Source of the DNA: Acidobacteriota bacterium
GTDB taxonomy: Bacteria; Patescibacteriota; Saccharimonadia; Saccharimonadales; Saccharimonadaceae
Direction: 5' to 3'
DNA: 47,121 nucleotides
Assembly: GCA_050258575.1 (NCBI GenBank)
Contig: JBLMYZ010000047.1
Span: forward strand, 1 to 47,121
Shown here: positions 1 through 47,121 of the stretch, piece after piece
How the letters are laid out: every line of letters begins with the position of its first letter
Numbering within the stretch: position 1 is the first letter of the stretch
The notes under the pieces: model-generated
Database searches by the model: none
The model's input: the letters and a program-made list of their open reading frames with translations, nothing else
What the model was told of the DNA's origin: nothing
Position numbers and translations under genes: made by a program

Positions 1-110
1 AAAAAAGCAAAGGGGACGGCTGGTGGTGGCGCGTCTAGCTCTGCTGGACAGGCGGCGCGGCTCAGATTACGCTTTTGTGCTAAAATGGGTTCTAGCGAAT
101 CCAAAAAATC

Positions 111-252
111 GCTCCAAAATGGATTTTTCCGCGACTGAGTCGCCCTCACGGGCGGCTTTTTCTTTGGTTGCGCGGAGCGCCAGCCACGGGTTTTTCAGGG
201 GGGAGATTTGGGATTGCCATGCGCTGAAAGCGCATGATTTTTTATTTGTTAG
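111..252. repeat. Left arm of the imperfect inverted repeat (IR-L)
   Basis: Its reverse complement aligns with 1836-1974. Identical blocks include GCTCCAAAATGGA and TCGCCCTCACGGGCGGC; a near-identical block is AGCGCCAGCCACGGGTTTTTCAGGGGGGAGATTTG(G/A)GATTG. Two short blocks have diverged. Confidence 0.85.
218..250 (+). terminator. Intrinsic-terminator-like hairpin inside IR-L
   Basis: CATGCGC-tgaaa-GCGCATG (218-236) followed by ATTTTTTATTTGTT. Confidence 0.6.
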
Positions 253-288
253 AGCGGCTAAAGCCGCTACACTCCGTGTGCCTCACCG

Positions 289-297
289 TGATATACT
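289..297 (+). promoter_or_regulatory. Extended -10 element (TGaTATACT), candidate recombinase promoter
   Basis: TG at 289-290 and TATACT at 292-297, about 135 nt upstream of the ATG at 432. Confidence 0.35.
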
Positions 298-304
298 GGC
301 AAGT

Positions 305-392
305 GGAATACAAATCAATCGGCAAGACTTTTACTATTTGACCACTCAAATAGCCGTTTCGCACAACTCGGGTTTTGCCTGATTTGTATTCC
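305..392 (+). repeat. Perfect 13-bp inverted repeat with a nested hairpin in the recombinase 5' region
   Basis: GGAATACAAATCA (305-317) pairs with TGATTTGTATTCC (380-392). The pairing extends through ATCGGCAA / TTGCC-t-GAT. An inner hairpin TATTTGA-ccac-TCAAATA lies at 335-352. Confidence 0.8.
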
Positions 393-431
393 AGCGAAGC
401 GGCTTTTTGAGTGCAAGCAAAGGCGGTATAT

Positions 432-2033
432 ATGTTGCCTCGGCTCATCTATTTTTTGTACGTTCGTAAGTCTACGGACGTAGAGGACAAGCAGGTTTTA
501 TCTATTGCGGCGCAAATCGCCGAACTCAAAGAGTTTGCGGCTCGCATGGGCATATATATTGTTGATGTCATTATAGAAAAAGAAACTGCCAAAAAGCCAG
601 GGCGCAAGAAATTTAATAAAATGCTGGAGCGCATAGAAAACGGCGAGGCGAACGGCATTTTGGCATGGATGCCTGACCGACTATCTCGTAACAGCATAGA
701 TAGCGGCAAAATCATCTATATGCTGGACGAGCAGGTACTACTAGACCTCAAGTTTCCGCACTTTTGGTTTGAGAATACACCGCAAGGCAAATATATGCTG
801 GCAAATGAGTTCAATTCATCTAAACAGTATGTAGATAATTTATCGGTGAACACCAAGCGGGGCTTGCGCGAAAAGGTGCGTCGTGGCGAATACCCAAGCA
901 ACGCACCGCTAGGCTACTACAACGACAAGCGCAACAAAACGATAAAGGTAGACAAGCGACAAGCTCCGCTTGTCGTGGGTGCATTTGAGCTATATGCAAA
1001 GAATGAGAGTAGATTTGCGGACATTGCCAAGTATCTTTACGCCAACGGCGTAAAGACCCGAGGCGGCAAGATATATACAACTGAGAAAGTAAAGCATGTG
1101 CTAACTAATCCGTTTTACTACGGACATTTTGTGTATACTGGCGAAGTGCATGAGGGCAAGCATACGCCGCTTATCTCGAAAAAGTTGTTTGACCGAGTGC
1201 AAGCGGTGGTAGCGCAACGGTGTTTTCGAGAGCAAGACCATAGCCGAGAGCCTGCGCCGTATTGCGGACTACTGAAATGCTCGTGCGGTATGATGATTAC
1301 CGCAGAGAACAAGACAAAGCGGCAGAAAAACGGCAATGTGCATAATTATGTGTATTACCGTTGCACTCGCAAGAGCAAAACAGTTGCTTGTGTTGAAAAA
1401 CCTGTGCGGAGCGAACCGCTAGATAGTGAATTGTCTGTATTGCTGGCGCAATTTGCCCTGCCTGACGGCTGGGGCGACTGGTTGCGCCAACGTATAAACG
1501 AAGCGGAACAAAAAGAGCAAACCGAAAGCGGCGTGGCAATGAACGACCTACAAGACGAACTGGCACACCTGTCGGGGAAATTGCAAAGACTTCTTGATAG
1601 TTACCTAGACGAAGTGATAGAGCGCGACGTATACCTTGCCAAGAAGGCCGAGATAATGAGCGAAAAGAAGTCTTTAGAAGAACAAATGAGCGACGTTGCA
1701 GCTGGACAAAGTCGGTGGGTTGAACCTATGAGAATATGGCTGGAAAAGGCGGTTTCTCTCTGTTCTGTCGCTCATGCTGACGACTTCGGCGCAAAAAAGA
1801 GGCTTTTGCGAGAAATCTTTGGGTTGAACCTGTTTTTAACAAACAAAAAAGTCGCCACGAGTGGCGACCAATCTCAAATCTCCCCCCTGAAAAACCCGTG
1901 GCTGGCGCTGCGCGCCGCCACGCAAAAGGCCGCCCGTGAGGGCGACCAAATCGCAATTTTGTCCATTTTGGAGCCCCAAACGGGATTTGAACCCGTGACC
2001 TCATCCTTACCATGGATGCGCTCTACCAACTGA
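432..2033 (+). CDS. Large serine recombinase (resolvase catalytic domain, recombinase domain, Zn-ribbon, coiled coil)
   Basis: N-terminal YVRKSTDVEDKQ (catalytic Ser) and DRLSRN; recombinase domain PLGYY...NPFYYG; Cys cluster CGLLKCSCG...YYRCTRK; heptad-rich C-terminal part. I chose the ATG at 432; the ORF track begins at a GTG at 411. The ORF only stops at 2031-2033, inside the antisense of tRNA-Thr. Confidence 0.9.
   Translation: MLPRLIYFLYVRKSTDVEDKQVLSIAAQIAELKEFAARMGIYIVDVIIEKETAKKPGRKKFNKMLERIENGEANGILAWMPDRLSRNSIDSGKIIYMLDEQVLLDLKFPHFWFENTPQGKYMLANEFNSSKQYVDNLSVNTKRGLREKVRRGEYPSNAPLGYYNDKRNKTIKVDKRQAPLVVGAFELYAKNESRFADIAKYLYANGVKTRGGKIYTTEKVKHVLTNPFYYGHFVYTGEVHEGKHTPLISKKLFDRVQAVVAQRCFREQDHSREPAPYCGLLKCSCGMMITAENKTKRQKNGNVHNYVYYRCTRKSKTVACVEKPVRSEPLDSELSVLLAQFALPDGWGDWLRQRINEAEQKEQTESGVAMNDLQDELAHLSGKLQRLLDSYLDEVIERDVYLAKKAEIMSEKKSLEEQMSDVAAGQSRWVEPMRIWLEKAVSLCSVAHADDFGAKKRLLREIFGLNLFLTNKKVATSGDQSQISPLKNPWLALRAATQKAAREGDQIAILSILEPQTGFEPVTSSLPWMRSTN
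1836..1868 (-). terminator. Intrinsic terminator downstream of tRNA-Thr(GGU), embedded antisense in the recombinase ORF
   Basis: Minus strand: GTCGCCA-ctcg-TGGCGAC (1868-1851) followed by TTTTTTGTTTGTT. Confidence 0.55.
1836..1974. repeat. Right arm of the inverted repeat (IR-R), which is the 3' end of the recombinase ORF
   Basis: See IR-L. Homology ends at ...TCCATTTTGGAGC (1962-1974), which overlaps the GCTCCA 3' end of tRNA-Thr. Confidence 0.85.
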
Positions 2034-2044
2034 GCTATCGGGGC
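1969..2044 (-). tRNA. tRNA-Thr (anticodon GGU), CCA encoded
   Basis: Hand-folded cloverleaf of 76 nt: acceptor GCCCCGA/TTGGGGC, D arm GCTC-AGTTGGTA-GAGC, anticodon arm CATCC-ATGGTAA-GGATG, T arm ACGGG-TTCAAAT-CCCGT, then T-CCA. Confidence 0.9.
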
Positions 2045-2088
2045 GCGCAGTGAGTATTTTAACAGATACCGAGTCTGGTTGTCGAGAG

Positions 2089-2295
2089 CTAGAGTGACAG
2101 GCGTTCACATGCTGGCTGTGAGAGACTGAGGTCAACAGATGACAGGTCGACGTCAAGCTTGTCGAGCAGCGAGCGCTGAGGTGGTTGTACTGGCTGGCGC
2201 GGTGTTGACATGAGTTCGCCGCGTTTTTCATAAAGGTCGGTCAAGTCGAGCAGAAGTTCCTGTATGCTGCCGTCGATTTCCTCAACTTTGTACAC
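2089..2295 (-). CDS. Hypothetical small acidic protein
   Basis: Open frame. A GTG at 2295 lies one nt after the stop of the upstream ORF (TAAcGTG), suggesting translational coupling. The ORF track extends it to a TTG at 2406, overlapping the upstream ORF. Confidence 0.4.
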   Translation of the reverse strand: MYKVEEIDGSIQELLLDLTDLYEKRGELMSTPRQPVQPPQRSLLDKLDVDLSSVDLSLSQPACERLSL

Positions 2296-2296
2296 G

Positions 2297-2596
2297 TTAG
2301 TCAACAACACGGACACGAACCTTTCGGCGGTTAACACGGCCTTGAGTATCAGTACGGCGCGGCGCGGCAGTTGTTTTCGTGCGGGCGTAAAAGCTTGACG
2401 TGTCAAACGTTACATCGTCGATAATCTTTGGCTGCTGACGGCTCGCCAACACAGCGCGCTTGAACTCTGCGCGGGCAATGATTTTGTAGTAGGCGGCTTC
2501 TTCCTCAGGGCTGACATACGGCGCGTTAAATGCAGCCATCGGAAACAGCGTCGGCTCTTGGTTCTCGGAAACCACCTTGTTTGAGAAATGTCCCAT
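2297..2596 (-). CDS. Hypothetical protein with a basic C-terminal tail
   Basis: 99-aa ORF whose ATG at 2596 lies 6 nt downstream of a well-formed promoter. No family recognised. Confidence 0.55.
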   Translation of the reverse strand: MGHFSNKVVSENQEPTLFPMAAFNAPYVSPEEEAAYYKIIARAEFKRAVLASRQQPKIIDDVTFDTSSFYARTKTTAAPRRTDTQGRVNRRKVRVRVVD

Positions 2597-2602
2597 AGCT
2601 CT

Positions 2603-2631
2603 ATATTATCACAGAATTTACGAAACGTCAA
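2603..2631 (-). promoter_or_regulatory. Sigma70-type promoter placing +1 on the ATG at 2596
   Basis: Minus strand: TTGACG (2631-2626), 17 nt, TGaTAATAT (-10 at 2608-2603), agagct, ATG. Confidence 0.6.
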
Positions 2632-2655
2632 TATACTGTGCTACCACAAGCGTTA

Positions 2656-2684
2656 TTGTCTGCTCGTTTGTTTTGTACTAGAAT
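2656..2684 (+). promoter_or_regulatory. Sigma70-type promoter placing +1 on the ATG at 2691
   Basis: TTGTCT (2656-2661), 17 nt, TAGAAT (2679-2684), aggtgc, ATG. Confidence 0.55.
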
Positions 2685-2690
2685 AGGTGC

Positions 2691-4528
<1,838 letters not shown>

Positions 4529-4534
4529 CTAGAC

Positions 4535-4563
4535 TTGACATAGCGCTCGTGCTTTAGTAGACT
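4535..4563 (+). promoter_or_regulatory. Sigma70-type promoter for the LysM-Rpf gene
   Basis: TTGACA (4535-4540), 17 nt, TAGACT (4558-4563). This leaves a leader of about 105 nt ending in GGGAGG-aaact-ATG. Confidence 0.55.
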
Positions 4564-4649
4564 AGTCCCTGCGTCTTTTGGCGAGGTAATGCGAATTGTA
4601 CGATTTTACCTCTGTTATCACCCGCCAGGCGCTATGAAATTGTCGATAA

Positions 4650-5309
<660 letters not shown>

Positions 5310-5331
5310 CCTGCAGCAAGCAACCCCTAAA

Positions 5332-5354
5332 CCCTGCCAATCGGCGGGGTTTTT
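5332..5354 (+). terminator. Intrinsic terminator after the LysM-Rpf gene
   Basis: CCCTGCC-aatc-GGCGGGG (one mismatch) followed by TTTTT. Confidence 0.6.
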
Positions 5355-5402
5355 GGTGGTTATTGTTGCTCCAACAACAGGAATCAGGTATACTGCTTAT
5401 GG

Positions 5403-7175
5403 ATGAAGTACCAGGTGAAAAAAGGGTTAGGGGCAACGCTAAAACGTGGTGGCGTTGAGTTTCGTGTCTGGGCGCCGTTTGCTCGTTCGGTGCATGTTGC
5501 CACGCCATATGTCCCCTTTCATACCGAAAACAAGCAGCAGATGAATCCCGAGAAAAACGGCTATTGGTCGTTGTTTGTACCAGATGTCGAGGCTGGACAG
5601 AGCTACAAATACCTCATCGAAACAGCAAATGGCGAGTGGCTCGAGCGCAATGACCCGCGGGCGCGTGTCTTGACCGACTCTGACCACGGCGCGTCTGTGG
5701 TTGTATCGAACGATTTTGAGTGGGGCGACGATCTGTTTATGCCGCTACCAAAAGAACGCCAGATCATTTACGAGCTTCACGTCGGTACGTTTAACCGGCC
5801 AGATCCGGCAACGCCAGGAACTTTCGCTGATGTTGTTGACAAACTTGACTACCTGCGCGATCTCGGCGTAACAACAATCGAACTCATGCCAGTTACGAGC
5901 ATGGCTGCCAACTCAAATGGCTGGGGGTATGCTCCAAATAGCGTTTTCTCGGTCGAAGCTGCGTACGGCGGCCGGCATGGGCTCATGACGCTGGTGCGCG
6001 AAGCTCATACTCGAGGCATAGGTGTGATTGCTGACCTTGTATATAACCACTTTGGGTCGGGTGATCTCTGGCGATTTGATGGTTGGTACGAACAAGACGG
6101 CGGCGGCATCTACTTTTACAACGACCGGCGCGGTGCAACGCCATGGGGGGCGCGTCCAGACTACGGACGACCAGAGGTTCGGCAATATTTCCTTGACAAT
6201 ATCGTCATGTGGTTTAACGAATATCGCCTCGATGGCATTCGTCTCGACGCGACTGCCTACATGCGCAACATCGAAGGCCATAACGACGACCCGGCGAACG
6301 ATATTGGCGATTCGTGGCAGCTGCTGCAAGATATTTCGCGGCTAGGCCATCATGTCCGACCTGGTGCGCTTATCGTAGCTGAGGACACTTCTGTGAACGA
6401 CTATATCACCCGCTCGGTTGACGAGGGCGGGTGCGGATTTGACGCCCAGTGGGGGCTCAATTATTCGCACGCTATCCGTACGCAAATGGGTCTGCCTGCG
6501 CCCTACCCGACCAGTCTCGAGGCCGAGCTACCCAAGATGTACAATGGTGCAACGTTCCAAAAGATTATTTTTAGCGACTCGCACGACACTGCGGCTAACG
6601 GTAACGCTCGACTGAACACCGAGATGACACCAGACAACCCAGAGAGTATCTGGGCTAGACGGCGTATGCTGCTCGCTGCGACCGCCGTGATGACAGGTAC
6701 GGGTATTCCTATGCTGCTGCAAGGCCAAGAGTTTATTCAGCACGGCGACTTTAACAGCTGGGAAGAGCTAGAATGGCAAAACGCTGAAAAGTTTGCCGGA
6801 ATTATTTTGGCGCATACGCACCTAACAGCGCTTCGTTTGAACGAACGCGGCGTGACCGCCGGACTGCTCGGCAACGGCGTGCATATATTTCACAACGACG
6901 TCACAAACAACGTACTCGCGTACCACCGGTGGGACAAAGGCGGTATTGGCGACGATGTGCTCGTGGTACTAAACTTTGGCGCAACGAAGTTTCCCGACTA
7001 CCAGTTTACGTTCCCAGTGAACGGCACGTACAGCGTCCAGTTCAACTCATCCGTCAAAGAATACGGTCATGACTTCCCCGAAGAAGAACTCACCGAGGTA
7101 ACGACAGATGCGAACGGGGTTGTCCATATGCCTCTTGCCTCGTATGGTGCTTATATTTTTTCCCGAAGCGCCTAA
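5403..7175 (+). CDS. GH13 alpha-glucan-active enzyme with an N-terminal CBM48-like domain (branching-enzyme or TreZ-like)
   Basis: VEFRVWAP..., YELHVGTF, GVTTIELMPV, DLVYNHFG, GIRLDATAYM, IVAEDTS, FSDSHD (GH13 regions I-IV). The exact specificity cannot be told from the sequence alone. Confidence 0.8.
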   Translation: MKYQVKKGLGATLKRGGVEFRVWAPFARSVHVATPYVPFHTENKQQMNPEKNGYWSLFVPDVEAGQSYKYLIETANGEWLERNDPRARVLTDSDHGASVVVSNDFEWGDDLFMPLPKERQIIYELHVGTFNRPDPATPGTFADVVDKLDYLRDLGVTTIELMPVTSMAANSNGWGYAPNSVFSVEAAYGGRHGLMTLVREAHTRGIGVIADLVYNHFGSGDLWRFDGWYEQDGGGIYFYNDRRGATPWGARPDYGRPEVRQYFLDNIVMWFNEYRLDGIRLDATAYMRNIEGHNDDPANDIGDSWQLLQDISRLGHHVRPGALIVAEDTSVNDYITRSVDEGGCGFDAQWGLNYSHAIRTQMGLPAPYPTSLEAELPKMYNGATFQKIIFSDSHDTAANGNARLNTEMTPDNPESIWARRRMLLAATAVMTGTGIPMLLQGQEFIQHGDFNSWEELEWQNAEKFAGIILAHTHLTALRLNERGVTAGLLGNGVHIFHNDVTNNVLAYHRWDKGGIGDDVLVVLNFGATKFPDYQFTFPVNGTYSVQFNSSVKEYGHDFPEEELTEVTTDANGVVHMPLASYGAYIFSRSA

Positions 7176-7194
7176 GCAACATCACCAAAACGTC

Positions 7195-7223
7195 TTCTCA
7201 GCCGTTAGCTCATCTGGTACAAT
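7195..7223 (+). promoter_or_regulatory. Promoter for the tRNA-Thr/tRNA-Tyr pair
   Basis: TTCTCA (7195-7200), 17 nt, TGgTACAAT (-10 at 7218-7223), about 20 nt upstream of the first tRNA. Confidence 0.5.
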
Positions 7224-7244
7224 ATGTGAGCACCTTTTGTTGAT

Positions 7245-7321
7245 GCCGATTTAGCTCAGCTGGTTAGAGCAGCTGTTTTGTAAACAGCAGGTCCTGGGTT
7301 CGAGTCCCTGAATCGGCTCCA
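7245..7321 (+). tRNA. tRNA-Thr (anticodon UGU), CCA encoded
   Basis: Acceptor GCCGATT/AATCGGC, anticodon arm GCTGT-TTTGTAA-ACAGC, T loop TTCGAGT. There is one U-U mismatch in the T stem. Confidence 0.88.
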
Positions 7322-7330
7322 TTTTAACAA

Positions 7331-7416
7331 GCTGGGATAGTGAAGCGGTCAAACACGACAGACTGTAAATCTGTTGGCTTTCGCCTTCGTAGGTTCGAAT
7401 CCTACTCCCAGCACCA
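7331..7416 (+). tRNA. tRNA-Tyr (anticodon GUA), long variable arm, CCA encoded
   Basis: Acceptor GCTGGGA/TCCCAGC, anticodon arm ACAGA-CTGTAAA-TCTGT, variable arm GGCTTTCGCC, T arm TAGG-TTCGAAT-CCTA. Confidence 0.9.
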
Positions 7417-7454
7417 ACTAAAAATAACCCTTTGCGGGTTGTTTTTAGTTGGTG
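7412..7454 (+). terminator. Long hairpin terminator that includes the 3' ACCA of tRNA-Tyr
   Basis: CACCAACTAAAAATAACCC-tttgc-GGGTTGTTTTTAGTTGGTG: 19 bp with one G-U. The inner stem is followed by a T-run. Confidence 0.7.
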
Positions 7455-7493
7455 CCATACAGGCCTCGTTATTTAATCGACCAAATCAGTAGC

Positions 7494-8547
7494 CTAGGAA
7501 ACAATAATATTTTGCGTGTTAGCCACCCAATCGTCAGAGTTGCCAATATTGCCTGCACTGCCAGCGGTATCACTGACTAAACTCTTTAGATTATCATGTG
7601 TGAACTTTCTGTTGGCTTCACGCATTTTTTTGAGTGTTTTTAGCAATTTGACAAACTGACCTATCGTGAGGGGCGCAATTTTCTGCTTACTTACTTTGTA
7701 GCCAACCGTATTTGCAATATGGAAAGTCTCGGCACTGTCAGTATGAATAGCCGGAGCGATAAAAATACAGTAGGCATTGTTATGCGAGTTCTCAAAATCT
7801 CTCAAGTGTCGCATAACTGGCTTCCCCTCGTTAAACCATTGATCACGACCACTTAACATCGTAGCCTCACAAATCATGTTGAAACTATCGTAAAAACACT
7901 CAATATCAGCCATACCGCCAGGAGCGGTCGACGTCGGTTCGTTGTCATCGCCAACTGGGTAATTTGGCTCAATCTCCTTCGCATCGTTCAATGCGTGGTG
8001 GCCCATTGTTGAAAGATATTCAAGCATTAGCACACGATTTTCAAAGTCGAAAATTTTTTCCAACTGCTCAATATATTGAAAGATGTTAGCTATTTTGTCT
8101 ATAGCGTAAATCAAAGATGTTAGTAAATACGATTTTTCTCTGGTGGTGATGATTATTTCTTCAAATAATTTTTCAATATCGTCCCTGATAATACCTATTT
8201 TTTGGCATTCTCTTTGTCGAAATATGTATCTGAAAAATTTTTGGAAAAATAGTTTTCACCATACCTCTTTACGTCAATATTATTGTAGTGCCTCAGGCAT
8301 TCTTTTAGCTTTTCTTCCCTGATATTCTCCTTGCCCAAATATGCAGAGTAGATGTGTGCGTTTGAGTTTAAATGTCGTTAACAATAATCTTCGAGCGGCC
8401 GTAATAGTGGTTAGCGACCGCGCCAGTTCCTGCAAAAATATCAGCGAAAGACTCAAGCTCGATCTGTTCTCTCTCAAGTATGCTATCGATAAATGTAAGT
8501 AGCTTTGTTTTAGACCCGAGGTAGCGCCGTTGGGTTATAGAAATCAT
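7494..8547 (-). pseudogene. Decayed restriction-modification remnant: the N-terminal half of a D12-class N6-adenine methyltransferase (two frameshifts) fused to the C-terminal part of a PD-(D/E)xK, AlwI-like restriction endonuclease
   Basis: From the ATG at 8547: MISITQRRYLGSKTKLLTFIDSIL...FADIFAGTGAVANHYYGRSKIIVNDI* (stop at 8368-8370). The sequence continues in another frame as NSNAHIYSAYLG...ENYFSKNFSDTYFDKENAKK* (stop at 8195-8197). It then continues as (I)GIIRDDIEKL...LLTSLIYAIDKIAN and runs without a DPPY motif into ...GGMADIECFYDSFNMICEATMLSGRDQWFNEGKPVMRHL... (ORF 7494-8114). Both frame breaks are 1-nt losses in homopolymers (T3 at about 8371-8373, A6 at 8198-8203). The region is conspicuously AT-rich. 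Confidence 0.65.
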
Positions 8548-8576
8548 TTTATTTCCAAAAAGTACAGTGTCGTTGG

Positions 8577-9233
8577 TTACATCACCACGCGGCGTGGCGG
8601 TTGGGCGATGCGTTTTGGGGCGCCGGACGGCACGGCCATAGACGAGGCTTTGGCTCGGAGATCGGCGGCGAGGTCGGGTTTGCCGGTGCGGTCGTAGGCG
8701 TCGGCAAGGATGGTTAGGCTCTGGGGATTTGGTTCAAGCTCGACGGCTTTTTCCAAAGCGGCGATCATTTTTTTGTTGTCGCCAAGTTTTTCCTGTACTT
8801 TGGCGTAAGCGACGTGCCGCGCGGCTAGGTTGCCCTCGAGCTGTATCGCCTGCTCAAACGCCAGGGCGGCTTTGTCATACGCGCCGGTTTCAAAGTAGAT
8901 CAAGCCAACGTTATGCAAGCTCGAAGCACTAGACTCAAGACTTTGAGCGATCTCGAAACATTCGATCGCGTCCTGGTACGCTCGCTGTTTGGCATACAAA
9001 ATACCTAGCCGGTTGTACGCAGTGGCGTTACGTTCGTCGACACGCAAGATAGTCAAGAGTGCCTTTTCTGCCCGCAGATATCGCTGGTCGTTGATACTTT
9101 CTTGTGCGACACCCCATAGTTTGTCCAGATACGACGACATCTTCGACGGCAGCTCGTTGCCCGCGTCGTCGATAGGACGCTGGTAGAGCAGTACCCAGAG
9201 ACCAAGCGCCATAAGAGTCAATAAACCTAGCAT
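8577..9233 (-). CDS. Membrane-anchored tetratricopeptide-repeat protein
   Basis: N-terminal TM helix (LLTLMALGLWVLLY) followed by several TPR-like 34-aa repeats (AYNRLGILYAKQRAYQDAIECFEIA, LHNVGLIYFETGAYDKAALAFEQAI...). Confidence 0.8.
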   Translation of the reverse strand: MLGLLTLMALGLWVLLYQRPIDDAGNELPSKMSSYLDKLWGVAQESINDQRYLRAEKALLTILRVDERNATAYNRLGILYAKQRAYQDAIECFEIAQSLESSASSLHNVGLIYFETGAYDKAALAFEQAIQLEGNLAARHVAYAKVQEKLGDNKKMIAALEKAVELEPNPQSLTILADAYDRTGKPDLAADLRAKASSMAVPSGAPKRIAQPPRRVVM

Positions 9234-9254
9234 ATCACCGACAATTATACCAGA

Positions 9255-10082
9255 TTATAGCCGTTCAGCCATAGCCATGAGCTGTGTCCGCACATGACCG
9301 TTATGCGCTAGGTTGTCGAGTGTCTGCTCGAGTACCTCAGCCGAGGCAACGAGCCGTTCGTTTGACGTGGATACTAGGCTAAAAGCAACGATCTGCGCGA
9401 GCGTTCGAACGAGTTGCTGCGCTGCACTGCGGTCGTTGTACGCAGCGAGCCGCACGAGGCGGTCGTACGGACTGCCGGACAATATAGCTCGGGCGTCAAC
9501 CACGAACTGCGACGACCGCGTAAATAACTCCTGGTCGTCGATGAGCCGATGTAGCTCTGCTGGTCTGCCGCTGGCTAAAAACATCAGCTGGCGAACAGTC
9601 GACTCGTCTACCACGCGCCGTGCACTCAGCAGCTGTTGTGTATCCTGGTCGTTTATAGGTCGTATATCGACCCCTTGCGTACGTGACAAAATCGTTGGTA
9701 GCACAAGCTGCAGCTGGTGGGTTGTCGCGATAAAATACGTCATATCGGTCGGTTCTTCGAGCAGCTTCAAAAACGCATTTTGCGCGTCGTGGCTCATAGC
9801 GTCGATATCGCCAACGATCACAACTTGTTTCGTCTGGCGAGCGTCGCGAGTAGTCACATAGAGCGACCGCACCGTCTCGATAGATATCGTTCCCGCATCG
9901 TCCGGTGTTACTGTGACGATATCCGTCGGGTGCGCCACGACTTCACGAGCCAGTGTCTGAGCGATAGTCCCGAGACCAACGCCGCGTACTCCGGACAGCA
10001 ACAAACCTTGCTGCGGCTGCCGCCGATACGCTTCGAGTAAGACTCGACTCGTTTTGTCGAGATACAACTCGTCGAAAGTCAT
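9255..10082 (-). CDS. holB: DNA polymerase III delta' subunit-like AAA+ clamp-loader protein
   Basis: GLLLSGVRGVGLGTIA (degenerate P-loop), VVIVGDIDAMSHDAQNAFLKLLEEP, LPTILSRTQ. The start was chosen at the ATG at 10082, which overlaps the rluD stop (ATGA). The ORF-track N-extension is rejected. Confidence 0.8.
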   Translation of the reverse strand: MTFDELYLDKTSRVLLEAYRRQPQQGLLLSGVRGVGLGTIAQTLAREVVAHPTDIVTVTPDDAGTISIETVRSLYVTTRDARQTKQVVIVGDIDAMSHDAQNAFLKLLEEPTDMTYFIATTHQLQLVLPTILSRTQGVDIRPINDQDTQQLLSARRVVDESTVRQLMFLASGRPAELHRLIDDQELFTRSSQFVVDARAILSGSPYDRLVRLAAYNDRSAAQQLVRTLAQIVAFSLVSTSNERLVASAEVLEQTLDNLAHNGHVRTQLMAMAERL

Positions 10083-10918
10083 GAAATCTCCTCGACGAGC
10101 TGCTGCATGTCGCTTGGCAATGGCGCTCGAAATGTCGTGCGTCGGCTGGGTGGAATAGTTATTTCCAGTTCGAGGGCATGCAAACAAAGCCGGTGAATTG
10201 GGCTTTTCGGGCCGCCATAGACGGTGTCGCCGACGATTGGACAGCCAATATATGCCATATGGACGCGAAGTTGGTGTGTCCGCCCGGTTTCGGGTCGCAG
10301 TTCGACGACGCTGTACTTCCCGTTGGCCGCCAATACTTTGTAGCGAGTAACGGCCGGTTTTCCTTTGGCGCCGACTCGAAACAAACTTGGCGTTTTCGGG
10401 TTGCGTTCGATCGGCAGGTCAAGCCTGGCCTCGTCTAGTTTCGGCCGGCCGCTTACCACTGCTAGGTACGTTTTGTGGGCTTTTCTGTCTTGAAATTGTT
10501 TCTGCAACAGCCGTTTGGTAGCGGCGTCTTTGGCGGCGATCAGTACGCCGCTCGTCATTCGGTCTAGCCGATGTACGATGCCTGGCCGGTTTGTGTCGTC
10601 TGGCTCGTTCATGCGCGGACGAACAAATTCGGCGACACTAAACTCTTCGGTCAGTGCGCCTTTGGCGTGCGTCAACACACCGCTCGGTTTGTCTACAACA
10701 ACCACGTGGTCGTCCTCATACACTACAGGTAGCGTGTCAGACGTGTCATACGCTACAGGTAGCGTACCGATCGTAATATCGTCGTCCTCACTCACTTCCC
10801 TGCGGCAAATGTACGCCGGGCAGTCGTTGACGTACACCAGCCCTAGTTCGATGTATTTTTGCCAGATCGCCCGCGAATGTTCCGGGTACTCTTCGGCCAT
10901 GTATTTGTCGAGTCTCAT
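10079..10918 (-). CDS. rluD: RluA-family 23S rRNA pseudouridine synthase (RluD-like) with an S4 domain
   Basis: MRLDKYM... S4 domain, HRLDRMTSGVLI catalytic motif, and a GRTHQLRVH-type motif. The start at 10918 overlaps the trpS stop (ATGA). Confidence 0.88.
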   Translation of the reverse strand: MRLDKYMAEEYPEHSRAIWQKYIELGLVYVNDCPAYICRREVSEDDDITIGTLPVAYDTSDTLPVVYEDDHVVVVDKPSGVLTHAKGALTEEFSVAEFVRPRMNEPDDTNRPGIVHRLDRMTSGVLIAAKDAATKRLLQKQFQDRKAHKTYLAVVSGRPKLDEARLDLPIERNPKTPSLFRVGAKGKPAVTRYKVLAANGKYSVVELRPETGRTHQLRVHMAYIGCPIVGDTVYGGPKSPIHRLCLHALELEITIPPSRRTTFRAPLPSDMQQLVEEIS

Positions 10919-11943
10919 ACCCGTAAACCGACGGCTTTTTGCACCCGTAACAGCGTATCGTTTGCGACCGCCGACATAGCCGCCTCGTTGGCGGTAAGTT
11001 TCGCCATGACGTCGTCGTCTGAAATATTGGCCAGTCGCGTTTGAAATGTCGCTAGAAAATCTTGTACTGCTTCGGCCACCGCGTTTTTCAGGTCGCCGTA
11101 ACGCGTCGTGCCTTCCCATTCGGCATTAACATGCGCCTGGTCGCGCTGAGTCAACAGGGCGAGCAGCTGTAGCAAGTTTGTCACACCGGGCTGGTTTTCC
11201 CAGTCAAAATGTACTTCGCCGAGACTGTCGGTAGTCGCGCTCATGATCTTTTTGGCGGCAACCGACGGCTCGTCACTCAGAAGTATTTTGGATTTTTCAT
11301 CGGTTGAGCTTTTGCTCATTTTTTTAGCCGGGTCGGTGAGATTGCGCACACGCAGGCCGTTGTCGCGCTGCAAAAACTTCATTTGGTCAGCCGTCGCAAC
11401 CGGTACGGTAAACAGCTCGCCAAACTTGTTGTTTATGCGTTCGGCGATGTCGCGCGTGATCTCGAGGTGCTGGAACTGGTCCTCGCCCACTGGCACATAC
11501 CGTGCGTTGTAGAGCAATATGTCGGCCGCCATGAGTACCGGGTAGTTCATCAGCCCCATCGTAACACTCGCGCCTGGCTCCGAAGACTTATCTTTAAACT
11601 GAATCATGCGCTGCATCTCGCCGACATATGTAAAACAGTCGAGAATCCACGTCATTTCGCTATGGGCAGGTATGTAACTCTGGCGATAAAGAAAAGTGTC
11701 TGGGTTGTCGATATCGAGCCCGGCAGCGATGAAATATTTGATATTTTGCAGGGTGTGCGCGTACAACGAATGGTGGTCAACTGGCGTCGTGAAGCTGTGC
11801 AGATCCGGCACAAACATGTTGATTTGGTACTCACCCGCGTAGCGTTGTTGCATTGCCACCATAGGAACGAACGCGCCCAGATAGTTTCCTAGTGTTGGCT
11901 CTTCGTTGCTGCGTATTCCCGTCAAAATCACTTCTTTGCTCAT
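10915..11943 (-). CDS. trpS: Tryptophan--tRNA ligase
   Basis: Class I signatures TLGNYLG (HIGH variant) and KMSKS, with the overall TrpS pattern (GEDQ.QH.E..RDIA.R.N). Confidence 0.93.
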   Translation of the reverse strand: MSKEVILTGIRSNEEPTLGNYLGAFVPMVAMQQRYAGEYQINMFVPDLHSFTTPVDHHSLYAHTLQNIKYFIAAGLDIDNPDTFLYRQSYIPAHSEMTWILDCFTYVGEMQRMIQFKDKSSEPGASVTMGLMNYPVLMAADILLYNARYVPVGEDQFQHLEITRDIAERINNKFGELFTVPVATADQMKFLQRDNGLRVRNLTDPAKKMSKSSTDEKSKILLSDEPSVAAKKIMSATTDSLGEVHFDWENQPGVTNLLQLLALLTQRDQAHVNAEWEGTTRYGDLKNAVAEAVQDFLATFQTRLANISDDDVMAKLTANEAAMSAVANDTLLRVQKAVGLRV

Positions 11944-11950
11944 ATAGCTT

Positions 11951-11956
11951 ATTATA
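11951..11956 (-). promoter_or_regulatory. Consensus -10 (TATAAT) 7 nt upstream of the trpS ATG
   Basis: Minus strand: TATAAT aagctat ATG. No Shine-Dalgarno. Its -35 would lie inside the divergent gene. Confidence 0.45.
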
Positions 11957-11958
11957 CC

Positions 11959-11967
11959 TGATATACT
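11959..11967 (+). promoter_or_regulatory. Extended -10 (TGaTATACT) 6 nt upstream of the ATG at 11974
   Basis: TGA TATACT gctggt ATG. No Shine-Dalgarno. Confidence 0.5.
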
Positions 11968-11973
11968 GCTGGT

Positions 11974-12852
11974 ATGACATCGTTCGATAGTTTGACGGTC
12001 ATATATAACCCCAAAAGCAGCGGTGATGCACCGAAACTAGCGCGGCAGTTTCAAAAAGATTGCGCCAAGCGGGGTTTGCACGCGGTGCTTGTACCGACAG
12101 CCCGCGCTGGCCACGCAACAGAGATAGCACGCCGCGTAGCTGAGCAGCCAGGAACGCCTCTTGTTGTGTCGGTGAGTGGCGACGGTGGATATAACGAAGT
12201 GATTCATGGCGTTATGAGCGCCAAGCGGCCTCGAGGTGCTGACAGGCCTATCGTGGCGTTAATTGCCGCCGGCAACGCCAACGACCACTACCGCGTCATG
12301 CATGACAGCACGCCGCTTGTCGAGCGTATCGAACACGATATCGCAAAACCGCTCGATATTTTGGAGCTGACAACTGACCATGTCACCGCTTTCGCACACT
12401 CGTATATTGGCTTTGGTGTGACGGCGAAAGCCAGTGCCAAACTCAACCAGAGCAGCAAAACACTGTCTGGCGAAATCTCCTCAGTTGTGCGTGCAGTGTG
12501 GCAACAACAGCCATTTCGTGTAACCACTAACGGGCATACAAAACACTACACCAGTCTAGTGTGTGCAAACATCAATCAGATGGCTAAAGTGGTTAAATTT
12601 GCCGACAGTACCAACGCCCGCGACGGGTATTTTGAACTGATTGAGCACGAGACACTGTCTCTTGGTGCGCTCTTGTTCGGCTGGCTGCGTCGCAACAAAG
12701 CGGTTGCCTACTACAAACAACTGTCGTTCACAACTGACACGCTGACCGCGCAGCTTGACGGCGATACTATAACACTAGCCGTCAAAGCACCAGTGACAGT
12801 CACTGTACGTTGTCGCAAACACGCTCTTCGCTCCTACTACGCCAATGCCTGA
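11974..12852 (+). CDS. Diacylglycerol/lipid kinase family protein (DAGK catalytic domain, YegS-like)
   Basis: VIYNPKSSG..., VSVSGDGGYNEV, AAGNANDH. Confidence 0.8.
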   Translation: MTSFDSLTVIYNPKSSGDAPKLARQFQKDCAKRGLHAVLVPTARAGHATEIARRVAEQPGTPLVVSVSGDGGYNEVIHGVMSAKRPRGADRPIVALIAAGNANDHYRVMHDSTPLVERIEHDIAKPLDILELTTDHVTAFAHSYIGFGVTAKASAKLNQSSKTLSGEISSVVRAVWQQQPFRVTTNGHTKHYTSLVCANINQMAKVVKFADSTNARDGYFELIEHETLSLGALLFGWLRRNKAVAYYKQLSFTTDTLTAQLDGDTITLAVKAPVTVTVRCRKHALRSYYANA

Positions 12853-12880
12853 AAAAAGCCGCTGCAAAACAGCGGCAATT
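12852..12880. terminator. Bidirectional hairpin between the convergent lipid kinase gene and rpsJ
   Basis: AAAAAA-GCCGCTG-caaaa-CAGCGGC-AATTT. Confidence 0.65.
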
Positions 12881-12898
12881 TCATGAGATACAAACGAG

Positions 12899-13219
12899 TT
12901 ACATGCGGATTTCTGCGTCGCAGCCTGCCGGTAAGCTGAGGTTTTGCAGGCTGTCGATGGTTTTTGGCGTCGCACCGATAATGTCGATCAGCCGTTTGTG
13001 AACGCGCATTTCGAACACTTCCCCGCCCTTTTTGTACACATGCGGACTCTTGACAACCGTGTAGGTGCTGCGTCGAGTTGGTAGCGGCACCGGGCCGGCG
13101 ATCTGTGCGCCGGTGCGAACAGCGGTGTCAATAATTTGTTTAGCTGACTGGTCGATGACCTTGTGGTCATAGGCCTTCAAGCGAATACGAATTCGCGGGG
13201 CTGCAGGTTGATCTGCCAT
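12899..13219 (-). CDS. rpsJ: 30S ribosomal protein S10
   Basis: [37 protein letters not shown]....TV.KSPHV.KK..E.FEMR.HKRLIDI. Confidence 0.97.
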
Positions 13220-13390
13220 GCTGTAGTCTCCTTTGGCGAGCTAGTGCGCTAGAGAACCAGTAACGAAGCGTCTACTTGCGTACTAGGCTATTCGCTAACC
13301 AGCTACCTTATATTGTGTTCCGTAACCTGTGTATGAAACGTCTCTTCTCACGTCACACCCAGTTCTCGAAACGATGATATTACAAGAGAA

Positions 13391-13399
13391 AGTATACCA
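13391..13399 (-). promoter_or_regulatory. Extended -10 (TGgTATACT), candidate rpsJ promoter with a ~165-nt leader
   Basis: Minus strand: TGG TATACT at 13399-13391, immediately after the ldh stop. Confidence 0.45.
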
Positions 13400-13419
13400 T
13401 AGTGCTAGCAAAAAGAAAA

Positions 13420-14349
13420 CTACTGGCGAACGGTGTCGATTGCCTGGCGGACAACATCTGCTGAAGTGTGAAGTTTTGCCACCTCGTTGTCACTAAGTTC
13501 GTACCCGCTCAAGATCTTAACGCCTTCGTTGTTGACCGTGCTTGGAACGCCTAGAACAACGTCGCTCAGGCCGTACTCGCCGTCAAACAGCGAACAAACC
13601 GGGAAAATACTATACGTCGAACGTCGTAACGCCGTAACTACTTTGCAGATCACCAGGCCTATCGCGTAGTAGGTCGATTTTTTCGTCTCGATCACTTTGT
13701 AGGCGCGGTCGCGGATCTTTTGGTCGATCTCGCTGTAGTCGCGGTCCTCGTACCCGGGAAACTTGCGTAGCGCAATATCGCCGACATTTGCGCGCTCAAT
13801 GGTTGAAAACGACGAATCGCCGTGCTCGCCTAGCACATAGGCGTCAACTTCGCGGCTATGGACGTTTAGCTCGTCGGCAATTGTCGCCCTCAACCGTGAC
13901 GTATCAAGCGTTGTTCCAGTACCAAACACGCGGCCTTTTGGCAGCCCAAACTCAGTCGACGCGATATAGGTCAGCACATCGACCGGGTTCGCGACCATTA
14001 CTACAAACGGCTGTCGTCCATCACGCGTTATCTCTGTCAAAATGCTGCGAATAATACCTGCGTTCACTCCGAGTAACTCGAGTCGGCTCTGACCTGGTAG
14101 CTGCGGTGCTCCTGCTGTAATAACAACGATATCCTGGCTCGTTACTTCGTCATATGTGCCAGTTCGCACCAATACGCCGCTGTCAAAACCCATGGCATCG
14201 TTGATGTCCGCTGCCTGACCCCACACGAGCTGTTCGTTGACATCAACAAGAACGATCTTTTCGGCTACTTTGTTGAGCGCCATTGCGTACGCCGCCGCTG
14301 ACCCAACCATACCACCGCCGCCAACCACAAATACTTTTTGCTTCGCCAT
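13420..14349 (-). CDS. ldh: L-lactate dehydrogenase (LDH/MDH superfamily)
   Basis: KVFVVGGGGMVGSAAAY (NAD fold), VLVDV, ITAGAPQLPGQSRLEL, GEHGDS. Confidence 0.9.
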   Translation of the reverse strand: MAKQKVFVVGGGGMVGSAAAYAMALNKVAEKIVLVDVNEQLVWGQAADINDAMGFDSGVLVRTGTYDEVTSQDIVVITAGAPQLPGQSRLELLGVNAGIIRSILTEITRDGRQPFVVMVANPVDVLTYIASTEFGLPKGRVFGTGTTLDTSRLRATIADELNVHSREVDAYVLGEHGDSSFSTIERANVGDIALRKFPGYEDRDYSEIDQKIRDRAYKVIETKKSTYYAIGLVICKVVTALRRSTYSIFPVCSLFDGEYGLSDVVLGVPSTVNNEGVKILSGYELSDNEVAKLHTSADVVRQAIDTVRQ

Positions 14350-14382
14350 ATTGCCTCCCCTCTTTTACCTCGATTATACCAC

Positions 14383-14391
14383 AAGCACATA
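14383..14391 (-). promoter_or_regulatory. Extended -10 (TGgTATAAT) upstream of ldh (short leader with GAGGGGAGG)
   Basis: Minus strand: TGG TATAAT cgaggtaaaagaggggaggcaat ATG. Confidence 0.5.
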
Positions 14392-14395
14392 TAAC

Positions 14396-14420
14396 AAAAC
14401 CCCGGTGTTCCCGGGGTTTT
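14396..14420 (-). terminator. Intrinsic terminator after tuf
   Basis: AAAA-CCCCGG-tgttc-CCGGGG-TTTT. It is symmetric, and on the minus strand it is followed by TTTTGTT. Confidence 0.8.
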
Positions 14421-14447
14421 GCGGTCAGTTGCCTGTTTTCAAGGAAA

Positions 14448-15629
14448 CTATTTGTTGATCTTCGTGACAACACCAGCACCAACGGTGCGGCCGCCTTCGC
14501 GGATAGCAAAGTTGAGACCTTGCTCCATAGCGATCGGGGCGAGCAAAGTAACCTTGAAAGTCACGGTGTCGCCAGGCATGACCATTTCTTTGTCGGCTGG
14601 CAGCTCGACTTCACCGGTGACGTCAGTCGTACGGAAGTAGAACTGTGGTTTGTAGCCTTTGAAGAATGGCGTGTGTCGCCCACCTTCCTCTTTGGTGAGG
14701 ACGTAGACTTCAGCGTCAAACTCAGTGTGCGGGGTGATACTACCTGGTTTGGCAATCACCTGACCGCGCTCGATGTCGTCGCGCTCAATACCGCGGAGCA
14801 GCAGCCCGGCGTTGTCGCCAGCCTGACCTTGGTCGAGGTTCTTTTTGAACGCTTCGATCCCGGTGACGACTGTTTTTTGGCTTGGGCGGATACCGATAAT
14901 CTCAACTTCGTCGTTAAGTTTGACGATACCTTGCTCGATACGACCAGTTGCCACCGTACCGCGACCCTTGATACTAAAGACATCTTCGATCGGCATGAGG
15001 AACGGTTTGTCGAGGTCGCGAGTTGGCTCTGGGATGTAGTCGTCCATAGCGTGAACGAGCTCCATGATAGCGTCTTCGTAAGCAGCGTCGCCTTCGAGTG
15101 CTTTCAGAGCTGAACCTTTGATGATCGGGGCTTCACGGTCAAAACCGTTTTTCGCCAGCAGGTCGCGAACGTCCTCTTCGACGAGCTCAACCAGCTCAGC
15201 GTCTGCCATGTCCATCTTGTTCAAGAAAACAAGAATCTTCGGCACACCGACCTGTTTTGCGAGCAGCACGTGCTCACGAGTTTGCGGCATTGGGCCGTCA
15301 GCGGCTGACACCACGAGAATAGCACCGTCAACCTGAGCAGCACCGGTGATCATGTTTTTCACATAGTCAGCGTGGCCAGGCATGTCGACGTGCGCATAGT
15401 GGCGTTTTTCGGTTTCGTATTCTTGGTGGCTCGTTGCGATAGTAATACCGCGAGCTTTTTCCTCTGGTGCGTTGTCGATCTGATCGTACGCGATTGGTTT
15501 GTTGACGTCGCTTGGAAGTTTTTTCGCAAGCACAGCGGTGATCGCTGCAGTCAAAGTGGTTTTACCGTGGTCGACGTGACCCATGGTACCGACGTTGACG
15601 TGGGGTTTGCTTCGGTCAAAATCTGCCAT
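14448..15629 (-). CDS. tuf: Elongation factor Tu
   Basis: [21 protein letters not shown] and full-length EF-Tu similarity. Confidence 0.99.
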
Positions 15630-15805
15630 AGAGATTTATCACTCCTTCGTTAATTGTTATTGCCGCGACGCGACTATAAACATAGCGTCGCGCGCTTAGT
15701 TATCAATTATAAAGATTCTCTGTCAATCTGTAAAGTCCCATGTCGCGACTTCATTGCGATTTCCTTCAGGTTGTTTTCAGGAAGTTCCCAGTATAGTTGA
15801 GGTAT

Positions 15806-17104
15806 ATGAAAGACTCAACCAAACGTCTCTTGCTTATTTTTACCCTTGTTACCACGCTCGTACCGCCGTTTTTGCTACTGCCGTTTCCGGCACTCATGAC
15901 GCCAAGCACGGTCAGTGTTTGGCTGGCTGATACGCTCGGGTATGTCGGTATCGTCCTGCTGCTTTGGATGTCAGCCCTCGGAGCAAAAAGTCTCGCTGGG
16001 CTGGTGTTTCGCGACCTCGCACCAGTGTTGCAGTTGCACAAGTGGCTCGGAACATATGCTGTTGTCCTGATCTTTGCTCATCCGCTGCTAGTTATGCTAG
16101 GCTACGGCGAAACGCTCCTCTACCCGTTTCTGCCTGCTGTAGGCACGGTGTTTGAACGCGGCGTCACTCTGGGGCGTATTGGGCTATGGGTGCTGCTGCT
16201 TACGTGGGTAAGTTCTGCGCTACTACGCGGTCGAATGGCATTTCGCCCCTGGAAATATCTACATTACCTCGCCTACCTCACCGTACCCTTTGCACTACTT
16301 CATATTCCGAACACCGGGTCGTATTTTATGTCTGAAACGCTCGTCAAAGGCTACTTTTTGACACTCGTGGTAGCGTTTGTTGTCGTTACGCTTCTCCGTC
16401 TCCGCGGTTGGTTGGGGCTCGACACGGTAGCGTACCGCGTTCACGAACAGCAACGTCTGAACGAAACAGATTTTTTGCTCGTTCTTGAACCGACTGGTGC
16501 GCAGCGACTCCAGCCTCGGCGCGGACAGTATAGTTACCTGCGACTCGGCGGTATCAGTGAAGATCACCCATTTTCGATACTTGACTACGACCAGTCAACC
16601 GGTCGCCTGACGTTTGCTTACCGGGTCTATGGCAGCTATACGCGGCTAATGTCGCAGCTCCAACCCGGGCAGCTCGTCAAAGTTGGCGGACCGTACGGCG
16701 AATTTATGGCCGATATCGACTCGCACGATCGACTACTCGTGTATATATCGGGAGGTATTGGGATCACGCCGTTTCTTGCGCCGCTGCGCCACTACGCCGG
16801 CGGACGCGAACAATGGCTGTTCGCCGCCAACCGCACACACGCGTCGGCGAGCTTGCTCCGCGAAGCTTATAGCCAGATCGGCGATCATCTTGTTGCGGTA
16901 TTTAGCCGCGAATCCACGCCGCCAGGTCCCGGTGAGCGCCGCGGCCGGATCAACACAGATATGCTGCAAGAAGCACTCAAACACCCCGCACGCTACGAAT
17001 ATTACCTCTGCGGTCCGCCCGCCATGATGCACGACGTGTCGCTAGCGGTCGAGCGTCTCGCTGTTCCGCGTTCACAGATTCATGCTGAAAAGTTCGGTTG
17101 GTAG
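15806..17104 (+). CDS. Prokaryotic NOX/ferric-reductase-like protein: a 6-TM di-haem domain fused to an FAD/NAD(P)H dehydrogenase domain
   Basis: Bis-His pairs H-x13-H (LHKW...FAHP) and H-x12-H (YLHYL...LLHIP) in TM helices. HPFSI (FAD), GGIGITPF and YYLCGPPAMM (NAD(P)H). The start is ambiguous: ATG at 15806 or TTG at 15797. Confidence 0.8.
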   Translation: MKDSTKRLLLIFTLVTTLVPPFLLLPFPALMTPSTVSVWLADTLGYVGIVLLLWMSALGAKSLAGLVFRDLAPVLQLHKWLGTYAVVLIFAHPLLVMLGYGETLLYPFLPAVGTVFERGVTLGRIGLWVLLLTWVSSALLRGRMAFRPWKYLHYLAYLTVPFALLHIPNTGSYFMSETLVKGYFLTLVVAFVVVTLLRLRGWLGLDTVAYRVHEQQRLNETDFLLVLEPTGAQRLQPRRGQYSYLRLGGISEDHPFSILDYDQSTGRLTFAYRVYGSYTRLMSQLQPGQLVKVGGPYGEFMADIDSHDRLLVYISGGIGITPFLAPLRHYAGGREQWLFAANRTHASASLLREAYSQIGDHLVAVFSRESTPPGPGERRGRINTDMLQEALKHPARYEYYLCGPPAMMHDVSLAVERLAVPRSQIHAEKFGW

Positions 17105-17112
17105 ACGACCGT

Positions 17113-17916
17113 CTACGGCAACAAAATAACCTGTGCGTGATATGCCTGCGACAGCGGCTGCTCAAGCTTTGGTCGAATGAGCAGCACTGTCGCTAACACA
17201 TCGGCAACAAGCGCCGTGTCAGCTCGGACAAAACTTGCCACCACAGGGCTGTCGCTTGGCATACCCGTCGCCGGGTCAATGATATGATGTCGTTCTGTTT
17301 GCCCCTGTTTCCACGCCCGTTTGACGACCGAACTAGCCGCCAGCGCTCCCTGACGTATGAGCGTCTGACCAACTTGTTTGTTTGCGTTATGAGGATGTTC
17401 CAGAGCTATTTTGACCGGCTGTTTCGACGAAACATACAGGTCGCCGCCACCGTTTACGATAAACTGCGCGACACCGTGACGGCGCAGCAGTCTAGCATAC
17501 TGGTCGATCAACCAACCTTTACCAAGCCCACCAAAATCAATCACCGTCCCTTTTGTGACGGTAACGCGGTGTTTGTCCCAACTAAGCTTGGGTTTCTGCG
17601 GCCCCGGCGCGTCGTGAGCAACCCGTCCATATCCGAGCCGCTCGAGATCATTGCCAACCGGCACGTCAAATACACCGTCAGTTGTCTCGTGAAATTCACG
17701 CGTTCGGTCGAGCATCTGGAGTAGTTCTGTGGGCGGCGACACCAGTACGCCCTGCCGTGCGAGTGTTGCCACGAGCGAATCGTCGCGAAAACGGCTATAA
17801 CGCAGGTCAAACTCGGCGGTGTAGTGCTCGATCTCGTCACGACAGGCATGACCAATACGCTGGCCGTCTAGTGGTTCGATCCACCAGTGCGTTCCTATAG
17901 CGTCAAACTCGTACAT
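17113..17916 (-). CDS. apbE: FAD:protein FMN transferase (ApbE family)
   Basis: IDFGGLGKGWLID, NGGGDLY, HHIIDPATG. Confidence 0.88.
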   Translation of the reverse strand: MYEFDAIGTHWWIEPLDGQRIGHACRDEIEHYTAEFDLRYSRFRDDSLVATLARQGVLVSPPTELLQMLDRTREFHETTDGVFDVPVGNDLERLGYGRVAHDAPGPQKPKLSWDKHRVTVTKGTVIDFGGLGKGWLIDQYARLLRRHGVAQFIVNGGGDLYVSSKQPVKIALEHPHNANKQVGQTLIRQGALAASSVVKRAWKQGQTERHHIIDPATGMPSDSPVVASFVRADTALVADVLATVLLIRPKLEQPLSQAYHAQVILLP

Positions 17917-17919
17917 AGT

Positions 17920-18411
17920 CTAGGCCGTGGCTTGCGACGCGACATCAGTGAGCGTTTCGCTAAACGCTTCAGTTGTTAGGCTCGCTCCGCCAATACGGCT
18001 CGGTGACACCGTGATCGATTCTCCCACGACCGCGCTGTTCAGCCCGCTCTCGAAGCTGTCAATATACTGCTGCGACTCGTGATCGATAGAGCTATTCGAA
18101 GTTGAAACAGCGGTGATCTTGCCACCGGCAATAGTCACGGTCGTCGTAATACTATTTGAACCGTGTGGTACGCTGTACGATGTCGTTGCGGTGTACGTAC
18201 CGTCCTTGTAGCTCGCAGTTGTGGCAGTTGTCTGGTCGGTTGTTTCAGTGGTTGTTGGTGTTGTAGTCACGGCTTCGCTCGACGTAGGCGATGAGCTCGC
18301 CGGTGCGGTAGTAGTGTCTTGTTCGAGGAACAAAAACGCGCCTGTCGCGCCAGCTGCTGCCAAAATCGCGACCGTGCCAACAACAACAAATAGTTTATTG
18401 CGCGTATCCAC
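17920..18411 (-). CDS. Exported FMN-binding-domain protein (predicted ApbE substrate)
   Basis: Signal anchor, then a Thr/Ser/Pro linker, then YKDGTYTATTSY...VTIAGGKITAV...SRIGGASLTTEAF (FMN_bind-like, flavinylation-type GA[ST] motif). The start was taken at the GTG at 18411 (GGAG 8 nt upstream, overlapping the upstream stop). The ORF track extends it to 18513. Confidence 0.7.
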   Translation of the reverse strand: MDTRNKLFVVVGTVAILAAAGATGAFLFLEQDTTTAPASSSPTSSEAVTTTPTTTETTDQTTATTASYKDGTYTATTSYSVPHGSNSITTTVTIAGGKITAVSTSNSSIDHESQQYIDSFESGLNSAVVGESITVSPSRIGGASLTTEAFSETLTDVASQATA

Positions 18412-18725
18412 TAGTTTGTCTCCGTTTGCGGGGTTGTTGTGTCTGTGGTGCTCTGCGACTGGCTGCCCCGGTCTTTGATTGAACGTTGAAACATTGGTCC
18501 GTTGTCGCTCCACGCCCTGGTTGTGTCAGTATGTGCCTTCCCGACAAGATAGCCCATACCAAACCCGGCAAAAAACATCACCACAATAGCAACGATTGCT
18601 ACTATGAGCACGCTTTGGTTTTGTTTGACCGTCGTCGTCACGGATGCGGCGGGCGGGCTGGCCGGTGTCTGCGGCATTGCCACCGCTGTTTCCTTGGGTC
18701 CTTCGACTGCTTTCTTTGGCGTCAT
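18411..18725 (-). CDS. Small single-pass membrane protein
   Basis: One TM helix (VLIVAIVAIVVMFFAGFGMGYLV). The ATG at 18725 is preceded by AAGGAG. Confidence 0.5.
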   Translation of the reverse strand: MTPKKAVEGPKETAVAMPQTPASPPAASVTTTVKQNQSVLIVAIVAIVVMFFAGFGMGYLVGKAHTDTTRAWSDNGPMFQRSIKDRGSQSQSTTDTTTPQTETN

Positions 18726-18782
18726 ATATACTCCTTTTTTCATTATCGCAGCATACTATACAACGCTTTTCTGAAAAATGCC

Positions 18783-19850
18783 TTAAACCGTCGCGCGCTG
18801 CTCAGTCGCTGCGATATGGTCGGCTTTGGCGGCTTGGATTTGCCGGACAAACACCACGAGCCAGACAATAAATAACACGGCACTAATAAGTTCGAACATC
18901 GTAAACGAGATTCGTCCTTCAAACTGCCACATATAGTAGCTAAAAACCGCCAGCGCGGGCGCTAAAAAGGAAAAAATCGTGAAAATCCGCGTCACAGACG
19001 GCAGTAAAAACGGCGTGACTGACGCCAGCGCCAAGAATCCGACTGATGAGCCGTAACCAAATATCTGGTGAACCTGGTACGAAACATCAAACGGCACCAG
19101 CCCCACCCCGATCATCGCCCCGCCGATCACGACCAACAGACCGCGAATCACCGAAAACCGATACGGCCGCTCAATAACTCGCCCAGCCGTAATGTATTTG
19201 AGATCTTGCGTGAGGTAGTCGGCTAGCCCGACAATAAACACCCCGCTGAGGATCATCGTCAAATTGAACGCGTAGGCCGACGACGTCCCGCCGCTGCCGA
19301 GCGCGCTAAAATGAACCGACCACCAACCGTTGTCGCCAGCGGTGATCATACTCGCAAGCACGCCAGAGACAATAAACACCACAAGCGAACGCGCGAGCCG
19401 ATATGCGGTCAGGCTCGCTGCCGCCATATAGACCACGTAGTAGGTGGTAGCAGCGGCCGCAACGCCGATAACCACGATTGACACGCGGTCAAAAAAGATA
19501 TCGCCAATATAGTGCCCGACGAGGCTACCGAGCGCCGCAAACAACATAAACGCGATCGAGGCGTATACTACCGAAAACACACCGACCAGCACCCCGCGGC
19601 GCAGGCGAGCCAACTGCCGCCCCTCGATAACGATCTTTTGCGCCGAATCGCTGTAGCCGACAACAAACGCCGTCAACGCCACCGCGGCCGACACTAGTCC
19701 GCACAATACGCCCAGTTCGGCAACATCGGTCGTCAGTAGGTTTGTGTACAGCGACAGCGCCGGTAAAAACGCCGTAAAAACAACCGCAGCGAAAAAAGCC
19801 CCGACTAGTCCAAACGCCTCAATATCCTGCTGATACACGCGCCGTTTCAT
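18783..19850 (-). CDS. Polytopic integral membrane protein, function unknown
   Basis: About 10 hydrophobic helices. The ATG at 19850 lies 6 nt after a TATACT box. The ORF-track TTG at 19877 lies inside the fusA terminator. Confidence 0.65.
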   Translation of the reverse strand: MKRRVYQQDIEAFGLVGAFFAAVVFTAFLPALSLYTNLLTTDVAELGVLCGLVSAAVALTAFVVGYSDSAQKIVIEGRQLARLRRGVLVGVFSVVYASIAFMLFAALGSLVGHYIGDIFFDRVSIVVIGVAAAATTYYVVYMAAASLTAYRLARSLVVFIVSGVLASMITAGDNGWWSVHFSALGSGGTSSAYAFNLTMILSGVFIVGLADYLTQDLKYITAGRVIERPYRFSVIRGLLVVIGGAMIGVGLVPFDVSYQVHQIFGYGSSVGFLALASVTPFLLPSVTRIFTIFSFLAPALAVFSYYMWQFEGRISFTMFELISAVLFIVWLVVFVRQIQAAKADHIAATEQRATV

Positions 19851-19856
19851 GTCAAA

Positions 19857-19862
19857 AGTATA
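19857..19862 (-). promoter_or_regulatory. -10 box (TATACT) 6 nt upstream of the ATG at 19850
   Basis: Minus strand: TATACT tttgac ATG. Confidence 0.45.
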
Positions 19863-19875
19863 CGACCTTTCTGTC

Positions 19876-19910
19876 AAAAAATCACCCCAGGGTATTTCGG
19901 GGTGATTTTT
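19876..19910 (-). terminator. Intrinsic terminator after fusA
   Basis: Minus strand: AAAAATCACCCC-gaaataccct-GGGGTGATTTTTT. Confidence 0.8.
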
Positions 19911-19922
19911 GGTGCCGGGCGG

Positions 19923-22016
19923 CTATTTTGAACGTTTTTCGATAATCTCAGCCGCCACGTTCGGTGGTACTTCCACGTAGTCAGCAAGTTCCATAGTGCT
20001 GGCTGCGCGGCCCTGACTCATGCTGCGAATATCTGACGTATAGCCAAACATGTTCGCAAGCGGCACGAAAGCTTTGACAAGCTTGGCGCCGCCCATGAGA
20101 TCTTCCATCGCTTCGATCCGTCCGCGGCGCGAGTTTAGGTCGCCGATGATATCGCCCATAAACTCCTCTGGCGTCGTAACCTCTACCAGCATGACTGGCT
20201 CGAGAATAACCGGCCGCGCCTCTGGAATACCAGCTTTGGCCGCCAAAACACCAGCCAGTTTAAACGCCAGTTCGCTCGAGTCGACGTCGTGGTACGAGCC
20301 GTCATGTAGCGTGGCTTTGACACCGATAACCGGGTAGCCCGCCAAAATACCGCTCGACAAGGTTTCTTCGATACCAGCTTTGACCGCCGGGCGGTACTCT
20401 TGCGGCACGACACCGCCTTTGATCTCGTCAACAAACTCAAACCCTTCGCCGCTCTCGGTCGGCTCAAACTTCACCCACACATCGCCGTACTGGCCGCGAC
20501 CACCAGACTGTTTGGCATGTTTGCCCTGAACGTCCGATGTCCCGCGGATCGTTTCACGAAACGCCACTTGCGGTTCGCCGACGTTTGCCTCTACTTTGTA
20601 CTCGCGCTTCATGCGATCGATCAAGATGTCGAGGTGTAGCTCGCCCATGCCGGACATGATCGTCTGACCGGTTTCTTCGTCAGTGTGAATCCTAAACGTC
20701 GGGTCTTCTTCTGCCAAACGTTGCAGCGCGATACCCATTTTTTCCTGGTCGGCTTTACTCTTTGGCTCAACTGCGATCGACACCGGCGGTTCCGGGAACG
20801 AAATACTCTCTAGCGCAATCGGATGCGCTACGTCGCACAGGGTTGCGCCAGTCGTGATATCTTTCAGCCCAACAACAGCCGCAATATCACCAGCCGTGAT
20901 TTTGTCGATATCTTCACGCTTGTCGGCGTGCATACGCACGATACGTCCGACGCGCTCTTTTTCGCCAGTCATCGTGTTCAGAACGTAGCTACCGGCGTTC
21001 AGCGTCCCCGAGTACACGCGGATAAAAATCAGCTTCCCGACAAACGGATCACTCGCAATTTTAAACGCCAACGCACTCATTGGCTCGGCGTCTTCCGGTT
21101 TTCGGCCAATCTCGTCGCCAGTTTTTGGATTTTTGCCCCAGACTTCCCCGACGTCGATCGGGCTCGGCAGGTAGTCAACCATGATGTCGAGCAGTTTTTC
21201 GACGATCACGCCGCGACCATCGCCACCCGTCACCAGGAAAAAGTCTCCAGCAAGCACTCGCTTGCGCAGTGCGCTCTTGAGCTCGTCCTCGGAAATACTC
21301 TCCTCGCCCTCCTCGAGGAACCGCATCATCAGGTCGTCATCGGCCTCAACAGCGTTTTCAACTAGCAGACTGCGCGCATTTTTGGCTTTTTCCAGCATAT
21401 CAGCCGGAATCTCGCCTTGCACCAGCTCGTGGTCAGCGTAGTCAGTGTACGTGTAGGCCTTCATGTCGATCAGATCGATCACGCCATTGATCGTCTTTTC
21501 AAACCCGATCGGAATATGCACCGGAAAGGCATTTTTACTGAGGCGGTTATGGATACTTTCGAGCGATTTCCAAAAATCACCGCCAGTTTGGTTGATCTTG
21601 TTGATAAAACAGATACGCGGCACGCCGTATTTGTTCGCCTGGCGCCAGACCGTTTCAGACTGCGCCTCGACGCCCATTTTGCCGTCGAACACCGTCACTG
21701 CGCCGTCAAGCACGCGAAGTGAACGCTCTACCTCGGCTGTAAAATCGATATGACCCGGCGTGTCGATGATATTGATCTTGTGATCTTTCCAAAAACATGT
21801 CACCGCTGCGCTAGTGATAGTAATCCCGCGCTCTTTTTCCTGCGCCATCCAGTCGGTCGTGGCGCCGTCGCCGTCACCTTTGACTTCGCCGATTTTGTGC
21901 GTCAAACCCGTTCGGTACAAAATACCTTCGGTCGTTGTTGTCTTTCCCGCGTCAATATGCGCGATAATCCCGATATTTCGGAACTTGTTTAGGTCTGTAA
22001 TTTTTGGCGTTGCCAT
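19923..22016 (-). CDS. fusA: Elongation factor G
   Basis: [22 protein letters not shown] and full-length EF-G similarity. Confidence 0.99.
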
Positions 22017-22075
22017 ACGTTCGCTCTGCTTCCTCGTTTAACGTTATATGTCGCCCTGAGGCGCTATTGGTAACT

Positions 22076-22103
22076 ATTATAACAGATACGAACTCGTCTG
22101 CAA
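22076..22103 (-). promoter_or_regulatory. Sigma70-type promoter for fusA
   Basis: Minus strand: TTGCAG (22103-22098), 16 nt, TATAAT (22081-22076). Confidence 0.55.
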
Positions 22104-22211
22104 ACTTATTCGCCTAAAAGATCGTCCTCGCTGACGTAGGTTCTTCCATCTTTCATTCATGCTCGTCACTTCGTTTCATCACTCTTAGTTATACGCCAAC
22201 CTTAAAAGACC

Positions 22212-22243
22212 AAAAAACCGCCGTGTTGTGCGGCGGCTTTTTT
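22212..22243 (-). terminator. Strong (symmetric) intrinsic terminator after rpsG
   Basis: AAAAAA-CCGCCG-tgttgtg-CGGCGG-cTTTTTT. Confidence 0.8.
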
Positions 22244-22255
22244 CGAGCTATCACC

Positions 22256-22735
22256 CTAGCCCCGTGCAAAGTGCGCAAAAGCGCGGTTGGCCTCGGCCAT
22301 GCGGTGGGTGTCTTCTTTCTTCTTGAAAGCGTTGCCAGCTTCGTTGTAGGCGTCGACAATCTCGGCTGCAAGCCGCTCGTTGTACGGCATGCCGTTGCGG
22401 CCGCGAGCACCTTCGACGAGCCACATGAACGCATAGTGGTGCGCTCGGTGTCCCTGAACTGGGAACGGAATCTGGTAGTTTGCGCCGCCGACGCGCCGGC
22501 TTTTGACTTCAAAGTTTGGAGTGATGTTTTTGAGCGCTTTTTCAAACACTTCGAGAGGTTCTTCGCTCTTTAGTTTTTTAGCAGCAATCTCAAGCGCGCT
22601 GTACACGGCCCGTTCTGCAACCAGTTTCTTGCCGTCCAGCATGCTTTTGTTGATCAGGCGCTGGACGAGCGTTGACTGATATTTGCGGTCTGGTTGTAGC
22701 TGACGCTGTAGTTTCTTGGTGACTTTACGAGGCAT
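22256..22735 (-). CDS. rpsG: 30S ribosomal protein S7
   Basis: MPRKVTKK...PDRKYQS.LV.RLIN..M.DGKK..AE... The ATG at 22735 lies 1 nt after the rpsL stop. The ORF-track N-extension is rejected. Confidence 0.97.
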   Translation of the reverse strand: MPRKVTKKLQRQLQPDRKYQSTLVQRLINKSMLDGKKLVAERAVYSALEIAAKKLKSEEPLEVFEKALKNITPNFEVKSRRVGGANYQIPFPVQGHRAHHYAFMWLVEGARGRNGMPYNERLAAEIVDAYNEAGNAFKKKEDTHRMAEANRAFAHFARG

Positions 22736-22736
22736 A

Positions 22737-23150
22737 TTACTTGTCTCCCTTCTTCGAACCGTACTTGCTGCGGCCCTGTTTGCGGTTGTTGACACCCTGA
22801 AGGTCGAGCGCACCGCGGACAATATGGTAGCGCACACCAGGCAAGTCCGGCACGCGACCACCGCGAACCAGTACCACAGCGTGCTCCTGGAGGTTGTGTC
22901 CTTCGCCACCGATGTATGCCCAGACTTCCTGACCGTTTGTCAGACGCACGCGAGCAACTTTACGAAGGGCGGAGTTTGGTTTCTTCGGTGTCTTGGTCGT
23001 TACTTTTATACACACACCTCGCTTGAGTGGCGCGTTCAGCTCATAGTAACGTGTTTTGAGCGCGTTGTGAATAGTTCCAAGCGCCGGCGATTTCGACTTT
23101 TTCGCTGTCGTTTTACGCGGTTTGCGAACCAGTTGGTTGATTGTTGGCAT
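22737..23150 (-). CDS. rpsL: 30S ribosomal protein S12
   Basis: [13 protein letters not shown]...[49 protein letters not shown]. Confidence 0.99.
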
Positions 23151-23311
23151 CGTCTCTCCTTACGTTAAAAATTATGCCGATATCATAGCCGAGGCATCAG
23201 ATATCAGTCTTTTGTTTCACGAACGAGGCAGCAACCCTGTTCGCAGTTCTTTCAAACGTTCAAAAGGTGTACACGTTCTCTTGAAGGTCTAAAAGTGAAA
23301 CTCTGAGAGGT

Positions 23312-23340
23312 AGTATAACAAAAACTAACCATCTTGTCTA
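23312..23340 (-). promoter_or_regulatory. Sigma70-type promoter for rpsL-rpsG
   Basis: Minus strand: TAGACA (23340-23335), 17 nt, TGtTATACT (-10 at 23317-23312). The leader is about 155 nt. Confidence 0.5.
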
Positions 23341-23402
23341 GCTACACCTCTGACCTACAGAGACCGCCCGGGTAGGCGGTTTCTGTGAAGACAGTGCCTC
23401 GC

Positions 23403-23639
23403 CTAGTGCTCAAAATTCGGGAGAACAATTACTCCTGAGACACCAGTCTTTGCTAAGCCGTCACGTGCACTCGGCGTCGATTCGAAAAAGTCTGTAGGAG
23501 GATGTTCTTTCGAATCTTGCAACATCTCAGGAAGAACCGAATCATCCGAATCAAGGTTATATCTATCTGCTCCTACAATAGGGGGAAGGTTAACCGAATT
23601 GCAGTCAAAATCTAAATTGTTGGGTCGTCTTATATCCAT
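23403..23639 (-). CDS. Orphan small acidic protein (78 aa)
   Basis: ORF in a lower-GC patch between rpoC and rpsL. The ATG at 23639 lies exactly 6 nt after TGcTACTAT. The ORF-track start at 23681 lies inside the rpoC terminator. Confidence 0.5.
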   Translation of the reverse strand: MDIRRPNNLDFDCNSVNLPPIVGADRYNLDSDDSVLPEMLQDSKEHPPTDFFESTPSARDGLAKTGVSGVIVLPNFEH

Positions 23640-23645
23640 ACCCTT

Positions 23646-23654
23646 ATAGTAGCA
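23646..23654 (-). promoter_or_regulatory. Extended -10 (TGcTACTAT) 6 nt upstream of the ATG at 23639
   Basis: Minus strand: TGC TACTAT aagggt ATG. Confidence 0.45.
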
Positions 23655-23660
23655 CACTTT

Positions 23661-23699
23661 GTTTAAAAAGTCAAAGACCACTCCAGAAAGTGGTCTTTG
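23661..23699 (-). terminator. Intrinsic terminator after rpoC
   Basis: Minus strand: CAAAGACCACT-ttctgg-AGTGGTCTTTG followed by ACTTTTTAAAC. Confidence 0.7.
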
Positions 23700-23717
23700 C
23701 TTCTCCGTAGCGGCTGA

Positions 23718-27533
<3,816 letters not shown>

Positions 27534-27536
27534 ACC

Positions 27537-30908
<3,372 letters not shown>

Positions 30909-31100
30909 AAAGCCTCCTTTTGCCCGCTCCTCTCCTATTCGCGATGTAGGACAGAAACCGGCGGGTTGTTAGTGATATCGTCTGGCGCCGAAGTTCACTA
31001 GTTTGTCGGGAAAGGACTCTCGCTAGTCCAAACACGCAAAAACGCCTCGCCATGGCGTGCGTGTAGAGTAACCCGATACTATACAATCTTCATTGCTCTC

Positions 31101-31130
31101 AGTGTACGACTTTTACCTCAAACTTGTCAA
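31101..31130 (-). promoter_or_regulatory. Sigma70-type promoter for rpoBC
   Basis: Minus strand: TTGACA (31130-31125), 18 nt, TACACT (31106-31101). The leader is about 190 nt and contains ACGCC-atggcga-GGCGT-TTTT. Confidence 0.55.
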
Positions 31131-31158
31131 GGCTTTTCGGGGAGTTTTCCACAGGAAT

Positions 31159-31187
31159 GTTAGTAAGTTAGTAAGTTGGTAAGTAAG
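31159..31187. repeat. Short tandem repeat of 8 bp, about 3.6 units
   Basis: GTTAGTAA GTTAGTAA GTTGGTAA GTAAG. Confidence 0.9.
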
Positions 31188-31250
31188 CACCAGTAGCTTT
31201 CTTCAATCTTTCTCTATTCTCTGTGATTTTCTCAGCTCTCAGATCTCAGG

Positions 31251-31298
31251 TCTTTCACTCTCCCGTTCTTTCGATCTCTCGATCTTTCGCTCTCCCAC
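31251..31298. repeat. Three tandem 16-bp repeats within a ~100-bp polypyrimidine (plus-strand) tract
   Basis: TCTTTCACTCTCCCGT / TCTTTCGATCTCTCGA / TCTTTCGCTCTCCCAC. On the transcribed minus strand these read G(G)GAGAG-N-GAAAGA, directly after the clpP stop. Confidence 0.9.
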
Positions 31299-31299
31299 T

Positions 31300-31887
31300 C
31301 TACCCCCTCACCACCCTATCCACTAACCCGTACTTCACCGCTTCCTCGGCGTTCATCCAGTAGTCGCGTTCCATGTCCCCTTTGACTTTGGCGAGTTTTT
31401 GACCAGTATTTTTAGCAGTTATCTCGGCGAGTAGGGTCTTGAGCCGCATCGCCTCGCGAAGTGAGATCTCCTGATCGGTCACTTTGCCCTTCGTCCCGCT
31501 GCTCGGCTGGTGGATCATAACTCGAGCGTTTGGCAGCAAAAACCGTTTGCCTTTCGCGCCAGAGCTGAGCAAAAACGCACCCATACTCGCCTGCAGCCCG
31601 ATTCCGTAAGTCGCCACATCCGGTTTGATAAACTGCATTGTGTCATAGATCGCAAGACCGTCATACACACTACCGCCGGGACTGTTTATATACAACGAAA
31701 TATCGGCCTTCGGATCCTCGTACGCCAGATGCAACAGCTGCGCCACCACGATATTTGCCGTCTGCTCGTTGACCTCTTCTCCGAGAAATACAATCCTTTC
31801 TTTGAGCAACCGTGAGTAAATATCATACGCTCGCTCGCCCTCATAACTTTTTTCTACCACAGTCGGGACCAAATAACTTTTCACCAC
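31300..31887 (-). CDS. clpP: ATP-dependent Clp protease proteolytic subunit
   Basis: [25 protein letters not shown]...[26 protein letters not shown]. Confidence 0.98.
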
Positions 31888-31920
31888 ACAACCTCCTTCG
31901 GTTACTAGTCATCATACACC

Positions 31921-31954
31921 AAAACTAGCACTCGCGCAACATGAGTGCTAGTTT
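31921..31954 (-). terminator. Hairpin terminator after the large surface-protein gene
   Basis: AAAACTAGCACTC-gcgcaacat-GAGTGCTAGTTT. The stem is 9+ bp and flanked by A/T runs. Confidence 0.6.
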
Positions 31955-32070
31955 CATTTTTGTGACGGCCCTTCAACTTTTGTTACAGTTTTTGGACGAT
32001 AAAAGTTGTAGAACCGGGACATGACTCGAGTGCCTCGAGTGGGTTGAGATCAAGCGGTAGTCGGCACTAG

Positions 32071-35000
32071 CTATAGTTGTGTCGCCGTCACTGTCATACC
32101 TATAGTATATGTGCCGCTCGGCTGGGCTTTTGGTATCGTCTGCGTGAGAGTCACTCCCGTCAAGTCCCAGTTGCAGTACATAGCGGCTGCGCTAGTGGCG
32201 TTCATCAGTGTAACACTGTTAACTGTTCCCTCGACGAAGTTTCCAGAACTACCCAGCGCCACACCGGTGAGAGGACAGGATGAGGCAATCGCGCCAGTCG
32301 TAGGGTTGCTACTCAGTTGACCGCCGTACCCGTCGGTATCTATACCCGAGTCAGTTGCGTTTGCACCAGAGTCGTTAAAGTCATATTTGGCGCTCGAGTC
32401 AGATTTGTTCCATAGCGCTGTCGCACCGTCCGTCGGAGAAAGTGTCAAGTTCCAACCATTTGTCGCTAGTCCGTTGTAAACACGGATCTTTTTTGTTGCC
32501 GTCCCAAAAGTTGAGCTAGTTGACTGATATACCGATGTGTCAACGACACTGCCAACAAAGTCATATGTCGGATTTGCCAACACCGTGTTTGTCCCGTCCA
32601 CAAAGTCAACTGACAACACTCTCGCTGGAACAGTCAGCTCTGGTATGACAGAATACGCTTCGAGCGGCGTACCAGTGTTGTATACCATGCGAAAACAGTA
32701 CGTTCCTGAGGTTGCGTTGTTGTCTTTCAACGCAAAGTCCCAGAGCCCATCACTCCCAGTTGCTACCGCTCCTACCACTGCTGTCGGGTTGGTTTCGTTG
32801 TACTCCTGCATGATGTTCGTGTGTCCTGCATGGATCGGGTCGTTTGCGTTGGCTGTAGCGATATTGCCGTCGACAGCTGCTGTGTTGTTGTAGTAGGCAA
32901 TCCCCGACGTGGTCGTTACATCGGCGTATGTTTCTCCGTTAAAGCTAGTGTCGCACAGCCCGTCTGCCCCGCGAGTCGCAAACTGCAGCTTCAAACTCGC
33001 TGAAGAGAGGGTACTGTTTGTCACGTGCTGCGCCACCCGCAGGCGAAACGGCACACCACTCGCCGGAGCGTTCGTTACACTGTTCTGAGCCGCACCACCC
33101 AGAGGTGCTCCAACATCGACCACTGCCGCCTCGCCCACAATAGTGGTGGGTGTTAAAGTGATAGTCGCATGCGTTCCGGTGATACTAGCTGTTGTATTGC
33201 CCGGCGTCGTCGACGCAGTTGACGAGAGTGCGGCAGTCGATGTTCCTGAGGTGGTTGTCACACCGCCATCTGCACAGATACTACAGTTATATATTTGTCC
33301 GGTAGATGTATACCGCGACACTTCGAGTTTTGTGGCACTGCCTGAGTCGGTCGCTACGACTAAAGTTCCGTCGGTCAGCTGTGCGACAGACACACCGCCA
33401 TATCCAAGCGTTGGGTTTGGCGAGGTATACTGAGTATCCCAGACCAGTACTCCCGAGCTATTGAGCTTGGCTATGATTAGCTTGTTAGCATTCATAGAGT
33501 CTGCGACAACATACCCGCCGTCTGAGGTCATGACACCTCTTCCGGGCGCCGTCATAGTATTCAAAAGAGTTCGCCATACCGACGTCCAGCTACTGCCGTA
33601 TTTGGCAACGATCCCTTCACCCTGAACGAGAAACCCGCCGTCGGAGGTTTCATGAATGTCTCTGACCTCTCCCATAGACGACAATATATAAGCCCACTGC
33701 TGCGCGCCAGCCGAAGTATATTTGACCACATAGCCGACAGAACTAGCGAAACCACCGATGTAAAAACCCCCATCTGAAGCACTGTCGACAGCACTCACGG
33801 CTGCGCTCTCCGGCCACTCACGACTCCACTGAAATGTTCCAGATGCGTTATATTTGACGACTGCTGCATAGCTGTTGATGTCCTGAGTACTCCTGCCGCC
33901 AACAACGATGCTGCCATCGGTTAGTTCTGCAACACTGGAGCCGCTTGCCCCACCAGCCGACGCATTGTTTTTCCAAACACGACTCCATGACAAAGCACCG
34001 GAAGAGTCATATTTTACGAGAAGCAGTTGAGAATTCGTAGTACCAACCGCAACATACCCGCCGTCTGAGGTTGCTGTAACGTCATTGAATGTAGTGTTGC
34101 TAGCACCATATGTCCATCTGCGCATCCACGTCACTGTCCCATTGGCAGCATGTTTACTGATATACCCTCGTTTCTGAGTACTGACCAATATATCCCCAGC
34201 AGTCACATACCCGCCGTCACTCGTTGGGCGCACCGCGTATCTTTTCATATTAGTAAACCCTGTACTCGCAAAACTCTTTATATACGTTGAACTTGTAGTA
34301 GCGTCCTGGTTTTCAAACCAACGGTAAGCAGTCTGGCTGAGCGCGGGCGGAGTTCCCGGCGTCAGGGCAATCGTCACCCCGACGCTTTTGTACGAAGAAC
34401 CTGTCATTGTCTTTGTGCCTGACGCGCCGGCCGTTGACTGGACCACGTCTTGAGCTGCTGTTGGAACACCAGAGGCTTCATACACCCTTCTCGTCATACC
34501 GCTGCCGGCGGTCATATCTGTATAACCCGACACGCCGTAGGTTGCTACAACGAGCGCGTTCGCTGCCGTCGTAGTCACTGATGGGGCGGTGTATGTCATA
34601 CTGGCAGACGGATTTCTCTGCACCGCGCTGGTCATAACAGGGCTTGTTGTATCCACTCCAGAGTACGCCACGATACTCGCCGATGCATACACAGACCCCG
34701 TCCATGAGAACGTATATGATGTTTCACCCGGCGAGAAAAACTTGCCAAAAGTACGAAAAACCACGTCAAAGTTGAAAGGGCCTGTGGTATCATCCTGTAT
34801 ATTCGTCCAACCATCATCTGGATCTGGCATAAAATCAGACGTGGTATTTTTGATTGCCACAGAAGCAATCATGTAGTGTCCGCTCTGGACGCCTGTTGGC
34901 GCAGCGACGGTTATACTCGTACCTTGGGCCGACAGCGAGGACGAAGACGCCCCTACAAACCCTATCGCCGCCTGAGCTGGGCGGGTGATCCAGCTCGAGA

Positions 35001-35127
35001 CCAGAACGGCTGTGACTACCCCCATGATACCGATGAACTGCCAGGGATTTTTGACCCGACTAAACAACCGTGGAACATGTCCGCGTAACTTCAACCCTCC
35101 CTGGTGATTTTGCCTCGTCGTTATCAA
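32071..35127 (-). CDS. Large secreted or surface protein (1018 aa): signal anchor, beta-sandwich region, 7-8 beta-propeller-like repeats, Thr/Ser linker, C-terminal beta-rich domains
   Basis: N-terminal TM/signal sequence (FIGIMGVVTAVLVSSWITRPAQAA). Repeats carry a [TS]-[SD]-D-G-[GST] core: SDGGYVTAGD, SDGGYVAVGT, TDGSIVVGG, SDGGFYIGG, SDGGFLVQG, SDGGYVVAD, TDGTLVVAT. Each is followed by a W-containing strand (TWMRRW, LSWSRVW, FQWSREW, QQWAYIL, VWRTLL, VWDTQY). The exact start is uncertain: TTG at 35127. Confidence 0.75.
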   Translation of the reverse strand: MITTRQNHQGGLKLRGHVPRLFSRVKNPWQFIGIMGVVTAVLVSSWITRPAQAAIGFVGASSSSLSAQGTSITVAAPTGVQSGHYMIASVAIKNTTSDFMPDPDDGWTNIQDDTTGPFNFDVVFRTFGKFFSPGETSYTFSWTGSVYASASIVAYSGVDTTSPVMTSAVQRNPSASMTYTAPSVTTTAANALVVATYGVSGYTDMTAGSGMTRRVYEASGVPTAAQDVVQSTAGASGTKTMTGSSYKSVGVTIALTPGTPPALSQTAYRWFENQDATTSSTYIKSFASTGFTNMKRYAVRPTSDGGYVTAGDILVSTQKRGYISKHAANGTVTWMRRWTYGASNTTFNDVTATSDGGYVAVGTTNSQLLLVKYDSSGALSWSRVWKNNASAGGASGSSVAELTDGSIVVGGRSTQDINSYAAVVKYNASGTFQWSREWPESAAVSAVDSASDGGFYIGGFASSVGYVVKYTSAGAQQWAYILSSMGEVRDIHETSDGGFLVQGEGIVAKYGSSWTSVWRTLLNTMTAPGRGVMTSDGGYVVADSMNANKLIIAKLNSSGVLVWDTQYTSPNPTLGYGGVSVAQLTDGTLVVATDSGSATKLEVSRYTSTGQIYNCSICADGGVTTTSGTSTAALSSTASTTPGNTTASITGTHATITLTPTTIVGEAAVVDVGAPLGGAAQNSVTNAPASGVPFRLRVAQHVTNSTLSSASLKLQFATRGADGLCDTSFNGETYADVTTTSGIAYYNNTAAVDGNIATANANDPIHAGHTNIMQEYNETNPTAVVGAVATGSDGLWDFALKDNNATSGTYCFRMVYNTGTPLEAYSVIPELTVPARVLSVDFVDGTNTVLANPTYDFVGSVVDTSVYQSTSSTFGTATKKIRVYNGLATNGWNLTLSPTDGATALWNKSDSSAKYDFNDSGANATDSGIDTDGYGGQLSSNPTTGAIASSCPLTGVALGSSGNFVEGTVNSVTLMNATSAAAMYCNWDLTGVTLTQTIPKAQPSGTYTIGMTVTATQL

Positions 35128-35250
35128 AACAAGTTAACTCTTTCCTACGAGTTTTATACCAAACTTAGTATATCATAACCACTATGGGTATTGGTACAAA
35201 GAAAAAGTTGACGTGTCGAGATACGTATCATCTGGAGGCGGACGCCGCCC

Positions 35251-35553
35251 TTACAGAGAAGGGTCGGCGTCCGAAGTGTCTCCGCTGCTCTCGAACCGCC
35301 AGATGGCGAGTCCGACCAGCTGTGAGGCGACGGTGAGCGCAACCAGCAATGTATACAAGGGGCTGTACAGCACTGGCAGCTGAGCTGCGAGCCCCAACAC
35401 GGTTGTTGTGGTCACGAACACCCAGCCCATATAGCTGAGTGGACGACGCAGGCCTGCACCCCCGGCCCATAAGAGCGCGGCAACGAAAAACATCGCCGCC
35501 CACCGCACCTCCAAGTAGTCGTTGGGGTTGCCAAAAGCTTGCCACCAATTCAT
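35251..35553 (-). CDS. Small 3-TM membrane protein, first gene of the surface-protein operon
   Basis: MNWWQAFGNPNDYL... with three hydrophobic helices, and GAAGGAAGGAG upstream of the ATG. The overlapping alternative frame (35228-35572) looks non-coding. Confidence 0.6.
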   Translation of the reverse strand: MNWWQAFGNPNDYLEVRWAAMFFVAALLWAGGAGLRRPLSYMGWVFVTTTTVLGLAAQLPVLYSPLYTLLVALTVASQLVGLAIWRFESSGDTSDADPSL

Positions 35554-35710
35554 GGCAAACTCCTTCCTTCAACTCACGGCTCGGTCAGGCAGACCAAGCG
35601 ACAGCGTGAGGACCGTAAAAACTCAACATAGCTCAGTTCCTATGATCCCCACGCTATACTGCAACGTCAAAACGCTTGCCTCGTTGCCTAGAGCAGAGAC
35701 ACTAATTTAC

Positions 35711-35739
35711 ATTATAGCAAATTGTACTGTTTTTGTCAA
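35711..35739 (-). promoter_or_regulatory. Perfect consensus sigma70 promoter (TTGACA-17-TGcTATAAT)
   Basis: Minus strand: TTGACA (35739-35734), a 17-nt spacer ending in TGC, TATAAT (35716-35711). It lies about 150 nt upstream of the ATG at 35553. Confidence 0.7.
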
Positions 35740-35750
35740 CTCTTCCTCTG

Positions 35751-37025
35751 TTACGAGTTGAGTTCTACGAGTCGAGACAGTGTCTTTTCGGTCATGACTC
35801 GGTTTGCCAGGTCGCGGCGCGACTCGGCGGTGTCAAGTTGCTCGTTCATATTTGGAAACTGTTGCTTCATTTCGGCCAAACGTTCCTCGAGTTCTTTGGT
35901 GGAGATATCAACTTTTTCAACTTTTGACAGCTCAGCGAGCACCAGCCCGGACTGTACCCGTCTGGTCGCTGCTTCAGTAAACTCTTTTTCCGCCCACTCC
36001 TGCTCGTCGGCGTAGCCGTTCGCTTTCATGTAGTCCTCGGCGCTCACGCCGCGGTATAGCAGGTTCTGTTTGGCGTCTTGCGTCACTGACCGCAACTGGT
36101 CCTGTACGAGCACTTCCGGCACTGGTACTTTTGACGCCTTGACGAGTGCGCCGATCAACTCGTCTTTGAACACGTCGTCAGCCTCGCGCTCGGCCTGTGC
36201 TTCTAGTTCGCGGCGAATGTCTTTTTTCAACTCATCGACAGTAGTAAACGGTCCAACTTTTTTAGCAAATGTGTCGTCCAGTGTCGGTTTTTTGACCGCT
36301 TGCACGTTTTTGACGGTCACCGCAAACACTACCGGCTGGCCAGCAAGGCTTTTTTCATGATAGTCTTTCGGAAACTTTAGCGGAACATCGAAACTCTCGC
36401 CCGTCTTGTGGCCGACCAGTGCGTCTTCGAACCCAGGGATAAACGTTTTTGAACCAATTGCCAGCGGATAGTCTGTCGCCGTGCCACCGTCAAACGCTTC
36501 GCCGTCTTTTTTTCCGACAAAGTCTATAGTCACCTCATCGCCATCTGCCGCGGCACGTTTGACCGTTGTTTTTTCAGCGCTGTTTGTCAGAAGGCGCTCA
36601 ACAACATCGTCGATATCTTTGTCGGTTACTTTTTTGACCGTTTTTTTGACTTTTAGTTTTTTGTAGTTTCCGAGTGTGATATCTGGGATAATCTCAAGCA
36701 TGGCTTCGTATTCGAGGTCGGTAAACGGCACGAATTTTTTCAACTGAATCTGTGGCTGGTCAAGCACGCGGAGGGTTTCCGCGGCAATCACCTCGTTCAG
36801 AGTGTGGTTAACTGCCTCTTCGACGACATCGTTGGCGAGCGCATTTGCGTCAAGATGTTTTTCGGCAACGTGCGGCGGCACTTTGCCTTTACGAAACCCG
36901 TTAAGCTTGATATTTCGCGCCAAAGTTTTGAGCACAGCGGCTTTGGCCGTCTCTAGCTCGTCAGCTGTCGCCGTAACCGTAACAACAACTTGAGTGTCAG
37001 ATGATTTTTTCAGAGTATGTTTCAT
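35751..37025 (-). CDS. tig: Trigger factor
   Basis: N-terminal ribosome-binding GFRKGKVP motif, a central FKBP-like domain and a C-terminal arm domain. Confidence 0.95.
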   Translation of the reverse strand: MKHTLKKSSDTQVVVTVTATADELETAKAAVLKTLARNIKLNGFRKGKVPPHVAEKHLDANALANDVVEEAVNHTLNEVIAAETLRVLDQPQIQLKKFVPFTDLEYEAMLEIIPDITLGNYKKLKVKKTVKKVTDKDIDDVVERLLTNSAEKTTVKRAAADGDEVTIDFVGKKDGEAFDGGTATDYPLAIGSKTFIPGFEDALVGHKTGESFDVPLKFPKDYHEKSLAGQPVVFAVTVKNVQAVKKPTLDDTFAKKVGPFTTVDELKKDIRRELEAQAEREADDVFKDELIGALVKASKVPVPEVLVQDQLRSVTQDAKQNLLYRGVSAEDYMKANGYADEQEWAEKEFTEAATRRVQSGLVLAELSKVEKVDISTKELEERLAEMKQQFPNMNEQLDTAESRRDLANRVMTEKTLSRLVELNS

Positions 37026-37033
37026 AGGTATCT

Positions 37034-37042
37034 ATTTTACCA
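37034..37042 (-). promoter_or_regulatory. Extended -10 (TGgTAAAAT) 8 nt upstream of the tig ATG
   Basis: Minus strand: TGG TAAAAT agatacct ATG. No Shine-Dalgarno. Confidence 0.4.
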
Positions 37043-37082
37043 GATAGACCAGTTTCGGGCGACCATGAGCGAGTTACCTACC

Positions 37083-37107
37083 AAAAAAGAGCCCGAGGGG
37101 GCTCTTT
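37083..37107 (-). terminator. Intrinsic terminator after rpsI
   Basis: Minus strand: AAAGAGCCCC-ctc-GGGCTCTTTTTT. Confidence 0.8.
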
Positions 37108-37112
37108 GGCGG

Positions 37113-37511
37113 TTAACGTTTCGAGAATTGCTCGCGTTTACGAGCACTACGCAAACCGTACTTTTTGCGCTCTTTTTCGCGTGGGTCGCGTTTTATAAAC
37201 CCGGCTTTTTTGAGTGCTGGCCGCTGTGTTTCGTCCATTTCGGCGAGAGCTTTGGCGATGGCGCTTTTGGCAGCATCGACTTGGCCGCTCGTGCCGCCGC
37301 CGCTAATCACGAGGCTAACGTCAAACTCTTTCTGTTTGCCGACGAGAGCAAGCGGGTCGGTGAGCTCAGCGAGAAGCGTCGTATTGCCGTCAAGGTAGTC
37401 GTCAGCGGTTTTGCCGTTGATAACGATCGTTCCTTTGCCACCCGTCAAACGGGCGCGCGCAGTAGCGCTTTTGCGGCGGCCGAGGCCGTAGAAATAGTCG
37501 TTTTTTGCCAT
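37113..37511 (-). CDS. rpsI: 30S ribosomal protein S9
   Basis: YGLGRRKSATARARL..G.G.I.INGK... and C-terminal ...KKYGLRSARKREQFSKR. The ATG at 37511 lies just after the rplM stop. Confidence 0.97.
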   Translation of the reverse strand: MAKNDYFYGLGRRKSATARARLTGGKGTIVINGKTADDYLDGNTTLLAELTDPLALVGKQKEFDVSLVISGGGTSGQVDAAKSAIAKALAEMDETQRPALKKAGFIKRDPREKERKKYGLRSARKREQFSKR

Positions 37512-37512
37512 A

Positions 37513-37944
37513 CTACTGTACCTCCAGTTGCTTAGGTTTTTGTGCGTCGTGGGTGTGTTCCGCACCAGCAAAGACACGCAGGCGAGCCATCCGCTCTGGC
37601 GACAACTTGTTTTTAGGAATCATACCTTTGACAGCATGTTCGATGATATGTGCCGAGTTAATGTCGCGCGTTTCTTTGAGCGTGCGTTCTTTGAGTCCGC
37701 CCGGGAAACCACTGTGGCGGTAGTATGTTTTGGACTCTTCTTTGTTGCCGGTCACGACGAGTTTGTCGGCGTTAATGACAACCACGTAGTCACCGTCGTC
37801 CACGTGCGGTGTAAATGTCGGCTTGTATTTGCCAGTTAGGCGCGTTGCGACAAACGATGCCAGGCGTCCGAGCGGCACGTTGGCGGCGTCGACGAGCACC
37901 CATTGGCGTGAGACTTCGGCTTGTTTGAGTGAAAATGTTTTCAT
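37513..37944 (-). CDS. rplM: 50S ribosomal protein L13
   Basis: MKTFSLKQAEVSRQWVLVDA.N.PLGRLAS.VA..L.GK.KP.FTPHVD.GD.VVVINA.K. The start was set at the ATG at 37944. Confidence 0.97.
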   Translation of the reverse strand: MKTFSLKQAEVSRQWVLVDAANVPLGRLASFVATRLTGKYKPTFTPHVDDGDYVVVINADKLVVTGNKEESKTYYRHSGFPGGLKERTLKETRDINSAHIIEHAVKGMIPKNKLSPERMARLRVFAGAEHTHDAQKPKQLEVQ

Positions 37945-37945
37945 A

Positions 37946-38488
37946 CTAGCGTTCCCCTGTCTTTCTGACCGTTGTTGCTGGCTTGTGCGCAGTTGTCTGG
38001 CTCTTTGGGGTAACTTTCTTTGGCGCAGTAGCCTTGACAGCAGCTGTCTCAGCCTTTGGGTCATGCGTTACTTTGGTTGCGCCCGAAGCAGCAGCGGCTT
38101 TGTCGCTAGTAGCCTCAGTTTTTTCGCCGATGTCGTCAACGAACGAGATCGTCGCCATTTGTGCGTTGTCGCCAACTCGTGTACGCGTTCGTTCGATACG
38201 AAGATGTCCACTCGTGCGGCCAGCTAGTTTTGGCGCGATTTCGTCGACTAGTTTGTAGGCGGCGTCGACAGTCGCAAGACCTGCGATTACCTGTCGGCGG
38301 TTTGCCAAATCACCGCGTTTGGCTTTGGTGATCAGTACCTCGACGTACGGCACTGTTTCTTTGGCTTTTTCCAGCGTCGTTTCAATAGAGCCGTAGGTGA
38401 CTAGACTCGTTGCCAAGCCTTTTATGAGTGCTCGACGTTGGTCGGTCTCGCGGCCAAACTTACGACCTTTGTATCCGTGTCTATGCAT
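37946..38488 (-). CDS. rplQ: 50S ribosomal protein L17 with a ~60-aa Ala/Thr/Lys-rich C-terminal extension
   Basis: MHRHGYKGRKFGRETDQRRALIKGLATSL...IETT..KAKE..P.VE.LIT.AK. Confidence 0.96.
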   Translation of the reverse strand: MHRHGYKGRKFGRETDQRRALIKGLATSLVTYGSIETTLEKAKETVPYVEVLITKAKRGDLANRRQVIAGLATVDAAYKLVDEIAPKLAGRTSGHLRIERTRTRVGDNAQMATISFVDDIGEKTEATSDKAAAASGATKVTHDPKAETAAVKATAPKKVTPKSQTTAHKPATTVRKTGER

Positions 38489-38491
38489 AGG

Positions 38492-39415
38492 CTATAGCTC
38501 CATCCCAGCCAGCGCGTCTTTGACTTCGTCGAGCGCTTTGCTCCCAAAGCCCTTGAGCTCACGCAGGTCGTTTTCGCTCAGCGTCACGAGATCGTTGATA
38601 GTACGAATATCATTGTTAATAAGTGCGTTCGTCGTGCGAGCACCGAGGTTGAGTTCCTCGATCGGCATCATGAGTTTGTTGTTGGCGTCGTTTGACGCGT
38701 CGCTCAGACTTGGTGCTGCTTCGACTCGAGTCGAACCAGCGAGCGCTGTGTATTGGTTGATCAAAATTGCCGCCGCTTCCTCGAAAGCGTCCTGCGGCGT
38801 CAGCGTCCCGTCGGTGTCGACAGTCAGAACGAGCTTGTCAAGATCGGTATGCTGACCAACGCGTGTGCTTTCAACTTTGTAGCGAACGCGCTGCACTGGA
38901 CTAAAGAACGCGTCGAGCGCGATCATGTCGCTATGCAACCGTTTGTCGGTTGACTCCTCGAGCGTGCGGTATCCGCGGCCGGTTTCGACTACAAAGTGCA
39001 TTGTTACTGAGGTTTTAGCGTCGTCGATGGTGCAGATAACCGCGTCTTTGTCGACGATCTCAATATCTGCGGTCAGTTTGAGGTCGCCGGCAGTAACAAC
39101 GCCTGCGCCTTTTTTCTCGAGACTAATCTCGACTGGTTCGTCGCTCTTTGAGCGCAAACGGATCGCTTTGACGTTGAGCATGATATCAACGACATCCTCT
39201 TTAACTCCTGGGATCGTCGTGAACTCGTGTGTTACACCGTCAACACGAAACGCCGTGATTGCTGAGCCTTCGATGCTCGACAGCAACACGCGGCGCAAGC
39301 TGTTACCGAGCGTCATACCGTAACCGGTGTGTAGCGGCTCGACAACAAAGGTAGCACTCGTCGCACTGTGTTCGTCAACGCTTGCCAGAGTTGGGTTGTG
39401 AATTGCTTGTGACAT
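38492..39415 (-). CDS. rpoA: DNA-directed RNA polymerase subunit alpha
   Basis: EPL..GYG.TLGN.LRR.LLSS..G.A, and the C-terminal domain IEELNL..R..N.L....I.TI.DL. Confidence 0.98.
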   Translation of the reverse strand: MSQAIHNPTLASVDEHSATSATFVVEPLHTGYGMTLGNSLRRVLLSSIEGSAITAFRVDGVTHEFTTIPGVKEDVVDIMLNVKAIRLRSKSDEPVEISLEKKGAGVVTAGDLKLTADIEIVDKDAVICTIDDAKTSVTMHFVVETGRGYRTLEESTDKRLHSDMIALDAFFSPVQRVRYKVESTRVGQHTDLDKLVLTVDTDGTLTPQDAFEEAAAILINQYTALAGSTRVEAAPSLSDASNDANNKLMMPIEELNLGARTTNALINNDIRTINDLVTLSENDLRELKGFGSKALDEVKDALAGMEL

Positions 39416-39436
39416 ATATATGTGCCTCCCTTTTCC

Positions 39437-40054
39437 CTACCGCGAGTAGTACTCGACGATGAGCTGTTCGTTAATATCTGCTTCGGCTTCGCTGCGTGCT
39501 GGAAGTCCAGTGACGGTAATCGTCATTTTCTTCGGATCGCTTTTCATCCAGCCGAATGTTGGTTGGTTGGCGTCTTTAACGACCTCGTCGAGGCCTTTAA
39601 AGTAGCCGCTTGTTACGCTTTTTGGTCGGACGGTAATCACGTCGCCAGCCTTGAGGCGAATCGACGGGATGTCAACGCGGCGGCCGTTCAGCATAAAGTG
39701 GCCGTGGCTCACGAGTTGGCGAGCTGCTCGGCGGCTGAGTGCAAACCCAGCGCGATAGACGGCGTTGTCCAGACGGCGTTCGAGTAGTTGCAGCAAAATC
39801 TCGCCAGATTGGCCTTCCATACGCGTCGCTTCTTTCATGAGCAAGCTGAACTGTTTTTCCAGCAGGCCGTACAAGCGGCGAACTTTTTGCTTTTCGCGCA
39901 GTTGCTCGGCATACATACTCACCTTGCCTTGGCGATCGCGGCCATGCTGACCAGGAATACCGCTCTTTTTCGCCATGATCTTGTGCGCTTTTGGATGCAG
40001 CGCGTAGCCTTCACGACGGCTTTGTTTGACTATAGGGTCTCTGTCTCGTGCCAT
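39437..40054 (-). CDS. rpsD: 30S ribosomal protein S4
   Basis: YG..L.EKQK.RR.YG.LE.QF, and the S4 domain RLDN.VYR.GFA.SRR.ARQLV.HGH...NG.RV.IPS. Confidence 0.97.
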   Translation of the reverse strand: MARDRDPIVKQSRREGYALHPKAHKIMAKKSGIPGQHGRDRQGKVSMYAEQLREKQKVRRLYGLLEKQFSLLMKEATRMEGQSGEILLQLLERRLDNAVYRAGFALSRRAARQLVSHGHFMLNGRRVDIPSIRLKAGDVITVRPKSVTSGYFKGLDEVVKDANQPTFGWMKSDPKKMTITVTGLPARSEAEADINEQLIVEYYSR

Positions 40055-40462
40055 TTATCCTCTCCTCGCTTTCGGTGGTCGTGTACCGCCATGAGGGATA
40101 CCGGTCACGTCTTTGATACTAAGCACTGCAATATCGTAGCTCTGTAACGTACGAATCGCCGAGTCGCGTCCTAGCCCGACACCTTTGACAAAAACGTCAA
40201 CTTTTGTCAAGCCAAACTGGCTCTTGGCAGCCTCGGCGGCTTTTTCGCTTGCCACCTGGGCAGCATAGGCGGTGCCTTTTTTGCTCCCTTTGAAACCGCA
40301 AGCTCCGGCGCTCGACTGGGCGATTACATTGCCTTTACCGTCAGTAAACGATACGATCGTGTTGTTAAATGTCGCTTGAATATGCAACTGACCGGTCGGA
40401 ACTGATCGGCGAGCTTTCTTTTTGGTGGTTTTTGCAACTGGTTTCTGTGCAACGTCTGCCAT
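40055..40462 (-). CDS. rpsK: 30S ribosomal protein S11
   Basis: G..HI.ATFNNTIVS.TD..GNVIA.SSAG..GFKGS.K.T.YAAQ. Confidence 0.98.
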   Translation of the reverse strand: MADVAQKPVAKTTKKKARRSVPTGQLHIQATFNNTIVSFTDGKGNVIAQSSAGACGFKGSKKGTAYAAQVASEKAAEAAKSQFGLTKVDVFVKGVGLGRDSAIRTLQSYDIAVLSIKDVTGIPHGGTRPPKARRG

Positions 40463-40474
40463 ATCAACTCCTTC

Positions 40475-40861
40475 CTATGTCTTACTTGCTGCTTTAGGTT
40501 GTGCACCACCGACGGCAATACGTTTGCCGCGGCGAGTTCGGGCGTTAGTGCGAGTGCGCTGGCCGCGAGATGGCAAGCCTTTTTTGTGGCGCTCGCCACG
40601 ATACGAACCGATGTCTTTCAACCGTTTGATATCATTTGCCACGACGCGGTGCAGGTCACCCTCGACCGTAAAGTTAGCGTCAACTTCGTCGCGAATTTTT
40701 TTCAGCTCAGCCTCGGACAAATCCTTGACTCGCTTTGTCGGATCTATTTTCGTCGCTTCAAGTATCTGAGCCGAGTGTTTTGGCCCGATACCGTAGATGT
40801 ATCGAAGCGCAATCTGCACTTGCTTCTCGCTTGGAATCACGACGTTTGCTATGCGTGCCAT
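40475..40861 (-). CDS. rpsM: 30S ribosomal protein S13
   Basis: MARIA.V.IP..K.V.IAL.YIYGIG......IL... GSYRG.RH..GLP.RGQRT.TNART. Confidence 0.98.
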
Positions 40862-40867
40862 ATGCGT

Positions 40868-40984
40868 TTATCCCTGCCTCTGCTTATTTTTAGGTTTCTT
40901 TTTGTTGATGACATAGAGCCGCCCTTTTCGGCGGACAATAATATCATCGGGGCTGATTTTTTTGACACTGGCTCGAACCTTCAC
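40868..40984 (-). CDS. rpmJ: 50S ribosomal protein L36, Cys-less (non-zinc) form; it is below the ORF-track size cutoff
   Basis: GTG start preceded by GGGAGGA. Translation: (M)[37 protein letters not shown]. This matches L36 end to end, but the CxxC...C...H ligands are replaced by S, D, N and N. Confidence 0.9.
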
Positions 40985-41005
40985 AGTGTATTCCTCCCGT
41001 TATGG

Positions 41006-41230
41006 TTAATCCTTGAGTCGGAAGCTGATTCTGCCCTTTGTGAGATCGTAAGGGGTTAACTCAACCTCGACTTTATCGCCCGGCACTAACTTGATGTAGT
41101 GCTTGCGCATCTTCCCTGACACGTGAGCGATAATACTGTGTCCATTTTCCAGTTCGACACGAAACTTGGCGCCAGGCAAAGCCTCCACCACCACACCGAC
41201 AAGTTTTATGACTTCCTTCGTATTGGACAT
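41006..41230 (-). CDS. infA: Translation initiation factor IF-1
   Basis: [16 protein letters not shown]...AH.SGKMRK.YI...PGD.V.VEL.PYDL.KGRI..R. Confidence 0.98.
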
Positions 41231-41245
41231 AAGTTACAGTGACGC

Positions 41246-41274
41246 ATTATACACCATAAATAACAGCGTGTAAA
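41246..41274 (-). promoter_or_regulatory. Sigma70-type promoter for infA and downstream genes
   Basis: Minus strand: TTTACA (41274-41269), 17 nt, TATAAT (41251-41246). The ATG lies 15 nt after the -10 and has no Shine-Dalgarno. Confidence 0.55.
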
Positions 41275-41342
41275 CAGATAACGCGACTTTCGTGTCGATT
41301 TTTCGTTTCTAACAACCGCGAGTAGGTATTTTTCACCTCGCT

Positions 41343-42761
41343 CTAGTACTCGTCGTACGTCACCATGAGGGCGCGCGAGTTGATCTGACGGAGAGTTTCG
41401 AGTGCGACTGATACAACGATCAATAACCCAGTTCCGCCAATAGCGAGGTTAGCGGTGTTGAGGCCAAAGTGCGCCGAGATGTATTCGAAAAGAAACGGCA
41501 TCGTCGCGATAAGACCAAGCGCCAGCGAACCGAACAATGTCAAGCGGTTGACGGTGCGGCTAAGGTATTTTTCGGTCTGCGGACCAGGCCGTACGCCTTC
41601 TATAAAACCACCCTGTTTTTGCAAACTCTCGGCGATCTCGTTACTGTTAAACACGATCCCGGTGTAAAAGTACGTGAACATCACGACCAGCAGGAAATAC
41701 ACCACTGGATAGACAAACACCGTCCAGTCCGTCGCCGTCGCGAACGACTGCGCACTCGGCGTCTGGAACCATTTGACGAGGTTCTGGCCAACCGATACCG
41801 CACCACTGTTGTTTTGCATACTCACCAGTACCTGTCCGACAAACGCCGGCAGCGCCAAAAAGGCAACCGCAAAGATAACTGGGATCACTCCAGCGGTGAT
41901 AAGTTTTACCGGCAAAATACTTTTCACGCCGCTGTAGGCAGTGTTTCCGTGCACCCGTTTTGCATAGTTGATGGTGATAATCCGCTGCGCCTCGTTGATC
42001 TTCACCAAAAAGTACAAGATCAAGATACTAACAACCGCAAACGCGAGCAGTGTCCAGGTCGCCACGCCGTTCACCGGCAGCGTCACCCAGTTGAAAATAT
42101 ACAGCTTCGCCTCGTCTGTTGGCACGTAGGCGAGCGAGTTCCAGATCGTCGAAAAAGTTTGCGGCAGGCTAGCGATAATCCCGCCAAAAATCAACAGGCT
42201 AATACCGTTACCGACACCTTGCTCGGTGATCAGCTCGCCGAGCCACATCAGTATCACCGCTCCGGCCGTCATGGCCGACACCGCCAGTACCCACTCAAAC
42301 GGACTAGTGCTTGTCAAAACTGCCGTGTTTCCAGCTAGAACTGTTTGGCGAATAATCAAAATAAAAGCGATCGACTGCAAAATAGCTAGCGGCACCGTCA
42401 ACAGCCGCGTCCACTGGTTGATCTTGCGGCGGCCAGATTCGCCGTCTTTATGAATCTCCTCAAGGCTGGGTATCGCTTTTGTTAGCAACTGCGTGATCAC
42501 CGATGCGGTGATATACGGGCTCAACCCGACAAGGACAATACTAAGACTCGCGAGCGCACCACCGGTCAACAGGTTCATAAAACCACCGAGGTCGGTCGCG
42601 TTTAGTGTCGATTCGATCACTTGTTTGAGTGTCGTTGCGTCTGCGAGCGGCACGGGGACTTGCGCCAGAAAACGGTACGCAACAATAATTCCAACAACAA
42701 TACCGAGCCGCCGCAACATATCACGGTTTTTCAGCGAGGCAAAAATAGTACGCCAGTTCAT
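41343..42761 (-). CDS. secY: Preprotein translocase subunit SecY
   Basis: Ten-TM protein with SecY signatures (GI.PYITASII.QLL, GISLLIF.GI). Confidence 0.98.
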   Translation of the reverse strand: MNWRTIFASLKNRDMLRRLGIVVGIIVAYRFLAQVPVPLADATTLKQVIESTLNATDLGGFMNLLTGGALASLSIVLVGLSPYITASVITQLLTKAIPSLEEIHKDGESGRRKINQWTRLLTVPLAILQSIAFILIIRQTVLAGNTAVLTSTSPFEWVLAVSAMTAGAVILMWLGELITEQGVGNGISLLIFGGIIASLPQTFSTIWNSLAYVPTDEAKLYIFNWVTLPVNGVATWTLLAFAVVSILILYFLVKINEAQRIITINYAKRVHGNTAYSGVKSILPVKLITAGVIPVIFAVAFLALPAFVGQVLVSMQNNSGAVSVGQNLVKWFQTPSAQSFATATDWTVFVYPVVYFLLVVMFTYFYTGIVFNSNEIAESLQKQGGFIEGVRPGPQTEKYLSRTVNRLTLFGSLALGLIATMPFLFEYISAHFGLNTANLAIGGTGLLIVVSVALETLRQINSRALMVTYDEY

Positions 42762-42848
42762 GTTTTTCTACAACCCTTCATATTACTTGGAGCTTAGTAT
42801 ATAAGAGTTCGTCAAATATTTCCATAGGTTTCGCTGTTCGCTATGCGG

Positions 42849-42854
42849 TACAAT
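42849..42854 (+). promoter_or_regulatory. -10 box (TACAAT) 6 nt upstream of the ATG at 42861
   Basis: TACAAT aactat ATG. Confidence 0.4.
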
Positions 42855-42860
42855 AACTAT

Positions 42861-43619
42861 ATGGGAACGTTGGGTGTTCGGCTTCGTTACTGGCTGCTAG
42901 GTATAGTTGTGTTGGGTTGTGCTAGCGGCGCTGTAGTATATCTGCTGCTCAACAAACAGCCGCCAGCTGTTGAAGCACCTGCATCGTCACCGGGTATCAC
43001 ATTGCCTGGCGCCGCCCCCATCACTCCGCTCGGCAACATACAAGACGACGCCAGCCTCTGGAAAATCGTTAACAAACACACGCCTTTTACCGACAGTCAG
43101 TATGCCCCAAACGACCTCGAAACTGTCGGCGTCGCCGTCCGCACTGACGTACCCGCCGAAGAACACTCGCTGCGCCGCGGCGTTATGCCGTCACTCGAAC
43201 AGCTTTTTCAAGCCCTAGCAGCACAAGGCTTTGACGCTGTTGTTGCCAGTGGGTATCGCTCGTACGACCTACAGACCAAGTACTACACTACTTATGTTGC
43301 ACTCCACGGCCAAACTGAGGCCGACAAATTCAGCGCCGCGCCTGGTACAAGCGAACATCAGTCCGGTCTCGCTTTTGATATTGCAAACGCGGACAGCAGC
43401 TGCTATCTCGCAGCCTGTTTCGGCGACACTGCGCTCGGCAAATGGCTCGCCGCACACGCTCATAACTACGGGTTTGTCCTGCGATATCCAAAAGACAAAA
43501 CGAACGTAACCGGCTATACCTACGAGCCGTGGCATTTTCGCTATGTTGGCAGTGATCTCGCCAACGCCTTGTTTACCTCCGGCCTCACGCTCGAAGAAGC
43601 CGCGCCGTATCTACGCTAA
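42861..43619 (+). CDS. D-alanyl-D-alanine carboxypeptidase, M15B (VanY-like), membrane-anchored
   Basis: SGYRSY..Q, PGTSEHQSGLAFDI, GFVLRYP.DK...TGY.YEPWHFRYVG. The start was chosen at 42861 on promoter geometry; the ORF-track start is 42843. Confidence 0.88.
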   Translation: MGTLGVRLRYWLLGIVVLGCASGAVVYLLLNKQPPAVEAPASSPGITLPGAAPITPLGNIQDDASLWKIVNKHTPFTDSQYAPNDLETVGVAVRTDVPAEEHSLRRGVMPSLEQLFQALAAQGFDAVVASGYRSYDLQTKYYTTYVALHGQTEADKFSAAPGTSEHQSGLAFDIANADSSCYLAACFGDTALGKWLAAHAHNYGFVLRYPKDKTNVTGYTYEPWHFRYVGSDLANALFTSGLTLEEAAPYLR

Positions 43620-44803
43620 TTTACTACCTTCACCTCATCACCAAGCGTGTCGCGCACAAACTGTTGCCGGTCTTTAACAGTTATGTTAAATGCCGCCAAG
43701 CGTTCGCCAGCTTGGTCGAGTGGATACAGTGCCAAATGTGTTCGTGTCGACAAACGTCCGGCTTGCCGGTCAGCAACCGGCCAATCATACGCCATAAACG
43801 TCGGTTGAAACATCACGTCGCTCACCGTAACGTCAGTGCCGTTTTTAGTCACGGTAAACTCAGCAACACCGCCCGTCAGCTGGTTAACTTCTAGCTGGCT
43901 CGACAAAAAGTTCCCGAGCGAATACCAGACCAACGTCTTGCCGCCGTCTGGCCGTGCAAGCCGCTCAACCGTTTGCAACACGTGCGGACCAGTGCCTATC
44001 ACGACATCTGCTCCGAGCGACGCAAACAGTGCCGCGGCCGCTCGCTGGTCATCGTTGACGGTCGTTGAGTCCTCCGTCCCCCAGTGGGCCGAAACAACGA
44101 CGACGTCGGCATTTTTACGCGCCTCGCCCAGTAGTGACGTGACGAGTTCATGATTATGGTACGTATTGAGACCGTAGCTTGTTACCGACTGGTTGTTACT
44201 AAAGTCAGCAAACGCCACAAACGCTACTTTGAGAGCATTTTTCGTAAAATACGCCACTGTGTTCTGCTCGTCAACCGAACGATTTGCCCCGCTCACCGCC
44301 AAGATACGTTGCCGCTGCCAAACATCGAGCGTGGCGTCGAGCGCTGGCTGACCTTTGTCAGCAATATGGTTCGTTGCGAGATTGATGAGGTTGCAACCCT
44401 CTTTGTTGAGGTCGCGAGCAAACTCTGTCGGAGCGTTAAATGTCGGATAGCCAGACACGCCGTATGCTTCTCCGGCCGCCGCTGTTTCCGGGTTACAAAA
44501 CACAACATCTTCCTGTTGGTACATATGCCTAACACGGGCAAAATAGGTCGTAAAATCATACCCGCTGTCAGTTTTCGCGTTCGCCACAACCGAATCATGC
44601 GCCAGCATGTCGCCCATTGCAGCAAAATGCAGCGACTGCGACTGAGTGTGCGTCGCAAATGATTGTTCGTTGGACGGTGTCTGCTGTACTGGACTGCGGT
44701 CCAACCACCACGTGGCCGCGACAACAACAGCGACAAGGGCAAGCACTCCCGCGCCAACCACGAACTGCCGTTTTGAGTATGTTTTTCGACCTGGAAGTTT
44801 CAT
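43616..44803 (-). CDS. capA: CapA-family (PGA_cap) metallophosphatase-fold protein, membrane-anchored
   Basis: FAAMGDMLAHDSV, NLATNHIADKG, VVSAHWGTEDS, GTGPHVLQ. Confidence 0.85.
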   Translation of the reverse strand: MKLPGRKTYSKRQFVVGAGVLALVAVVVAATWWLDRSPVQQTPSNEQSFATHTQSQSLHFAAMGDMLAHDSVVANAKTDSGYDFTTYFARVRHMYQQEDVVFCNPETAAAGEAYGVSGYPTFNAPTEFARDLNKEGCNLINLATNHIADKGQPALDATLDVWQRQRILAVSGANRSVDEQNTVAYFTKNALKVAFVAFADFSNNQSVTSYGLNTYHNHELVTSLLGEARKNADVVVVSAHWGTEDSTTVNDDQRAAAALFASLGADVVIGTGPHVLQTVERLARPDGGKTLVWYSLGNFLSSQLEVNQLTGGVAEFTVTKNGTDVTVSDVMFQPTFMAYDWPVADRQAGRLSTRTHLALYPLDQAGERLAAFNITVKDRQQFVRDTLGDEVKVVN

Positions 44804-44809
44804 AGCGCC

Positions 44810-44818
44810 AGTATAGCA
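44810..44818 (-). promoter_or_regulatory. Extended -10 (TGcTATACT) 6 nt upstream of the capA ATG
   Basis: Minus strand: TGC TATACT ggcgct ATG. It overlaps the T-tract of the rplO terminator. Confidence 0.5.
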
Positions 44819-44844
44819 AAAAGCACCCTCGCTGGGTGCTTTTT
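44818..44844 (-). terminator. Intrinsic terminator after rplO
   Basis: Minus strand: AAAAAGCACCC-agcga-GGGTGCTTTTT. Confidence 0.8.
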
Positions 44845-44863
44845 AACCGTTGGTGCGTCAACG

Positions 44864-45379
44864 TTATGCGGCTTTTTCAGCCTTTTTTGCTTTTTTTTCG
44901 TCACGTTTTGCCGCCCGTTCCTTGTTCGCTGCAGGCAACTCCGGAACGTCTACTGGTTCAAACGAACCGCCGGCTTTTTTCAGCATTTCAACCGCTCCGG
45001 CGCTTGCAGCTTGCAAACGAACCGTCGCTTTATCGTTATAGTCACCGCGCGCGATCAGTTTCACCGTGTGGTATGGTGTCGCAATAAGCCCAGCTTCAAA
45101 CAAACTCATATTATCAACTGTTGTGCCTTTGACATCATTTAGCTGAGCGGTGTACACCGTCTGCGCTTTGACGCGCAAACTACGGAAGCCGCGTTTTTTT
45201 GGCACGCGCTGGACGAGCTTACCCTGGCCGCCCATAAACGTCGAACCAAATTTGCTGCCAGTGCGCGCACCTTGCCCTTTCGTCCCACGCCCGGCGGTTT
45301 TACCTTGTCCAGCCGAGATACCGCGGCCGACACGTTTCTTATTCTTGTTTGCAGAGATGTTCAACTCGTTGTATTTCAT
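44864..45379 (-). CDS. rplO: 50S ribosomal protein L15 with a Lys/Ala-rich C-terminal extension
   Basis: KKRVGRGISAGQGKTAGRGTKGQ.AR.G. Confidence 0.96.
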   Translation of the reverse strand: MKYNELNISANKNKKRVGRGISAGQGKTAGRGTKGQGARTGSKFGSTFMGGQGKLVQRVPKKRGFRSLRVKAQTVYTAQLNDVKGTTVDNMSLFEAGLIATPYHTVKLIARGDYNDKATVRLQAASAGAVEMLKKAGGSFEPVDVPELPAANKERAAKRDEKKAKKAEKAA

Positions 45380-45994
45380 TTACTTATCTCCTTTCTTTGC
45401 GGCTTTCTTTGCCGTTTCCTTCTGACTTGTCACCCACTCGCTTTTTGGCACGAGCTGACGCAACGCTTCAATCGTCGCATAGGCGATGTTTACCTTGTTC
45501 GCTGAACCAAGTGATTTGCTCATAAGGTTCGTAATACCCGTCACGCTCACAACCGAACGCACCACGCCACCGGCGATAATACCGGTACCCGGCGCCGCGC
45601 GTTTCAGTAGCACACGCGCACCGTCAACTTTGACTTCGATATCGTGTGGAATAGTCGTGTTAACAATCGGGATAGTGATGAGGCTCTTTTTCGCGACATC
45701 GGTTGCTTTTTGCACTGCGACTTGCACGTCAGCACCTTTGGCAACACCGACACCAACCTTGTTTTTGCGGTCACCAACAACAACCAGCGCCTTAAAGCGG
45801 AAGCGTCGACCGCCTTTCACGACACGAGCCACGCGGTCAATCGCAATAACGTTCTCTTCGTACATTTTCTCTTCTTTTGGCGCCTCGCGTCGGTCGTTCC
45901 GGCGCGGACGGCGCTCGCCGCCATCATTGCGACCACCTGTGCGCGGCGCACCTTGCGGTTTGACTTGTGACGTTGTTTTCTGATCTTCAGCCAT
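45380..45994 (-). CDS. rpsE: 30S ribosomal protein S5 (Arg-rich N-terminal extension)
   Basis: V..I.RV.RVVKGGRRF.F.ALVVVGD....VG.G.GKA..V..A..KA. The start was set at the ATG at 45994. Its stop abuts the rplO start, so there is no rpmD between them. Confidence 0.96.
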   Translation of the reverse strand: MAEDQKTTSQVKPQGAPRTGGRNDGGERRPRRNDRREAPKEEKMYEENVIAIDRVARVVKGGRRFRFKALVVVGDRKNKVGVGVAKGADVQVAVQKATDVAKKSLITIPIVNTTIPHDIEVKVDGARVLLKRAAPGTGIIAGGVVRSVVSVTGITNLMSKSLGSANKVNIAYATIEALRQLVPKSEWVTSQKETAKKAAKKGDK

Positions 45995-45995
45995 A

Positions 45996-46352
45996 TTAGA
46001 ACTCCAGTCCTTCCTCGCGTGCTGCGTTAGCGAACGCTTGCAAGCGTCCGGCGTACTGTCGACCGTTCCGATCAAATACCACAGTTGAAATCTTGGCCTT
46101 TTTCGCTTTCACAGCGACCGCTTTGCCAACTTCGGCAGCTTTTTCAGTCATCGTTCCGGTCAATTTTTTGTCACCAACCGTTGTGGCAGCAACCAGCGTT
46201 TTTCGAGCAGTATCATCAATAATTTGCGCTGACACGTGCATATTTGAGATCGTGACTGTTAAACGTGGTCGTTCAGCAGTCCCTGACACCTTGGCGCGAA
46301 CACGGCCTTTGCGCAGGGAGCGGCCAAGTAGTTTTTTCGCTAGATCATTCAT
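45996..46352 (-). CDS. rplR: 50S ribosomal protein L18
   Basis: R.R.RAK.SGTAERPRL.V..SN.H..AQ.IDD... VVFDR.G..Y.GR..A.A.AARE.GL.F. Confidence 0.97.
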   Translation of the reverse strand: MNDLAKKLLGRSLRKGRVRAKVSGTAERPRLTVTISNMHVSAQIIDDTARKTLVAATTVGDKKLTGTMTEKAAEVGKAVAVKAKKAKISTVVFDRNGRQYAGRLQAFANAAREEGLEF

Positions 46353-46355
46353 GGC

Positions 46356-46895
46356 TTATTTCCCCGTCTTTCCTGCTTTGCGAAGGATTACTTCGTCAGC
46401 ATATTTAATACCTTTGCCCTTGTACGGCTCTGGCTTCTTTAACGCGCGAATCTCGGCAGCGACCTGACCAACTTGTTGTTTGTTGATCCCGCTGACGGTG
46501 ATTTCCATCTTATTTACAGTGATATTCACCCCTTCTGGTGCTGTGAATTTCACCGGGTGTGAAAACCCAAGCGCCATTTCGAGATTCTGACCGCCGCCGT
46601 TAACACGAAAACCGACGCCGTTAACTTCAAGCTTCTTTTCAAAGCCCTGGGTAACACCCACGACCATATTGTTGATCAACGCGCGCATCAGACCATGCTG
46701 GGCGCGAGCTTCTTTTGATTCATCTTTGGGGTGAACCGTCAGAGTACCGTCTTCGACTTTCACATCGACAGCTGGTGTGATGAATTGTGTCAGTTCGCCT
46801 TTCGGGCCAACGACTTTCACGTCACCAGAGTCAACCGTGATTGTCACACCTGACGGAATCTCGATTGGTAGTTTTCCGATTCGACTCAGACTCAT
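46356..46895 (-). CDS. rplF: 50S ribosomal protein L6
   Basis: MSLSRIGK.PI.IP.GV...... V.V.GPKG.L, GF.K.LE..GVG.R, PEPYKGKGI.Y. Confidence 0.98.
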   Translation of the reverse strand: MSLSRIGKLPIEIPSGVTITVDSGDVKVVGPKGELTQFITPAVDVKVEDGTLTVHPKDESKEARAQHGLMRALINNMVVGVTQGFEKKLEVNGVGFRVNGGGQNLEMALGFSHPVKFTAPEGVNITVNKMEITVSGINKQQVGQVAAEIRALKKPEPYKGKGIKYADEVILRKAGKTGK

Positions 46896-46903
46896 ATGAG
46901 TTG

Positions 46904-47035
46904 GAATATAGAATTTGGATTATAGATTATGGAGTGATAACCTTTTGTCCGTTTCTATACTCATCTCCTTTCTTATATTATTGTTCTTTCGTGATAGATT
47001 ATTTGTGATCATTCCATAATCTATCATCTATATTC
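46904..47035. repeat. AT-rich palindromic insert in the rpsH-rplF spacer (terminal inverted repeats of ~28-35 bp)
   Basis: GAATATAGAatttggATtATAGATTATGGAgTGAT (46904-46938) pairs with ATCAtTCCATAATCTATcaTCTATATTC (47008-47035). The motif ATAGATTAT occurs three times: 46922-46930, 46994-47002, and inverted at 47016-47024. Confidence 0.85.
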
Positions 47036-47037
47036 TT

Positions 47038-47121
47038 CTAGTAAACCTTACAAATTAGCTCGCCGCCGAGGCGTTGTTTGACAGCTTCGACACCAGTCAT
47101 CACGCCTTTTGAGGTGCTGAC
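47038..47121 (-). CDS. rpsH: 30S ribosomal protein S8, C-terminal end (gene continues beyond the window)
   Basis: The minus-strand translation ...VSTSKGVMTGVEAVKQRLGGELICKVY* matches the conserved S8 C-terminus. Confidence 0.9.
   Translation of the reverse strand, partial: VSTSKGVMTGVEAVKQRLGGELICKVY

What the first reader, a model, noticed from the sequence alone, without database searches (positions are those of the whole stretch)
67..2044. Serine recombinase whose 3' end is duplicated in inverted orientation and reads into tRNA-Thr: an att site inside the recombinase gene, or an invertible cassette
Seen: the recombinase ORF (432-2033) has no stop until it has read 65 nt into the antisense of tRNA-Thr(GGU). 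Its last ~45 codons before the tRNA (1836-1974) recur inverted at 252-111. On the minus strand the left copy is still an open frame (282->70). It gives LTNKK-SCAFSAW-QSQISPLKNPWLALRATKEKAAREGDSVAEKSILERFFGFARTHFSTKA*, against LTNKK-VATSGD-QSQISPLKNPWLALRAATQKAAREGDQIAILSILEPQTGFEPV... in the intact gene. In the well-aligned blocks every isolated nucleotide difference is synonymous in this frame (TTA/CTA, AAC/AAT, TCT/TCC, CTG/CTC, GCC/GCA). The only length difference is 3 nt. The two copies therefore diverged under coding constraint and are not a recent duplication. Homology stops right after GCTCCAAAATGG. Beyond it the right copy continues into the true tRNA T-arm (GGGTTCAAATCC), and the left copy continues into a degenerate look-alike (GGGTTCtagcgAATCC, 87-102). 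Inference: the element's attachment site lies within the 3' end of its own recombinase gene and mimics the tRNA-Thr 3' end. Integration would then have replaced the native tail (...ERFFGFARTHFSTKA) with a tRNA-antisense-encoded tail. The inverted partner is either the relic of a second related element or a substrate for recombinase-mediated inversion of 253-1835. Such an inversion would toggle the enzyme's C-terminus and the orientation of its promoter. Mycobacteriophage integration-dependent immunity systems also place attP inside a gene so that integration alters a protein C-terminus. That resemblance is an analogy only.
Basis: partly seen in the sequence, partly recalled or inferred. Interest (0 to 1): 0.75.

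Follow-up and report, generated by a model that had tools for sequence, protein, structure and literature searches.

The report
tRNA-end integrating recombinase element, doubled attP
This is one end of a small mobile gene-carrier, common in Saccharibacteria and related ultra-small bacteria, whose serine recombinase gene contains its own attachment site, so that insertion at the 3' CCA end of a tRNA gene rewrites the enzyme's last amino acids.

Summary
The ORF at 432-2033 is a large serine recombinase that reads into antisense tRNA-Thr(GGU). Its last ~45 pre-tRNA codons recur inverted at 252-111, followed by a 16-codon "native tail".

I surveyed 159 related loci, almost all labelled Saccharibacteria or other Patescibacteria. 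117 of 129 have the recombinase reading into an antisense tRNA, covering 36 anticodons. 102 of 114 carry the inverted copy, usually 98-100% identical. 57 show a third site 1-8 kb upstream.

The architecture is [tRNA-flank-core-P'] cargo [inverted P'-core-arm] recombinase [arm-core-tRNA], 3-10 kb in all. Recombinase bodies that are 100% identical carry the native tail or the tails of different tRNAs. A near-identical strain holds another variant at the same tRNA, and the sequences diverge exactly at the core TGGAGC.

On the opposite strand the arm carries covarying intrinsic terminators that replace the tRNA's own.

The inverted copy is a conserved second attP, not a relic. Its role (orientation choice, inversion or insulation) is unresolved. 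The window holds only the element's right end, and its arms are atypically diverged and patchy.

I found no description of this family in nine literature searches (one failed on a term-format error).

The parts
1..110 (-). P'(b): outer half of the inverted, complete attP copy (S_int). It is truncated by the window start, about 60 nt short of the usual P' end. It carries the T-loop-like TAGAACC, with its GAACC at +24 from TGG.
   Evidence: Aligns with the P' of L001, L007 and L017. P' consensus TGGTG-N3-TTTTAC-N6-GCTCGAACCTATTTT from 93 unique copies.
67..117 (-). 'Native tail' codons LERFFGFARTHFSTKA plus stop. This is the C-terminus the recombinase would have in the attP form.
   Evidence: Translation. 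The same 14-17 aa tail, LVxFYxxARTYFxxKx*, is the commonest form among the inverted copies of 80 unique loci, with the median at 16. It is present as the real C-terminus in P0009, P0039, P0066, P0092, P0101 and others, and in rec_A of L134.
111..116 (.). Core copy: GCTCCA on the + strand, TGGAGC in recombinase sense.
   Evidence: Homology with the right arm ends here. The same holds in all relatives.
117..252 (-). armL: inverted copy of the recombinase's last ~45 pre-core codons. On the + strand it has two terminator-like hairpins (137-158, 218-236).
253..431 (+). Recombinase leader and promoter region. It contains hairpin 253-268, the perfect 14-nt inverted repeat 304-317/380-393 and an inner palindrome.
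   Evidence: RNA fold z = -4.7. Compensatory version in L104.
432..2033 (+). Large serine recombinase ORF (533 aa from the ATG at 432). Its last 20 codons (1974-2033) are encoded by tRNA-Thr antisense.
1836..1968 (+). armR: codons ~469-512 of the recombinase. On the minus strand it has two intrinsic-terminator-like hairpins (1947-1928, 1869-1850) directly downstream of the tRNA.
   Evidence: Family-wide covariation and strand asymmetry.
1969..1974 (.). attR core TGGAGC. It is the complement of tRNA positions 71-76, i.e. acceptor bases 71-72, the discriminator (73) and CCA (74-76). The crossover lies within TGGAG.
   Evidence: Strain L097 is 99-100% identical to the right of this point and diverges to the left. 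Identity limits of attL, S_int and attR in relatives.
1969..2044 (-). tRNA-Thr(GGU), intact, with encoded CCA. This is the integration target (B' half).
2056..2085 (-). Promoter-like site upstream of tRNA-Thr (TCGACA-18-TAAAAT).
   Evidence: consensus match only.

Best explanation
Window 1-2044 is the right-hand end of a small integrative element driven by a large serine recombinase and inserted at the 3' CCA end of tRNA-Thr(GGU).

Attachment site. The element's attP is arm-core-P'. The arm is the last ~45 codons of the recombinase. The core is TGGAG. P' holds 16 tail codons plus ~100-200 nt. Recombination with the tRNA end joins arm-core to the tRNA. The ORF then runs on into tRNA antisense, and P' moves to the far end of the element, which lies left of the window.

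Target recognition. The enzyme appears to read mainly the tRNA half of the target: CCA, acceptor and T-loop. P' imitates this half with its GAACC motif 4 bp further out. That explains insertion at many different tRNAs and next to resident elements.

The arm serves three purposes. It supplies recombinase codons. It forms the left flank of the site. On the other strand it carries two intrinsic terminators that replace the tRNA's displaced terminator and shield the recombinase gene from tRNA read-through.

The left copy. Positions 1-252 are a second complete attP in inverted orientation between cargo and recombinase, and this is conserved family-wide. I infer that it gives the excised circle two equivalent sites, so that either orientation can integrate or invert, and that its terminators insulate the recombinase from cargo transcription.

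Shown versus inferred. Shown by comparison: the junctions, mobility between tRNAs, the three-site architecture, the terminators and the concerted evolution. Inferred: a circular intermediate, the exact crossover, the role of the inverted copy, and any effect of tail swapping on activity.
For: - Domains: Resolvase, Recombinase and a weak Zn-ribbon.
- Homologues: more than 4400, about 530-550 aa, and all 120 listed cover 89-100% of the query. Their C-termini split after ...S.LE/LV into antisense of various tRNAs or a native tail.
- Mobility: bodies 100% identical over 512-516 aa carry the native tail (P0092, P0101) or three different tRNA tails (P0087, P0086, P0095/P0093). Some sit on contigs of 46-480 kb.
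- Survey: 117 of 129 loci have an antisense tRNA at the 3' end (18 isotypes, 36 anticodons). 102 of 114 have an inverted repeat of at least 90 nt, and 77 of these are at least 98% identical.
- Third site: 57 complete elements of 2.9-10.3 kb have one, and the P' repeats are at least 99% identical in 46 of 57.
- attL flanks: 38 of 50 scored terminator-like, with clear native-looking hairpins in L017, L021, L029, L061 and others.
- Strain L097: the same host flank, another recombinase variant, and divergence exactly at TTGGAGC.
- Tandem array on a 587-kb contig: rec_A's native tail is encoded by the next element's P'.
- Terminators: 65 of 70 loci have a terminator-like hairpin 22-25 nt after CCA, with 28 different stems. 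54 of 70 have G.U pairs that are valid only on the tRNA-sense strand. MFE is -50.3 versus -40.4 kcal/mol (67 of 70; p = 1e-12).
- Covariation: 88.5% of cells paired versus 75.8% in shuffles (0 of 500), and 37-47% when partners are slid.
- Half-site mimicry: GAACC lies at +24 in P' in 61 of 93 unique copies. By my reading of the consensus and the offsets, the tRNA has it at +20. The direction is the same as the 5-bp shift of the zinc-ribbon-domain (ZD) motif between attP and attB in the LI (A118-type Listeria phage) integrase (PMC3783163).
- Concerted evolution: arms are a median 100% identical within an element and 66% between elements. In 55 of 58 elements, an element's own two arms are the closest pair.
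Against: - I did not observe a circular form or an unoccupied tRNA-Thr site. There are no relatives in the viral contig collection.
- No conserved excision factor was found among 150 cargo ORFs.
- Canonical large serine recombinases recombine only attP x attB (PMC3783163). A role for an attP-attP pair, or insertion into hybrid sites, needs relaxed rules.
- The opposite orientation appears in only 2 of 159 loci.
- Native-tail ORFs on ~2-kb contigs, the L001/L002 cargo flip and the two opposite-orientation contigs could be assembler path choices through perfect repeats. Bubble-popping could also inflate 97-99% identity to 100%.
- The window's own arms are only 78% identical over 105 nt by global alignment, 87-90% over the best 78-86 nt, and its cargo and attL are missing. 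This copy may be inactive.
- The structure model gives residues 460-533 pLDDT below 50. A protein-level role for the arm-encoded peptide and the tail is therefore unproven.
Confidence: 0.8

Rival explanations
1. Domesticated invertible switch. The recombinase mainly flips its own gene segment between the two inverted sites, toggling its C-terminus (and what lies next to the tRNA) as a phase-variation device rather than serving mobility.
For: Near-perfect inverted repeats flank the gene in 102 of 114 loci. Two contigs have the gene pointing away from the tRNA, with armL next to the tRNA (L104, L150). armL keeps both terminators, so either arm can serve the tRNA.
Against: The ratio is 117 loci in one orientation to 2 in the other. 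The two could be mis-paths through the repeat. Identical enzymes sit at different tRNAs, cargo varies, and tandem arrays exist, all of which show mobility. The enzyme is a large serine recombinase, not a small invertase.
Confidence: 0.12
2. The inverted copy has no recombination role. It is kept as a transcriptional insulator, with two or three inward-facing terminators upstream of the recombinase. Its identity to the gene's end is maintained by RecA gene conversion, and any flipping is incidental homologous recombination.
For: The copy has terminator-like hairpins on the strand facing the recombinase (137-158 and 218-236). The arms show concerted evolution, which conservative serine recombination cannot produce. 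The window's armL is patchy, with a near-identical block next to strongly diverged blocks, which could come from a gene-conversion tract. Canonical enzymes do not recombine attP x attP (PMC3783163).
Against: An insulator would not need the core and 170-270 nt of P' duplicated with exact boundaries, nor the tail ORF with its fixed 16-codon length.
Confidence: 0.25
3. The left copy is a relic of a second, related element that once sat head-to-head with this one.
For: In the window the two arms are only ~78-90% alike. armR is closer to the arms of other elements (88%) than to armL. Tandem arrays of different elements exist.
Against: The same inverted copy sits at the same distance (~200-300 nt upstream of the start codon) in 102 of 114 loci, usually 98-100% identical, across proteins only ~50% identical.
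Confidence: 0.03
4. The ORF extension is fortuitous. The region after residue ~470 is non-coding DNA (att site and terminators) that merely lacks stop codons, or is translated without any function.
For: Residues 460-533 are modelled with pLDDT below 50. Much of the conservation can be explained at the nucleic-acid level: covarying hairpins change amino acids, as in GGCGC/GCGCC versus GGTGC/GCACC, and RTYF corresponds to CGAACCTATTTT. The tRNA-encoded tails are arbitrary.
Against: 119 of the 120 listed homologues, all but the 486-aa P0003, read through the arm. Columns S484, P485, W490, L493, R494 and A501 are invariant in the 25-sequence alignment. Hairpin length differences between the copies are 0 or 3 nt. 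Native tails mostly stop 14-17 codons after the core (median 16). CGA/AGA variation keeps the Arg.
Confidence: 0.08

Closest known systems
Large serine recombinases / serine integrases (phiC31, Bxb1, A118/LI, SPbeta SprA; transposon enzymes TnpX and TndX)
   Same: Same domain set (Resolvase, Recombinase, Zn-ribbon with long helices). The A118 integrase C-terminal domain is the only solved relative found for the C-terminal DNA-binding (Recombinase/Zn-ribbon) region; the other PDB matches cover only the N-terminal resolvase domain. Short core identity between the partners. Hybrid junctions after integration. A recognition motif displaced outward in the element's half-site relative to the target's (versus PMC3783163).
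   Different: The targets are the CCA ends of many tRNA genes rather than one protein-coding gene. The site lies inside the enzyme's own ORF. Only one half of the target seems to be specified. A second full attP sits in inverted orientation. No excision factor was seen. The motif shift is 4 bp, not 5.
SSV-type ('suicidal') tyrosine integrases of archaeal viruses and plasmids
   Same: attP lies inside the integrase ORF (PMC7253208 abstract). The tRNA target and the tRNA-like stretch inside the coding sequence are from my own knowledge of SSV1-type systems.
   Different: Tyrosine chemistry, versus serine here. The SSV gene is split into two pseudogene parts and inactivated (PMC7253208). Here only the last 16 codons are exchanged, and the ORFs stay intact in hundreds of genomes. 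No inverted attP copy is described for SSV-type systems.
Mycobacteriophage integration-dependent immunity (BPs, Brujita; from my own knowledge)
   Same: Integration changes a protein's C-terminus because attP is inside a gene.
   Different: There the gene is the repressor and the change removes a degradation tag. The integrase there is a tyrosine enzyme. No functional consequence has been shown here.
Yeast 2-micron plasmid / Flp, and other flip-flop replicons (from my own knowledge)
   Same: The inferred circular form would have two long identical inverted repeats, each containing the recombinase's site, dividing the circle into two unique segments.
   Different: No replication genes or origin were found in cargo. 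The circle was not observed. The enzyme is a serine, not a tyrosine, recombinase.
Tycheposons of Prochlorococcus (bioRxiv 10.1101/2020.12.28.424599)
   Same: Small cargo-carrying elements at tRNA genes, forming tandem arrays. A minority (27 of 937) encode a large serine recombinase.
   Different: Mostly tyrosine integrases, and many carry replication genes. That paper's main text uses the term 'inverted repeat' only once, in its reference list, so it describes no inverted attP duplication by that term. It was not checked for a site inside the recombinase gene, and homology was not tested.

Membership tests
Large serine recombinase (serine integrase) family | N-terminal resolvase-type catalytic domain with the conserved R-x-S nucleophile motif | tested here: met
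   PF00239, E = 4e-16, residues 8-153. YVRKSTDVEDKQ, with R12, S14 and T15 invariant in 25 homologues.
Large serine recombinase (serine integrase) family | Recombinase domain followed by a zinc-ribbon domain with a coiled-coil insert | tested here: inconclusive
   PF07508, E = 2e-18. PF13408 scores 21.8 bits, below its 25.3-bit cut-off, although it was precomputed for most homologues. Invariant cysteines at 278, 283, 285, 311 and 320. Long helices at 347-392 and 398-424 in a low-confidence model.
Large serine recombinase (serine integrase) family | attP x attB gives hybrid attL/attR that share only a short core with the partners | tested here: met
   The three sites share only TGG(A/T)G(C). 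Boundaries are exact in L007, L008, L013, L015, L017 and L134, and against strain L097. This is comparative evidence, not biochemical.
Large serine recombinase (serine integrase) family | Strict attP x attB selectivity, with a separate directionality factor for excision | not testable with these tools
   No recurrent small gene in cargo. Tandem arrays imply insertion into hybrid sites, which hints at relaxed selectivity.
SSV-type integrases with attP inside the ORF | Tyrosine recombinase catalytic fold | tested here: not met
   Serine recombinase domains only.
SSV-type integrases with attP inside the ORF | Integration partitions and inactivates the integrase gene | tested here: not met
   Only the last 16 codons are exchanged. 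ORFs are intact across 159 loci.
Serine-invertase switches (Hin/Gin/Cin type) and shufflons | Small serine invertase (or Rci) acting on short inverted sites, with both orientations present in a population | tested here: inconclusive
   Inverted sites flank the gene. However, the enzyme is a 533-aa large serine recombinase, and the opposite orientation appears in only 2 of 159 loci, with an assembly caveat.
Integration-dependent immunity systems | attP inside the repressor gene, with integration removing a C-terminal degradation tag | tested here: not met
   The gene holding the site is the recombinase itself. Any degron function of the tail is not testable here.
2-micron-like flip-flop circles | Autonomous circular replicon with two identical inverted repeats bearing the recombinase target | tested here: inconclusive
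   The repeat geometry fits. No circular contig was found among the 80 metagenome loci tested for terminal overlap, and no replication genes are recurrent in cargo.

The most novel reading that the evidence does not exclude
These are two-module, flip-flop integrative elements that act as the main vehicle of accessory-gene exchange in Saccharibacteria and other Patescibacteria.

- Target: the serine recombinase recognises generic tRNA 3'-end features (CCA, acceptor, T-loop) on one half-site only, so it can use almost any tRNA gene with an encoded CCA.
- State sensing: swapping the enzyme's tail on integration, together with convergent tRNA transcription stopped by terminators written antisense into its own codons, senses the integration state and locks the element in the recombinase->tRNA orientation.
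- Second site: the second, inverted attP provides orientation choice or inversion.
Probability: 0.3. Interest if true: 0.85.

Novelty: new variant of a known kind. Interest (0 to 1): 0.72.

Why it matters
Little is known about how ultra-small, host-dependent bacteria with ~1-Mb genomes exchange genes. This family is abundant. At least 573 loci occur among GTDB (Genome Taxonomy Database) species-representative genomes, often several per genome, and the same scan of metagenome contigs gave at least 582. It carries restriction-modification systems, other defence genes, transporters and metabolic genes. It may therefore be a major route of accessory-gene flow in these bacteria.

For recombinase biology it offers four things:
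- a serine integrase with tRNA-end specificity across 36 anticodons;
- an attachment site embedded in the enzyme's own coding sequence;
- a stretch of DNA under triple constraint (codons, site flank, antisense terminators);
- a conserved doubled attP whose purpose is testable.

A recombinase that reads one half-site could also interest genome engineers.

Tried and rejected
- Rfam found nothing in the arms, only the tRNAs.
- The left-copy ORF has no Pfam match.
- The rest of the window holds no other copy of the arms or P', so the element's left end is not in the window.
- There are no relatives in IMG/VR viral contigs, so a phage origin is not supported.
- The window's recombinase protein is not on record.
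- Look-ups of neighbouring host genes gave no unoccupied tRNA-Thr site, only strain L097 with another variant.
- A search for displaced tRNA flanks elsewhere among the loci found no empty site. It did reveal the L134 tandem array.
- No contig among the 80 metagenome loci has a terminal overlap suggesting a circle.
- RNAalifold did not recover hairpin H1, because its register differs between clades. I counted it per sequence instead.
- The structure prediction was too low in confidence to justify a fold search.
- I first read the many ~2-kb contigs and the L001/L002 cargo flip as evidence for inversion. I withdrew that, because perfect inverted repeats of about k-mer length break or misroute de Bruijn assemblies whether or not flipping is real.
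- I looked for dyad symmetry between the left (arm) and right (P') halves of the site and found none convincing.
- Nine full-text literature searches were attempted, one of which failed on a term-format error. None gave a description of this family.
Full report
**1. What is in the window**

ARAGORN and Rfam place tRNA-Thr(GGU) at 1969-2044 on the minus strand. The ORF at 432-2033 (or from the GTG at 411) has Resolvase (E = 4e-16), Recombinase (E = 2e-18) and weak Zn-ribbon matches, so it is a large serine recombinase. It has no stop codon until 2033, 65 nt into the tRNA antisense.

The last ~140 nt before the tRNA recur inverted at ~111-252. The core of the repeat is 86 nt at 87%. Its BLAST bit score is 100, against 22 +/- 2 in shuffles. 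The left copy is open on the minus strand and ends ...SILERFFGFARTHFSTKA*. Homology ends at TGGAGC (1969-1974 / 111-116), which is the complement of the tRNA's last six bases, CCA included.

**2. The gene really extends through the repeat**

More than 4400 database proteins match at E <= 1e-10. The 120 best are mostly 520-600 aa and cover 89-100% of the query. Their C-termini share ...SP.K..W..LR....KA...GD.....S.L[EV] and then fall into classes. Most classes are antisense of various tRNAs...EPRSGVEPETSSLPWMRSTN...GLEPGTPCLKGRCSNQLSY...RIELASLAWKAGILAIIRHP...GIEPGLPG and others. One class is [RA]F[YF]A.[VA]RT.F..K, the same tail as the window's left copy.

Bodies identical over 512-516 residues carry the native tail (P0092, P0101) or the tails of three different tRNAs (P0087, P0086, P0095/P0093). 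The same enzyme has recently sat at several tRNAs.

**3. Architecture across the family**

I fetched 79 loci from GTDB genomes (of at least 573 hits) and 80 from metagenomes (of at least 582). Almost all labelled ones are Saccharibacteria or other Patescibacteria.

| Feature | Count |
|---|---|
| Antisense tRNA at the recombinase 3' end, among loci with enough 3' sequence | 117 of 129 (18 isotypes, 36 anticodons) |
| Inverted repeat >= 90 nt between the gene's end and a copy ~200-300 nt upstream of its start, among loci with enough 5' sequence | 102 of 114 |
| ...of these, >= 98% identical | 77 |
| ...of these, 100% identical | 45 |

The repeat always ends 4-6 nt into the tRNA. Beyond the core the upstream copy continues as P', which holds the native tail and then 100-200 more nt.

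In 57 loci P' recurs as an inverted repeat 1-8 kb further upstream, at least 99% identical in 46 of 57. There it abuts a non-element flank, and 38 of 50 such flanks scored terminator-like.

The element is therefore [B-core-P'a>] cargo [<P'b-core-armL] recombinase> [armR-core-tRNA]. It measures 2.9-10.3 kb (median 4.5). The window contains only the part from P'b rightwards. Position 1 lies inside P'b, and the arms occur nowhere else in the window.

**4. Evidence for site-specific integration at the tRNA end**

- Contig L097 comes from a strain whose tgt-DsbA-tRNA-Thr flank is ~99-100% identical to the window's. It has a different arm and recombinase variant (P0026-like tail). The two sequences diverge exactly at TTGGAGC.
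- L015 and L016 have the same enzyme at the same tRNA-Glu with different cargo.
- In L017, the closest complete relative (91% identity, at tRNA-Lys), attL is the native tRNA terminator hairpin, then TTTGGAGC, then P'.
- L134, on a 587-kb contig, is a tandem array of two elements. rec_A ends with a native tail encoded by the P' of the tRNA-proximal element B. This shows the native-tail form is real. It also suggests that newcomers insert at the tRNA end whatever lies downstream, meaning the enzyme reads chiefly the tRNA half-site.
- Comparing attL, the internal copy and attR confines the crossover to TGG(A/T)G.

**5. P' imitates the tRNA end**

In 93 unique copies P' reads TGGTG-N3-TTTTAC-N6-GCTCGAACCTATTTT. 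The T-loop-like GAACC sits at +24 from TGG in 61 of them, and I read it at +20 in the tRNAs. In the LI (A118-type Listeria phage) integrase the zinc-ribbon-domain (ZD) recognition motif is 5 bp closer to the centre in attB than in attP (PMC3783163). The shift here has the same direction and is 4 bp. That this marks attP-type versus attB-type half-sites is inference.

The tail's conserved FY...RTYF corresponds to these DNA motifs. CGA/AGA variation keeps the Arg, and most tails stop 14-17 codons after the core, with the median at 16. Protein-level constraint is therefore also likely.

**6. The arm is a terminator on the other strand**

Read in tRNA sense, 65 of 70 loci have a GC-rich hairpin plus T-run 22-25 nt after CCA, with 28 different stem sequences. 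60 of 70 have a second one ~100 nt after CCA. 54 of 70 contain G.U pairs that would be mismatches on the recombinase strand. The tRNA-sense strand folds better in 67 of 70 loci (-50.3 versus -40.4 kcal/mol; p = 1e-12).

On a 48-sequence alignment, two helices are 88.5% paired versus 75.8% in shuffles (0 of 500) and 37-47% when partners are slid. They have 64 double-change cells.

In the window the sites are 1947-1928 and 1869-1850 on the minus strand, and 137-158 and 218-236 on the plus strand. I infer that the element brings a new terminator for the tRNA whose own terminator it displaces, and that the recombinase gene is bracketed by inward-facing terminators.

**7. The inverted copy**

It is not a relic. 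Within an element the two arms are a median 100% identical, while arms of different elements are 66% alike. In 55 of 58 elements the element's own pair is the closest. Conservative serine recombination at the core cannot homogenise flanks, so gene conversion or some step of the life cycle must do so. This is unexplained.

The window is an exception. Its arms are 78% identical over 105 nt, and armR is closer to other elements' arms (88%) than to armL. armL is patchy: its inner 47 nt have 2 mismatches and hairpin H3 is identical, while the rest is replaced. One block is shared with L097's arm.

Two contigs (L104, L150) show tRNA -> armL -> recombinase pointing away. This is the arrangement expected from inversion, or from integration through the second site. 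L001 and L002 show the cargo in opposite orientations relative to the same enzyme. Perfect repeats of about k-mer length make such paths ambiguous, so I treat these as suggestive only. For the same reason, the many ~2-kb contigs are not evidence for flipping.

**8. Cargo**

150 ORFs from 57 elements include DNA methyltransferases and restriction enzymes, a helicase-nuclease defence protein, NUDIX, glyoxalase, ABC transporters and metabolic enzymes. No replication, conjugation, capsid or excisionase family recurs. The recombinase is the only conserved gene.

**9. Limits**

- No circle or empty site was seen.
- No relatives occur in viral contigs.
- The structure model is poor (pLDDT 61; below 50 for residues 460-533).
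- Canonical selectivity rules (PMC3783163) do not predict reactions between hybrid or like sites.
- I found no description of this family in nine full-text searches, one of which failed on a term-format error.
- The nearest concepts are SSV-type integrases (PMC7253208), tycheposons and flip-flop plasmids.

**10. Verdict**

The att-site-in-gene reading is supported and the relic reading is rejected. Inversion remains open. This is a new variant of a known kind, a serine-recombinase integrative element, with several unusual and testable design features.

Noticed in passing
window 253-431: The leader between armL and the recombinase start is strongly structured. It contains the perfect 14-nt inverted repeat 304-317/380-393 around the palindrome CTATTTGA-CCAC-TCAAATAG. 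RNA MFE is -70.4 versus -48.6 kcal/mol in shuffles (z = -4.7). L104 keeps the stem through compensatory changes, and a -10-like box lies just 5' of it. It could be a regulatory leader or a protein-binding site.
   Followed up: partly
window 7405-7460; attL flanks in L021, L029, L034, L061, L062, L074, L078, L088: Native tRNA terminators in these genomes are long hairpins that begin within the tRNA's own ACCA end (e.g. GCACCAACTAAAAATAACCC...GGGTTGTTTTTAGTTGGTGC after tRNA-Tyr). An inverted copy of the core sequence TTGGTG therefore lies ~40 nt downstream of many tRNAs.
   Followed up: partly
window 7494-8500: A low-GC stretch (0.35-0.44) next to tRNA-Tyr holds only the C-terminal part of an AlwI-type restriction endonuclease (PF09491, E = 3e-42). 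It looks like a decayed restriction gene, perhaps the remnant of another island.
   Followed up: partly
L017 4045-5712: A second, distantly related large serine recombinase (555 aa) also reads into an antisense tRNA (Arg-TCG, 5600-5676) in the same frame (TTG GTA). It has no inverted repeats. It sits directly beside the attL of the family member at tRNA-Lys.
   Followed up: partly
L134 4314-11630: A two-element tandem array at tRNA-Leu(CAG) on a 587-kb contig. The distal recombinase (6667-8256) has a native tail encoded by the P' of the proximal element.
   Followed up: yes
window 1969-2044 versus 7245-7416; L008 7628-8157; L100, L101: In relatives the genes Thr(GGU)-Tyr-Thr(UGU) are contiguous on one strand. 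In the window Thr(GGU) is 5.2 kb away from, and inverted relative to, Thr(UGU)-Tyr. This is a local rearrangement with a breakpoint at tRNA genes.
   Followed up: no
window 1826-1836 and the same place in relatives (alignment A4, columns 141-152): At the inner edge of armR the tRNA-sense strand reads AGGTTCAACCC or AGGTTCGACCC, resembling a T-loop. In recombinase sense this is the invariant FG[LS]NL motif.
   Followed up: no
L017 5925-6011 (distal P'); window 1-40 holds one arm of it: The distal part of P' has its own ~18-nt inverted repeat (CCACCAGAAAAACCCTTT ... AAAGGGTGTTTCTGGTGG) about 46 nt apart. It is seen in several loci.
   Followed up: no
window 242-448 (minus strand): A 68-aa ORF antisense to the leader is conserved in L017 (9817-10017) but has no Pfam match. 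It is probably not a gene, because the nucleotide sequence is conserved anyway.
   Followed up: partly
L004 1-60: A public contig ends in Nextera adapter sequence (CTGTCTCTTATACACATCT) inside the arm. This is an assembly contaminant.
   Followed up: no

Follow-up and report, generated by a model that had tools for sequence, protein, structure and literature searches.

Among the closest described systems is the MsrQ-like, flavinylation-associated transmembrane electron-transfer system (Meheust, Huang, Rivera-Lugo, Banfield & Light, eLife 2021; PMC8238504), in which electrons are proposed to pass from NAD(P)H through haems to an extracytosolic, covalently bound FMN. A structural follow-up on flavinylation systems has since appeared (mSystems 2024; PMC11334425), and an NQR/RNF-like two-subunit flavinylation system has also been described (Meheust 2021; Huang 2024). 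SpNOX, the NADPH oxidase of Streptococcus pneumoniae, is a single polypeptide with a 6-TM ferric-reductase domain (FRD), His pairs in TM3 and TM5, and an FAD/NAD(P)H dehydrogenase domain (Hajjar 2017, PMC5676040; Dubach 2024, PMC11564096; PDB 8qt6 and 8qq7). In Listeria, flavin-based extracellular electron transfer (Ndh2, EetA/B, FmnB, PplA) runs through Ndh2 and quinone with no haem, and extracellular FAD is supplied by a dedicated ECF flavin exporter (PMC9973259).

We analyzed a 47,121-nucleotide stretch of DNA (the window), which is Saccharibacteria (TM7) chromosome. An initial annotation had described a five-gene redox module lying between fusA and tuf. Its gene coordinates and strands, as well as the separation of fusA from tuf, agree with the open reading frame list. 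The features are as follows:

14448-15629, minus strand: tuf (open reading frame list)
15630-15805: intergenic region separating the divergent tuf and FRD-FNR genes
15806-17104, plus strand: FRD-FNR, SpNOX-type, 432 aa (Pfam, invariant His, motifs, AF2, Foldseek, SpNOX profile)
16037-16039 and 16079-16081, plus strand: predicted haem-ligand codons H78 and H92, TM3
16262-16264 and 16301-16303, plus strand: predicted haem-ligand codons H153 and H166, TM5
17101-17116: palindrome GTAGACG-AC-CGTCTAC across both converging stop codons (direct reading)
17113-17916, minus strand: ApbE-family FAD:protein FMN transferase, 267 aa (Pfam, PDB matches, motifs)
17920-18411, minus strand: FMN-binding protein (FMNb), 163 aa (profile, fold and motif evidence)
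18411-18743, minus strand: single-pass membrane protein, 110 aa (open reading frame list)
18783-19850, minus strand: multi-TM membrane protein, 355 aa (weak DUF998 match)
19877-19910, minus strand: fusA intrinsic terminator, 13-bp stem and 8-nt loop with an A-tract before and a U-tract after
19923-22016, minus strand: fusA (open reading frame list)

FRD-FNR combines a 6-TM ferric-reductase domain carrying two haem-ligand pairs with a fused cytoplasmic FAD/NAD(P)H (FNR-type) dehydrogenase domain, and like SpNOX it has no regulatory domains. ATG 15806 is the likelier start, with TTG 15797 as the alternative. In ATG numbering, the predicted haem ligands are H78-x13-H92 and H153-x12-H166, and all four are invariant in 14 diverse orthologues. 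The protein also contains HPFS(I) at residue 254, GGIGITPF at 316 (GIGITP at 318) and CGPP at 402, and it passes bacterial-NOX motif filters. Its AF2 model (pLDDT 81.5) finds SpNOX 8qt6 as the best PDB fold match (Foldseek; E = 8e-19, TM 0.70/0.75). The family profile matches SpNOX at E = 1e-22 and aligns H153/H166 with H129/H142 in TM5, which are named as haem ligands of SpNOX (PMC11564096). These data bear out the proposed SpNOX-type architecture and support the assignment of the plus-strand product as a di-haem FRD of the NOX/SpNOX type with an attached FAD/NAD(P)H domain. However, FRD-FNR is only about 17-18% identical to SpNOX. Pfam recognizes Ferric_reduct and NAD_binding_1, with FAD_binding_6 just under its cut-off. 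Thus the dehydrogenase domain favors generic FNR/flavohaemoglobin models over the NOX-specific FAD_binding_8 and NAD_binding_6 models that had been expected, although 7 of the 14 orthologues also touch FAD_binding_8. In the window, FRD-FNR is also genetically coupled to ApbE and an FMN-binding protein.

We surveyed gene linkage at 39 loci from related genomes. The only conserved neighbors were FRD-FNR (39 loci), ApbE (29) and FMNb (27), an association far beyond chance. FRD-FNR converges on ApbE-FMNb in approximately 27 of the 39 loci, at 33-54% protein identity and in differing genomic contexts; the same three genes are co-directional in a further contig, L044. Four close relatives that have FRD-FNR, with or without FMNb, lack an ApbE gene nearby (L008, L010, L015, L016). 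Loss of the haem-ligand histidines, lack of a flavinylatable Ser/Thr, or a plus-strand gene unrelated to apbE had been named in advance as grounds for doubt. None was found: the distribution of the convergent plus-strand gene closely follows that of apbE, and both the His ligands and the Ser/Thr are kept.

The conserved unit is therefore three genes rather than five, since the multi-TM protein is present in only about 5 of the 39 loci and the single-pass protein in only about 3. Relatives of the single-pass protein, whose gene is translationally coupled to that of FMNb, were found only in L002, L003 and L009. The multi-TM protein, encoded by the first gene of the local minus-strand string, has 9-10 TM segments (a hydropathy scan gives 9) and scores 26.5 bits against Pfam DUF998, under the cut-off of 30. 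Its start is probably ATG because TTG 19877 falls within the terminator T-run. Among 5.8 billion proteins it has only 3 matches, one 99% identical and two distant relatives, and one of these only two detectable relatives lies in another context among unrelated transporters. Both proteins are clade-specific neighbors outside the conserved module. Placement between fusA and tuf is likewise limited to the closest clade (about 13 of the 39 loci), where insertions have widely disrupted the str/S10 region. The position is a clade-specific accident of genome rearrangement and is not part of the mechanism.

Judged by its sequence, the window ApbE is genuine, as had been proposed. It scores 134 bits against a Pfam cut-off of 25.6 and is matched by PDB ApbE/Ftp entries at 1e-13, and the catalytic motifs DFGGxGKGWLxD, NGGGD, HxIDP and ADxxaT are kept in 29 orthologues. 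None of the 29 Saccharibacteria orthologues read has a signal peptide, for which there is neither room nor trace. The window ApbE has no lipobox, and its relatives in L040, L041 and L044 have no export signal either. Therefore, extracytoplasmic ApbE-dependent flavinylation cannot simply be assumed. With ApbE lacking an export signal while FMNb looks extracytoplasmic, the flavinylation step has a compartment problem.

FMNb has a short basic N-terminus, a TM anchor (residues 7-25) and a Ser/Thr/Pro-rich stalk (approximately residues 28-65), and ends in an FMN-bind1 domain. Its gene starts with a GTG that shares 1 nt with the TAG stop of the single-pass gene upstream (TAGTG). The description of this protein as an exported FMN_bind protein was upheld for fold, stalk and conserved Ser/Thr, but Pfam FMN_bind does not match the window protein itself, which is too divergent. 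Nevertheless, 12 of 27 family members touch PF04205. The predicted fold, with domain pLDDT above 90, is FMN-bind1 (best match 3o6u, probability 1.0; 8p2a also matched). The family profile matches the FMN-binding domain of PDB 8p2a and aligns GGA-S144 with SGA-T, and NCBIfam PplA is matched weakly (E = 1e-3). Flavinylation is predicted at Ser144 (codon 17980-17982), within S-R-I-G-G-A-S-L-T. The family motif is S-R-[IV]-G-G-A-[ST], with the Ser/Thr conserved in approximately 27 orthologues. It lacks the Asp and the position-4 [S/T] of the canonical D-x-x-[S/T]-G-A-[S/T]; in one system where this Asp was changed to Ala, however, the effects were minor. Residues before the TM segment are basic and those after it acidic, and homologues in actinobacterial-type contigs have lipoprotein signal peptides with a lipobox. 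Both features argue that FMNb is probably located outside the cell.

The type of system is already known, since the locus matches the published MsrQ-like architecture (PMC8238504). It differs in being widespread in Saccharibacteria, in an FMNb that scores under the Pfam threshold and is held by an uncleaved anchor, in a signal-less ApbE, in a flavinylation motif without Asp, and in a convergent gene arrangement in place of a single operon. We found no report of an MsrQ-like system in Saccharibacteria in the literature searched. Its presence across this group, the Pfam-divergent FMNb with an Asp-less motif and the signal-less ApbE are thus the points of difference. The window ApbE and FMNb are also orthologous to the NQR/RNF-like pair encoded on L040 and L041, two actinobacterial-type contigs. 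Full-length identity is 36% for ApbE, which is signal-less there too, and identity is 34-39% for the FMNb domain. There, however, a 500-aa NqrB/RnfD-like domain fused to NAD_binding_1 takes the place of the haem FRD as membrane partner, and FMNb is a lipoprotein rather than TM-anchored. The likeness to Listeria lies in an ApbE-type transferase, a surface-tethered FMN-binding protein and the export of reducing equivalents from a fermentative, monoderm-type cell. Unlike the window system, in which we saw neither an Ndh2/quinone route nor an ECF flavin exporter, Listeria has a lipoprotein FmnB and a PplA with two FMN domains.

We consider it likely that the trio, as a conserved module of Saccharibacteria, exports electrons across the membrane and belongs to the MsrQ-like (ferric-reductase-domain) class. 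Cytoplasmic NAD(P)H would reduce the FAD bound by the FNR-type domain of FRD-FNR, and electrons would cross the membrane through two b-type haems, the inner held by H78/H153 and the outer by H92/H166. At the outer face they would pass to FMN attached covalently by ApbE to Ser144 of the stalk-tethered FMNb, and this FMN would reduce an external acceptor. This acceptor, which is not encoded within the conserved three-gene unit, could be Fe(III), O2, quinones or flavins, or a host-surface component. A fermentative epibiont would probably gain by regenerating NAD(P)+, by reducing iron, or both. Haem use without haem synthesis had been called unexpected, but Saccharibacteria already provide a precedent in cytochrome bo3 (PMC6031116).

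The same electron path could instead be dedicated to reducing extracellular or chelated Fe(III) for uptake, which we regard as possible, if doubtful. Ferric reductases belong to the FRD superfamily, some of the MsrQ-like clusters (153) are tied to VIT1 iron transporters (PMC8238504), and Fur and a Zip transporter lie a few genes away in the distant locus L044. However, neither an iron transporter nor Fur is a conserved neighbor in the 39 Saccharibacteria loci or the window, and SpNOX has very low activity as a ferric reductase (PMC11564096). It is unlikely that FRD-FNR is a stand-alone NADPH oxidase reducing O2 to superoxide or H2O2 at the outer haem, as reported for SpNOX, with ApbE and FMNb merely adjacent. 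The SpNOX architecture and fold match, the motif filters and the four loci where FRD-FNR has neither ApbE nor FMNb nearby (L010, L019, L036, L042) would fit such an enzyme. Yet ApbE and FMNb are its sole conserved neighbors through changing contexts and two gene orders, and the SpNOX structural paper doubts O2 as the physiological acceptor and suggests a protein acceptor for SpNOX-type enzymes (PMC11564096).

The missing signal peptide in every ApbE orthologue raises another alternative, in which ApbE modifies a cytoplasmic target (an inverted FMNb or another protein) and FRD-FNR is separate or fed from inside by a flavoprotein. Characterized signal-less ApbEs are indeed cytoplasmic, such as the K. 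pneumoniae enzyme for fumarate reductase. We find this quite improbable, as FMNb has basic residues before its TM segment and acidic ones after it, then a long Ser/Thr/Pro stalk of the kind typically seen in exported proteins, its actinobacterial-type homologues bear lipobox signal peptides, and a two-haem transmembrane wire would be pointless if the FMN domain were cytoplasmic.

Between tuf and FRD-FNR, a scan of 15630-15805 found a strong promoter-like site for tuf (-35 at 15734 to -10 at 15706, minus strand) and no consensus promoter for the plus-strand gene. The tuf leader contains an inverted repeat (15662-15695; fold z only -1.7). At the convergent end, the stop codons (TAG 17102-17104, plus; TAG 17115-17113, minus) are separated by 8 bp (17105-17112), as originally noted; spacers in relatives are also short, roughly 17-60 bp. 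The palindrome spanning these stops is not an obvious terminator, having no U-run. The strong terminator proposed after fusA is genuine: it folds at dG -21.9 kcal/mol (z = -5.4) and none of 200 shuffles was equally stable, although it was absent from the list of a consensus terminator scan. Metatranscriptome contigs break around it at 19859/19951, which is weak evidence. Such contigs, which are unstranded and may contain DNA, cover all the genes at depths similar to those of fusA and tuf. The ldh gene adjoins the locus, as first described, and is identified by Pfam Ldh_1_N and Ldh_1_C.

The closest relatives of the window's proteins come from metagenome-assembled genomes (MAGs) named Candidatus Saccharimonas, Saccharimonadaceae or Saccharibacteria, and the window is a segment of a Saccharibacteria (TM7, Patescibacteria) chromosome. 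Activated-sludge and wastewater runs contain DNA near-identical to it. As the initial annotation stated, our ORF list places five genes between tuf and fusA.

14448-15629, minus strand: tuf
15806-17104, plus strand: FRD-FNR (432 aa), a ferric-reductase domain fused to an FAD/NAD(P)H (FNR-type) dehydrogenase; alternative TTG start at 15797
17113-17916, minus strand: ApbE (267 aa), by Pfam ApbE
17920-18411, minus strand: FMNb (163 aa), a predicted TM-anchored FMN-binding protein; its GTG start shares one base with the preceding TAG
18411-18743, minus strand: single-pass protein (110 aa)
18783-19850, minus strand: multi-TM protein (9-10 TM, 355 aa)
19923-22016, minus strand: fusA

The converging FRD-FNR and ApbE genes are separated by 8 bp, and ApbE starts 3 nt past the FMNb TAG. 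A 7+7 palindrome (GTAGACG AC CGTCTAC, 17101-17116) spans both converging stop codons. The strong terminator reported after fusA was found as a hairpin with a U-tract at 19877-19910 (dG -21.9 kcal/mol, z -5.4); it is missing from a consensus terminator scan of the window. In the tuf leader, between a promoter-like site and the start codon, lies a GC-rich inverted repeat (GCGACGC...GCGTCGC, 15662-15695) that folds not clearly better than shuffled sequence (z -1.7). GC content is 0.51-0.56 over the module and its flanks alike, so base composition gives no signal of recent horizontal acquisition.

FRD-FNR had been called NOX-like, and as a description of its architecture the call is correct. Pfam assigns it Ferric_reduct (PF01794; 36.1 bits, cut-off 28) and a C-terminal NAD_binding_1 domain (PF00175; 43.7 bits, cut-off 22), with FAD_binding_6 slightly below threshold. 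Two families that had been expected, FAD_binding_8 and NAD_binding_6, do not match the window protein; 7 of 14 orthologues touch FAD_binding_8. When these 14 orthologues (42-53% identity) were aligned, the proposed haem-ligand pairs H78-x13-H92 and H153-x12-H166 proved invariant, and the motifs HPFSI (254-258), GIGITP (318-323, within GGIGITPF) and CGPP are present as described. FRD-FNR also passes every sequence filter for bacterial NOX of Hajjar et al. 2017, which include two His-x12/14-His pairs at least 20 residues apart and 3-7 predicted TM helices (PMC5676040). Hydropathy gives five TM segments plus TM5, and an AlphaFold2 model (pLDDT 81.5) has six TM helices plus an FNR fold. The best PDB match of this model is the SpNOX cryo-EM structure 8qt6 (E 8e-19, TM 0.70/0.75), with DUOX, NOX5 and NOX2 ranking behind. 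The family profile matches SpNOX (E = 1e-22), with H153/H166 falling on H129/H142, the TM5 haem ligands of SpNOX (PMC11564096). A conserved loop (P168-G171-S172) lies close to the predicted outer-haem pocket. Taken alone, the dehydrogenase half fits flavohaemoglobin-type FNR domains slightly better. These data indicate that FRD-FNR is NOX-like in predicted architecture; any oxidase activity is putative. Its relatives fall into 179 clusters at E <= 1e-30, and the subfamily is therefore sizeable. A second FRD-FNR paralogue of 466-480 aa, transcribed divergently from the first, occurs in one subclade (loci L018, L019, L020, L024 and L039; for example, L020 8477-9919, minus strand). It carries HPFSISS, GGIGITPF and CGPPPMM and adjoins predicted secreted proteins of ~270 and ~200 aa to which annotation assigns no function.

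The 163-aa protein had been read as an FMN-bind protein, an identity that profile and fold point to. The window FMNb has no Pfam match of its own, and none to PF04205 at E <= 1. A direct sequence search against the PDB returned noise only, so a family profile and a predicted structure were needed to obtain a signal there. The profile matches the solved FMN-binding domain 8p2a (E = 1.8e-3), with G-G-A-S144 aligned to S-G-A-T. Modelled with AlphaFold2, the C-terminal domain (pLDDT >90) best matches 3o6u (prob 1.0), followed by 8p2a; 3o6u is the FMN-bind1 reference structure of an mSystems 2024 paper (PMC11334425). PF04205 is touched at E <= 1 by 12 of the 27 aligned family members (best 3.2e-6). 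Several homologues are named 'uncharacterized protein with FMN-binding domain' by JGI, and a few have a precomputed PF04205 match. Sequence and model thus place FMNb in the FMN-bind family along four lines: JGI names, PF04205 touches, profile and fold.

FMNb also appears to retain a flavinylatable residue, as had been supposed: the predicted acceptor position is always Ser or Thr over the wider family. The window motif is S-R-I-G-G-A-S, and S-R-[IV]-[GSA]-G-A-[ST]-L-T-[TS] is found in all ~27 Saccharibacteria orthologues. Across the family, the G-A-[S/T] core shows little or no variation, and G, S or A occupies position 4. The canonical flavinylation motif is D-x-x-[S/T]-G-A-[S/T], and its Asp is absent in the whole FMNb family. 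In the single tested system, a D-to-A change had a minor effect, whereas changes to the G, A and T mattered. The N-terminus is a predicted TM anchor, which a signal-peptide predictor might also call as a signal, with no lipobox: basic residues precede a single TM segment, which is followed by acidic residues and a 40-residue Ser/Thr/Pro stalk. Actinobacterial-type homologues have a lipoprotein signal peptide in place of the anchor. Given the charge order, the stalk and these lipoprotein homologues, the FMNb domain almost certainly lies outside the membrane. Two loci, L002 (~11.8-14.2 kb) and L032 (~1.9-4.0 kb), carry two tandem FMNb genes; one stalk is Ser/Thr-rich and the other Pro/Thr/Ala-rich, and SRIGGASLTT occurs in both.

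The proposed ApbE identity is confirmed by Pfam (PF02424, 134.4 bits, domain beginning at residue 25), by matches to solved FAD:protein FMN transferases (PDB Ftp/ApbE, 9e-14) and by the FAD- and Mg-binding motifs. Those motifs, DFGGxGKGWLxD, NGGGD, HxIDP and ADxxaT, are kept across 29 orthologues, and ApbE is therefore under selection as an enzyme. A secretory or lipoprotein signal is typical of ApbEs with extracytosolic targets. The window ApbE has neither a signal peptide nor a lipobox. Among the 29 orthologues, 27 have readable N-termini; in these, only 0-63 codons of open frame precede the conserved start (Y/I)EF(D/E)A(I/L)GT, and no signal-peptide-like hydrophobic stretch occurs there. 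A hydropathy 'TM segment' at 229-247 was rejected as a membrane anchor, since it corresponds to the conserved catalytic helix (ADVLAT). As read from these sequences, a signal-less, catalytically intact ApbE paired with an exported substrate is the puzzling feature of the module.

To define the module, we collected loci with relatives of FRD-FNR, one genome per species, and compared their neighbours by tblastn mapping and all-against-all clustering of ORFs. The 39 loci are nearly all labelled Saccharibacteria. Recurrence was limited to three families: FRD-FNR (39 loci), ApbE (29) and FMNb (27). The usual order, FRD-FNR on the plus strand converging on ApbE and FMNb on the minus strand with short spacers, is almost always kept, and several exceptions are contig ends. 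Grouping the plus-strand gene with the apbE cluster was therefore sound: FRD-FNR is linked in distribution to ApbE and FMNb across changing flanks. The initial annotation had described a five-gene module. The unit has three genes, and the other two are local additions, the multi-TM protein being present in 5 loci and its single-pass neighbour in ~3. Among 5.8 billion proteins, the multi-TM protein has three matches, one 99% identical and two distant with DUF998, and one of the distant relatives is located among unrelated transporters. Synteny, scarce homologues and the unrelated context of that homologue led us to reject both proteins as module parts. In four close relatives at the same site between fusA and tuf (L008, L010, L015 and L016), FRD-FNR is present and ApbE is not found within the locus; three of the four have FMNb with its motif kept. 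The ApbE of these genomes is either elsewhere in the genome or lost.

The interruption of fusA-tuf is real in the window, but the special meaning attached to it does not stand. Only in ~13 loci is the trio found between tuf and fusA; in these, tuf, fusA and FRD-FNR show the highest identity to their window counterparts. At the other loci its flanks are unrelated. Within this clade a distance of 1-3.7 kb often separates fusA from rpsG, and the str region is widely scrambled. Because the ribosomal super-operon is generally broken up, the location has little functional meaning, and the position of the module in the str region is incidental. At 12899-15629 of the window, ldh separates tuf from rpsJ, and the gene after rpsJ is diacylglycerol-kinase-like, not L3/L4. 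L15 and SecY are separated by a VanY carboxypeptidase gene and a PGA_cap gene (42843-44803).

Systems of this type have already been described, albeit only through bioinformatics and structural modelling. The MsrQ-like system, in which a ferric-reductase gene clusters with apbE and an FMN-binding gene, was proposed to pass electrons on from NAD(P)H to extracytosolic flavin and is broadly conserved in Actinobacteria (PMC8238504). Its operational definition is a PF01794 protein encoded no more than five genes away from apbE or an FMN_bind gene (PMC8238504); by this rule the window belongs to it, ApbE lying 8 bp from the Ferric_reduct gene. A C-terminal PF00175 domain is usual in MsrQ-like clusters (1437/1797; PMC8238504) and is likewise carried by the window FRD-FNR. 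Unlike that system, the window has an ApbE without a signal peptide and an FMNb with a TM anchor and no lipobox. The same census found flavinylation components 'strikingly underrepresented' in the candidate phyla radiation (PMC8238504). The Saccharibacteria version plausibly went unnoted because it probably fails both census tests; the census probably under-counts this radiation, the FMN-binding protein having diverged beyond the reach of Pfam and both partners lacking a classical signal peptide. Among the papers searched, none mentions both 'Saccharibacteria' and 'ApbE'. We conclude that the window module adds to the MsrQ-like type a divergent member that is widespread in Saccharibacteria.

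Related gene sets extend beyond this group. On a more distant contig (L044), the genes for an FMNb-like protein, a signal-less ApbE-like protein and an FRD-FNR form a co-directional string. Two actinobacterial-type contigs (L040 8001-10821 and L041 1222-4625, one named Pseudolysinimonas sp.) encode a lipoprotein FMNb, a signal-less ApbE orthologous to that of the window (36% identity) and a 500-aa NqrB/RnfD-like NAD_binding_1 fusion. This arrangement is the 'NQR/RNF-like' system of Meheust et al. (PMC8238504); it has the same ApbE/FMNb pair as the window, with the NqrB/RnfD-like fusion replacing the haem protein.

The core interpretation of the initial annotation, in which a NOX-type haem reductase acts together with ApbE and a surface protein that binds FMN, is upheld. 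In the best-supported reading, electrons would pass from NAD(P)H to the FAD of FRD-FNR, through the inner to the outer haem, on to the covalent FMN of the tethered FMNb and finally to an external acceptor. The conserved three-gene unit contains no acceptor gene; its role may be to reduce iron, to reduce O2 or, more generally, to dispose of electrons outside the cell and so regenerate NAD(P)+. The SpNOX structural study described a very exposed outer haem that may serve a protein acceptor, which fits a partner such as FMNb, and questioned O2 as the physiological acceptor (PMC11564096). Haem dependence is not unprecedented in the phylum: Starr et al. proposed haem scavenging for a Saccharibacterium with cytochrome bo3 and essentially no haem pathway (PMC6031116), and cyoABCD was later reported from 36-64% of the Saccharimonadia MAGs in a groundwater study.

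Where, then, would FMNb acquire its flavin? ApbE accepts seven-residue tags, best at protein termini, and the FMNb motif sits 20 residues from the C-terminus, which makes modification from the cytoplasmic side conceivable. It is possible that FMNb is flavinylated there, before or during export. ApbE may instead reach the outside via an unrecognised route, or FMNb may not be a substrate of the adjacent ApbE; both are possible. One such route would be stop-codon read-through fusing FMNb to ApbE and so tethering the enzyme outside the cell; the two genes are in frame in the window (TAG ACT ATG). We rejected it because the frame relation among orthologues is 0, 1 or 2, with gaps of 1-267 nt. Tat export of pre-flavinylated FMNb is not supported either, as the N-termini (MDT[KR][NR]K.F) have no conserved twin arginine. 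Cytoplasmic flavinylation would have a signal-less ApbE subfamily recognise the Asp-less S/T-R-[IV]-G-G-A-[S/T] motif 20 residues from the C-terminus and attach FMN before or during translocation, making an FAD export pathway unnecessary. We consider this reading unlikely in its full form, in which Saccharibacteria, together with those actinobacterial-type relatives that share the ApbE/FMNb pair, flavinylate an exported protein cytoplasmically, the wire is a general NAD(P)H-oxidising electron outlet and the natural acceptor of SpNOX-type enzymes is a flavinylated protein.

Fermentation is the metabolism usually ascribed to Saccharibacteria, which are epibionts with reduced genomes. A haem/flavin wire to the cell surface, conserved and driven by NAD(P)H, would add a redox outlet, or else an iron-reducing or O2-handling capacity, that is absent from current metabolic reconstructions; it would also mean reliance on scavenged haem and flavin. 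The conserved pairing is a concrete candidate for the 'protein acceptor' postulated in the SpNOX structural work, and the signal-less ApbE raises a testable question about the site at which exported proteins are flavinylated.

The five genes are probably transcribed, which is the most that unstranded assembler contigs, possibly including DNA, allow. In one wastewater metatranscriptome, 82% of the region's sampled words are present, at depths of 3-18 for the five genes versus 8-33 for tuf and fusA. One contig covers the FMNb, single-pass and multi-TM genes, and a contig break coincides with the fusA terminator. A further contig spans the convergent junction and runs uninterrupted over the 17101-17116 palindrome, suggesting that the convergent transcripts may overlap.

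Elsewhere in the window, a 1018-aa ORF (32071-35127, minus strand) lies between trigger factor and ClpP; its sole Pfam match is a sub-threshold beta-propeller repeat. A low-GC patch at 7001-9000 (0.45, against ~0.53-0.55 elsewhere) lies just after tRNA-Thr(tgt) and tRNA-Tyr. It holds a 206-aa ORF (7494-8114, minus strand) whose match to the AlwI restriction endonuclease model is confined to the C-terminal third of that model, which looks like what is left of a restriction-modification or mobile element. At 411-2044, the 3' end of a gene for a 540-aa large serine recombinase (Resolvase, Recombinase and Zn-ribbon) overlaps an opposite-strand tRNA-Thr(ggt), a pattern typical of an element integrated at a tRNA gene.
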